Below, piece by piece: positions 1-64,000 of a stretch of DNA of 64,000 nucleotides (position 1 is the stretch's first letter; the number at the start of each line of letters is the position of its first letter). This DNA is from Magallana gigas (Eukaryota), in NCBI RefSeq assembly GCF_963853765.1, contig NC_088857.1, positions 56,234,001 to 56,298,000 of the forward strand. The letters run 5' to 3'. The notes beneath the pieces were generated by a model. It had not been told where the DNA came from. It searched no databases and saw only the letters and a program-made list of their open reading frames with translations. The position numbers and the translations under genes are program-made.

Positions 1-1492
1 TGTATGTTGAAACACTTACAGATTACTGGAGATATTATTGTTTAGCCTGCTCGTTTTTACGATATCACTGTACTTAATTTACGACAATTATGCGTATTTC
101 TTTTTCAGTTCTTATATGTTTACTCCAAGTTGCTGAATGTCAAATGGTTCGGAAGGAAAGATGAGGGGTAGGGGACCTTCTTCCTGTAATCAGTTAAAAA
201 TGACCTGTATATTTAGTTAATCCCAAAATTAGAAATTAAATTCCAAAATTTGTGAATTATAAATATATTTTCAAAGTGCGTTAAGTGTCTCGATAATAAA
301 AATGGTTTGTTCCCGTTTTGCACACATTTGAAAATAAGGTATCGAAACGAAACGTGTGCGAAACGGGAATTTGACCAAGTGAGATAATTGCTAAAGTCTA
401 TATCACAATTCCTGCAAGGGCAATTGACAATAAAATAAATAAAACATATGTACATGTACTCGCAATTGAAATTTACATGTATTTTATGTAACAATATACA
501 TGTAACTTGCATAAAAGCATATTTACATAATTAACATCCATATTCATGAATTTGATTTCAAACATCAATTTGGTCATGAACAATTTCATTATTTTTTTTT
601 AAACAAGAAAGATTATTGCAAAAATGTTGAATATGTAGCGCCTTTGTTAAACTTACTGCCTATAGGAAGTACATGTACATGCTAAAAGTTTGAAGAGAAA
701 ATATCATATGTTAATATTTAATTATTGCTTTTGCTGACATAAATGGAAGAAATGTGTCTAGTGAAAACGCTGCTCAATATTTTTCATTTATGTTGTGTTA
801 TATCTTGAATAATCGAAGAAAATAGACAAACTGTATGATGATAAATAGGCAATTTTATATGCATGCTTCAAAAACTGTAAAGATTAATTCACAAATCCTA
901 TCAAATGTAAATCTAATCCCTGCATTTTCAACCCTTTTCAGTTTGAGGTATATCGCATCAATATTATAATATTATTTTTGTCAGATTTTTTATGTATTTA
1001 ACCTCTGATTTGAAAAACTAGAAAGTGACCCGCCATATACTAAAGCGGTGATGACATAAGAACTACTGTCAAGGTCGCTACTTCAAACATTGAAATATTT
1101 TGTTATAAAGATCTGGGGTCGTATGCATAAAAATTCTAAGAATTTTCTTAAGTTTATGCTTAACTTTCTAAAGAATATTCTCAACTAAGCAATATGCTTA
1201 ATTTACGTTGCATAAAACTTCTAAGCAATATGCTTAGTTGTTCTTAGCTAAGCATATCACAATCTGCTTAAGTATATCGTTGCTATGTCAAACGTCACTT
1301 CCGCTTTCACTTTACTATAAACAAATAACGCATGTGGTTTTAGCCAAATCCCAACAATTTGTCACTGTATCATTTGAAAATAAATTAAATGTAATAATTA
1401 ATATGTTTTTCTATGTTTTATTATGTTTATGGTTTTTGTAATACGGATAATCACTACGCGATATTATCGTCTGCTTTTGACCGGCGTTGAAA

Positions 1493-3331
1493 ATGGCAGA
1501 AAACAAAGATGAGGGTCCTACATGTAGCGTACCGAAGAAGAGGAAACCAAACTGGACGACAGACGAATGTTTATATCTAAGCAAGTTGGTTGATGAAAAC
1601 AAAAGCGTACTTAGGTCTAAATTTGGGGCAGGGGTAACGACAGTTAAAAAAAGGGAAACCTGGGGGAAAATTACAGATGCCATCAATGCCACCTCCTCTA
1701 CCAAACGTTCGGTAGAGGAAATTGAGAAAAAGTGGCACAATATTCAGATGAGAGGAAAGGCGGAGATTGCCGACGCAAGACGCAGTGCCAAAAAAACAGG
1801 TAACGAAACTATACTGTATTGTATCATGCGCGGATCTCGATGGGGCGACCCCCCCCCCCCCCCCGGCAAAATTCATATAGCAAAATTAACAAGATTATGA
1901 CCTATGAGTTTATTTTAAAGTAGACTGATTAAAGCTTTACTCATGACTAGTAAAATGTTATTTCATATGTGAATTATGTAAGAAACCTTTGCATAACATC
2001 ATAGACACATATAACGAATGTCCATGATAAAACAAAACTGATGGATTTCGTACAGTGCGTCGCTTACCGTGACAATTGTGATAGAATTTCCAATATGAAT
2101 TCACTCACACTTTCTTTTTCCATTGCCCAAAATTCCACTTGTTATTCGTATTGAGTATTCTGCATCGTCATAGCCCATTTGCTGAATGACGTAATCAATA
2201 TATTTAGGAGTTGTGCCCCTTAGTTTGTCCACCCCCCCCCCCACCCCTTTCTAATTTCAATAGGGTACAAATATTAAATATTTCCTATAACTGTCACTAT
2301 TTTTATCGAATTTTGAAAACATCCTACTTGTGATATATTTATATATATGACCTTTATCTGGTACACTCTGTCTGCATTTAAGATATGGAGTTCTTGAAAC
2401 TTACGAAGTTTGTGTTTTTGATGCATGGTTTTGCTTTTTTTTTTTACTGGCGGGGAGCATTTCAGAAATAATGATGAATTTAGTATATATATACACCTTT
2501 GGAGACAATAGACATGTGCCTTCAAAATACCTGGGGGGGGGGGGTCTAGTATGACTCCAACATTTCAATATTTCCGTCTTCTCAAGGTATATTTCGGAAC
2601 AATTTTCTTTCTTGCGAGAAAAGGGGGGCTGAACCCTCCATGATGCTATGTGCCTAATGGTTAGGTCTAACTTTAAAAGTTGCAAAAAAGTGAGGGGGGT
2701 AAGCCCCCCCCCCCCCGGTCCCGACGACTATGATAGATAATATTTCCTATGTAATAAAAGGGAAATTTTAATTTAGTGTACATCTGAAATCAATCTTTTT
2801 GACCAAATTTGCAGGCGGTGGACCAGCAGGAAAACCCCTTACCCCATTAGCAGAGGCCGTAGAGAGTGTTATCGGAACTGATAACATCAGCATATCTGGA
2901 ATACCTGGTGCAGTCGATACAACCTTCCTAATGCTTGACAATGAACACAATACAGCAAATATAGCGTATGTTTGATTTGTAATGCCGGGTATATGCTAAA
3001 TTTCACGACTTGTGGTACGTTGCCGTTGGGTTGAACTGATTTTAAAGCATCCCTTAAATCCATTAAATATAAGATCAATAACTTTTTAAAGAAAGAAAAT
3101 CAATACAAATTTATTATTGCTATGCAGCACAAGAACAGTTGAACAGCGGCCTAGTGCAGTGGTCCAAGATCTCCAAATATTACTGCACGGAAGTGCAATA
3201 CATGTAGCTGCAGCATCGATTCCTGTATGGGTGACCTACAGAAGAGAAAATTAGAACTGGAAATAGAAAATTTCACGCTTAGAAATACCCTTGTCAAACT
3301 CCAGATAGAGAGGCTACAGAACGACTCAGAG
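1493..3331 (+). CDS. Harbinger Myb/SANT-like DNA-binding protein (spliced)
   Basis: Exon 1 1493-1799 (KRKPNWTTDE...TWGKITDAIN...EKKW..KKT). Exon 2 2815-2965 (GGGPAGKPLTPLAEAVESVIG..ISGIPGAVDT, typical of Harbinger Myb proteins). Probable last exon 3160-~3331 (QKRKLELEIENFTLRNTLVKLQIERL, coiled coil). GT/AG phases are compatible; the last acceptor and end coordinate are uncertain. Confidence 0.8.
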
Positions 3332-3948
3332 TGATGGATTTGGTGGATACATTACATGATCTAAATATAAATTACATAGTATTTTAAAATATTTATTTTA
3401 TTTTATTGTATATTAAGAAATTATTTATTGTATATGTTGAATATGAAGTTTAAAGTTTTCTACGATAATTGAAAGTGAACATTCGTGTTGTTAACAGTTT
3501 TGATGTTTTATATATAAAGCTATATGCAAAATTTAATTGATGTTTTTAAAAGAAAGAATGTTTCGTTGTGTTTCGGTTTAATATTTTAGGTACATAATGT
3601 ATAAACCTTCTTTAAGTTGTACAATAAATTCAAACGCATTTAAAAGTATTGAATAAAACTATTTCAAATTACATTTATTACTTTCCGGTCCATTAATTCC
3701 ATGTGGTTTCCAACAGAACAAAAATAGCATTTACCGGTGTTATAGAAATGCAGCTTTAAGTTACGAAGAATGGGATTAAACAATAAGTAACACGTTTTCA
3801 TTTGATCATGTATAAATATTCCAGTCCTGTCAGTTTCAGTGGAGCCATGAATTAAAATCGGTTTTCTTAATAAATAGAGGAGATTGCAAATACTAATATG
3901 AAAGAAAAAAAATTAAAATTATTTACATGTACATACCTCATTTGTCAT

Positions 3949-5764
3949 TCAAGTGAAATGGGTTGCGACAATATGGTTTCTGTATGCGCGACCATCAGCA
4001 GTTTGGAAGTCTCCAACTAAGTGGTCTGCATTGTCATTGTCGTCAGGTACATCGTCATTGTCGTCTTCGTCTCCGTGCTCCTGTGGTAGGGGGATGTTAA
4101 AAATCTTCGCAATATTGTCGAGAATTCCACATGCTGTGATGATTTGGCTGACTCGGTCAGGGCTCTGTCGAATTTCACCATGGAGGATGTGAAATCGTCT
4201 CTTCAGTTGCCCGATGGTTCTTTCCACAATTGTTCTAGTGCATTTGTGCGACCTTAATTAATTAATTCAATATCATGAAAGAGAGGTCAAATGGCTTTTA
4301 CGTTATATCTGATGCATTAAATAATAAAAACATAAGAATTTTCCCGAGGTGTGTGTGTGTGTGGGGGGGGGGGGGTCCGATGCCTATTTCGGTATCTTTA
4401 CTACTCTGATATTGGTGGAAGCTCTTTACTGAATCTGTGTTGGGAGGAGGGGGGGGGGGGGGGGGGGGATACGCCGGTACTCTAAAGAAAATCGAACCCG
4501 GGTGGCGGATCCGTTAATAGTAGCATACACTTGCAATTTAAACTGTCGGGTTCGTTATTTCAAATAAATTTATTCATCTTTTTATTTGTAATGGGGATTG
4601 GAGAGTTTTGAGAAAATTGGGACAAGAATGAATCACTCGGGATGTAAAGTCCATTCATATATTAAGGTAAGCTGGCAAAAAAACTTACATGTCTGCTTAA
4701 AGCTGTAGGAGTATGCAATTTTATCAGTAATGTGTAAAACAAGATAATTATATTTCAATACCTCGGTGTCTAAAACTTCGTAACTATTACGTTATTTTTG
4801 TTCTCGAACTGACGGAATAACATAACAATAAGATGACGTCATTTTTGTTGACGTTGCGAACGTTACGTTTAAATTCACTATGAAATAAATGTACATACTA
4901 TTACATCGTTTGATGTAATCTGTTCAGTTAAACTCACAATGTCACTAGCTACTGTAATGTTATAAACAGTAACACTTTATCTATAACGTGTAGTGCAAAC
5001 ATATTAGAATTTATCTACTTCTACATATTTTCAGACCTGTTAAAACGAGACTGTGGTCCATTAGCTGGATTTAAAAATGGAGTCAACAGCCAGTCTTTTG
5101 CAGGGTATCCACTGTCCCCAAGGAGATGACACTTGACAGGCAAGAGACGTCTTTCAAATAGTTGGAAAAGTCCACTTTCTCGAAGGATTTTTGCATCATG
5201 TGTCGCTCCAGGCCAGGTTGAAACTAAGTCAAGAATTCTATGGCTTGCATCACAAACAAGCTGGACATTGATGATGTGAAAGTTTTTACGATTCACATAC
5301 TCTGGTTCATGTTCAGATGGAGCCAGAATGCGTACATGGGTGCCGTCAATGGCCCCAATAACCCCCGGAAATTGTGCGATGCCAAAAAAATCAGCCTGGT
5401 GCTATCTGATCATGTCTGGTTGTACTGGAAAGGATATAAACCTTCTAACAATACGAGGCTGTACGAGAGCAGTGGTCACCCTGTGAATTATTCTCGATAC
5501 AGTGGATTGATGAATACCAAAATTGTCTCCACTGCACAGCTGCATTCGTCCAGTTGCAAAGTACCTCAACGTTACCATAACTTGCACATGTGCTGGAATA
5601 CTATAATTTCTGTTTGTCGGAGGCTCAATAAAATCACAAATTAAATTTGTTATAAAGTCAATACCTTCTTGATTAAACCTAAATCTTGCCTGTAATTCTG
5701 CGGCCGACATGGATCTTAATGGATCAACTCTTGGCTTAAATGTTCTCTTCCTTCTTTCAGCCAT
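3949..5764 (-). pseudogene. Harbinger (HARBI1-like) DDE transposase with one premature stop
   Basis: Exons 5764-5037 and 4252-3949 (phase-2 intron) give 343 codons. Motifs: LRYFATG, FPGVIGAIDGTHV, YVNRKNFH.INVQLVCD, WPGATHD, LLGDSGY, RTIVERTIGQLKRRF. In-frame TAG at 5404-5402; the frame continues unchanged after it. Confidence 0.9.
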
Positions 5765-8068
5765 CTTGGATTTACTTAAGTATATGCTTAAAAACTTATG
5801 ACAAGTAAATACCATGCTTAACTTTAAGAATATACTAAGCATATACTTAAGAGTTGAGAAGTTTTATGCAACATACTAAGCAATATGCTAAGTCAAATTT
5901 CAATCTGCTAAGTACAAATTCTGTACTTAAGAATATGCTTAAGCACTTAAGAATTTTTATGCATACGACCCCTGTTTTCTTTCATAATATTCTTTCTGTT
6001 GATACCAAACAATCAATTATAAACATGCGTTTTACATAATTCGCAACTCAATTGTAAAAAGAGACACGGAGTATCCCAGATGACTGTCCATGAGTTTTCC
6101 CTTTCATCATATAATGATCCATTGAATCAGCTTCCAATTGGCTTTGGACCAGCAATTTTTCCTAATTCATTTGGTTTTATATTTAAGGTAAATGGACAAA
6201 AATGTAAAAGTCAATTTATCTAATCTAATCATTATTTTTTTATCAGACTTTTTAGATAAATCATTATCTTTATTTTATCAAACGAAAAAAATGGTGATAG
6301 TTATTTGTTATTAGACCTAAAACACAACAAAATATCTGTATTCTTCTTGTTTTATCGTTAAGGCACTGATAAAACACAGGTAAAAATCCAGGTAAAATCT
6401 TTGACCGAAAGCAGTCTATAATTGCTATCACAACACAAATCACTCCTATTGTTCTATACCCAGTTATCAAATGTGTGCAAAACGGGAACACACCAATAAA
6501 AATATGTTGATTTTTCATAAAATCGGGAAACCTGCATCTAGAAATAAATAAATATATAGAATTCTGTGTATAATCTCCATTGGTAATCTAAACCGTGATA
6601 ACTTCCAGCAAAATGCATTACATTTTCATTTTATTTATTCTCATATTGTTTATAGAATACATGAAAAGTGTTACTGGAGAATTATGTAATTAAAACTATT
6701 CTTATACAGCGACCACAAAATCAAAAAGACCTCCGCGTTACCACCAGACCTCGCGTCTAACACTTCCATTGGACGTCTTTCAAAACATATATCGCCAAAT
6801 ACATGATTGTATTAGAAAAGTAACTAATTGAAATATTTCTCTTATTTGTAGTACGAAGACCATGTTAAACCAGATAGTCAAATATAAAATAAAATTTAAA
6901 TCGCATACAAACTATGTCCTTAAATATATCCCTAACAGAACCTGACTATTCTAATGATGTCGTGTAAGTGAAATTGATATAGGTTTATCAACTGCGTACA
7001 AAATAGGTCAACCAATTCTTCGGTCATTCAAGAAGAAAAATTATGATAGTATCATGTTTGAAAAATCAACTCTAAAATTCATTATCTTACATCTGTTGTT
7101 TTTTCCGGTCGGTGTTCATTTTTTGTGGGGATGGGGAATTTGTACGCCAAGTCATGAACAAATGGAGACGTGCAGCAGGAAAAGGTATCAATTATGTATA
7201 GCTGCAGGTTTGTAGCCCCCGGTCTGAAAAATTTGGATGGACACGGCAGATAGATAAGAAAAAGTTTCATAATTTTGTGGAAAATTATGTGCATTAACTA
7301 TTTTTCATTATTTCGTACATTGTATCTTATTCTCTCTGCCTTAGTTTTGGAATTAATAATCATACATGTTTTCCAAAAATTACAATTAAAACACCGAGTA
7401 ATGTGATGTATTGGTATGTAATAGTTTCCCTTCATCTCACATCACGTGACTGACATTTAGAATTTGACGATCCATCATAAGGATGATTTATCACCGATTA
7501 TTATTACACAGATTTACACGTGTAACTGTGCTACATGTAAAAGTAAGGTATTAAAATAAAACGGATCCTTTTAGTACTGCTTTTCATTTGTTTTGTTTGT
7601 GGATTTTTATTCCGTAAAACGGTCTTGTTCGTTTACATCATGTTTTTGAGAAAATGATTAGAGCAGGGGTGTGGTTATCATGACCCACGTATAGAAGCCC
7701 ACGTAGTAAAACACGATACAGGGCAGGACCCAAGGGGAAAACAAGCCCAGCCGCCATACCATTGTCTAAATTCTCTGCCCTGCTTACGGAAGTAACTTGT
7801 AAAACACGAGCTAACCATGTACAAGCAACACCAAACAAGGACCCCCATTTCCCGCAAAATGTCCCACTGTCACGTGTAACATGCGGAATTCCTATTAACT
7901 GTCAACATCATCACTTTCAAGTTTATTCCAAACACCAGACCATGGCGATACCTAGGAGCAGTCACATCGAGCCTGCACATGGCTCTATGCGGTGGAAAGA
8001 AATGCATGAGCGCTGATTAAAACGCATAAACAACAGGTGTATTTGATGAGACGCCCATTGTCACTCTA

Positions 8069-11000
8069 ATGCCGTCGAAAATAATGCGTTATGAGGGTTT
8101 TTTGGCACTTCTAATTTCCATTCAAATTCTCAAAGGTGTAGCTCCAAATCTCATCGAAACCCGCGATGGGAAGATTCTTGGAGTATCAGACCAATGGGTG
8201 ACGTCGTTCCTAGGGATCCGTTATGCCCAGAGTCCGGTCAGGGCGCGGCGCTTGGCGCCCCCTGTCCCTGTGGCGCCGTGGAACGGGACACTGAGGGCCG
8301 AGGAATACGGTGCCGCCTGTCTACAGGCCCCGGACAGCTCGGTACACAAGTACCTAAACAACGTCCGGAGCAGCGAGGACTGCCTGAATCTCAACATCTT
8401 CATTCCCAGGGATAGCCCCGGCAAGAACATTCCCGTGCTGATTTTCATTCACCCTGGTCAGTTTCAATGCGGGGCCGCTGCCATGGTGAACGGTTCGTTT
8501 CTTGCCATGGAGACACAGGCTATTGTGGTGACTTTCAATTATCGTCTTGGAGTTTTCGGGTTTGCGTACTCTACTTCACTTTTTTCCGGGAATTATGGGA
8601 TACAGGACCAGATTCTGGCTGTTAAGTGGGTCAGGAGAAACATAGCCTCCTTTGGGGGAGATGAGGATAATATCGCTATTTTAGCAGACTCTAGTAATGC
8701 ACGGATTCTCCGCTATATACCGAAACTATATAAAACGTTTTCAAAAATTGTGTCTCTTCCACTGGATATTCCTTACTCGTTTCCAACGAATCCAACATCT
8801 GATATCGCTGAATCAACTCTAGAGTCAGTTTGCAATGGAACTATTTCACGAGAGTGCTTTGACGGGATTAACCCAGAACAGCTCCTGAATTTAACTCTGA
8901 ATCACTCTCCTTGGTCCTTACCAATATTTGGTCCGATAAATGATGGAGAAATATGGGACAAGCGCTCAGACATCCACAACAACGCCGAGCAAGTTCATCT
9001 AAATGTCGTAGCACCGTCGTATATATATCGGAAGACATCGGTGGTTATCCAGGGGAAACATTACCAGTGTACTCCGAAAATTCTTAAAAACGTCATCCAC
9101 ATGGTCTCAACTATGACGTCATCGAACGTCAGTGTGTTACTGGAAACGTTTTACTTTCCCGATGACGTCACGGCTAACAGCATCTGTAGCGAAGTGCTGA
9201 GGCTTCTGTACGATTACGCCTCTATTTCGTCCATGTTTGACCTTGACCGCGCCAGTAGATCCGCCCTCGTGTTTCTTGCCCTACTGGAACCGTATTACGT
9301 CCTACAGGGCGGGACCAGCGACCCTCTGTGTCTGTTCCGGGGAGGGGGTGAGGGCTGTGACTCTGACGCCACCGCTTCTCTTGTCCTAACAGCAGTCCAA
9401 AGCTTCCTGAAGGACAGGTCAGTGAAATAGTTCCATTTCATAATAATCATAAAGCAAGCGCTGCTTTAGGGCGAAAGTTTGAATTGTATAAAGGGAAAGC
9501 AAATTTGAAAAGTTATTTTCAAGATAGAAATAAGACAGACACTGGGAATATCCGTCACTCTTTTTTTTAAACCAATTTACCAAAGCTGCATAATTCTGAA
9601 CATTAGAGCCAAAATCAAATCAAATGAGTGAATAGAATAGTATTGCTAAATGGACAGTACTCGGACTGGCAATTCAACCCCTCCTCTTTTAAATCCAAAA
9701 TACCTCACTTTAAAAAAAGCTATTATAAGGAGTTTATGCAGAACAAAAAAAAATCTCTTTTTTTTTTTTAAAGAAGATGGGGGGATAAGATAGCGCAAAT
9801 GCCCATTCAGTTTAGTCGTAAAATACAACTTTGAATTTATTTTTTACCAATTTAATCTATTCAATATATTTTAATTCAAGTTTGCAATAGCTCAATTTCT
9901 AACTATATTCAGTTTTTAAATTATTTAACAAAAGATAAGAAAAAAAATGTTGCATTAAATTTCTGTGGTATCGAATCCATAACATAAAAACCCTAGAAGT
10001 TTAAGGTTAGCTTATGTCGGGTGCTCTAACCACTGAGCCATTTCAGACACAACAAAGTCGCGTTTTTAAATACTTTAATTATGTGTCACTTTGGCCTCGA
10101 ATTTACGGACTTGTATAATTTTTTCAAAACGTTCAATTGTTGGAATAGAAAATGGTATTTTTAATGTATAGTGGGTCACCTTTTGATAGGTTTACGTCTG
10201 ATTGAGTCAACATAATCCCGGTATTGAACAGATTTATAGGTTAAAAATCAATTTAATGTTAAATATAAATTGTTTTAAATGATTTTTTAAGAAATATCAG
10301 ATTGATTTGATATTCTAATTTTTCAGTATCTTGTCCGATCGTGCATGGGCATTTTACACGCCTTATTCATCCATCTTCTTTAAACCCATCGTACCCGCAA
10401 ATTCATTACTAGCATCATCTAAATGTTTTGAGCAGTTACCCGAATTCAGTACCTTACAGTATTACCTGAATGTTTTGAGCAGTTACCCGAATTTATTATC
10501 ATAGTATTACCTGAATGTTTCAGCAGCTACCTGAGTTCATTACCTTAGTATTACCTGCATGTTTTGAGCAGTTACCCGAGTTCATTACCTTATAGTATTA
10601 CCTGAATGTTTTGAGCAGTTACCCGAGTTCATTACCTTACAGTATTACCTGAATGTTTTGAGCAGTTACCCGAATTTATTATCATAGTATTACCTGAATG
10701 TTTCAGCAGCTACCTGAGTTGAATACCTTAGTATTACCTGAATGTTTTGAGCAGTTACCCGGGTTCATTACCTTAGTGTTACCTGAATGTTTTGAGCAGT
10801 TACCCGGGTTCATTACCTTATAGTATTACCTGAATGTTTGAGCAGTTACCCGAGTTCATTACCTTATAGTATTACCTGAATGTTTTGAGCAGTTACCCGG
10901 ATTCATTACCTTAGTATTACCTGAATGTTTTGAGCAGTTACCCGAGTTCATTATCTTAGTATTACCTGAATGTTTTGAGCAGTTACCCGAGTTCATTACC

Positions 11001-13464
11001 TTAGTATTACCTGAATGTTTTGAGCAGTTACCCGGGTTCATTACCTTAGTATTGCCTGAATGTTTTAAGCAGTTACCCGAGTTGAATACCTTAGTATTAC
11101 CTGAATGTTTTGAGCAGTTACCCGAGTTCATTACCTTAGTATTACCTGAATGTTTTGATCAGTTACCCGAGTCCATTACCTTAGTATTACCTGAATGTTT
11201 TGAGCAGTTACCCGAGTTCATTTCCTTAGTATTACCTGAATGTTTTGAGCAGTTACCCGGGTTCATTACCTTAGTGTTACCTGAATGTTTTGAGCAGTTA
11301 CCCGAGTTCATTACCTTAGTATTACCTGAATGTTTTGAGCAGTTACCCAAGTTCCGATGACGAGCTTCGCTGGCGTCCGTACACCGTGCATAGCAAGAGT
11401 CACGTGATCTTCAACGGGTACAAAACATCGGCGGGGGACAGGAGACGGTGGCCACTGGTCCAACAGGAGATGCTCTGGCACGATTTGGCGCCAGCCTTCA
11501 AGGGTGGGGGTTTAGAAGCAGGGATCCATGAAATCATTTGTCCAGGTGAGATATGGTAAAGCATTGCAAAGGCTCGCTATATCCCCTGGTTCCGTACACA
11601 AAACACAACGGTTTCTTAATTTGGTTTTGTTTGTTATATAATGTTCTATACACTGTAATAATAATTATGGTTTGTCGAGATTAAACACAAAAAATGACAA
11701 TTAATGCATGAGATAAGTTGAGTTTATAGCATCTTCGGAAATTCACTTATACAATCTTGTACATGTATATTCATGTTCACTGCATGAGCGAACGTTTACA
11801 ATGATAAATTCAAATAGGTCATATAAGTATGTCATATCATTAGATCTATTAGTTGAATTTGACTTCTTCACTACTAGCACTCTTGGCTTTGCCCCTTTGT
11901 TGTTTATAACAAAATGCCAATTAAGTTCAAGTGGCAAAATTGACGAGTAGGCGGTAACGTAGATGAATTGGTTACTTTGTATTACAGTCAGATTTCATTA
12001 AATGAATTAGTTTACTTGTTGTGTATACCTATGCATGTTTAATGATGGTGTTGTTTTCTATTTAGCGGCGAGGACAGAATGGGGAATGACGGAGACCCAG
12101 GTAGGCTCACTGCATGACACCGTCACGGCTGAATGATCTAAAACAGTTGTATTTCACACAAATTGGGCAGCGATTTTTCTGTAAATGTCTGAAGTTGAAA
12201 TTAATTACAGATTAATTATCCTTAATTAGATGTTTACTTGTTTAGAGGGTTTTCTTGGCGACATTCATCTGCTTTTAATTCCTTGCGATATTTTTTCGCA
12301 ATCGATAAATGGAGGGTAAATATTTAGAAGTGTTCGATTTATGACGATTAAGTATACGCTTCAATTGATCCGGCGCATGGATAAGGCATCGTGACTATTG
12401 AAAGAAACTGTCTTAATAAATTAGTCTTCATTTCCGAAAGACGTAATTTAAACAATAAAATGCTTTATTTGGTGATTCATGAGGGATATGAAGTATGACT
12501 TTAAAGAAAAAACACATAACCTGCATTAGCGGGTTATTTTATTTTTTGCCTGCAGTATACATATGAGAATGTAGCCCGACATCCTCATGATTGTTTCGTG
12601 CATACCGTGTATTTTTTTTTTTGGTTGCTGAAGGCTTTGACCTATCGATAAATTGTTTAGAATTTGATCGTTTAGATTTTAGCCTCGTCAGTTTCTATAG
12701 AGCTATGAATCACAATCGGTTTTAAACCGGGTTTTCCAACGGAAAATCCGGTTATAAAAATGGTGAAAATGGCGGGCGGGCGGTTGCCAAAAGGGTACCC
12801 TAATTGTACGGATAACTCCTCCTACGGTTTTCAAGACAGGCAGTTGTTCTTTTGCAGATCAATTGTACATATATCAGAGGTGTGTATATTGCTAGGATTT
12901 TGATTTCTAATAATTTATGAAAAAATACCAGCATTTGAACTTAGTCATTTTTTGGCAAAATATTGCATATAGGGTACCCTCATTGTACGGATACCAGCTT
13001 TTGAACCAAGTCATTTTTTGGCAAAAAATTGCATATAGGGTACTCCATTTCACTGGATACGGTAGGTAGTGTTTATCAATTCAGGGTTGCGTGGATTATG
13101 GATACAATTCACATAAAAGAAAACCCGATTTGCTGTCACATCGACAGCTTTTCACTTGTCTTAAGATATAGAGGAGAAAACCCCCAGCAATTGTAAGATA
13201 TACGTCTATAACCCTTTCTATTGCATGACCTTGAGCTTTGACCTTGACTTGTTGTTTCAGCTGGAGATCCTGTTGTACAGCCTGGTCTTCTGCTGTCTGT
13301 TTCTGATCTTTGTCTCCATGACACTGGTCCGCATCTTGTGCACTGTCAACAAACCCGCCAAAAAGGAGACGCGAACGAGGGGAGCTCAAAGAACAGCGGC
13401 CTCGTCCGAGGGCGGGCACTATAACGGCGCCTGTAACGGGGAAATTGAGGATTCCAAGTTCTAG
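8069..13464 (+). CDS. Carboxylesterase type B / cholinesterase-fold type I membrane protein, probably non-catalytic (neuroligin-like architecture)
   Basis: Exons 8069-9417, 11343-11545, 12066-12100, 13261-13464 are phase-compatible and give ~596 aa. Signal peptide; [62 protein letters not shown].PY motif in exon 2; TM helix (LLYSLVFCCLFLIFVSMTLV) and short tail in exon 4. The exact exon 1/2 junction is uncertain. Confidence 0.85.
9965..10042 (-). repeat. tRNA-derived (SINE-like) fragment in an intron
   Basis: Minus strand has A-box-like TGGCTCAGTGGTTAGAG and B-box-like GGATTCGATACC; no intact cloverleaf. Confidence 0.5.
10422..11355 (+). repeat. 45-47-bp minisatellite, 21 copies, overlapping the exon 2 acceptor of the esterase-like gene
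   Basis: Unit TTACCTTAGTATTACCTGAATGTTTTGAGCAGTTACCCGAGTTCA; 21 (G)AGCAG(T)TACC cores counted by eye. Confidence 0.95.
12720..13060. mobile_element. Truncated Helentron-associated non-autonomous element (HINE-like)
   Basis: Terminal palindrome CCGGGTTTTCCAACGGAAAATCCGG, then a (GGCG)n microsatellite and repeated AGGGTACCCT..TTGTACGGATA blocks. Confidence 0.6.
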
Positions 13465-15029
13465 TAGCCGAACAGCACACCTCATTCTATGATCTCGTTA
13501 TATACTGTGATTGGATAAAACGAAATATCGAAGCCATTGGTCCAAGAGTATTACCAATCCCTTTTAATCTTATTCACTATATTTTGTTTCCGTAACTGGT
13601 TCGGTTGCGAACTAACTCTATAATAATGGAGACTCACAGGGACGAAACAAGGTTCAAACTTCAACATTTCAGAACCAGTATGGATATTTGCCCCGCGGAA
13701 AGACCGGAACTATTAATAGCAGAATTCGGTTTCAACTTCCGGTACCTCTGGGCGTACAAAGGAACACCTCAGATGCCAAGACAATAATTGGAAGTGGATA
13801 AAAAAAGCCTTCAGTGAATCTATTCCTATGTAATTTAGAAGTAATGTGAGATGTTTACCTTGCCATTTGTGTTGTCGAGCGACGTACATTTACATATACC
13901 CTCTTTTCGGCACAGGGTTTTGACACAATCTGTGCAAAACATACGATTTTTTGGCACAGATTGTGTCAAAAACCTGTGCTTTTCGGTAGATTTTTTACTT
14001 AGTTAAAGATTTGCATCAATTTCCAGTCTACAAATCTAGGCCGTAGTAATTATGTACTTGTATATAATAAAAGCATGACTGTTATCTTCATTGGGCGTCC
14101 AGTGCAACGCCACCTATGGAGGTTATTGATCTCGTTTCCGGACAGGGCATCTTTCTCCAGTACTAAGACAATTAGTAACTGGAATTGGGGGGGGGGGGGG
14201 GGGCAACACGGCATGCACATTTGTTTAATTAGCCTTCCTTTTTTCTTTCAACAATATTTACAGAAATATTTCAACAAATATGCCTTTTCACTTTCTTGGA
14301 CAGTGCAAACATCTGTCTAATTTGAATAAGATGCAACTATTTGTACTCTTACTAAGGTCAGTATTTCCGGGTTCAGTGAAGTTACTGATTTTTGGGGGGT
14401 TTTTTTCTACGAAAATATTGGGGGTAGATCTGGCCCCCCCACCACTATTCAAAAACAAAGCTTCATGCCTGTACAATTGGTGTTTTTTTGTTTCTGTATC
14501 ATCCTAACCAGAGACATAAATAACAGAGATTGGCAACTGATCCTTATTTATGTCTCTGTCCTAACTTTGTATTCTTTGGACATAAAATTTGTATCTAGAT
14601 ACATGTAGAATGAAAATTATGCAATAAAATTGTAAACATTTATTCAAATTTCTCTGCATTTTTTGAATTCGTAAAAAAGCTGTAGACAAGTGCTCTATTT
14701 AATTTTTGACATATCTAGGTGAGCTTTGATAAATGTCATCGTCTTATACAAAAGCTGTGATACCTCTAGACTTTTCAACAAACTCTTGGGTAACCAAACC
14801 CTGTATTAATTCATAACAAAGCATGTTAATGCAGAATGCATTCCAATCCTGTATTTCTGAATTCTGGCTTACGAGGTCAGGGTAAAAGCTACAATCTTCT
14901 TAACAGTAAGTCAGAGAAAATTCTGACGGTAATACCAATCAATATGGCTAAAGATTTTGTATCTCTTATGTCATTCATTCTCGTGCCTTGTATATGAGAC
15001 AAAATAAATAAAAGATTTGATATTATTTC

Positions 15030-18000
15030 TCATCTTTTCCTTTTATTAAACTTAAATGGTTCATTTGTTGGAGTATTCCAGTGTTGTTCAGTTGGTTGGA
15101 GTAAGGTTGATGGTGACTCAGATAATATCCGGACGGACTCCGCCATGGCCGCCTGTATCCGCGCAACATTCCAGTCTCTGATCCGTGCAGCCATGTATTC
15201 CTCACTGTTTTTATTACCACAGAATGGGTTCATTATTATAGTATATTGATGATCTAACTTGGGTATTATTTTACCAGATTTCAAGCAAATATCATAAACG
15301 TTGAAATCAAAGTCTTTATAAAACTGAAAAAATCCACACAGAAGTTGGTCTAATGACTTTGTTTCTACTGTTTCTACACACTTCCATTCCTCCCCATCCA
15401 CTGGAGACTCTGTAATAAACAGAACAGTGGGTTATTGAAGTCTAGAAAACGGTTACAAGTCACAGTCGTCTAAAAGACTGGCTTATCTAAGGAATAAGGA
15501 ATCATTCTTTGAGTATTATGAGGTGATAATTTTGGTCGGGGCATGATCAAATCCAAGAAGGGCTTCATGATAGATTTGATCACGCCCCGACCGAAATTAT
15601 CTACTCATAATATTCAAAGAATGATTCCTTATTACTTATATTTACGGGATATAATTTTAAGCTATTGTACGATTATATATACAAATATAAATAAGCAAAT
15701 CCCGCTGGCGCCCCAATTATACGTCATTTGAAGTTATGGGTTATATACATGTAGTACAAAATCGATTCGTAGTGTTATCACTGGCAAAGACACTGGAAAA
15801 TGTAAATATTGCAAAATAATGTACATATACAACACAATGGATAAAAACAAAGGAAAAGAAAGACTGACTGATAAAATGAGAGAAAAAGAGAAACAAAATT
15901 AAAAAATAAACTGAAAAACAAGATTAATAACATGAAAAACAAACTGAAATAGAAAGACAAAAAATAAGAAACAGACAGAAACTGAGTGACCAAGGACACA
16001 CATCAGAAAGTTTTGGATCCCACAATGCATTAGTGGACATTAAAGTGACTCGGTTGAATTATTGGATACTTACTATTTATAACCTTGATATTCTGAATCG
16101 GGGGTATGATTTGGCACCGCTGTAGATAGAACAAGGCTAAGGCTGTGAAGACAAACTTGGACGGGAACCAGTCTACGTACAGCTTGGTCCACAGCTTAAC
16201 GGTCATAATGAAAGGTACCACACTCGGAGAACAACGGCTCAATGCATTCAGACATATAGTGGCAGTTTTTCCTGACGAATTTATAGATCTGAAATGAGAG
16301 TTTAAAACTAACAGAAGACCAAACAGTCATACAGTAATATCTAATCAAGAAATAAATGTGGTTTTGAATTCATTTCCACAGCCAAAATCTTTTTTTTTTT
16401 TAAATTGTTAGGTATGGATGGTAAGTCTCAACTTCCTAATACAATTTTGACATTTTTTCAGAAGGTATAGTCTCTATTTACTGTAACAATATGAAATTTG
16501 ATATTTTTTACTGGTATAAAGTCTACACTTACTGGTACAATTTGACATTTTTTTTTCTGGTATGACAAGTCTCAACTTCTCCATTGGATAGAATATTTGA
16601 CAGGTCATAACTTAACCATTGGATAGTATACTTGAATGGTTGTAACTTATCCATTAGTTAGAACATTTGACAGGTTGTAACTTTTCTATTGATAGAATAT
16701 TTGACAGGTCGTAACTTTTCTATTGATAGAATATTTGACAGGTTGTAACTTATCCATTGGATAGAATACTGGACAGGTTGTAACTTATCCATCAAAAGAA
16801 TATTTGACAGGCTGTAACTTAACCATTGGATAGTATACTTGACTGGTTGTAACTTATCCATTAGTTAGAACATATGACAGGTTGTAACTTTTCTATTGAT
16901 AGAATATTTGACAGGTCGTAACTTTTCAATTGATAGAATATTTGACAAGTTGTAAGTTAACCATTAGATAGAATATTGGACTTGTTGTAACTTATCCATC
17001 GGATAGAATATTTGACAGGCTGTAACTTAACCATTGGATAGTATACTTGACTGGTTGTAACTTGTCCATTGGATAGTAAACTTGACTGGTTGTAACTTTT
17101 CTATTAATTGAATATTTGACAGGTCGTAACTTTTCTATCGATAGAATATTTGACAAGTTGTAAGTTAACCATTAGATAGAATATTTGACTGGTTGTAACT
17201 TATCCATCGGATAGAATATTTGACAGGTTGTAACTTTACCATTGGATCATATACTTGACTGGTTGTAAGTTATCCATTGGTTAGAATATTTGACAGGTTG
17301 TAACTTAACCATTGGATAGAATACGGGACAGGCTGTAACTTATCCATCGGATAGAATACATGAAAGGTTGTAACTTATCCATTGGATAGAATATTTGACA
17401 GGTTGTAACCCATCCATTGGATAGAATATTTGACTGGTTGTAACTTCTCCATTGGATATAATATTTGACTGGTTGTAACTTAACTATGTATAGAATATTT
17501 GACAGGTTGTAACTTATCCATTGTATAGAATATTTGACTGGTGATAACTTATCTATTGGATAGAATATTTGATTGGTTGTAACTTATCCATTGTATAGAA
17601 TATTTGACAGGTTATAACTTATCCATTGGATAGAATATTTGACTGGTTGTAACTTATCCATTGGATAGAATATTTGACAGGTTGTAACTCATCCATTGGA
17701 TAGAATATTTGACTGGTTGTAACTTATCCATCAGATAGAATATTTGACTGGTTGTAACTTATCCATCAGATAGAATATTTGACAGGTTGTAACTTTTCCA
17801 TTGGATAAAATTTTTGACAGGTTGTTACTTATCCATTGGATAGAATATTTGACTGGTTGTAACTTATCCATCGGATAGAATATTTGACTGGTTGTAACTT
17901 ATCCATTGGATAGAATATTTGACAGGTTGTAACTTATCCATTGGATATAATATTTGACTGGTTGTAACTTATCCATTGGATAGAATATTTGACAGGTTGT

Positions 18001-21000
18001 AACTCATCCATTGGATAGAATATTTGACTGGTTGTAACTTATCCATCGGATAGAATATTTGACTGGTTGTAACTTATCTATTGGATAGAATACTTGACTA
18101 GTTGTAACTTATCCATTGGATATAGTATTTAACTAGTTGTAACAGGTGTCTACTTACTGGTAGGAAATGTCTCCCCCAACCTCTAGGAGCCTGTTATGGT
18201 ATTTTATGATTGGAACACGGGCATGGAATATTGAAAGAATGCTGTTGTAACTGTCCAACATTTTCAGTTTTTTAGCTATTTCACTTAGTAATGCTGTCTC
18301 ATTAGCCTGCTTTTGTCTGCTTCCCTGAAATGCAGAGTGTGGCAAAGTGAACATCAACAGTAGTAAACATACAGCAATATACTGTAGATTCCTAGTAATA
18401 CATGAGGGATAAAATATCTGCGAAAAATCGCTAGAAGCGCATCTCACGAATTTTGAAATCTTGCTTTTATGTTTCGGACTGATGTAAACTTAATGTATCT
18501 ATGGAAAAAAAAAATTGGCATTCACGATTTTAGGCCATTCCAAGTTTTTTCTATGTTTAGCGTCCGCGAACAGATTGGTTTTCAGATGTTAACATAAAAA
18601 AAAAAACCCACAATAGTTGTTCATTAAATTCGATCGTTTTTTTTTTTTTGTATATCGGGCTCGGGATCGCATGTTTAAATCGGGATCGAAAATCAAATAC
18701 ATGTACTTATAAACAACATTCAAAATGCAAAATGTCAGTTCTACTATAATGCAGGGAATTTATTTGTTTTTTATTTCTTACATGAAGTTTGGTGCCAAAG
18801 ATATGGATTTTTTTTTACTATATTACATATTGTATTTGTTATTTTTGTTACAAAATAAAGAAAATACCTCAAAATATATATTAAATTTTTTTTTGTTGAA
18901 CCTTTAAAGTTGTGTGTTTTTTCTAAGGTTTGTGTTTTTTTTCCTGATAGAAAGACAAGTTTTTGAGTTTTGGGTGGACGCTAAACAAAGGAAAAACTTG
19001 CAATGGCCTTATATTTCTGCAATTTAATGCAATATGGTTGAATTGCAGAATTACCGTAAGTACTTGCATAAAATAAGGAATCTACCCTACACTATTATCT
19101 GGTTCAATTACCACTTGATATTAGAGACTTTGAATTCACTTTCACCACTTTATACTTCCAGGTCAGGAATAGCAAAAGTTACTGTTCACATTTATAACAA
19201 TACTAAAACATCTATCAACAAGAAAAGACCTATTTGAGTGTGGAATTTCATTTAAAAACTGTTTTAAAAAAGATGACAAACTCTCAACATCAAAGTGATT
19301 TTGACAGCGAGGATGAGAGGACAGAGATAGTATGATGATATACGAACGGTGTAAACAAGGGCAGTGTCAAGGTCACTGGTATCACAGATGAACCCATTCA
19401 ACACCGATCCAAATGGCACCACCAGGTAATTGGGTCGGGTCAAGTCCACTACGTCCTGGATACACTGTCTGAGGAAGAACAACACCTGCTGCCTCTCTGA
19501 TTGGTTCTTCGTCCTGTTGCCGAGGATTTTCATCTGCCCCTCTATCTACACAAAAAAAAAGAACAAACAAAAAGTAACAACAACTATTTTCTGTTGAATG
19601 AAAACAATTCTAGTAAGGGGCTTATCTTACTGTTTCATTCATCAGAAGTCTTTGATAATTTCTCTGCTTCAGAACTGAAATATTCTTGCACACAGGCTGT
19701 TGTGTTGAGTTGAACTTTTTCCTGTTTATCCACATCAGAAACACCCTTTTTTCTGTCTGCTTAATAGACACAGAGTCTGACTGCAAGGTAGAAGCAAACT
19801 CTGTGAAACATAAAGGAGGACACAATGGTTTAATATGGACGCCATGCGACTTTAAAAAGCAAAATACAGTTGTTGGGTAATCAATGAAAAGTCACACCAA
19901 AGTAAGACGTCTGCAAGTCTAGAAGACTTCTTATGTAGGAAAGACGGAAAGATTAAATGATATGAGATGGAGAAAGCATATTATTGCAAAACTCATTAAC
20001 TGAACTTGAAGGGACCATATTAACAATATGTCATAAACGAAATTCATTATACATTTATAGCAATTTCAAGGAGCCATATTAAAAAATTATTAACTGTAAT
20101 TCATTATACATTTCAGCCAATTCTTAAGAAAAATTAATGGCTAACTTGTTATAAAAATCAGTTAACAGTGCTTTCAACTATCGTTAGTCATAAATCTTAA
20201 TCAATATTACCATCATTCACAAGAAATGTCAATACATGTATTATAATCTTTCCACTTCAAATATTTTCACAAATTTTGTACATTGTATGAATGCTTTATG
20301 TAGGCATCTTAAAATTTCATGTATCTTCAATGAAATTTGAAACAAAAAATATTTCTTATACCAGTAGTTGTATATTTGCTTGTTTCCATGTTTGTTATAT
20401 TCGTGTTTTGCTGAATATCCTCTACTGATTTGGGGTAGATAAAGAAACTATTGAATTCTGGACTTACATTACACCTACGGAACCCTCCGGAAAGAATGTC
20501 TGAGATATCAGTCTCATAGGTGACTAGTATAGCCTGCAAAAACAGAAAATGATAACTACCCCATGATGTATTCAGCTCAGATCAACAGACTAAGACCCAT
20601 TACAAGATAACACCCCTTCCCCCCCCCCCCCCAATCCAAAGTATTTTTTCAATTTGTACTAAAAAAATTACATCTATAAGAAATCTGAGATGATCCTTTT
20701 TTTTTACAATTTGACTAGTTTTCTATGTTTGATTTACATCTTGGACAAAACATTTGATCTTGAAATAAATTAAATATATCAAAAGAAGTCCATCTCTTAA
20801 CTCCCTGTCCAGAACTCGTTAATCGACCTTGTTATGAATTTTGAGGACTCTGGAGACAGGGGCCATGCTTTCACAGACAGTGATACACTCGGAGATGGTC
20901 CGTTGTGGACAATGAGCGAGGATGGACCGTTCCGCCGCCTGGACACACCTCCGGAATTCCTCCGACTCGTAAATGTCCGGGATTGACCAGGCCTGACCGT

Positions 21001-24000
21001 CGTCTGGGGGATCCTCCATCATTTCCATCCTCGTGTCTCCACCTGGTTCAAAACAGTATTTTGAAAGTTCATAAAAACCAAACAGGGCCCGAGTATTTTA
21101 TTTTTTTAATAATATGCTAACCTTGGTATCTGTATTCCAATACACAGAATAAAGTTTACAGTTCATCAATATCCTATATCAATTGTGTCTTACCAGGAGC
21201 AGATTTATTAGGTGACTTGACATCTTTCAAACAAAATTCTCCATGTTTATCCATCACCCAGACCCTGGGGCTCCTCTGTAAAAATCAACGCAGTTCTAAA
21301 AGCCTAACTTTTGGTACCGGAAACATTAATTTAAATTCAAAGGTGCTAGATCTAAGCTTTTAGAATGCAAAGAATATCAAATAATTAATGCATCTTAATT
21401 TCAAAGAAAAAAAGTTATAATTGTTGAAATTTTAAACTATCAAAAATTTGGATATAAAATTTCAATATCGATAGCAATGAAAATCAAAGAGGTGTTAAAC
21501 ATATCCCGGCCATAAAATTTTCAACTTACTACCCATCACATGATTATGTTGACGAATTTACAAAGACTTATTGATATTCCTTGGCATTTATTTAGTTTCA
21601 AATATCAATTAAACATCACAAATTTGGCTACATTTTTCCTGATTCATTCAAATCTAAGTAGGTCACTTTTGTCAACATAAGACAGTCTTGGGGCTGGTTG
21701 AATCTACATCCAAACTTTAACACTGATAAAATTTGTGCAAGATAGTCAACATATGTCCCTCCATCTGATCTAACTCCCAATGTCTGACAACAAAACTAAC
21801 TCCCATTGTCTGGACCTACCAGTTCTACCTCCTCTGACAACAAAACCAACTCCAAATGTCTGGACCTACCAGTTCTACCTCCTCTGACAACAAAACCGAC
21901 TCCCAATGTCTGGACCTACCGGTTCTACCTCCTCTGACAACAAAACCAACTCCAAATGTCTGAACCTACCAGTTCTACCTCCTCTGACAACAAAACCGAC
22001 TCCCAATGTCTGGACCTACCGGTTCTACCTCCTCTGACAACAAAACCAACTCCCAATGTCTGGACCTACCGGTTCTACCTCCTCTGACAACAAAACCAAC
22101 TCCCAATGTCTGGACCTACCGGTTCTACCTCCTCTGACAACAAAACCAACTCCCAATGTCTGGACCTACCGGTTCTACCTCCTCTGACAACAAAACCAAC
22201 TCCCAATGTCTGGACCTACCGGTTCTACCTCCTCTGACAACAAAACCAACTCCCAATGTCTGGACCTACCGGTTCTACCTCCTCTGACAACAAAACCAAC
22301 TCCCAATGTCTGGACCTACCGGTTCTACCTCCTCTGACAACAAAACCGACTCCTCTTTCTTCAGTCTCTCTCTATCCACATCCTGCTTTGAAGTACCTGA
22401 AAAGACAGGTAAGTAAACAATCATTGGTAAGCTATAGTATTGTAAGCTATAGCATTGTAAGTATGAGCGATGGAGACACTACATCATTATCTTGCAATAA
22501 GTGGGAAATAGGCAAGCTCTGGTTCCTTTTGTGTATTCTCTTTTGAGAAGTGGACAGGCATAGGTGTCTATGACATCTCATCGAAAAAATTCATCGATGC
22601 AACAACTCACCGAATGGACAGCTCATCGATACGACAAGTTATGGAATAGACATCTCATTGATACGACAATACATTGATACTCATCGAAAGTAAAAATAAA
22701 AGTGAAAAAAGTAGACACTCAAAGTGAAAAGTAAAATACAATAACTGATAGGTATCAAAAATTTAAATTGTATTCGCACTGATTAACATTTACATTAATA
22801 CCTTATATTGTGTGCTAACTTTCAAGGTATGGTAAATAATTGCCATTAGCGACTCGTTCTCCGAATGTTGAAACGATGGAGTAAATCTTTTTCTTTTTTT
22901 TTTCCTATAACTTTTTTTTTTCATTTTTCCGATGACAAATGTAAATAAACCATTGTAAGCTAATTTGTTTTTATTCCTTTGTGAAGGAATAAAAGTAAAA
23001 TGATTATCGCTTCCTCCCTCAGCCTTATCGTGACTGAGAATAAAATGAAGACAATAACCTAAAAAGTGTTCAAACATTTATATTTTTACTTCAAATTATA
23101 TCGATGAATTGTCGTTATCCACAAGATGTCTTTCCTTGACATGTCGCGTTGGTGAGTTTTACTTTCGATTAGTTGACTTTCGATGAGTTGTCGCATTCGG
23201 CAAGTTGTCTTTCGATGAGATGTCCGGTACCGCAGGCATAGCCTACATCCCCTTCTCTTTACAAAAATTCAGGGAGATTGGAGTCAAAACATGGGTCGAA
23301 GCATAGACCTTCTACAGTTCCGACATTTACACGTTCTCCAGAATCAATATATGAGGGCTTGCAAAAGAGAAGTGGATGTAGGCTATGCCTGTCCACTTCT
23401 CAAAAGAGAACACCTTTTGTGTAAAAAACGAACAACATAAACACAAACTGTTGATATTTATACATTGTATATTTTCTTAAAAGCTCGAAAACATGTTTCA
23501 TTTGAGTGTCTACACTTGATACTGAGAAATGAAATTTATTCAAGCCATGTTAATGGAGTCTATTTCAAATTCCACCACTTTATAAATTGAGATTATAAAT
23601 TGTGGAATATTTTGAATTTGCTGGCTGTAGCATTTCAAGCTAAAGAAGTGGAAAGAATCAATTGTTAACAAGTCTCACCTTTAGGTCAAGTTAAACAGTA
23701 TTTGTATATATGTACCTATGACTTGGACCTCTGAATCAATCATTCATTAGTACCAATCATTATTACATCTAATTTACCTGTGACTGTAAAACCAAAAAAT
23801 ATTGTTAGTATTATCACTTTGGTTAGGTTATGTATATTAGTTATATATATCACATGTCATCATATAAATCCTCCTTTTATCTGTTATTTTTGTGTATCAT
23901 TTATGATCCATCATGGATTAGCTTTTCACTTTAATCTGTTAGCTATTGTGTATCAATTATGACCCATCATGGATAAGCTTTTCACTTTCATCTGTTAGCT

Positions 24001-27000
24001 ATTGTGTATCAATTATGACCCATCATGGATTAGCTTTTTACTTTGATCTGTTAGCTATTGTGTATCAATTATAACCCATCATGGATTAGCTATTTACTTT
24101 GATCTGTTAACTATTGTGTATCAATTATAACCCATCATGGATTAGCTTATCACTTTGATCAGTTAGCTATTGTGTATCAATTATAACCCATCATGGATTG
24201 GCTTTTTACTTTGATCTTCACACACAATATGACCACACCCAAGCTATCCACTAATCACCAAAGCTGACCCATCTTAACAATTACAGCTATAGATCAACCA
24301 ATCATAGATTGGCTTCTTAATTGATTGGATAAATTAACCAATCAATACACAGGTAAAAGTCTATAAGCCAATGATAATCTTTGTTAGCATCCCAAGCTGA
24401 AAATAATCAGAATCTGGGTCTATAAAAAGACAGAGTAAGCTGGCTGGTCATCAATCACCCATTGTGATCCAATCTAAGTTAACACAGTGCTATTGCCAAC
24501 CTCTAAACATAGAATCAGCATATCTCTTAGGTGGAGAAATTGTTCACCTAATTCGTGTTGTGAAATATCACTGTTTTTTCTTTGTTGTCTTATGTAAAAA
24601 ATTGTATCAGTGAATTGTGAGTCAGTGTGAAAAGTGACAAAGTGCATTTAGTGTGTTCTAGTGTCAATAGTGTGTTGTAGTGTCAGTGTAGTGTTCCACC
24701 ATGGCTTCTCGTTCTTCCTCCCCCGCCATTGCCATCAACTTCACCACCACTCTTGAAGACATCATCAAGGCCACCATCTTTGACGATGCCCCACCCAGCC
24801 CTCAACTCGCCACCAGCCCAGACAACACCAGCGTGGACACTACTCAAGCGGAGACCAGATTTGACGAGTGCCTCAACTCCCTCTTCAGTGACCATCCCAC
24901 ACCAGAGAAATCCCATGACCTTCACTCTGACTTCCACCTTGCTCTCCAGTGTCTTCCACCGACCAGTCCAAAGAAGATCTTCAGTGACAGCACCATCTCC
25001 TCCACAGAGATCTTCACCGCTCTCAAGTCCATCTTCCGCTCAGAAGCTGACTCATCCACTCCTTCTGTGCTCATCAAGTCCGTCCAACCAAAGATTTCAC
25101 CAGCCGACCGTGAACAGCAACTTCTGCAGAGATTCAAGACCCTCCGTTCCTTTCATCCCCAGGAGATCAACGACTTGTCTTCCTTCTTCAAGTACCAGAG
25201 TGCCCAGGTGGAGACTGACCGCTACTGTGCCCTTCATCAGAACTCCAACCAGCCCCTCCACATCAGAGAGAGCATCAACCAACACTACAACATCACCCAC
25301 CACCGCATCATGGACCGTGTGGAGAGCAGTCTTCAGTTCCTCGAGGACAACCTTCCCACATCCTCACCCACCCAGACCGCCTCCCCACAGCAAAAGACCA
25401 CCACCAAGAGCAACCTTCGTAGCAGACCATCCCTGTCCCAGAAAGCCGTTCAGCTGATGGAAGAGTGGTACTACAGTCACCGAGATAACCCCTACCCACC
25501 CTCTCACATCATCCAGGACTTGGCCAGGAAAGGAGGAGTCAGGGAGGAGCAGGTCAAAAAGTGGTTCTCCAACAAGAGGAACAGAAGCCGAAGGTCATCA
25601 GGGGTCAACAAGAGGAGGTCAACCGGTGTCATCAAGAGTGTGCCCTGCTTCTGGTGAATGTGCTCTGTGAAATCTGTGTGTGCAATGCCTGTAAAATGTG
25701 ATGTCTGTGAAATTTGATGTCCTGTGAAAACAATCTTGTGAATGCGCCATTGCTGTGTGATTTTCATCTTGTGTGTGCTATGTGTGTCATATGTGATGTG
25801 TTTGCAAACCTTCAATAGCCGTTTTAGTGTTAAACATAATGTCTTTGTGCTACTTTAGTTTGCTGTGCTTGTGCTTTTTGATGTATGGTGCTGTGTTCAA
25901 TCCATTTATATATTAGTTTGTTAATTTTGTTGATTGAAACATTGCTCTAGATCAGGGCTTTAGATCTTATATACATTTGTGTTTTGTTATGAAATTCAGC
26001 TATTCTGTAGTATATTTAAGTGATGATTATATAGTGCTCATTGTAATGTTTCACCAAGTGTTGCATGCTCCTTCAGCTTTGTGTGTTTTTGCCTATAGTG
26101 CTATAAATAATTTATGAATATTCAATGAAAAGTGCTACCATTTACTAATATAAATGCATGTATCATGTTATTATTGCCTTTAATATTAAAATAAATAAAA
26201 ATTAGAAAGGTGCTGTTCTTGCTATATGCAGTTTGAATTAAAATTAAATTATACAGTTTGAACATCTTGAGGCCATGAATTGATTAGAGATACAGGATAC
26301 AGTGGAATAGAATTTGGTGGCTCAATTTTCTTGGTTTTTGTGGGTAGCCCTCGCCCACGAATTTACATCCTCAATGAAAACTAATTATAGAAGATATATT
26401 TTATCTTCTGAAATTAAAAACTAACACATCCACAAATTACATCCCCTCAAATATGCAAAAACCCACAATCCACAAAAATTATCCCCCACAATATTAAATG
26501 ATTCCACAGTACTTCTACACAAGTTGCAGCTTTTTCTTGTCAATTAGTTTTTGAGATGAATATTTTTTTTTAAATTGTTACATATATAATCCTGAGTAAA
26601 AAATTAACTACACTGTGGCCTTTGAAAGGGGATCTACATTTCTTGAGGATGCTTCCCAGCAAAATACAGCTAATCTTGCTGATTGGTTTTTAAGAATTAA
26701 TTTTTTTTTAATTTTTTTTTTCTCGATATATAACAATACCAAAAATTTGCCCCCCATTATGGCACCACCCTACCCCCAAGGATCATGATTTTAACAAATT
26801 TGAAAATAAACCTAAGGATGCCCAAGGAAGTTGAGGTTTTTCTGGCTGATTGGTTTTTAATTAAGAAGATTTAAAAGACTTTTCTCTATATATTCCCATT
26901 AAAAGATTTTCTTTTTTTTTTCATTGTAGTCTATCCGACCCAACAAGGATCATGTTTTAAACAAACTTGAATCTACATTCTTGAGTGTGCTTTAAAAATT

Positions 27001-28518
27001 TCAGCTATTCTGGCCACATGGTTTTTAAGAAGATTTTTGAAAAAATCAAACAAATTTTCAATGATTCTTGTAAATCCCCCCTTGAAGGATGGCATGGTCC
27101 TTCATTTACGATCAATCTGGTGATTAAATTTCCCTCGAAGTACAATATTCACATCGCCTTGGCTCTGTGAAACAAAACCATCATACCTTGATGCTTTTCT
27201 TTCTTTCTTTTTTTCCTCTTCTTTGAAGTTGTTGACTTCAAAGACAAAATCTGAAAATGACAAATCATAACATGATATATAGCTAGACAGATAAGTGCTA
27301 TGATTTCTTTAGTGCATCCATTTCTACAACATTCTGCTACTGTGTCTGTACCTCATCCGGACCTCCTGTTGTGGTATCTATATCTGTGGTAGGTTTATTA
27401 GCAGATAAACTATGAGGTGACGAGGACAAACTTCTGCCTGTCTGCAATGAGTTGGCACTCTTACCAAAAATCCATCTTGTACATGGATGACCACCTGAAG
27501 AAAAAAAAAAATTACTGACAATATCGATACTTCCAACAGCTTTCGATAAACAGTACTGCAGAAGCACTCATTTGATCAATTGATAATACCGAGCGCAGCG
27601 AGAGGCGGGCGAAGCCCGCCTCGCGAAGCGAGGATTAATGGTAACACATATATATAAGAAAATCAGTGAAAAATGAAAGTTGAATCAGGGGTACTAAGGC
27701 CAAAAAAAATTTCTTCCAGCCCTGGGCGCCGCCATATTGGCAGCCATTTTGTTTTTAAAAAGTTAGTTCGGTCATTGATTGACTGGTACTTATCGATGTT
27801 TATTGCCCTTAAACTCGATTAAAATTTTCTAGTGTTTCAATAAAAGGTAATTTGAATTAAAAGAAATAAAAGAGGACACCAGATAAGTTTCAATAGTGCT
27901 CTAATCAAGAAACACGACTAATTCTATGTATATCTTATCAAATTACCAGATGGAAAATAAAAACATTAACATCAAGGAACTGATCTTTTAGATACTGAAT
28001 AAAGTATTAAATTTTATTACCGCGGCATTTATATGAATTAAATTGTTAAACAATGAAAGAAGAAATAAAAAAAAAGTTCGGAATAACGTTACTCTCTTCG
28101 GCTATTTCCGAAGACAAAACATGTACGTTTTACGTCTGAAACATGACGTCATAATTTAGACTGAGCACGCCACGTTTAGTTAAACTTTGGCTAATGATTT
28201 GAGTACGTAACCAGGCGGATCCTACTGTGTGCGTTTCAAATAAATTAGTTCTACAAAAATCAATCTGCACTGTGTTAAATCTGCGCTCGGTCCAACGGTC
28301 ACACCGTTTACATATTAACTTTTGAGGAAATTCGAATTGATGTAAAAAAAATGAATACATTTTTCCGTTAAGTTTTTTTTCATGTGACAAGATAAATAAT
28401 CAATGTAAACAGAATTTTTCAATGAATTACTTGGTTGAATTCGGGGTGAAACATTAGAAACGTCTCTTAAAACATGTGTAAATGCACTTCGCCACATTCT
28501 TCCAATGAGCGCAGCCAT
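15030..28518 (-). CDS. MTPAP: Divergent mitochondrial poly(A) polymerase-like terminal nucleotidyltransferase (TENT family), 11 exons, ~564 aa
   Basis: Exons (minus): 28518-28431, 27494-27352, 27250-27187, 22396-22320, 21275-21194, 21042-20828, 20533-20468, 19545-19348, 18324-18158, 16288-16074, 15409-15030. All GT-AG, phases match, 1695 nt open. Arg-rich presequence-like N-terminus; AERSILAHCP (recalled human mtPAP AQRTVLIHCP); PFGSVLNGF..SDLD; ARVPIIKY..GDIS; SLDQLLCGFFQFYKDFDF and IMNPF (PAP-associated domain). Orthology versus paralogy is untested. Confidence 0.8.
16575..18142. repeat. 35-bp minisatellite, ~45 copies, intronic
   Basis: Unit TTATCCATTGGATAGAATATTTGACAGGTTGTAAC; lies in the intron between exons 18324-18158 and 16288-16074. 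Confidence 0.95.
18531..19011. mobile_element. MITE with AGGCCATT termini (Kolobok-like)
   Basis: TIRs AGGCCATTCCAAGTTTTT..TGTTTAGCGTCC / GGACGCTAAACA..AAAAACTTGCAATGGCCT; T/A-rich flanks. Confidence 0.7.
21772..22352. repeat. 50-bp minisatellite, ~11.5 copies, containing the exon 4 3' end and splice donor of the mtPAP-like gene
   Basis: Unit TCCCAATGTCTGGACCTACCGGTTCTACCTCCTCTGACAACAAAACCAAC; on the minus strand it reads ...GAGGAGGTAGAACCG|GTAGGT. Confidence 0.95.
22536..23412. mobile_element. MITE with ~10-bp TSD (MULE-like) carrying a nested second MITE
   Basis: TIR TTCTCTTTTGAGAAGTGGACAGGCATAGCCTACATCC / GGATGTAGGCTATGCCTGTCCACTTCTCAAAAGAGAA; flanking direct repeat CCTTTTGTGT at 22525 and 23413. 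Confidence 0.75.
22563..23232. mobile_element. Nested MITE with 8-bp TSD
   Basis: TSD CAGGCATA at 22555-22562 and 23233-23240; subterminal IR GACATCTCATCGAAA / TTTCGATGAGATGTC. Confidence 0.75.
23889..24216 (+). repeat. 56-bp tandem repeat, ~6 copies, upstream of the homeobox promoter
   Basis: CATCATGG anchors at 23909, 23965, 24021, 24077, 24133, 24189 (period 56). Confidence 0.95.
24298..24428 (+). promoter_or_regulatory. CCAAT-box cluster plus TATA box of the homeobox gene
   Basis: CCAAT/ATTGG at 24298, 24308, 24324, 24338, 24368; TATAAAAA at 24421, 280 bp upstream of the ATG at 24701. Confidence 0.7.
24701..25657 (+). CDS. Intronless TALE-class homeobox protein with PADRE motif (lophotrochozoan-specific type), 318 aa
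   Basis: Homeodomain ~25418-25606: RSRPSLSQKAVQLMEEWYYSHRDNPYPPSHIIQDLARKGGVREEQVKKWFSNKRNR (three-residue loop extension, NPYP, WFSNKR). Literal PADRE at 25100-25114 begins a helical domain. Codon bias is distinct from the flanks. Confidence 0.9.
   Translation: MASRSSSPAIAINFTTTLEDIIKATIFDDAPPSPQLATSPDNTSVDTTQAETRFDECLNSLFSDHPTPEKSHDLHSDFHLALQCLPPTSPKKIFSDSTISSTEIFTALKSIFRSEADSSTPSVLIKSVQPKISPADREQQLLQRFKTLRSFHPQEINDLSSFFKYQSAQVETDRYCALHQNSNQPLHIRESINQHYNITHHRIMDRVESSLQFLEDNLPTSSPTQTASPQQKTTTKSNLRSRPSLSQKAVQLMEEWYYSHRDNPYPPSHIIQDLARKGGVREEQVKKWFSNKRNRSRRSSGVNKRRSTGVIKSVPCFW
26298..26510. mobile_element. Short MITE
   Basis: Imperfect TIRs TACAGTGGAAT / ATTCCACAGTA. Confidence 0.5.
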
Positions 28519-28817
28519 CTTTTTAAACTCTCTAAGCAAATAAAAGGAAAACATTACAATTCTAGTGTTTCGTGCAACTAAATTACAAATTGTGCGACTA
28601 AGTAAAAGTTTACAAAACGTTCATAGCAAATTTTGTTATTTTTTTTTTACTTTCTCTCAGATTGATTTAAAAAATTTAAAGATAACACGTCTTCGAGAGT
28701 ATACGGCATCATGGCTGGTCATTGAACGTTTCAAACCACTGGGGAAGACTTATAAGAAATTTTTTCACTTGTCGTGTGTGATTTTTTTTGATAGGAACAA
28801 ACGCTATCGTTTCTGTG
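28519..28817. promoter_or_regulatory. Putative bidirectional promoter shared by the mtPAP-like gene and TUT1
   Basis: 299 bp separate the divergent start codons. YY1-like AAGATGGCTGC overlaps the minus-strand ATG. An acceptor-like TTTTTTTTGATAG at 28782-28794 suggests a TUT1 5'UTR intron. Confidence 0.65.
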
Positions 28818-31800
28818 ATGTTTGTTATTTGCGATATATGTCAGTGTGAAATATCCTCAGGTAAGAATACTATAACCATGGTTATAAAGTAACTGAAAGT
28901 AGCTATCAGCTTCTAATGCTGAATTGAGGTTTAATATATATTTATATTTATTTAGCTTTTTAAAATAGCTTGATGATAAAAAATACTCATGATACAGAAT
29001 GGAAATTTAAAAAAGTATTTTGATTGGTAAAAGTTATTAGCCAAAGTACTGACAATTTATCTCAGATGGTGAAGTAATTCTACTGGTAGGCCTAGTTTCA
29101 ATTTTTACAACCCATTAAGAGAGTTATAGAGTTTCCTTTAAATCGAATTTTATCTTATAACTTTTTTATTTACGAGTAAAATCTGTTTGTAGCGGATCTT
29201 TATGAATACCACGTCAATGGGAAGAGACATCAGGTCCAACTGGAGCGGTACAAACGCCGGAAGGACGAGTCCGAGCGCAGTGTGTACGCCCGGGGATTCC
29301 CACCCTCCACCCAGGAGCACGAACTGCTGGCCTACTTCTGCATGTTTGGACCGGTGGAAAAAATAGTTTATGATGAAAAGAAATCCATGAAAACTGTAAG
29401 TCATTGCCTCTTGTATATCAATCTTTGTGAACTTGATGAATTTTTTTCTAGCTTTTTAAATGGAACATTTAATACATTGCTTGTGATTTGATTCATGAGT
29501 TTTAAAGTTTATTGATAAGCTCATTTTCTTCTGCCAAGTGTTGGCATAACAAGCAAGAACTGATCGTCTTTCTTATATTGACTTTCTAATGAGATACCTA
29601 AGTCAGCATAATGAAGTATTTAGAGAGTAGGGAGCTTGTTTTGGGATTGGTGGGAATAATATTATCTGATAAACATTTGTTTGTGACAAAATCCTATCAT
29701 GATATTCATCAACCAGGATAGATGCTTTAATTTTGTACTTATTGAAAACAATGTTTTATATCAGAAAGTTCCTGCTTTTGCCATTGTGGAGTTTAAATCA
29801 GCTGACACAGCAAGATCAGTGGCAACTTATGGGCAGCACGTCATTAACAGTCAGCGCATAGAGATCAGGCCACGCACATTTAAAGAACTGCGAACAGAGC
29901 CCTACTTTCCATGGCAACGGGAAGATAACAATAGGGATCTGCCGTGGCAGAAGTATAACGAGTTACACCAAAAGCTGTCCGCCAACAACATACAGATGGG
30001 TCCCTACGAAGCCGCTCAACCACGGCGCAAGGGGAAAATAAAAGGCCCCGCACCCATCAAGCAGGGGAGAGCCAAGGATTCCGAGGGTCAGGACATCGTA
30101 CCCATCGATGTGAAGGAGTTCCAGACTTATCTGGAGCAGCATCAGTGTGTCGGGGTAAGGCTTCCAACTATCCTTTAGGGATAAGAGTGCTTGATGAATT
30201 AGCAATGAAGAAGGAGTAAGGCAGTAATGATGTAGTATAAGGCTGCTACAATGTAAGATCGTGTAAGCATTTGGTAATTTCAATCATGATTGTCTAGTCG
30301 TTTTGGGTGATATCATCAATTTTTGTTCTGTTGTTTGTATTGATTTCAATGGATGTAAAAACAAATCAAATTATGTACTAAATATGAAATTCATCATTTT
30401 ATTTACATGCATGTTCAATGCATTGATGAATATCTTTTAAATCAGTTTATTTAAAATGACTGTTTGTGCTTGATATCCTTGGGTGTTGACATACAAAAAA
30501 GGAATACCTTCAAGTAGTATTTACTAAAAAAAAAAAAATAACTGAATTAGAAACGTTTTAACAAGAGCTTGTACTTTGGGCAGTATGTGACAAATCCAAT
30601 TTGATTCTGGTGGGGTCTACTCATGTATTTTATCTAATATATATGAATACATTGAAGGCAATGACACCTGTCTGACTTAAACCAGGGATGTATATTTAAG
30701 AAATAAACAACGTTATTTAGTGAACATGGCGTTATGTAGCAATTGCTCTGTTGGCATATTCCATGATGCGCGCTAACGCATCATGGAAAATATGCCAGCA
30801 GAGCAGTTGCTATTCATAACGCCATGTTCACTAAATAATCGTTGTTTATTACTTATATTTGCATTTTACCACTCTCAAATACCCTGTATTAGCATAGACC
30901 TTGATATTTAGCTATTGCATCAAAAATAAACGTTCAGACTGTAATGTATCATTTTAATTCACATAGATTTGTTAACAGAATCAGTGATATGTTATAAAAG
31001 TAATTCCTTTAAAATGTTATTATAAGACATGTTTTAATATTAGATATATCAATTTTATGGAGTTGGAGAAAAACATATGATGTATCGTATAGTTGTTTTA
31101 ATCTATAACGTAATGGAAAAGAATATGATGTCACACCTTTATGATGTCATAGTATACAGACAGCGCAATTGCGATTATAGAAATATATTTGTAGTTCCTC
31201 CGTATGGACTTATAGTGGGAAAGAACAATGGATATGCAAATATTTCCTGGTAACTGTCCATTCATATAACAGAGCAACAGCCTTTGAATATTAATGAGCT
31301 TCTCTTGATAAATTAAAAGAAAGGAGGTCAATATTTGACAGCCATTTTTACTGAGCAAACTAGATAGTAACATCCCACTGAAAGTCCAAGCTCTTGTTAC
31401 AGCTCTAAATGTTTCATTTTCCCCTTGGTATATTGAGTACCAAGTAGTTAACGTCCAAGGATCTCGAGCAGTTTTCTCCTGTATTTAGAAACCTCATCAT
31501 TTATTTTGAACTCCCACTTGATCTGTATCGGTAACGACTTAACAGTTACATCAGTATCGTAACTGACATTGCGGAGTAGTTCTTTAAACCGTGGTTTATC
31601 AGGCACTACAATCGCAGTCAGTCGTGACCTTGCAGAATCAAGTGACCTTGTCCTAGGTTTGACCTTGTCCTAGTTTTGACATGACCATTGCTCTCCCTCA
31701 GATTCAGACCCAGGTGATGTTGTTAGTAGAGCTAACCCAGGTCACCACAGCCGAATTCCAGTCTCGCTACACGATCTGTAAAACTCTGGAGGACGCACTC

Positions 31801-34800
31801 AGTCCGTTCTTTCCAGGTTTGTCTCGGGAAGTTCAAAAGCATCCCAACAACCATTCATTGCTTTTCAAATGTACATGTAATAGTATACATTCATTTGTAT
31901 ATATGCGACATAAATGCACTTGATCTCTTAATTTGAGGTGATCAATTCCAGCAATTATTTGTTTAATTTGTATATTGTGAGCAAATGTATATATCATGAT
32001 GCTGATAGCTTTTATGATACTTTATGAGTTAAAAGTGTTTAAATTTTTAAAGCAAAAGGTCACTTACAATATATTGATAAAGGTTTTTGTCATACCTGTA
32101 TTTACTGTATTTACTATATCCAGATTTAAAATTAACACATACTGTAGATAAATGTAATGTGATGTATTAAGCTTTGAGATTGGTATTCTATTTTAATCAG
32201 GGTAAATCTTCATGTTGATCCGTTTTCATTAATGTACCAGGAATGACAGTGAATCAGTTTGGATCCTCGGTCAATGGTTTTGGAATCAAGGGCTGTGACA
32301 TGGACGTCTACATTGATCTGACAAAACTGGGAATTCCCTGCCGAACCTCAGTAAGTGGGTCAGCAACAGATGAGGTGATCTCTAAATTTGGTTTTAGATG
32401 AGTCCCGGAAACATAAATCTTCTTCAATCGAGAATCATTTTTTAAGCAGTGTGGTGTACTTACATTGAATGTAAAATGATTTTGATAAATGCATTTGTAA
32501 ACTTATCAAGTGATAATGTGCCTCATTTCTCCAAGGCTAAATTCATGACGCTAATATTTCTTTCATCTCTTGTACTGGCGTCAGTGCTAACTGCCTTCTT
32601 GTTTTTGTCCCTCAGAACATTGTACTACACTATATCAAGGAAATGTACACACGCGAACTAACTGCTTTCTTGTTTGTCCCTCAGAACATAGTACTTCCCT
32701 ACATCAAGGACCTGTACACACTGAAGAAGAAGAACAGTGGCCCCCTCTCCCAACAGGAAGTGGACAACATGCGCCCCATGGACAAACTGAAGCTCATCCA
32801 GCGCATCATCACTGAGCACGCTCCGTCGTGCATGGACACACGCATCATCCCGAGCCAGCGCTGTCCGATCCTGCGATTCACTGACTACAACTCCCAGATC
32901 AAGTGTGACCTCTCTATCAATAATAAGTAGGTCCTGACTCCAGATTAATAAAGTTAAACACTCAATTTTCTAAAAAAATATTTTTAACATTTTGAAATCT
33001 CTAAAATGCGTACAAATTACAGTAAAATTAATTAGATAAGAATTTCATAATTACATGATCTTTCCCAGTGACCAGCCAAACCATTGTTATAATGTTTTGG
33101 GGTTTATTTATGGTACCTTAATTCTTAACTTTGTGCACACATTTGTCATAAGTCCTGAGTGAGTAAATCAACTGGTACATGTAAATATACAATATTTCAG
33201 TGTTACTGGTAGAAGTCTTTTCTCTTTAATTCCTCATCAACTGATAGCATTGGTTTGATATTTAACTGAATAAAGTTTCTGTCTTTTCTGTATTACAGAC
33301 TGGCCCTACAGAACACGCTTCTCCTACAGACTTTAAGTCTGTTCAAATTGTTGAACTTGTTTATCACTCGTTGGAAAATAAATGTTATTTAATTAATTCG
33401 TTACAAATTACAGACTGGCCCTAGAGAATACGCTTCTCCTACAGACTTTAAGTCTGTTCAAGTTGTTGAACTTGTTTATCAATCGTTGTAAAATAAATGA
33501 TATTTAATCAATTTATTACGTTTTTCAGACTGGCCCTTCAGAACACGCGCCTCCTGCAAACCTTCAGTCTGTTTGACGCTAGGATAAAGCCCCTGGTCTA
33601 CTCAATCAGGTACTGGGCCAAGCTGAAGGGCATCGCGGGGAACCCCCAGGCCTGTAACCGCCTGTCCTCCTACGCCCTAACCATGCTGGTCATCTACTAC
33701 CTGATGAACACCACGCCCCCGATACTACCCCCGGTGGAGGAGCTCTCCAGGATGTGTGGTCAGTAGAAAATAGAACTCCCCAAACCTCAGAAAAACAAGT
33801 TGTCATTTACCTTTACATTATATACAATATGGTTAAACACTGTTACAGAGACACATTAATTTCATGATGTATCAACACTTAGAGCAAGGTTGATGTCTTT
33901 CATATAATCTTAGACATGCATAATAAACTCATTAACAAATTGTGTTTACAATGAATTAGTGGTGTTGCCCCTGTTATTCCCAATGATCCTGATCAACTGT
34001 ATATTGAACACTTTGTAGAGATGAGTTTTTCTATTGCCCCCGGTGCTCCCTTTAGCCCTATTCTACTGTGTGATGAATTCTGTGTAGAAATAGGGTTTAA
34101 GTTTTCTATTATTCTATTAAAATATGTCATGTTTCTTATGGGTTTCTTTATTTTGTAGGGAGAGATAGGACCATTGTTGACCAATGGGATTGTTCCTTTG
34201 TGTCGGCTCAGTTCATGCCTCCCACCCCCAACATACAGACCATAGGTATTGTACACTGTTTTGTAAATTCAGTTTAGTTGCTCTAGAGCAACAGTTTGGA
34301 TTTACAATTAATTGTGATAGTCATTTTTTACACATATACCGTATTTTCCCGACGACTCGTCGAATTGCTCATTTTTAGCCAAAATGTCAACAAAATCCTA
34401 CGATACGTCGATTCAGACCATGCTTCGATCTTATCACTTCAAAATGGCGTATAAAACTGCAGTAACATTATCAGTGTATGATGCCACGATGTCCCCGATA
34501 TTGCTACCAATTATTATTAATGATTAACATTTAAACAATTACGCTTTAAACTTATGCATCATATTTTCAAATACCGGCAACATCTTCAAAGTCGCTTTCA
34601 TTTTAAACAATTCCCGATATCGCGTGTTATGCAAAACTAAACTTACTTTGTCAGAAATATTTTATTCCCAAGCATAAAATAATTATCCACTCTGACTATC
34701 GCCAGTGTATTCGCCATTACGTAACCAGCCACCTGTTGACTCGGCGCGTGGTCAATGTTTGTTTAACAATTTCCGGTGTCATAGGCATGCACCTGTCTCG

Positions 34801-46620: not shown

Positions 46621-47047
46621 TTCTCAGCAAAGTTCGATAACTCTAAATTATCCAGATTTCTCTTATTCGTACCATAAATCTGACTTTTATACAGACAATT
46701 TTTAGTTTAGTATTCTAATGCTAGTATAACCACCAGTTACACAACTGCATGCTTGGCGTAGTGGATCCACGGAGCACTCCCACTTATATATACATCTTGG
46801 TATAGAGTTCAAGCCAATCGATGCACCTGGAATTTTTTTTAACTCAACTTGTTTTATTTATTCCATTATATCCATCGTAGGCAAATTTACAATTACTTTG
46901 TAAAATGCATTGATACTCTCTAAAAAATTCATTTTATGTCATTTCATTTATATAGGTTGAAAGGAAAATATAATTCTTATGATGAAAAAAATACTTTGAG
47001 GCTGAGGATCGGAGAATCTTGTTTTTGTATTAGATGCATGTATAGTG

Positions 47048-47343
47048 CAGGCACGAAGCATCGGGGGGGGGGGGGGGGGGGGGCAGGCCTCCATATAAAA
47101 AATTGAATTATCATTAGTTGCCCCCCCCCCCACCCCCCACTTTTTTGGGAGCATGTAAAAAATTAATTTGAAAATAAGGAATTTAGGATTGAAATTGAAG
47201 TTATATACCACGCCCCACCCACGGATTAGGATTTTTAATATTTTGGGAAAGTCCTAATGCCCTTTTTTTTCTTTGCTTGTCAAGATTTTTAGGATGAGTC
47301 TGCCCCCCCCCCCCAACTTTTCAAAAACGATGCTACGTGCCTG
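47048..47343. mobile_element. Poly-G/poly-C MITE with 5-bp TSD
   Basis: TIR CAGGCACG(A/T)AGCATCG / CGATGCTACGTGCCTG; TAGTG on both sides. Confidence 0.7.
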
Positions 47344-50336
47344 TAGTGACTCTTTTCACATGTATATCAATATATAAACTTATTTTTCTATTAATAAAGT
47401 GACATTTTTTTTAATGATGTGTGTACAATTTTTTTCTATCAACCATCAGAAAATACATCAATGAACTGTACTTGTTACGTTTAGTTATCAGCAAACTCTC
47501 CGTGACTTTCAATAATTACATAAAGGTGAATGGACGTGTAGAACTCAATTCCTTTACAGCAATGGAGCGATGCCACACAGGGACTGAGGCCCACTGCTTA
47601 TAAGGAGGAGTGGTACAGGTATATTGACCCAATTAGAATTCACATTGACTGAACTGTTTTACTTACTTATTAAATCTTTTAATTAAAAGAATTATAGTAG
47701 ATGTTGGATTATCCGTCATCTTTGTTTCCTCTGTTCTACCTTTATCCTCATCTGAAATATTCTGTCCCTTGGTGTTTTTGTCTTGAATAAGATTCTAAAA
47801 ATGTATTCAGACAATGAGAATAATTGATACCACTTATGAATGTTTTATGAGTGATATTTTAAATAAAAATTTAAACAAAATTCAATGTATTTTTGTTCAG
47901 CAGGAAAGGTGTCAACCCTACAATGGCACCAGAACTTTGGTGGAAGGGACAGCATTTGCCGTCCCAATATAATTTTTTGTAAGAGAGGGGATATTTGAAT
48001 TGTAATATATAAAAGTACAAAATCTGTACATATAAGCACCCTGGGTTTGGGTATTCGGCTGCTCTGCCTGAGCAATTTAAGAAATATGTAAGCGCGCGCT
48101 TTCTATCAACCCTAACAGCTATCACAAGCTAATACAATAACCAAACTCAAGTCTCGAAAGCCTTATTCAGGCACATAAGACTTATCCTAATACCAAGGGT
48201 TTGTCCTCACCTATTACGAAGTGAACACCTTCAGCTTCAGACTGCAACTGCCTTACAACCTCCGTTGTAGCCGCTTATATACTATCACAACCCACGTGAT
48301 CAACAAGGATCGAAAGGGAGTGATAAATCGGAAGCGCTTATTATTCAGCTCCAGTAAACAGAATGGGATAAACGATCTCGATTCCGACATTTTTTTTACA
48401 CCCATTTGTCTTCCTCAGAGCAGCAAATAACGTCTATCTGTGGACGGTTAGGCAGCGAAGTGTGAACGAAGTTTTCTGAACAAACACAATGTGTAGTGCA
48501 TGTATGGTAGGGTATTCTTCTCCATCTTCTTCCCGTATGCAGTAATGGAGTAAACTCGAATCAGGGAAGTATATACGTCCCTGCTGAAATTAATTGTAAA
48601 TACTCCAGTGCTTCCCTGGTGAACAGATAAAAACCTATATTAATTTTCAACTATTCAGCTAAAATAAAATAACTTAATAGACATCTTGGCATCTGCATCC
48701 TCTTCCAGACGACTGGTCCCTCTATTCCGAACCTGACTTGAAACTTATTGAAGGATCTCGGGCCTTTCCGGCAGGCTGTTTTTCCGAGCCTGCCGGAAAG
48801 GCCCGAGAAGTTGCGATTGTGAAGGAATATGAATTGAATTCAAATATTCTACTTATCATATGTTCACACCTAAGTAAAAAATGCATTGTATCCCTTTCCC
48901 GCAAGTTTTTTTTTTATTATATCATTCCCCCCCCCCCCCCCCCCAAAAAAAAAATCCAAAAAGGAGAAAGAAAGTATATATAGTAAAAATAAAGTGCAGC
49001 CGTTAATCCGTGTTATCCAGTTCATTCAGACCATAAATTTAGGGATTTAAAGCGAGGCTACGGGAATGGTTATTCTAAAAAAAAAGCTGTTCAAACAGGA
49101 TTTTAAAATTTCCGCTGAATTAAAACTAAAAATTACGCTAAACAAAATAACTTATATAGATGATTGTAAAAATATCTCTACGTTTATTCAGAATGAAAAA
49201 AAGTTCCAATAATGATAATGAAAAGCCATCTATTGTATATTAATAAAACTTTATATTTCCCTGCCATCGTCAAATTTTCATCATATCCCACTCCTTCAAA
49301 AGCCACATGAATTTTCATTCTATGCGTATGAAAAGTCCCAAGAATGAGCATACTTTTAGAAAAAAATCGTTTTAACCCCCCCCCCCCCCCCCCACACACT
49401 TTTTTTTTTAAAATCAGAAAACCTACATAGAAAGAATCCGGTAGACACAGTGATTTACAAGAGTTGAAATGGATAAGAACCCAATACATTCTAAATTATC
49501 ATCTGTCATTCTGTATGATAAATAATTCATTGCATGAACATTCGATTGATATGAAAATTTCCCGTCGTTGCCCTTGGGATATATGACATTCCCCGGGGGA
49601 ATAAATCTCCATATCTCCCTAAAATGCAATAAATGTATGTAATTTTTTTTTCAGTGCTTCGTATTCTAGGGAAGAGGGGTGTAGCATGATTTCTTTTGCA
49701 GAAAATTGACTTAAAATTTGGTAAAACCAAGAAGCTTCCGGGCGCTTTCCTCCCCTGGACCCCCACCAAAGCTTTGTCCTGGACCCACTGGGGGCCTCAC
49801 GGCGGCCCCCAGATCTCCGAGCGTTTTATGCGTACACTTCGTTTCCATTCTGGCTACGCTCCTGATCCTCCTTGAGAATTTACAGCAAAGTTTACAACTT
49901 ATAGGACATTCTGACAATAGGCTAACACTGTTGATTAATTCTCTGAAGAAAAAAGTTTTACAGCAACCATTTTTTAAAGTTCATCACTTTCCTATCATTC
50001 GTAATTTTAGGGCAGAGTTTTGAGGCTGTATGTACATTTCCTTGCATTCTCAGTTCTGTACAATATGCTGTAGAACATGTCACTATTTATATTTGTCTTG
50101 AAAAACGGTGTTCTTTTTTGTAGATAATTTTATTTTAGAAATGTGCTATTATGGTAATTGTTTATGTTACTATAAAAATAGAAGATAAACAGATTGAAAA
50201 AAAATCTGCTATTTTATGGGAATAAAAATATGTATAAGAATGTAATTCCAGTTTTGGGCCCACAGGGCATACAATATTATAATTATTAGATTGAAATTTT
50301 AAAAAGAGATTCTACACATAAAAATAGTCCATACAC

Positions 50337-51908
50337 ACTAGAGTTTGACCCGTGCGTGCACGGGTTGACATTGCATATCGGACATTTACGAAATAGGTAT
50401 ATCGACACACCTTATTATTGACATTTATAATGCTATTAGTTTCACTTCACTTTCCTTAGTTTCAATAATCTAACTGTCAGAATGCCTCCCTTATACCCAT
50501 AATGTAGCGGAAAATTGCAGAATCGCACCGGAACGATGTTGGAGAAAATTAATGAAGTTGCCTTGAAAATAATAGTCAAATTCATCACAACAAACCTTTT
50601 TGAGACTGCTAATACCTTTTAACTAAAAATTTTAATCCATAGAATGGAAGAATTCAACACCTTTTCACCAACGTACACGTATTTTCTTTGTAAAACTGGG
50701 TCCGTAGGACATTATTCATTTTTACGATAAAACATATTCTATCTTTACTCCTATTAAATATACATGTAATGTGACTTTTTTGCATGTAATCAAATATTTT
50801 TTTGTCACCACGAAGACAAAAGTAAGTACTTAGTTGAAATGTGTATTTGTTATTTTATACTTTCTCTCATAAGAAATCATTAATATATATGAACAGAATA
50901 TATAGCAAAAGTCCAATGAAAATTTACCCGTATTTGTATTACCATCATGCAGATGTGATAATGTGGAAACATAAACCAAAGATCCCGTTAGCGTGAATGT
51001 ATTGCGCATGTGCAAGATTGTAAAATCCAAAAAATCCAGGTGATTTCCGGGATTTTTTGAGGAATTTTCGTTGATTATTAATTAACGAAGCTTAAATGAG
51101 AAAAAATAAAAACAAATTGGTAATCTTCAAGTACCAATGATGACCCGTGCGTGCACGGGTTGACATTGCATATCGGACATTTACGAAATAGGTATATCGA
51201 CACACCTTATTATTGACATTTATAATGCTATTAGTTTCACTTCACTTTCCTTAGTTTCAATAATCTAACTGTCAGAATGCCTCCCTTATACCCATAATGT
51301 AGCGGAAAATTGCAGAATCGCACCGGAACGATGTTGGAGAAAATTAATGAAGTTGCCTTGAAAATAATAGTCAAATTCATCACAACAAACCTTTTTGAGA
51401 CTGCTAATACCTTTTAACTAAAAATTTTAATCCATAGAATGGAAGAATTCAACACCTTTTCACCAACGTACACGTATTTTCTTTGTAAAACTGGGTCCGT
51501 AGGACATTATTCATTTTTACGATAAAACATATTCTATCTTTACTCCTATTAAATATACATGTAATGTGACTTTTTTGCATGTAATCAAATATTTTTTTGT
51601 CACCACGAAGACAAAAGTAAGTACTTAGTTGAAATGTGTATTTGTTATTTTATACTTTCTCTCATAAGAAATCATTAATATATATGAACAGAATATATAG
51701 CAAAAGTCCAATGAAAATTTACCCGTATTTGTATTACCATCATGCAGATGTGATAATGTGGAAACATAAACCAAAGATCCCGTTAGCGTGAATGTATTGC
51801 GCATGTGCAAGATTGTAAAATCCAAAAAATCCAGGTGATTTCCGGGATTTTTTGAGGAATTTTCGTTGATTATTAATTAACGAAGCTTAAATGAGAAAAA
51901 ATAAAAAC

Positions 51909-51953
<45 letters not shown>

Positions 51954-53822
51954 TGATTTTAGAAATTTATGTTCGATCTTGATTTTGCTATTTAACAGCT
52001 ATACATGATTTAAACAGGAAAAGAGGATCTTCATTTAAAGTGCCTGATACTATTTTGTTTCAGGTGTAAGAGTTTTGTTCAACAAGTGTTTAGAAATTCG
52101 TCACCGTTCTTGAGATATCTCAGAAAGAATATTTTAGGGACCGGACCTTATCTCCTTATTGGGGCCGCTAAACAAAAATTGTAAGGTTGCATGTTACTAG
52201 GTATATTATTTTGAGCATCTTTTCTTTTATACTGCATTTCAAAATATTTTTTCTTTTTGAGATATAGGTTATCACATTTTTGGACTTTTGACCCCTAAAA
52301 ATCCTTAATTACGTAACACATGAGAAAAATCATTATAATGTTAAACTACACAACTGTTAGATAAACATATTTGCTTCTATAATCTATTACGAAATACCCC
52401 TCGGTAAAGAACTATAGGAAAAAGACTTTAGAGCCCTCTAGGTCCCTAATATTAGGGGCTAGCCCCTTTTTCATGGTATCAAATGAAAGGTCATTTGATT
52501 ATAAAGACATTTTGTTCAACAAGTGTTCAGAAATCCGTTACCATTCTTGAGATATCTCAGAAAGAATATTTTAGGGGCCGGTCCCTTATCTCCTTATTGG
52601 GGCCGCTGGACCAAATTTTTTAGGTTGCATGTTGTTAAGGACATCATTTTGAGCATCTTTTCATTTATACTGCATTTCAAAATATTTTTCCGTTTTGAGA
52701 TATAGGTGGTCAAAGTTTTGGACTTCTGACCCCTAAAAATCCCTAATTACGTAACATATGAGAAAATCGTTATACTGCTTGGCTTCATAACTGTAAGATA
52801 AACATATTTGCTTCTAAAATTTATTACAAAATATCCCTCAGTAAAGAACTATAGTAAAAAGACTTCAGAGCCCTCTAGGTCCCTAATATTAGGGGCCAGC
52901 CCCTTTTTCTTGGTATCAAATGAAAGGTCATTTAATTATAAAGACATTTTGTTCAACAAGTGTTCAGAAATTCGTTACCATTCTTGAGATATCTGAGAAA
53001 GAATGTTTTAGGGGCCGGTCCCTTATCTCCTTATTGGGGCCGCTGAACCAAATTTTTTAGGTTGCATGGTGTTAAGTACATCATTTTGAGCATCTTCTCT
53101 TTTATACTGCATTTCAAAATATTTTTCCGTTTTGAGATATAGGTGGTCAAAGTTTTGGACTTCTGACCCCTAAAAACCCCTAATTACGTAACATATGAGA
53201 AAATCGTTTTACTGCTTGGCTTCATATCTGTAAGATAAACATATTTGCTTCTATAATTTATTACAAAATATCCCTCGGTAAAGAGTTATGGGTAAAAGAG
53301 TTAAGAGCCCTTTAGGTCCCTAATATTAGGGGCCAGCCCCTTTTTCTTGATATCAGCAGAAAGGTCTTGTAAATATAAACCTTTTTTACATTACATGTTT
53401 TAACAAAATATTTTCCAGAAAAGAGATAAAGAGAGAAAAACACAAAAATTCACGACGCTTTTTTAATGTCAATTTTCGAGCCATAGCGAGCTTTGGCGCC
53501 AGTAGTGCTTAACATACAAATCAACAATCATGCAAAACTTCAATCTTTCCTTTACCTACCGTAAAAATTTGAGCTTAATATCTCTTATAGTTTAGGAGAA
53601 CAACAGAAGACAAAATACCCATATAAAAATTGGAAAAATCTCAATATCTCAAAAACGGATGTGACGTCATCAACACAAAAAAAATTTAATCAGGTTCAGA
53701 CCAATATCTATCATATCTGAAAATTTGATTGAGATCGGACGAGTCGTTTCTGAGAAATCGCGTGCACAAAAATAGGAAGAAAAAAAATAATAATAATAAG
53801 AATAGGGAAAAAGAAACAAAGC

Positions 53823-53864
<42 letters not shown>

Positions 53865-56368
53865 GGTAATCTTCAAGTACCAATGATGACCCGTGCGTGC
53901 ACGGGTTGACATTGCATATCGGACATTTACGAAATAGGTATATCGACACACCTTATTATTGACATTTATAATGCTATTAGTTTCACTTCACTTTCCTTAG
54001 TTTCAATAATCTAACTGTCAGAATGCCTCCCTTATACCCATAATGTAGCGGAAAATTGCAGAATCGCACCGGAACGATGTTGGAGAAAATTAATGAAGTT
54101 GCCTTGAAAATAATAGTCAAATTCATCACAACAAACCTTTTTGAGACTGCTAATACCTTTTAACTAAAAATTTTAATCCATAGAATGGAAGAATTCAACA
54201 CCTTTTCACCAACGTACACGTATTTTCTTTGTAAAACTGGGTCCGTAGGACATTATTCATTTTTACGATAAAACATATTCTATCTTTACTCCTATTAAAT
54301 ATACATGTAATGTGACTTTTTTGCATGTAATCAAATATTTTTTTGTCACCACGAAGACAAAAGTAAGTACTTAGTTGAAATGTGTATTTGTTATTTTATA
54401 CTTTCTCTCATAAGAAATCATTAATATATATGAACAGAATATATAGCAAAAGTCCAATGAAAATTTACCCGTATTTGTATTACCATCATGCAGATGTGAT
54501 AATGTGGAAACATAAACCAAAGATCCCGTTAGCGTGAATGTATTGCGCATGTGCAAGATTGTAAAATCCAAAAAATCCAGGTGATTTCCGGGATTTTTTG
54601 AGGAATTTTCGTTGATTATTAATTAACGAAGCTTAAATGAGAAAAAATAAAAACAAATTGGTAATCTTCAAGTACCAATGATGACCCGTGCGTGCACGGG
54701 TTGACATTGCATATCGGACATTTACGAAATAGGTATATCGACACACCTTATTATTGACATTTATAATGCTATTAGTTTCACTTCACTTTCCTTAGTTTCA
54801 ATAATCTAACTGTCAGAATGCCTCCCTTATACCCATAATGTAGCGGAAAATTGCAGAATCGCACCGGAACGATGTTGGAGAAAATTAATGAAGTTGCCTT
54901 GAAAATAATAGTCAAATTCATCACAACAAACCTTTTTGAGACTGCTAATACCTTTTAACTAAAAATTTTAATCCATAGAATGGAAGAATTCAACACCTTT
55001 TCACCAACGTACACGTATTTTCTTTGTAAAACTGGGTCCGTAGGACATTATTCATTTTTACGATAAAACATATTCTATCTTTACTCCTATTAAATATACA
55101 TGTAATGTGACTTTTTTGCATGTAATCAAATATTTTTTTGTCACCACGAAGACAAAAGTAAGTACTTAGTTGAAATGTGTATTTGTTATTTTATACTTTC
55201 TCTCATAAGAAATCATTAATATATATGAACAGAATATATAGCAAAAGTCCAATGAAAATTTACCCGTATTTGTATTACCATCATGCAGATGTGATAATGT
55301 GGAAACATAAACCAAAGATCCCGTTAGCGTGAATGTATTGCGCATGTGCAAGATTGTAAAATCCAAAAAATCCAGGTGATTTCCGGGATTTTTTGAGGAA
55401 TTTTCGTTGATTATTAATTAACGAAGCTTAAATGAGAAAAAATAAAAACAAATTGGTAATCTTCAAGTACCAATGATGACCCGTGCGTGCACGGGTTGAC
55501 ATTGCATATCGGACATTTACGAAATAGGTATATCGACACACCTTATTATTGACATTTATAATGCTATTAGTTTCACTTCACTTTCCTTAGTTTCAATAAT
55601 CTAACTGTCAGAATGCCTCCCTTATACCCATAATGTAGCGGAAAATTGCAGAATCGCACCGGAACGATGTTGGAGAAAATTAATGAAGTTGCCTTGAAAA
55701 TAATAGTCAAATTCATCACAACAAACCTTTTTGAGACTGCTAATACCTTTTAACTAAAAATTTTAATCCATAGAATGGAAGAATTCAACACCTTTTCACC
55801 AACGTACACGTATTTTCTTTGTAAAACTGGGTCCGTAGGACATTATTCATTTTTACGATAAAACATATTCTATCTTTACTCCTATTAAATATACATGTAA
55901 TGTGACTTTTTTGCATGTAATCAAATATTTTTTTGTCACCACGAAGACAAAAGTAAGTACTTAGTTGAAATGTGTATTTGTTATTTTATACTTTCTCTCA
56001 TAAGAAATCATTAATATATATGAACAGAATATATAGCAAAAGTCCAATGAAAATTTACCCGTATTTGTATTACCATCATGCAGATGTGATAATGTGGAAA
56101 CATAAACCAAAGATCCCGTTAGCGTGAATGTATTGCGCATGTGCAAGATTGTAAAATCCAAAAAATCCAGGTGATTTCCGGGATTTTTTGAGGAATTTTC
56201 GTTGATTATTAATTAACGAAGCTTAAATGAGAAAAAATAAAAACAAATTGGTAATCTTCAAGTACCAATGATGTTTAAAATATATAAAACAAATGACAGT
56301 ATTCTTCCGATTTCTCGGTATTAAAGACCAAAAATTCGAGTCTATTATTTTAATATAGTAGTATAGAT
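50337..56368 (+). mobile_element. Helitron/Helentron-like non-autonomous element whose body is tandemly amplified (5 x 795 bp)
   Basis: GACCCGTGCGTGCACGGG at 50347, 51142, 53888, 54683, 55478. Single 5' end ACTAGAGTTT and single 3' end ...TATAGTAGTATAGAT. Confidence 0.85.
51912..53862 (+). mobile_element. Nested 1951-bp Helentron-type element with ~3 x 437-bp internal repeats
   Basis: Interrupts ACAAA|TTGGT of array copy 2. 5' palindrome CTCGTTGCGAGCAACGAG plus GGTCTTCCGT; 3' hairpin AAGGTCTTCCGT-TGGAA-ACGGAAGACCTT; GGTCCCTAATATT at 52441, 52878, 53315. Confidence 0.85.
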
Positions 56369-56486
56369 ACATGAAATACAAAGATGGCATCATGATCTGT
56401 ATGAGTATGAAACTAATTCACTATAAAGGACATTCAGTAAGAAAGTAACATTCAGCTTGTAAACATTTTGGGTTACATAATAAACA

Positions 56487-57038
56487 CATAGGCGTCGGAA
56501 CCGGGGATGCTTTTTTTTTTGCAAAGTTAGAGCTAACCATCAGGCACATAGCATCAGGGAGGGGTCACCCCCCACCCCCCCCCCCCCACACACACACACA
56601 CACTTTTTCTCGCAGCAAACATAACTTTTCTTTAATCCCCCCCCCCCTCCCCGACGGATTAGGAATTTCAAGATTTTTGGCATCTTCCCAAGTCAAGGGT
56701 TTCAGAAACCCTTAATTGACTTGGGAAGATGCGGATCAGAAACCCTTAATTGACTTGGGAAGATGCGGATCAGAAACCCTTAATTGACTTGGGAAGATGC
56801 GGATCAGAAACCCTTAATTGACTCGGGAAGTTGCGGATCAGAAACCCTTAATTGACTTGGGAAGATGCGGATTAGAAACCCTTGACTTGGGAAGATGCGA
56901 ATCAGAAACCCTTGACTTGGGAAGATGGATTTTGGGGATTACCCCCCCCCCCCTTTTTTTTTTTACTTGTCCAGAATTCTGATGATTAGTCTAGCCCCCC
57001 CCCCCCCCCCCACTTTCAATTTGCTTCCGACGCCACTG
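56487..57038. mobile_element. Poly-C MITE containing a 34/30-bp tandem array
   Basis: Termini CATAGGCGTCGGAA / TTCCGACGCCACTG; AAACA on both sides; seven TCAGAAACCCTT(AATT)GACTTGGGAAGATG units at 56702-56928. Confidence 0.7.
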
Positions 57039-59443
57039 AAACACGTCCTTTTAGTTCTTACAATACTACAGGAATTCTTTCACCAGTATTATTTTTTACA
57101 AATTCATATCTCGTAAGTCATGTACAGCACTCTAATTGTTGTACAGGATGACAAAACAGTAATTTTGCTTCAATTTTAAATCTCCAAATAGTTTACAAGC
57201 ACAAACTTGACACCAATTACATCACTATTTTTTTTTATTTTTGGTAACTGAAGTGATGAATTACAGGTTTTCCAAAAAATTGTATATCAAAATTGAAGTT
57301 TTTATTGCTATTAAAGTATACATGATCATGCGAATGGGAATGTTTTACGAGCAGTCCCTCCCTGTAATTTTTTTAGAGTTAACAATATCGTTTAATGAAA
57401 TTGTTATATCTACGGTAGTGCTTCAAAAATGCCCAATACCCTTGTAAACAAGCTCCCGAAAAAGTGTTTGAAAATTTCAAGTAGATTAATTTAAATCGCG
57501 TACAACAAGTTCCAGTTATTAAACACAGTTCAAAACTCTGCCGGTAGATGAAATTTCCAACAAGGACATTTTTCAACGTGTAAAGGTCATTATAGGTTCG
57601 AAAAAATTAAAGCTGTTGAAGATGATCCCGGGTATAAATTCGACTTGGTCTCATTTTTCAATGTTGAAAAAGCACCCGGGTCAATACTCAAGGTTGAAAT
57701 ATGCCCCCGATTCAATATTCAACCTGGGTCAATATTCTTCGTTACACCAATATTTGGCTGTTATAAACATTTTAATTTCAAAATTGTTTAATAAAACCAC
57801 AGATACAATGTCGGGGAATCGCCTCCGTTCATAATGCATAACGTTACGCTATTTTATAGCAGAGTTATCTCTCTTTTTTCATTAAAACGGAAGTAATGCA
57901 GTTGTAAACATGGCCGATGAATTAGTGGGAGGACGGAGATTTTGTTATCAATTCTTTAAGAAATGCGAACCAGAAGAAATGTAGGAACATGTAAGTAAAC
58001 GATAGGTTGTATTTAATAACCAGTAGATGATATATGTTAAATTGATAAGCGGTCACGTTTGGAAGAACGCAGTAGAGGTCTTTTTTAGAGAAAGGCATTG
58101 ATTTACGAATAAACATCTGGTCAGCTGATTGGAGTTTAAAGGAATAAGTGCTAATTGCGAAGTATTTCATGGATTAAAGATGCAAAAAAAAAAAAAAACA
58201 TTTTGCTATGACCTCTTGAAATTTAGCGTTACACCCCACCCCTTTAAAAAAATTATTATAGTGCTCCAGAGATAAATCGTTAAATTTCAAACACATCTTT
58301 GAAATTGATATCCTGCAGATATCTTTACTCACTTGTGTAGAGGATCTCAAAGATGGTTTAAACCAGACAAATTAACGCTTCCTGAAATGGGTCAGAAATA
58401 TTGAATTGCAAATCATCAGCTTTAATATTTTGACAAGTGACAGTATAGAGAGTTGACGCCACCGAGAGTTGCATTAGACTGTACAACTGTTTTTCAGTTT
58501 CCGCTAATGGTTAGGTTTAAGTAATAAGTGCCCCCCCCCCTCCCCCATTCAAAACCTGTTGAGGCTCAGCATGTCTTTCCTGCTGAATTTGACTGTGTAT
58601 TGTTTAGAATCTGAGAATGTACATGACTGTACTGCACATTAATATCCTAAATAACCAAAACTTAGACATTCAGCTGGTCTAGCTGAGACCCAATAACTGA
58701 GACAAGCTCTCTATTTATGAACCTCACCCCAAATTTTTGTACTTGCGAGACTAAGATAAAAAGCGAATCACCTTGTCAAACTATTTTGACCTTGTGTAAA
58801 AAGTAGAAGAACACAAAAAATGGCATGAATTCGTCATAGTTATTGCATGTTTAAGGAAATATTGTTTTGAACATATTGTGTATTATAAAATATACAATAT
58901 ACTAAAATTATGTTTTAAATGAAAGTTTTTACTAACGGTACTTTAATACAGGGTTTGGAAGCTGTCATATGTAAACAAATAGAAATGCATGAACAAACAC
59001 AGGGTGTTATGTGGTCATGAGGTTGTTTGGTCAGTAACTGAAAAAAGGAGAAACCTGGCTATCAACATGTGTCTGTGTAAATAACAGTACATATATTGGA
59101 ATTTCATATGCAAATTGTCTTGACATCAATATCCCTTTGGTCAAAGCACATCAAACAGCGAAAGCTTAAAGGTCTGATGGAAATTGAGAACTTTAAATTT
59201 CTCACTGTGTCAGTGGTCAGAGAGACGCTGACTTTGGCCATGTCTCTGTCTATTCAAAGTCTCCACCAGGCTTTTGTCTGTTTCTTCTATGATAACAAGA
59301 TGAATTTGGTTATGCATATGATGAATTAACTTTGAATATTTTATTATTTTAAAATCAATAATCTGCATATACAGATGGAGTAATTGAACTTAAACAGCTG
59401 TGATTTTAGGATTGATTGCTTTTAATTTTAAGCCTTTAAAAAC

Positions 59444-59447
<4 letters not shown>

Positions 59448-59490
<43 letters not shown>
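59448..59490. repeat. (AG)n microsatellite
   Basis: About 21 uninterrupted AG units. Confidence 0.95.
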
Positions 59491-59492
<2 letters not shown>

Positions 59493-61248
59493 TAATTAAA
59501 ATTTGCAAGATAACCACATGCTGCATCAATATGAATTCACTCAATGTAATGGTAGTACAGCTGCCATTGTTGAGAACAGCTTGAAGGCTATTAGCATTAG
59601 TATAAGTATTAAAGATTAGTGTTAATAGATTATCATATTTATATATGGATGATTCACTGGTAAACTACTAAAAATGGGAATCACATTTGTGAAACACATG
59701 TGAAGCCGTATAATTGCAGATTACTTTTCCCCATTATGTTCTAAAGGTTAAGTCCTGTATTTTATTTGTAGGCATCATTAACTGTTGATGGAGTTTGATT
59801 TGACAGAGCTACATTCTAACATTTTACAAAAGTCAACTACATGTATGTTTGCTGTGACAAATACAGTGTGTTAAATTCTGTTTGCTTTGAGTTCAGCTGT
59901 TTGTTGTGAAATAGTTTATTTTTCTACTTCCAAGGATCTGAAGAGTTTGATGTTTGGTTTACATTCTGTCCAAAACTTGAACCTTCCATTGCTCTAATGT
60001 AGGTTGTATTGGGGCACCTCCATCTTGTAAAACATAATCGTAAACTCTACAATAATCGTACAACTTTACGACAATCACTCCAGACTGATCCTGCCAATAG
60101 TTAACATGGGGAGGTGTATGTTTCCCGGTGATTACCATAGAAAGTTCTGTGTTCGTGTGGTTGTTTATGTTTGGAGGGTGGAGCAGGATTATGCAGAATG
60201 TAAACGACCATTATGTGACTTCATCACATCAAATACACAATCAGTTGCTTTCATGATCATGGGGCATTTAATGAAAGTTGTAAAATACGGTAAAGACCAA
60301 CTTTTGCACTTACACCTCCTTTAAGTTATTAATGACAACTTAATGTTCTTTACTAATCTATTTAATGTGGCTGTGACCAACGACTAGGGAGAGAGTTAAA
60401 TTTTGTATAAGTACAATATGTAACAAATTTTACAATGCATATGTACATATGAAGCTGTATACATTTATATATCAATTAAGTATGGTTTAGTATTCTAACT
60501 TTTGGAATGTTTTTGAGTGTGGTTTCTGTTGGTTAGATATTTGTGTGAGGGTTGTTCATGGTGGTGTGTCGTTGATGTAGACTGTGTGCCAGTCCCTGAC
60601 GGACATTGATGCATGTGCAATTCTAACTTGTGCCTGACCTTGACCTTTAGGACTGGTGTGTTTACATACAAGTACTATGTATGTGTACAAGTACCAGTAC
60701 TTCATGTAAGAACAAGTGTAGACCGATGTTTACAGAGCGGTGTGTGAAGCACTTCCTGTATAGTCCATGCTTTATCTCAGAAATCTGTGTTTATCTTGAT
60801 ACTGATTTTTTAACATTAGTACGGTACACGGGATGATCAGATACCTGAGAGTATTGTATCAGGTACAACTAACCGACCAGTCAAGTATTTTCATGATCAG
60901 TAATACTGTAACAGTAGTACCTGTAGTGGATATCCTTCCTCAAAACTAGCTATAGCAGTAGGAAGAGGGAAGAATTGCCTGCTTAGTACATGTATATTAA
61001 TTAAACAGTTGAATGACTGCAAATGGACTGTTCATCACACTTATGTCATATGAATGTGGAAATAATTCAACTCTAGAAGCAAGTTTCAATGGCTTTTTTT
61101 ATTAATTGAGAAAAATTTGAAAAATGATTTCTTCCTGCTGATATGGCATATATTGAATTATATATAATATTCATTCACATTTTACGTCAATATTTTTTCT
61201 CATATGCAGATGAGTGGATTTGTGGGAAAATATTAAAAAAGTGCTGCC

Positions 61249-61313
61249 ATGGCAACTAAACGGCCCAGTCTGAAGGACCGAATGATTGAAAAAATCAACT
61301 CAGGAACGGCAAG
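61249..61313 (+). CDS. Possible first coding exon of an unidentified gene (MATKRPSLKDRMIEKINSGTA-)
   Basis: Acceptor ATGCAG| at 61209, GCCATGG Kozak-like start, strong donor AAG|GTAATT at 61313; no downstream exon identified. Confidence 0.4.
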
Positions 61314-61321
61314 GTAATTCA

Positions 61322-61597
61322 TGCATACAAAAATTCAGATGTACTAAAATTCAGATGTACAGAAATTCAGATATATAAAAATTTAAATGTACAAAAACTC
61401 AAATCAACAAAAATTCAGATCTACAAAAATTCAGATCTGCAAAAATTCAGATATACAAAAATTCAGATGTACAAAAATTCAGGTATACAAAAATTCAGAT
61501 ATACAAAAATTCAGATATACAAAAATTCAGATGTACAAAAATTCAGGTATACAAAAATTCAGATATACAAAAATTCAGATTTACAAAAATTCAGATG
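61322..61597. repeat. 16-bp minisatellite, ~17 copies
   Basis: Unit TACAAAAATTCAGAT(A/G). Confidence 0.9.
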
Positions 61598-64000
61598 ACA
61601 TTAAGTTAGTTCAGCAGCTTAAGCAACCATTGCTGCTCAACGGCGGTGAGTTCCCTGTGTAGGTTTATGACACCTGAGTGAATGAAAGAATCTCCATAGG
61701 ATGTTAAACAGCAATCAGTCTTTATCAAAATAAAAATTGCCTAAAAAAATAATTTCCATTGAAAATATTTTAGTTACATGTAGGTCTTGTAAAATTTGTA
61801 CTAAGTGACACATAAGCTAATAGCGAATCTGAAAATTTTATTAAAAGAATATGAGTTTTGATTTGTCCATTTTATCAATTGTTTTCTGCTCATAATGTAA
61901 AGACACATCCTTTCTTTTTGTCTAGTGGTGATTGATAGATGGCACTGTCTTGTTTTGGTGTATTAATGACAGTGGGAGTGTGTTAACAATTGAGTTTTAT
62001 TTAGTGTTTATCATTTGCTAATTTTGTAAGACAATTTCAATGGATTTGTATAATTTTCTGAAAGTCTTTTGAAAATTAATCATAAAAAAGGGTAGTTTTG
62101 GGGTTTTGAAAACTATTAGATGGAAGAAATGACACTCTGGCAATCAGACAGTTAATCAGGGCTTCAGGAATCACGAGATTTGTCCAGATTCACGTGGGAC
62201 GATGGTTAATATCCAACACTCGGTGATCAGGGAGGGAAAAGATTAACAATGGCCGGATGTCGAGCAGTGGATATCTCTCTAGATCAAGTTAAGAACAGTG
62301 CTCAGTTTTTGAGAAGCTGTATTGATTGGAGCCGCATCTTTTGGATGGAATCTGTCAAGTTAGAGCAACATGGAAAAAGGAATCTGTACCGATCATAACT
62401 TGATTAACTTCTGGCCATTTCACTCCATCAACCATTCAACCCACCATTGAGGCCAATCAAATTACAGCCTTCTAGCGGTCGTCACCGCTGTACAGATGTT
62501 GTAGTAGAACGGGAAACTGGGTACTGGGGCTCAGTCAGAATGGAAAATGGGGAAACTGGGTACTGGGGCTCAATCAGAATGGAAAATGGTCAAGTTAACA
62601 AAAATTGATCAATTGTTTTGTCATAGTCCAAAAAATTTTTGGGAAATAAGCATGATAAGGGGAAGAGGACGGTAGTGATTTTCCTGGCCGTTTCTTGCGA
62701 AGGACATATTTTGTCAGAGTATAGATATGTGTATAAATCTAGGTGAAAACTTTACGCTAAATTAAGACCTTGATAGCAATCCATGAGTCAACTTCTTGGT
62801 CATGCTTTATCTACACAAACTAAAAAAAACCTTTTTTTTTACTTATTTTTTATCAGTAACAAAATTTGTCAATATAATTACAGTTTTATTAGTGCCTGGT
62901 TATTCCGGAGCAACAAGTTTTTTGGAGATAACGAGTTTAAACGAATAACAAAGAGCCATTCTAGGAGGCCTGTTTGATGAAGTTCTGATGATGACATGCT
63001 GGGTTTCTAGGTCAACAATGCATGTATTGTTATGTGTAGTGCAGTCACTGTCTGGGTTTTACGTAACACTGAGCTTTATGATGCTGATACAGAGGGAGTA
63101 TCTATCTTTTTTTGTAGAGAAACAATCAAAATTACATAAGCAGGTTTCTTAGCCTTAATTAGCATACACAGTTATCATTGTGTACAATAAGGGTTCTTTT
63201 AAAATTGTAGTACCGGTACATACATGTACAAGGAAAGCAGAAAAATGCCTTTAAGATTAGTTGGTATTGCTACTGATAGAAACAATATACCAGGTGTGTC
63301 TGTGTTGGGGCGGGGATAAAACCCAGTACTCCGTGTAGCGGCTCCATTACATAATGATTTTACAGAAATATTTCTGTTCATAGCATTACATCCTCATGAA
63401 CCTTGATTTTTGACAATTCATTTTATGATTACACAGGAAGTAATTTCCAGAATGAAATTCTATATGATTTAACATTGTCTGATATACGGAAGTTCTCAAT
63501 ATTTCGAATTGCAGTAATATTCATAATATCCATGTTGACTAACATATATGGTTTGTTTATGTGAAAGTTACATTAATGTACTTTATTAGCAGAAAGAAAA
63601 TCTATATCTATATGAATGAAAATCATGATAAATTTACAGCATTGATAAAATACTCAATTACACATGGATTACCCGAGGATTTTATGAAAATAAATATCAA
63701 AGAATATATAGAAATCCACCATGTTACATGATGTACTGTAGGCAATGATAATAATCAGGTATTGATAAATTTCTAACAGCATGTAAACATTCAATTATAG
63801 TAGATGAAGCTTGCGAGGGGTTGTTACGTAATGATACGCATGAATCACCAGCGAAGGGCATGTTATTGATTGCGATGTTTGGAAGGTAGACCTATTAGAA
63901 GCTCATCTTTCATTGGTATATGTTATTGGCAATAATGTCCTGCAATTGAAGAAATGCTGTTGAATGAAATTGATTTACATGATAGCGATGTCTTGTGTAA

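What the first reader, a model, noticed from the sequence alone, without database searches (positions are those of the whole stretch)
24701..25657. Intronless PADRE-type TALE homeobox gene nested antisense in an intron of an RNA-tailing enzyme gene
Seen: an intact 318-aa ORF with a TALE homeodomain (Ser at position 50, WFSNKR), a literal PADRE motif and a helical domain whose spacing loosely recalls PBX PBC-B. It has its own promoter and AATAAA near 26190, and lies inside intron 3 (27186-22397) of the mtPAP-like gene on the opposite strand. Recalled knowledge: PADRE-bearing TALE genes are lophotrochozoan novelties expressed in early development. Inference: the cassette arrived by retroposition or TE-mediated movement; nesting implies transcriptional interference or co-regulation with a mitochondrial RNA enzyme during embryogenesis.
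Basis: partly seen in the sequence, partly recalled or inferred. Interest (0 to 1): 0.75.

Follow-up and report, generated by a model that had tools for sequence, protein, structure and literature searches.

The report
Known oyster TALE13 gene, intron-nested copy
This is the already described Pacific oyster early-embryo homeobox gene Cgi_TALE13; it does sit backwards inside an intron of an RNA-tailing enzyme gene, but it got there as a young DNA-level duplicate that carried its own promoter, not by retroposition.

Summary
Window 24701-25657 (+) is an intact 318-aa TALE homeobox ORF with a literal PADRE string, Ser50 (WFSNKR), a TATA/CCAAT promoter and AATAAA near 26190.

The window is Magallana (Crassostrea) gigas. 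The gene is Cgi_TALE13 (CGI_10015317; UniProt K1RAG1, 317/318 identical), TALE clade VI of Paps et al. 2015. It is one of the genes the PADRE domain was named from, and is reported as expressed from egg to blastula.

RNA contigs from three studies show a separate transcription unit from about 24447 to at least 26360. They also show minus-strand host exons on both sides. The e1-e2, e2-e3 and e4-e5 junctions are direct; e3-e4 rests on exact contig-length arithmetic and an open frame. Antisense nesting in intron 3 (27186-22397) of an mtPAP-like gene is therefore supported.

Retroposition is not supported. The two parent-like copies (91-92% aa) lie in a PXK/Slob-like intron on another chromosome, a nesting shared with C. 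virginica, Saccostrea and probably Mytilus. Similarity to them covers the upstream 56-bp array, promoter, 5'UTR and CDS, and stops 26-47 bp after the stop codon. dS is 0.17 and dN/dS 0.24.

No PBC similarity was found. The scan already reported the paralogous pair elsewhere (s1-366397). Low novelty.

The parts
23874..24217 (+). 56-bp tandem array, 6.2 copies, upstream of the gene; part of the duplicated block
   Evidence: TRF gives period 56, 92% matches. In the whole genome it is found only here and at the chromosome-4 TALE pair. The unit is conserved upstream of the orthologs in C. virginica, Saccostrea and Ostrea.
24218..24446 (+). Proximal promoter: four CCAAT boxes (about 24298-24375) and TATAAAAAG at 24421-24429
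   Evidence: Sequence. The CCAAT boxes and the TATA-box region are largely conserved in an 8-sequence alignment across four oyster genera; several columns within them are invariant.
24447..24700 (+). 5'UTR. The RNA contig begins at 24447, 26 nt after the TATA start. A 22-nt block at 24454-24475 is conserved.
   Evidence: X1 contig 24447-24719, with zero depth in bins 24070-24423 in X1 and X10; alignment A3.
24701..25657 (+). CDS of Cgi_TALE13, 318 aa, single exon
   Evidence: Homeodomain identical to Cgi_TALE13 in the Paps 2015 supplementary FASTA; 317/318 identical to K1RAG1.
25061..25345 (+). PADRE domain (residues 121-215); the literal PADRE is at 25100-25114
   Evidence: Conserved block in alignments A1 and A2. 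AlphaFold2 predicts three helices with pLDDT above 90 over residues 132-215.
25418..25606 (+). TALE homeodomain (residues 240-302), PYP loop extension, QVKK motif, Ser50
   Evidence: Pfam PF05920 and PF00046; alignment A1.
25658..26361 (+). 3'UTR, unrelated to the paralogs beyond about 25704. AATAAA at 26190-26199, but RNA contigs run on to 26358-26361.
   Evidence: Similarity to the chromosome-4 copies ends at 25683 / 25704. Copy-specific contigs: X1 25449-26361, X5 25643-26358, X10 25645-26358.
23874..25704 (+). Extent of the block duplicated from the chromosome-4 (PXK/Slob-like intron) locus
   Evidence: blastn at about 86% identity to C4:1659849-1661510 and C4:1668076-1666412.
28431..28518 (-). 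Host mtPAP-like gene, coding part of exon 1 (ATG at 28518)
   Evidence: The loose end of RNA contigs at 27494 is the reverse complement of the last 30 nt of this exon, in X1 and X5.
27352..27494 (-). Host exon 2
   Evidence: Contigs in X1, X5 and X10; the joint 27250/27352 skips 101 nt with CT..AC ends, which is GT..AG on the minus strand.
27187..27250 (-). Host exon 3 (64 nt)
   Evidence: Joint to exon 2 in three runs; GT donor at 27186.
22397..27186 (-). Host intron 3 (4790 nt), which holds the whole TALE13 transcription unit on the opposite strand
   Evidence: X5 contig: 141 letters left of exon 2 = 64 + 77. X10 contig: 338 = 64 + 77 + 197. Frame open across e1-e6.
22320..22396 (-). Host exon 4 (77 nt); its donor is the first of 11 repeated donor copies
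   Evidence: Depth in bin 22300-22476 matches the exon-2 contig depth x 77/177. The loose end at 22322 maps to 21248-21277.
21194..21275 (-). Host exon 5
   Evidence: The X10 loose-end sequence matches 21248-21277 with 1 mismatch; AG/GT sites and open frame.
15030..19533 (-). Downstream host exons carrying the catalytic domains
   Evidence: PF22600 MTPAP-like_central E=1.5e-7 (19267-19533) and 1.7e-5 (18157-18447); PAP_assoc E=9.5e-6 (15033-15401).

Best explanation
The ORF is Cgi_TALE13, a functional single-exon PADRE-domain TALE (clade VI / SPILE A/C-type) homeobox gene of the Pacific oyster. It is the youngest of three near-identical copies. The ancestral locus is a pair of copies inside an intron of a PXK/Slob-like gene on chromosome 4. 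In the Magallana lineage, after the split from Crassostrea virginica, a DNA segment of about 1.8 kb was copied into intron 3 of an mtPAP-like nucleotidyltransferase gene on chromosome 5, in antisense orientation. That segment held the locus-specific 56-bp motif array, the CCAAT/TATA promoter, the 5'UTR and the CDS. Because it brought its own cis-regulatory module, the copy stayed an autonomous transcription unit. It took its 3'UTR and poly(A) signal from the intron sequence it landed in. It has since evolved under purifying selection. Shown here: identity, copy number, extent of the duplicated block, synteny of the parent locus, phylogeny, dN/dS, transcription of this copy, and host exons on both sides in one mRNA. 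Inferred: direction of the copying, the DNA-level mechanism, and the function. The inferred function is a sequence-specific transcription factor acting in cleavage-stage blastomere specification, as reported for SPILE genes, with the PADRE three-helix bundle as a likely protein-interaction module.
For: Identity: homeodomain identical to Cgi_TALE13, 317/318 to K1RAG1, and TALE-VI retained in the 2018 revision. Copies: C4:1660543-1661481(+) and C4:1666462-1667415(-) at 91-92% aa, both intact. Block: about 86% nt identity from 23874/24001 to 25683/25704 only. Parent locus is ancestral: the S. cucullata locus L019 holds two copies and its flanks match the chromosome-4 flanks (PXK-like exons and a kelch/BTB gene). 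C. virginica L024 holds two tandem copies inside a PK/WH2 gene, and fused 605-aa 'PX domain-containing protein kinase-like' models sit in its cluster. Mytilus has 'PXK' models carrying Homeobox_KN plus WH2. Timing: the tree is (Cvir,(C5,(C4a,C4b))) with 100/98 support. dS C5-C4 is 0.17-0.18, against 0.49-0.62 to C. virginica. Constraint: dN/dS 0.24. Own promoter: array, CCAAT and TATA are conserved across four genera. Transcription: copy-specific 5'UTR and 3'UTR contigs in three RNA studies, with zero depth in the flanking intron bins. Nesting: junctions e1-e2, e2-e3 and e4-e5 are seen directly; e3-e4 follows from exact contig arithmetic in X5 and X10 and an open frame with GT/AG sites. Early-embryo expression of TALE13: Paps et al. 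2015, PMC5322547. Zygotic onset of A/C-clade SPILE genes at the 4-16-cell stage in mussel: PMC8524836.
Against: The e3-e4 junction was not listed as a joint, because the aligner skipped the low-complexity stretch 27190-27220; it rests on arithmetic. Logan contigs do not give strand, ends or stage, so the plus-strand origin of the TALE RNA and its 3' end are inferred. Contigs run past the AATAAA. Some contigs laid on the CDS carry paralog-state residues (K131E, Q143H), so part of the CDS depth may come from the chromosome-4 copies or from alleles. The orthologous host intron in other oysters was not examined, so lineage-specificity rests on the tree, dS and the absence of any annotated PAP-nested copy among the hits. 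Gene conversion could make the copies look younger than they are. The left breakpoint lies in the repeat array and cannot be placed.
Confidence: 0.85

Rival explanations
1. Retroposition: the cassette is a processed retrocopy of a TALE mRNA inserted into the intron.
For: The gene is intronless and lies on a different chromosome from its closest relatives.
Against: The parent copies and all orthologs are intronless too. Similarity covers the promoter and the 56-bp array upstream of the mapped transcript start, and stops 26-47 bp after the stop codon, so the parental 3'UTR is not included. No poly(A) tract or flanking direct repeats were found.
Confidence: 0.03
2. TE-mediated capture: a Helitron-, Pack-MULE- or similar element picked up the gene with its promoter and moved it.
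For: The intron is full of dispersed repeats (very high word depth at 22477-22653, 23362-23538 and 26725-26901), and the block has sharp limits.
Against: No terminal inverted or direct repeats surround the block. The only repeat at its edge, the 56-bp array, exists nowhere else in the genome except at the TALE loci, and it is conserved with the gene across genera.
Confidence: 0.08
3. The chromosome-5 intronic copy is the ancestral one, and the chromosome-4 pair derives from it.
For: In the tree the chromosome-5 copy is sister to both chromosome-4 copies, so by itself the tree does not give direction.
Against: The chromosome-4 context (PXK-like intron, kelch gene downstream, two copies) is shared with S. 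cucullata and C. virginica and is suggested in Mytilus. No relative's copy was found in a PAP-like gene.
Confidence: 0.03
4. Not nested: exons 1-3 (28518-27187) belong to a separate short transcript, and the mtPAP-like gene starts downstream of the TALE gene.
For: The junction 27187/22396 is not in the joint table.
Against: In X5 the contig has exactly 64 + 77 letters beyond exon 2. In X10 it has exactly 64 + 77 + 197, and its loose end maps to exon 5. The depths of exons 2 and 4 agree. The reading frame from the ATG at 28518 stays open through exon 6 with canonical splice sites. There is no coverage of the intron next to 27186.
Confidence: 0.05

Closest known systems
[quoted passage not shown] 2015 (PMC5322547); TALE-VI in Barton-Owen et al. 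2018 (PMC6118893); PADRE-bearing A/C-type SPILE genes (PMC8524836)
   Same: It is this gene. The homeodomain is identical, including the copy-specific DNPYPPSH. It has the PADRE domain, the QVKK motif and the 3-aa TALE loop, and belongs to the reported early-embryo expression cluster.
   Different: Nothing in the gene itself. The papers read here contain no mention of introns or nesting, of its origin as a young duplicate of TALE11/12, or of its conserved upstream array (a search for 'intron' gave 0 occurrences in both).
Cgi_TALE11 / Cgi_TALE12 pair in an intron of the PXK/Slob-like gene (chromosome 4; earlier scan finding s1-366397)
   Same: 91-92% aa identity, the same 56-bp array, promoter and intronless CDS, and also nested in an intron.
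   Different: Different host gene and chromosome. That locus is old (shared with C. virginica and Saccostrea, probably Mytilus) and holds two copies. The window's copy is single, younger, antisense to its host, and has an unrelated 3'UTR.
PBX / CEH-20 (PBC-class TALE), the name given by automatic annotation
   Same: TALE homeodomain with a small residue at position 50 and a helical region upstream of it.
   Different: No PBC domain: no Pfam hit in 13 members at E<=10, and hhalign probability 0.1% against the oyster Pbx PBC exons. The true oyster Pbx is on chromosome 2.
Intronic nested genes and retrogenes of animals (general category)
   Same: A complete transcription unit lies inside a host intron on the opposite strand.
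   Different: It was not generated by reverse transcription. The copy includes its promoter, so it did not need to recruit one. What it recruited was a 3' end.

Membership tests
TALE-class homeodomain (Pfam Homeobox_KN) | Three-residue extension between helix 1 and helix 2 with the PYP motif; WFxNxR in helix 3 | tested here: met
   PF05920 E=2.1e-10 over 40/40 profile positions. The sequence reads HRDNPYPPSH and WFSNKRNR. The Paps supplementary table lists '3 AA indel' for TALE13.
TALE clade VI / PADRE-bearing SPILE A/C-type genes | Homeodomain grouping with Cgi_TALE9 and 11-13; QVKK motif | tested here: met
   Homeodomain identical to the published Cgi_TALE13 entry. EEQVKKWF is present. Homologs occur in oysters, mussels and pearl oysters only.
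TALE clade VI / PADRE-bearing SPILE A/C-type genes | Conserved PADRE domain of about 87-90 aa N-terminal to the homeodomain | tested here: met
   Residues 121-215 align across 14 bivalve proteins with 13 invariant columns. The literal PADRE is at residues 134-138.
TALE clade VI / PADRE-bearing SPILE A/C-type genes | Expression in the earliest embryonic stages | not testable with these tools
   Transcription of this copy is shown, but the stages of the runs are coded. Early expression (egg to blastula) is taken from PMC5322547.
PBC class (PBX/Exd/CEH-20) | PBC-A/PBC-B domain upstream of the homeodomain | tested here: not met
   No PF03792 hit in any of 13 PADRE regions at E<=10. hhalign probability was 0.14% and 0.08% against the oyster Pbx PBC exons.
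Processed retrogene | Similarity to the parent confined to the mature mRNA, with a poly(A) remnant and target-site duplications; introns lost relative to the parent | tested here: not met
   Similarity extends at least 570 bp upstream of the mapped transcript start and ends 26-47 bp after the stop codon. No poly(A) tract or flanking repeats. The parent is intronless.
Nested (intronic, antisense) gene | The whole transcription unit lies inside one intron, and the host exons on both sides are joined in the host mRNA | tested here: met
   TALE RNA spans 24447-26361, inside 22397-27186. Junctions e1-e2, e2-e3 and e4-e5 are seen directly. e3-e4 follows from exact contig lengths in two runs plus an open frame. 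A direct junction read is still wanted.
Host: mtPAP-like / Cid1-family non-canonical poly(A) polymerase | MTPAP-like central palm domain and PAP-associated domain | tested here: met
   PF22600 E=1.5e-7 and 1.7e-5; PF03828 E=9.5e-6 on separate exons. Mitochondrial targeting and substrate were not tested.

The most novel reading that the evidence does not exclude
The PADRE-TALE unit (motif array + CCAAT/TATA promoter + intronless CDS) may behave as a self-sufficient, copy-ready cassette. It has repeatedly come to rest inside introns of unrelated genes: PXK/Slob-like, a TIR-domain gene in Saccostrea, and the mtPAP-like gene here. DNA-level copying of the cassette into introns of host genes would then be one concrete route by which the spiralian TALE repertoire expanded and dispersed. 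The window would hold a young, datable example in which only the 3' end had to be recruited.
Probability: 0.3. Interest if true: 0.45.

Novelty: already known. Interest (0 to 1): 0.2.

Why it matters
The gene is a catalogued member of the spiralian TALE expansion, which is implicated in blastomere specification, so finding it again adds nothing by itself. The modest addition is genomic. This copy is a young duplicate (dS about 0.17) of the TALE11/12 pair. It was carried with its conserved regulatory module into an unrelated gene's intron, remains transcribed and is under constraint. That gives evo-devo workers a clean natural experiment on what sequence is enough to keep a cleavage-stage regulator working at a new site. 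It also gives a copy-specific 3'UTR with which to tell TALE13 from TALE11/12 in expression data. The automatic names 'PBX4' and 'BEL1-like' are misleading and should not be propagated.

Tried and rejected
1. PBC-B resemblance: rejected. Pfam scan of 13 PADRE regions at E<=10 gave no hit; hhalign against the oyster Pbx PBC exons gave nothing.
2. Fold assignment for PADRE: no specific relative. The Foldseek PDB search had no hit at E<=0.001. The VIA-align wide search gave a best Z of 9.0, among generic three-helix bundles and below the roughly 13 needed for helical proteins.
3. TE hallmarks around the block: none found.
4. Ostrea synteny through translin: the oyster's translin matches are elsewhere, so the Ostrea tandem pair (RING/IQ and translin neighbours) did not help to orient either M. 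gigas locus.
5. The C. virginica representative P0002 is not on record as a gene. This was solved through cluster member P0018.
6. Raw-read run X21: too few reads, and 88% of what was laid only partly fits, so no strand information could be drawn.
Exons were examined one by one. The junction 27187/22396 therefore has no homology support from orthologous proteins.
8. The orthologous host intron in other oysters was therefore not fetched.
Full report
OBSERVATION. The window holds an intact ATG-initiated ORF at 24701-25657 on the plus strand, 318 aa. It sits in a local GC peak of 0.44, against 0.33-0.36 around it. Pfam finds the TALE-specific Homeobox_KN model over its full length (E=2.1e-10, residues 256-295) and the general Homeodomain model (E=9.3e-10, residues 240-298). 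The stated intron limits are exact canonical splice sites on the minus strand.

WHAT IT IS. The window is Magallana (Crassostrea) gigas, chromosome-scale contig C5.
- The protein is 317/318 identical to UniProt K1RAG1.
- Its homeodomain, including the copy-specific DNPYPPSH, is identical to the entry Cgi_TALE13 (CGI_10015317) in the supplementary alignment of Paps et al. 2015 (PMC5322547).
- It reports TALE1-4 and TALE7-14 as expressed at the earliest stages, egg to blastula.
- The 2018 revision keeps 'TALE-VI TALE9, 11-13' (PMC6118893).
- Work on mussel SPILE genes states that most A/C-clade SPILE genes carry PADRE and start zygotic expression at the 4-16-cell stage (PMC8524836).
All three M. 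gigas copies found here carry the literal PADRE string, so they are very probably the three proteins the name came from. The gene is therefore already known. The automatic names ('PBX4', 'BEL1-like', 'ceh-20-like') only reflect the nearest homeodomain.

COPIES AND ORIGIN. A six-frame search of the oyster's own genome finds two further intact copies at 91-92% aa identity, at C4:1660543-1661481 (+) and C4:1666462-1667415 (-). More distant clade members (25-46% local identity) lie elsewhere.

At the DNA level the window matches both chromosome-4 copies at about 86% identity. The match runs from 23874/24001 to 25683/25704 only: the 56-bp tandem array, the promoter, the 5'UTR and the CDS. It ends 26-47 bp after the stop codon. 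This is the reverse of a retrocopy pattern. The promoter is included, the parental 3'UTR is not, and there is no poly(A) remnant or flanking repeat. The parent is intronless as well, so lack of introns says nothing about mechanism.

The 56-bp array (6.2 copies, 92% matches) occurs nowhere else in the 564-Mb genome except at the chromosome-4 TALE locus. It is therefore not a dispersed TE or satellite. Its unit, the CCAAT boxes, the TATA box and a 22-nt block at the transcript start are conserved upstream of the orthologs in C. virginica, Saccostrea cucullata, S. echinata and Ostrea edulis.

WHICH LOCUS IS ANCESTRAL. The evidence points to chromosome 4.
- The S. cucullata locus L019 has two copies inside a Pkinase/WH2 (PXK/Slob-like) gene, followed by a kelch/BTB gene. 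Its flanks match the M. gigas chromosome-4 flanks in order.
- C. virginica L024 has two tandem copies inside the same kind of gene.
- The C. virginica 90% cluster even holds 605-aa 'PX domain-containing protein kinase-like' fused models.
- Mytilus has 'PXK' models carrying Homeobox_KN plus WH2.
- No relative's copy lies in a PAP-like gene.
- A maximum-likelihood tree gives (C. virginica,(C5,(C4a,C4b))) with 100/98 support for the three M. gigas copies.
- Pairwise dS is 0.17-0.18 between the window copy and the chromosome-4 copies, 0.49-0.62 to C. virginica and about 0.6 to Saccostrea. dN/dS is 0.24.

The window copy is thus a Magallana-lineage duplicate, at roughly a third of the depth of the Magallana-Crassostrea split, and has been kept under purifying selection. 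An earlier follow-up in this scan (s1-366397) described the chromosome-4 pair in a 'Slob-like' intron, with the same upstream motif array. My independent look agrees.

NESTING. The minus-strand gene has these exons:
- e1: ..28518-28431 (ATG at 28518)
- e2: 27494-27352
- e3: 27250-27187
- e4: 22396-22320
- e5: 21275-21194
All have GT/AG sites, and the frame stays open from the ATG into the exon at 21042-20819. Downstream exons carry MTPAP-like_central (E=1.5e-7 and 1.7e-5) and PAP_assoc (E=9.5e-6).

RNA contigs from three studies (X1, X5, X10) were laid on 22300-27600.
- They show the joint 27250/27352, which is GT..AG on the minus strand, at depths of 73-159.
- The loose end beyond 27494 is the end of exon 1.
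- An X10 loose end of 199 letters at 22322 maps to 21248-21277, which is exon 5.
- The e3-e4 joint itself is not listed, because the aligner skipped the low-complexity run 27190-27220.
- The lengths are nevertheless exact. The 392-nt X5 contig has 141 letters left of exon 2, which equals 64 + 77. The 596-nt X10 contig has 338, which equals 64 + 77 + 197.
- Exon-4 bin depth equals the contig depth times 77/177. The intron next to 27186 is not covered.
I take nesting in intron 3 (27186-22397) as strongly supported, though not seen as a single junction read.

TRANSCRIPTION OF THE TALE COPY. In X1 and X10 the bins 23539-23892 and 24070-24423 have zero depth. Depth of 10-57 then runs from 24424 to 26193.
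- The X1 contig begins at 24447, 26 nt after the TATA start.
- Contigs over the copy-specific 5'UTR (24447-24719; 24474-24786) and the copy-specific 3'UTR (25449-26361; 25643-26358; 25645-25955 with no differences) can only come from this copy.
- Some contigs laid on the CDS carry paralog-state residues (K131E, Q143H). Part of the CDS depth may therefore be TALE11/12 or allelic.
- Contigs do not show strand, ends or stage. The plus-strand origin is inferred from the promoter and the left boundary.
- The 3' end is open, since contigs continue past the AATAAA to about 26360, where a repeat starts.
- Because similarity to the parents stops at about 25704, the 3'UTR and poly(A) signal were recruited from the intron.
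- The mature TALE RNA does not overlap any host exon.

PADRE DOMAIN. Residues 121-215 are conserved across oysters, mussels and pearl oysters, with 13 invariant columns. AlphaFold2 on a 13-sequence alignment gives pLDDT 86, and above 90 over the last 84 residues. It predicts three long helices: model residues 33-48, 52-79 and 85-113. Neither Foldseek (no hit at E<=0.001) nor the wide VIA-align search finds a specific relative. The latter gave a best Z of 9.0 among designed and natural three-helix bundles, below the level that means anything for helical proteins. PBC similarity was tested and failed. A short N-terminal motif (TTLEDII.ATI, residues 16-26) is also conserved across the three bivalve orders.

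HOW IT MOST LIKELY WORKS. Shown: an autonomous unit of motif array, promoter and intronless CDS was copied at the DNA level into a foreign intron. It is transcribed there and has been kept by selection. Inferred from the family literature: the product is a TALE transcription factor acting in cleavage-stage cell specification, probably partly redundant with TALE11/12. The PADRE bundle is a plausible protein-interaction surface. Nothing here tests interference or co-regulation with the host. Host mRNA and TALE RNA co-occur in the same three libraries, which argues only against strict mutual exclusion at the sample level.

NOVELTY AND VERDICT. The gene, its class, its domain and its expression window are published, and intronic nested genes are common in animals. 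Two points appear undescribed in the papers read here. The first is the young DNA-level origin of TALE13 from the PXK-intron pair, together with the conserved regulatory array. The second is the recurrent residence of this family inside introns of unrelated genes: PXK-like, a TIR gene in Saccostrea, and mtPAP-like here. This is a modest genomic footnote, so interest is low. The decisive missing test is the state of the orthologous host intron in other oysters.

Noticed in passing
window 21783-22353: A 50-bp tandem array (11.4 copies, 96% matches) repeats the end of host exon 4 together with its GT donor. RNA contigs in X5 and X10 use the first copy (exon ends at 22320). 'Goes back 50' joints in X1 and X21 suggest that some molecules read into further units, or that copy number varies. 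The unit length is not a multiple of 3, so another donor copy would shift the frame.
   Followed up: partly
window 22477-22653 and 23362-23538: Very high RNA word depth (up to about 4000). Many joints skip 809-819 nt between 22556-22563 and 23372-23377, with variable filler letters. These look like the two ends of a dispersed, widely transcribed repeat that here carries an insertion of about 815 bp, in the same host intron as the TALE gene.
   Followed up: no
window 8069-9430 (+), 42951-44615 (+), 37039-38226 (+): Three long single ORFs. One of 453 aa has a carboxylesterase domain (E=2.8e-62). One of 554 aa has B-box and NHL repeats (TRIM-like). One of 395 aa has no Pfam match.
   Followed up: no
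L018 10001-10945 and L020 10001-10927 (Saccostrea echinata, S. cucullata): A second, more basal paralog (68-69% aa) lies inside the range of a TIR_2-domain gene in both Saccostrea species, with a single 56-bp unit upstream. The M. gigas genome search shows no counterpart.
   Followed up: partly
L017 725-999 (-) (Ostrea edulis): A fragment matching residues 96-193 of the TALE protein lies on the opposite strand upstream of the Ostrea tandem pair. It is probably the remnant of a third copy. The Ostrea pair sits next to RING/IQ and translin genes; no PXK-like gene was called within the 10-kb flanks.
   Followed up: no
window 24743-24778 (residues 15-26): An N-terminal motif, TTTLEDII.ATI, is nearly invariant in oyster, mussel and pearl-oyster members of the clade, well outside the PADRE domain and the homeodomain. 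It was not mentioned in the passages of the three papers I read.
   Followed up: no
window 24454-24475: A 22-nt block right at the mapped transcript start (ATCACCCATTGTGATCCAATCT) is conserved in 7 of 8 promoters from four oyster genera. It may be an initiator or 5'UTR control element of this gene family.
   Followed up: partly
window 28431-28860: Host exon 1 starts about 300 bp from a plus-strand gene running the other way (ORF 29699-30178 has a weak RRM-like hit). It was not examined here.
   Followed up: no

What the first reader, a model, noticed from the sequence alone, without database searches (positions are those of the whole stretch)
28431..28860. Two paralogous terminal nucleotidyltransferases head-to-head on a 300-bp shared promoter
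Seen: the mtPAP-like ATG (28518, minus) and the TUT1 ATG (28818, plus) diverge. They share intron positions: phase 0 before IEGQ/IQTQ, phase 1 eight codons after the PP motif, and phase 2 shortly after the third Asp. Knowledge: mtPAP and TUT1 are related TENT enzymes; I do not recall them being linked in vertebrates. Inference: either a relic of the inverted duplication that created the pair, or a lineage-specific co-regulated nuclear plus mitochondrial RNA 3'-tailing module.
Basis: partly seen in the sequence, partly recalled or inferred. Interest (0 to 1): 0.7.

Follow-up and report, generated by a model that had tools for sequence, protein, structure and literature searches.

The report
Oyster TUT1 and mtPAP-like genes, head-to-head
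Two related RNA-tailing enzyme genes, one like the nuclear U6 uridylyltransferase TUT1 and one like the mitochondrial poly(A) polymerase, start 299 bp apart on opposite strands in all five oyster genomes I could check, which may preserve the ancient duplication that made the pair, although I could not test animals outside oysters and insects.

Summary
A TUT1-type gene (+, ATG 28818, 10 coding exons, 932 aa) and a fast-evolving mtPAP-type gene (-, ATG 28518) diverge from a 299-bp spacer. RNA reads confirm the first introns of both genes. The observed cDNA 5' ends lie at most 183 bp apart. The pair, with the same carboxylesterase neighbour, is kept in C. virginica, Ostrea edulis and two Saccostrea species (ATG-to-ATG 278-334 bp), so it is not an assembly artefact.

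The third has the same phase but sits two codons upstream in the oyster mtPAP-like gene.

A tree groups the minus gene with canonical mtPAP (92/94). Its predicted fold, gene structure and domain order also match mtPAP. An AU test does not reject a later duplication of TUT1 in the oyster lineage (p 0.19).

Three insect mtPAP loci have no TUT1 neighbour within 10 kb. No other mollusc or other non-insect invertebrate could be reached. A 2017 paper already proposed that MTPAP arose from TUT1 by duplication in the bilaterian ancestor. The physical linkage appears unreported in the papers searched.

Tight co-expression is not shown: the plus gene is several-fold more abundant in three runs.

The parts
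28519..28817 (.). 299-bp spacer between the two start codons, the presumed bidirectional core promoter. It is AT-rich (about 35% G+C) with no CpG island.
   Evidence: Spacer length is kept at 278-334 bp in five oyster species.
28690..28720 (+). The only block of the spacer conserved in all five oysters: AGAGTATA..CATGGC. CATGGC is invariant. The plus-gene cDNA contig starts inside the block at 28706.
   Evidence: Five-species alignment A9 and the adapter-flanked contig end at 28706. Reading it as a YY1/Pho-type site is my inference only.
28431..28518 (-). mtPAP-like exon 1 (MAALIGRMWRSAF...). It is basic and amphipathic with one acidic residue in the first 30, which fits a mitochondrial presequence. 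It ends in phase 1.
   Evidence: The N-terminus MAAL/MAAF is kept in the Saccostrea, C. virginica and O. edulis orthologues. The joint 28431>27494 is seen in RNA.
27341..27494 (-). mtPAP-like exon 2. The acceptor at 27494 is shown by RNA. The donor is undetermined; candidates are 27465, 27352 and 27341.
20828..21025 (-). mtPAP-like exon encoding the first half of the RRM-like (RL-type) N-terminal domain. It ends in phase 0 after ...KIHNK. Its acceptor is not determined.
   Evidence: tblastn of P0004, P0018 and P0019 and the exon model.
20468..20533 (-). mtPAP-like exon (AILVTYETDISDILSGGFRRCN).
   Evidence: It has canonical AG/GT flanks.
19631..19780 (-). mtPAP-like exon ending ...LLMNET in phase 0.
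19348..19545 (-). mtPAP-like palm exon. It starts at the shared phase-0 intron before IEGQ and carries the first two catalytic Asp residues (SDLD).
   Evidence: PF22600, 34.3 bits.
18158..18324 (-). mtPAP-like exon carrying ARVPIIKY and the third catalytic Asp (GGDISY). It ends in phase 2 at Asp+4.
16074..16288 (-). mtPAP-like exon ending in phase 1, eight codons after IPP.
   Evidence: It occurs once in the genome.
15030..15409 (-). mtPAP-like last exon with the PAP-associated domain and C-terminus. The stop codon is at 15032-15030.
   Evidence: PF03828, 26 bits. The best solved-structure match is chicken mtPAP 5a2v, E 3e-7.
28818..28860 (+). TUT1 exon 1 (MFVICDICQCEISS), the first half of the C2H2 zinc finger. 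It ends in phase 1.
   Evidence: joint 28860>29193. The peptide is near-identical in four other oysters.
29193..29395 (+). TUT1 exon 2: the rest of the zinc finger (H-x5-H) and the first half of the RRM.
   Evidence: Human TUT1 8idf/9j8p residues 32-93, E 5e-7; joints.
29765..30154 (+). TUT1 exon 3: the second half of the RRM and a linker.
31702..31816 (+). TUT1 exon 4. It starts at the shared phase-0 intron before IQTQ.
   Evidence: Joint 30154>31702.
32241..32350 (+). TUT1 exon 5 with FGSSVNGFG and the first two catalytic Asp residues (CDMD).
   Evidence: PF22600, 34.2 bits.
32685..32926 (+). TUT1 exon 6 with the third catalytic Asp (KCDLS). It ends in phase 2 at Asp+6.
   Evidence: PF22600, 33.9 bits. 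Joint 32350>32685 and the loose end at 32926 that reads exon 7.
33529..33758 (+). TUT1 exon 7. It ends in phase 1, eight codons after LPP.
   Evidence: Human TUT1 match of 60 bits. It occurs once in the genome.
34159..34245 (+). TUT1 exon 8.
   Evidence: Conserved with Saccostrea; splice sites.
35735..35856 (+). TUT1 exon 9 with the PAP-associated motif LLYGFFQYF..FDF.
   Evidence: PF03828, 24.9 bits.
36970..38226 (+). TUT1 terminal exon (418 aa plus stop). It holds the DPFVLNH nucleotide-selecting histidine, an acidic low-complexity stretch and a conserved C-terminal domain of about 110 aa.
   Evidence: The fold prediction of this exon failed (pLDDT 36).

Best explanation
**What is there (shown).** This is a divergent pair of single-copy genes.
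- The plus gene is the oyster TUT1/TENT1 orthologue, the U6 snRNA-type terminal uridylyltransferase. Its order is zinc finger, RRM, Cid1-type catalytic core with the UTP-selecting histidine, then a long C-terminal extension.
- The minus gene is a very fast-evolving gene of mitochondrial poly(A) polymerase (mtPAP/TENT6) type. It has a basic N-terminal presequence, an RRM-like domain, the catalytic core and no KA-1-type tail.
- It is the only mtPAP candidate found in this genome.
- Both genes are transcribed and spliced.
- The arrangement is kept in four other oyster genomes spanning Crassostrea/Magallana, Saccostrea and Ostrea.

**Origin (inferred).** The two genes are ancient paralogues made by a DNA-level duplication rather than retroposition. 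Every intron of insect mtPAP has a same-phase counterpart, in the same order, in oyster TUT1. The head-to-head arrangement is most likely inherited from that inverted duplication rather than re-created later.

**How the spacer works (inferred).** The roughly 300-bp spacer acts as a compact bidirectional promoter without a canonical TATA box. One conserved CATGGC-containing block sits at the TUT1 transcription start. The two outputs are unequal, so what is shared is probably an open promoter region rather than strict co-regulation.
For: **Gene models and RNA**
- The exon models translate without stops to 932 aa for the plus gene and to a 457-aa partial product for the minus gene.

**Conserved linkage**
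- S. echinata, S. cucullata, O. edulis and C. virginica all show the order TUT1-like (930-939 aa), mtPAP-like, COesterase.
- The ATG-to-ATG spacers are 301, 334, 278 and 308 bp.

**TUT1 identity**
- The zinc finger plus RRM matches human TUT1.
- Exon 7 matches human TUT1 at 60 bits.
- The DPFxxNH motif aligns with the active modules of TUT4/7 and with human TUT1. His549 is the UTP contact in human TUT1.

**mtPAP identity**
- The last exon best matches chicken mtPAP.
- The proxy P0019 aligns over residues 30-432 with chicken mtPAP residues 49-496.
- The AlphaFold model has pLDDT 90. Its top ten Foldseek hits are all chicken mtPAP (TM 0.71-0.75), against 0.54-0.58 for human TUT1.
- A tree rooted on other oyster TENT genes puts oyster mtPAP-like with canonical mtPAP at 92/94 support.
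- A genome search with Halyomorpha mtPAP finds only the two window genes.

**Gene structure**
- Six genes share the phase-0 intron at alignment column 386.
- The phase-2 and phase-1 introns are also shared.
- Three TUT1-only introns are absent from both oyster mtPAP-like and insect mtPAP.

**Published view**
- PMC5509036 concluded from phylogeny that MTPAP arose from TUT1 (its TUTase6) by duplication in the bilaterian ancestor.

**Divergence**
- The two window genes are 25% identical in the catalytic core. That is no closer than either is to insect mtPAP at 26-30%.
Against: - The linkage is seen only in Ostreidae. Halyomorpha, Tribolium and Aphis mtPAP loci have other neighbours within 10 kb. 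From my own knowledge, human MTPAP and TUT1 are on chromosomes 10 and 11.
- No other mollusc or other non-insect invertebrate could be checked.
- The AU test does not reject a clade of oyster mtPAP-like plus oyster TUT1 (p 0.19).
- The mtPAP-like gene evolves so fast that an oyster-lineage duplicate could already look ancient. It is 49% identical between Crassostrea and Saccostrea in the core, against 86% for TUT1.
- The structure model leaned on an alignment made mostly of insect mtPAPs.
- Pfam's RL domain is not detected by sequence in the minus gene.
- NCBI's automatic names call this gene TUT1-like in some oyster records and mtPAP-like in others.
- Expression is unequal and, across three runs, not visibly correlated.
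Confidence: 0.55

Rival explanations
1. Lineage-specific origin. Before the oyster families split, TUT1 was duplicated in inverted orientation. The copy lost the zinc finger and the C-terminal domain, gained a presequence, diverged very fast and replaced the ancestral mtPAP. The adjacency would then be young, not a bilaterian relic.
For: - The gene family is found only in Ostreidae by three searches.
- The stem branch is extremely long, 2.17 substitutions per site, and within-oyster divergence is very fast.
- The AU test gives p 0.19.
- The exon with the first two catalytic Asp residues best-hits human TUT1, though only weakly (E 0.22).
- No linkage is seen in three insects.
Against: - The tree favours grouping with mtPAP (92/94).
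- The gene lacks exactly the three TUT1 introns that insect mtPAP also lacks.
- It has full-length colinearity and fold similarity with chicken mtPAP.
- At 39 columns that separate mtPAP from oyster TUT1, it carries the mtPAP state 13 times and the TUT1 state once. At least two of those columns are not diagnostic when checked against human TUT1 and chicken mtPAP.
- It is no closer to its neighbour than to insect mtPAP.
Confidence: 0.27
2. Ancient paralogues that were unlinked and later brought together by rearrangement in the oyster ancestor, either by chance or because a shared promoter was favoured.
For: Nothing direct. The lack of linkage in insects and, from my knowledge, in human allows it.
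Against: The chance that a rearrangement places one particular gene head-to-head within 300 bp of its only close paralogue, among tens of thousands of genes, is very small. This is an argument, not a computation.
Confidence: 0.06
3. On function: the spacer holds two independent back-to-back core promoters, and the two genes are not co-regulated. The adjacency is historical baggage with no regulatory meaning.
For: - In three poly(A) runs the depth on fully exonic TUT1 bins is 3 to 9, while the bin holding mtPAP-like exon 1 has depth 0 to 0.6.
- The run richest in TUT1 reads has no minus exon-1 reads.
- Apart from one block at the TUT1 start, the spacer sequence is poorly conserved between genera.
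Against: The spacer length is kept within 278-334 bp and the pair has stayed intact in all five oyster genomes checked, across three genera. That suggests constraint. Three runs sampled at about 1 in 100 reads cannot test correlation.
Confidence: 0.4

Closest known systems
Human TUT1 / TENT1 (Star-PAP, U6 snRNA terminal uridylyltransferase)
   Same: The domain order is N-terminal C2H2 zinc finger, RRM, Cid1-type palm and fingers with DxD...D, the histidine in the DPFxxxH motif that contacts uracil O4, then a long C-terminal extension.
   Different: The proline-rich insert of the human palm was not looked for in the oyster protein. The oyster protein has an acidic low-complexity stretch in its last exon. 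Its C-terminal domain shows no sequence match to the human KA-1 domain, and its fold could not be predicted.
Vertebrate and insect mitochondrial poly(A) polymerase (MTPAP / TENT6; chicken structures 5a2v-5a30)
   Same: The N-terminal presequence, RRM-like domain, palm and fingers are colinear. No zinc finger or KA-1-type tail is present. The intron positions match insect mtPAP. No histidine is present at the UTP-selecting position.
   Different: The core is only 27-30% identical to insect mtPAP. A 6-7 residue deletion lies in the fingers region. A long Ser/Lys-rich insert follows the presequence. The rate of change within oysters is very high. The Pfam RL model does not match.
Published hypothesis that MTPAP (TUTase1) arose by duplication of TUT1 (TUTase6) in the bilaterian ancestor (Modepalli and Moran 2017, PMC5509036)
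   Same: The sister relation of the two families appears in my tree (91/92 against other oyster TENT genes) and in the shared gene structure.
   Different: In the passages I read (its section on TUTase1/TUTase6 and the Figure 6 legend), that paper argued from phylogeny and presence or absence only. No physical linkage or intron evidence appears there.
Head-to-head paralogue pairs on a shared promoter, such as COL4A1/COL4A2 or histone H2A/H2B (from my own knowledge, not tested here)
   Same: Divergent orientation, a spacer of a few hundred bp, and paralogous partners.
   Different: Those pairs make subunits used together and are co-expressed. Here the products work in different compartments, nucleus and mitochondrion, and co-expression is not shown.

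Membership tests
TUT1 / TENT1 | N-terminal C2H2 (U1/matrin-type) zinc finger | tested here: met
   C-x2-C in exon 1 and H-x5-H in exon 2. Exon 2 aligns with human TUT1 residues 32-93, E 5e-7.
TUT1 / TENT1 | RRM after the zinc finger | tested here: met
   The match to human TUT1 covers the RRM, and the isolated TUT1 RRM 2e5g gives E 4e-4. Pfam RRM_1 gives only 16.1 bits, below its cut-off.
TUT1 / TENT1 | Cid1-type catalytic core with three Asp residues and a PAP-associated domain | tested here: met
   PF22600 gives 34.2 and 33.9 bits (cut-off 27). PF03828 gives 24.9 bits (cut-off 22.6). The CDMD and KCDLS motifs are present.
TUT1 / TENT1 | Histidine that selects UTP (His549 in human TUT1) | tested here: met
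   DPFVLNH aligns with DPFDLNH of the active TUT4/TUT7 modules and with human TUT1 residues 537-561. The residue's role is described in PMC5467268.
TUT1 / TENT1 | C-terminal KA-1 domain | tested here: inconclusive
   No sequence match was found, as the authors also report for human TUT1. The AlphaFold model from 3 sequences has pLDDT 36, so no fold search was made.
TUT1 / TENT1 | Oligo-uridylation of U6 snRNA | not testable with these tools
   This needs an enzyme assay.
mtPAP / TENT6 | Cid1-type catalytic core with three Asp residues | tested here: met
   PF22600 gives 34.3 bits and PF03828 gives 26 bits. The SDLD and GGDIS motifs are present.
mtPAP / TENT6 | N-terminal RL (RRM-like) domain before the palm | tested here: inconclusive
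   Pfam PF17797 is not found. However, the region aligns with the RL region of canonical mtPAPs. The model of the close proxy P0019 also superposes on chicken mtPAP over about 480 columns, N-terminal domain included. That model was built with a mostly mtPAP alignment.
mtPAP / TENT6 | Mitochondrial targeting | tested here: inconclusive
   The first 30 residues have 4 Arg/Lys, 1 acidic residue and a high helical moment. The same holds in three orthologues. No dedicated predictor or experiment was available.
mtPAP / TENT6 | Orthology: groups with mtPAP rather than TUT1 | tested here: inconclusive
   The tree gives 92/94 for grouping with mtPAP. The AU test of the alternative gives p 0.19. No non-oyster TUT1 sequence was available.
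mtPAP / TENT6 | Only such gene in the genome | tested here: met
   Halyomorpha mtPAP finds only the two window genes in the 564-Mb assembly. The exons tested occur once.
Bidirectional (divergent) promoter gene pair | Opposite strands with transcription starts under 1 kb apart | tested here: met
   The cDNA 5' ends reach at least 28523 (minus) and at most 28706 (plus).
Bidirectional (divergent) promoter gene pair | Co-expression of the two genes | tested here: inconclusive
   Three runs show unequal levels and no visible correlation. The sample is far too small.

The most novel reading that the evidence does not exclude
The oyster TUT1/mtPAP-like pair is the surviving original configuration of the inverted duplication that created the mitochondrial poly(A) polymerase in the bilaterian ancestor. 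On this reading, a microsynteny of more than half a billion years has been held together by a promoter region under 200 bp between transcript starts, and it shows how a nuclear snRNA-tailing enzyme gave rise to a mitochondrial mRNA-tailing enzyme.
Probability: 0.45. Interest if true: 0.6.

Novelty: new member of a known kind. Interest (0 to 1): 0.45.

Why it matters
The two enzyme families are well known, and their sister relation has been published. What I did not find in the literature searched is any physical linkage between them.

If the pair is ancestral, it gives direct genomic evidence for how MTPAP was born. It would have arisen by local inverted DNA duplication of TUT1 with its introns kept. 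The N-terminal zinc finger would then have been replaced by a presequence, and the C-terminal RNA-binding domain lost.

The locus also offers a natural system to ask whether a nuclear and a mitochondrial RNA-tailing enzyme are co-regulated.

Separately, the oyster mtPAP-type gene changes unusually fast for an enzyme expected to be essential. It is 55% identical in the core between the two Crassostrea species. That may interest people who study mito-nuclear co-evolution in bivalves.

Tried and rejected
1. **Classifying each exon by its best solved-structure hit.** I rejected this as an orthology test because the hits cross over. The minus exon with the first two catalytic Asp residues hits human TUT1 (E 0.22), while plus exons 6 and 9 hit mtPAP.

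2. **Reaching TUT1 proteins of other animals.** The word-index search only sees proteins 0.55-1.75 times the query length, and no exon is long enough.
   - An alignment of exon translations, each by reference, to the paralogue P0004 was scrambled by MAFFT (A2) and was not used.
   - A trimmed version (A5) aligned well, but the search found oysters only.
   - A profile of canonical plus oyster mtPAPs returned only insect or unnamed sequences in its top 120.
   - The wide synteny survey therefore could not be done.

3. **Exhaustive HMMER search with the minus last exon.** It gave only 15 hits. That says little about absence, because a 133-aa query needs about 45 bits against that library.

4. 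**Pfam RL domain on minus exons.** No hit.

5. **AlphaFold on the TUT1 terminal exon with three sequences.** pLDDT was 36, so KA-1 was left untested.

6. **Count of family-specific columns.** The count was 13 to 1 in favour of mtPAP. I gave it little weight after seeing that human TUT1 keeps Q where oyster TUT1 has M, and that chicken mtPAP has the same FFQYF as oyster TUT1.

7. **The sigma-70 promoter scan.** It was not used because it does not apply to an animal promoter.

8. **Joined spliced models.** None was handed to any search or fold tool; exons were searched one by one by reference. For local alignment, intron mapping and the tree, the exon translations were joined only inside scripts and kept in /scratch.

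Full report
**Setting.** The window is G000:C5:56234001-56298000 of a 564-Mb assembly in 29 contigs. That fits the RNA runs labelled "oyster metagenome" and the close relatives found.

**Observation.**
- The minus-strand ATG at 28518 opens an exon of 88 nt that ends at 28431 before GTAATT.
- The plus-strand ATG at 28818 opens an exon of 43 nt that ends at 28860 before GTAAGA.
- The start codons are 299 bp apart.
- Six-frame scanning and Pfam show both genes carry the MTPAP-like central palm domain (PF22600) and the PAP-associated domain (PF03828).

**RNA evidence.** I laid three poly(A) RNA-seq runs as raw reads, and one run held as contigs, on 27400-33000.
- Plus-gene joints: 28860>29193, 29395>29765, 30154>31702 and 32350>32685. 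A loose end at 32926 reads the start of exon 7.
- Reads lie in the orientation expected for a plus-strand RNA in a standard stranded library.
- One 800-nt contig begins at 28706 directly after adapter sequence. No raw reads lie between 28522 and 28708.
- Minus-gene joint: 28431>27494, in two reads of one run and in one contig (depth 63). That contig has at least 93 nt on the shorter side, so the transcript reaches at least 28523.
- The two observed 5' ends are therefore at most 183 bp apart.
- Depth is 3 to 9 on fully exonic plus-gene bins and 0 to 0.6 on the bin with minus exon 1. The run with the most plus-gene reads has no minus reads.

**Gene models.** I used RNA joints, canonical splice sites and conservation with Saccostrea.
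- The plus gene has 10 coding exons and 932 codons. Annotated neighbours in other oysters have 930-939 residues.
- The minus gene was modelled from the RRM-like domain onward with P0019. This is a 441-aa product of a transcript contig from a close relative, 81% identical in the core.
- The part between exon 2 (27494) and 21025 is not resolved. It holds the nested TALE homeobox ORF at 24692-25654 on the other strand, which is the subject of another finding.
- No joined model was given to any search or fold tool. Exons were searched singly by reference. Joined translations were made only inside scripts for alignment and the tree.

**Identity of the plus gene.**
- Exons 1-2 give C-x2-C...H-x5-H followed by an RRM. 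Exon 2 aligns with human TUT1 residues 32-93 (E 5e-7) and with the isolated TUT1 RRM.
- Exon 7 matches human TUT1 at 60 bits.
- The last exon begins with LQDPFVLNHN. This aligns with DPFDLNHN of the active TUT4/TUT7 modules and with human TUT1. In human TUT1, His549 in this motif bonds uracil O4 (PMC5467268).
- The KA-1 domain could not be tested.

**Identity of the minus gene.**
- Its last exon best matches chicken mtPAP (E 3e-7).
- P0019 aligns over residues 30-432 with chicken mtPAP residues 49-496. It aligns with human TUT1 only over about 60 residues.
- An AlphaFold model of P0019 (64-sequence alignment, pLDDT 90) has chicken mtPAP as its ten best Foldseek hits (TM 0.71-0.75 over about 480 columns). 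Human TUT1 scores 0.54-0.58. The alignment was mostly insect mtPAP, which may bias the model.
- The N-terminus is basic, nearly free of acidic residues and amphipathic in four oysters.
- A search of the whole genome with Halyomorpha mtPAP finds only the two window genes. Both genes are single copy for the exons tested.

**Relatives.**
- The exhaustive HMMER search with the last exon gave 15 hits.
- The family was found only in Ostreidae: Saccostrea echinata, S. cucullata, Ostrea edulis, Crassostrea virginica and a Logan transcript.
- NCBI names it either "speckle targeted PIP5K1A-regulated poly(A) polymerase-like" or "poly(A) RNA polymerase, mitochondrial-like", even for isoforms of one gene.

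**Linkage in other genomes.**
- In all four other oyster genomes the order is TUT1-like, mtPAP-like, carboxylesterase, head-to-head, with ATG-to-ATG spacers of 301, 334, 278 and 308 bp.
- The same carboxylesterase lies at about 8081-13464 of the window.
- The mtPAP loci of Halyomorpha, Tribolium and Aphis have other neighbours within 10 kb.
- No other phylum could be reached with the tools and caps available.

**Introns.** I mapped them on one alignment.

| Intron | Where it occurs |
|---|---|
| Phase 0, four residues before the conserved Q-M/Q-V | Same alignment column in oyster TUT1, three oyster mtPAP-like genes and two insect mtPAPs |
| Phase 1, eight codons after P-P/P-S | Oyster TUT1, oyster mtPAP-like and Halyomorpha; lost in Tribolium |
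| Phase 2 after the third Asp | Asp+6 in oyster TUT1 and both insects; Asp+4 in all oyster mtPAP-like genes |
| Phase 0 in the RRM/RL loop | All groups, within a few codons |
| Phase 0 after DxD | All groups, within a few codons |
| TUT1-only (phases 1, 1 and 0) | Oyster TUT1 only; absent from oyster mtPAP-like and insect mtPAP |

The common structure argues for a DNA-level duplication. It also places the oyster minus gene with mtPAP.

**Tree.**
- The tree has 24 rows and 472 columns under LG+C20+F+G4, rooted on three other oyster TENT modules fetched from C7 and C6.
- TUT1 plus mtPAP form a clade at 91/92.
- Oyster mtPAP-like groups with canonical mtPAP at 92/94, on a stem of 2.17 substitutions per site.
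- Holding oyster mtPAP-like with oyster TUT1 costs 5.2 log-likelihood units (AU p 0.19). That alternative is disfavoured but not rejected.
- Core identities:
  - the two window genes to each other, 25%;
  - mtPAP-like to insect mtPAP, 27-30%;
  - TUT1 to insect mtPAP, 26%;
  - Crassostrea to Saccostrea, 86% for TUT1 and 49% for mtPAP-like.

**Spacer.**
- Across five species only one block is conserved, AGAGTATA..CATGGC at 28690-28720. It sits where the plus cDNA starts.
- The minus start codon lies in ATGGC(T/G)GC in all species.
- Both elements resemble the core of YY1/Pho sites, in the orientation of their genes. That is my inference, not a test.

**Literature.**
- Modepalli and Moran 2017 (PMC5509036) reported MTPAP absent from non-bilaterians. 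They proposed it arose from TUT1 by duplication in the bilaterian ancestor.
- Searches for linkage, synteny or a bidirectional promoter of the two genes found nothing relevant.

**Verdict.**
- The most likely reading is an old paralogue pair still in its birth arrangement (about 0.45-0.55).
- An oyster-lineage duplication with very fast divergence is the main rival (about 0.27).
- Strict co-regulation is not supported by the little expression data at hand.

Noticed in passing
window 27587-28317: A 731-bp dispersed repeat lies in intron 1 of the mtPAP-like gene. It has at least 700 candidate copies genome-wide at 92-97% identity, and several loci hold head-to-tail tandem copies. RNA depth is very high on both strands, reads break off sharply at both ends, and one joint goes back 729 bp. 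A GC-rich hairpin lies at 27594-27630. It may be a Helitron-type or satellite-like element.
   Followed up: partly
window 30579-30952: A stretch in TUT1 intron 3 has RNA reads on both strands at several times the depth of the flanking exons, with many variant letters. It is probably another expressed repeat.
   Followed up: no
window 24692-25654 (+): An intronless ORF with a TALE/KN homeodomain (PF05920, E 2e-10) lies antisense inside the mtPAP-like gene, between its exon 2 (27494) and its later exons.
   Followed up: no
window about 8081-13464 (+): A carboxylesterase (COesterase) gene lies tail-to-tail with the mtPAP-like gene. The same neighbour is kept in all four other oyster genomes.
   Followed up: partly
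window 15030-21025 (-), and P0004, P0018, P0019: The mtPAP-like protein changes very fast within oysters. Core identity is 55% between C. gigas and C. virginica and 49% to Saccostrea, against 86% for the neighbouring TUT1. It also has a 6-7 residue deletion in the fingers region and a 2-residue indel right at the phase-2 splice junction.
   Followed up: partly
window 28712-28726 (+): The conserved CATGGC block holds an ATG followed by an in-frame TGA after 4 codons (2-3 codons in Saccostrea), only 6 nt from the observed TUT1 cDNA start. It may be a tiny upstream ORF or simply part of a promoter motif.
   Followed up: no
L007:10001-11650: The Aphis gossypii mtPAP gene is intronless, because the locus translates directly to the protein. 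The Halyomorpha gene has six introns and the Tribolium gene five.
   Followed up: no
L003:741-4467: A single Logan contig of 4.7 kb from an unknown organism carries two mtPAP-type ORFs in tandem, of 604 and 497 aa.
   Followed up: no
L006:1-9925: In Tribolium, mtPAP is head-to-head (76 bp) with an N-terminal glutamine amidase gene, and a PIP5K gene lies about 4 kb away. This is probably coincidence, given that human TUT1 is named for its regulation by PIP5K1A.
   Followed up: no
window 42951-44612 (+): A 554-codon open frame begins with Cys/His-rich B-box-like zinc-finger motifs, so it may be a TRIM-like gene. It was not examined.
   Followed up: no
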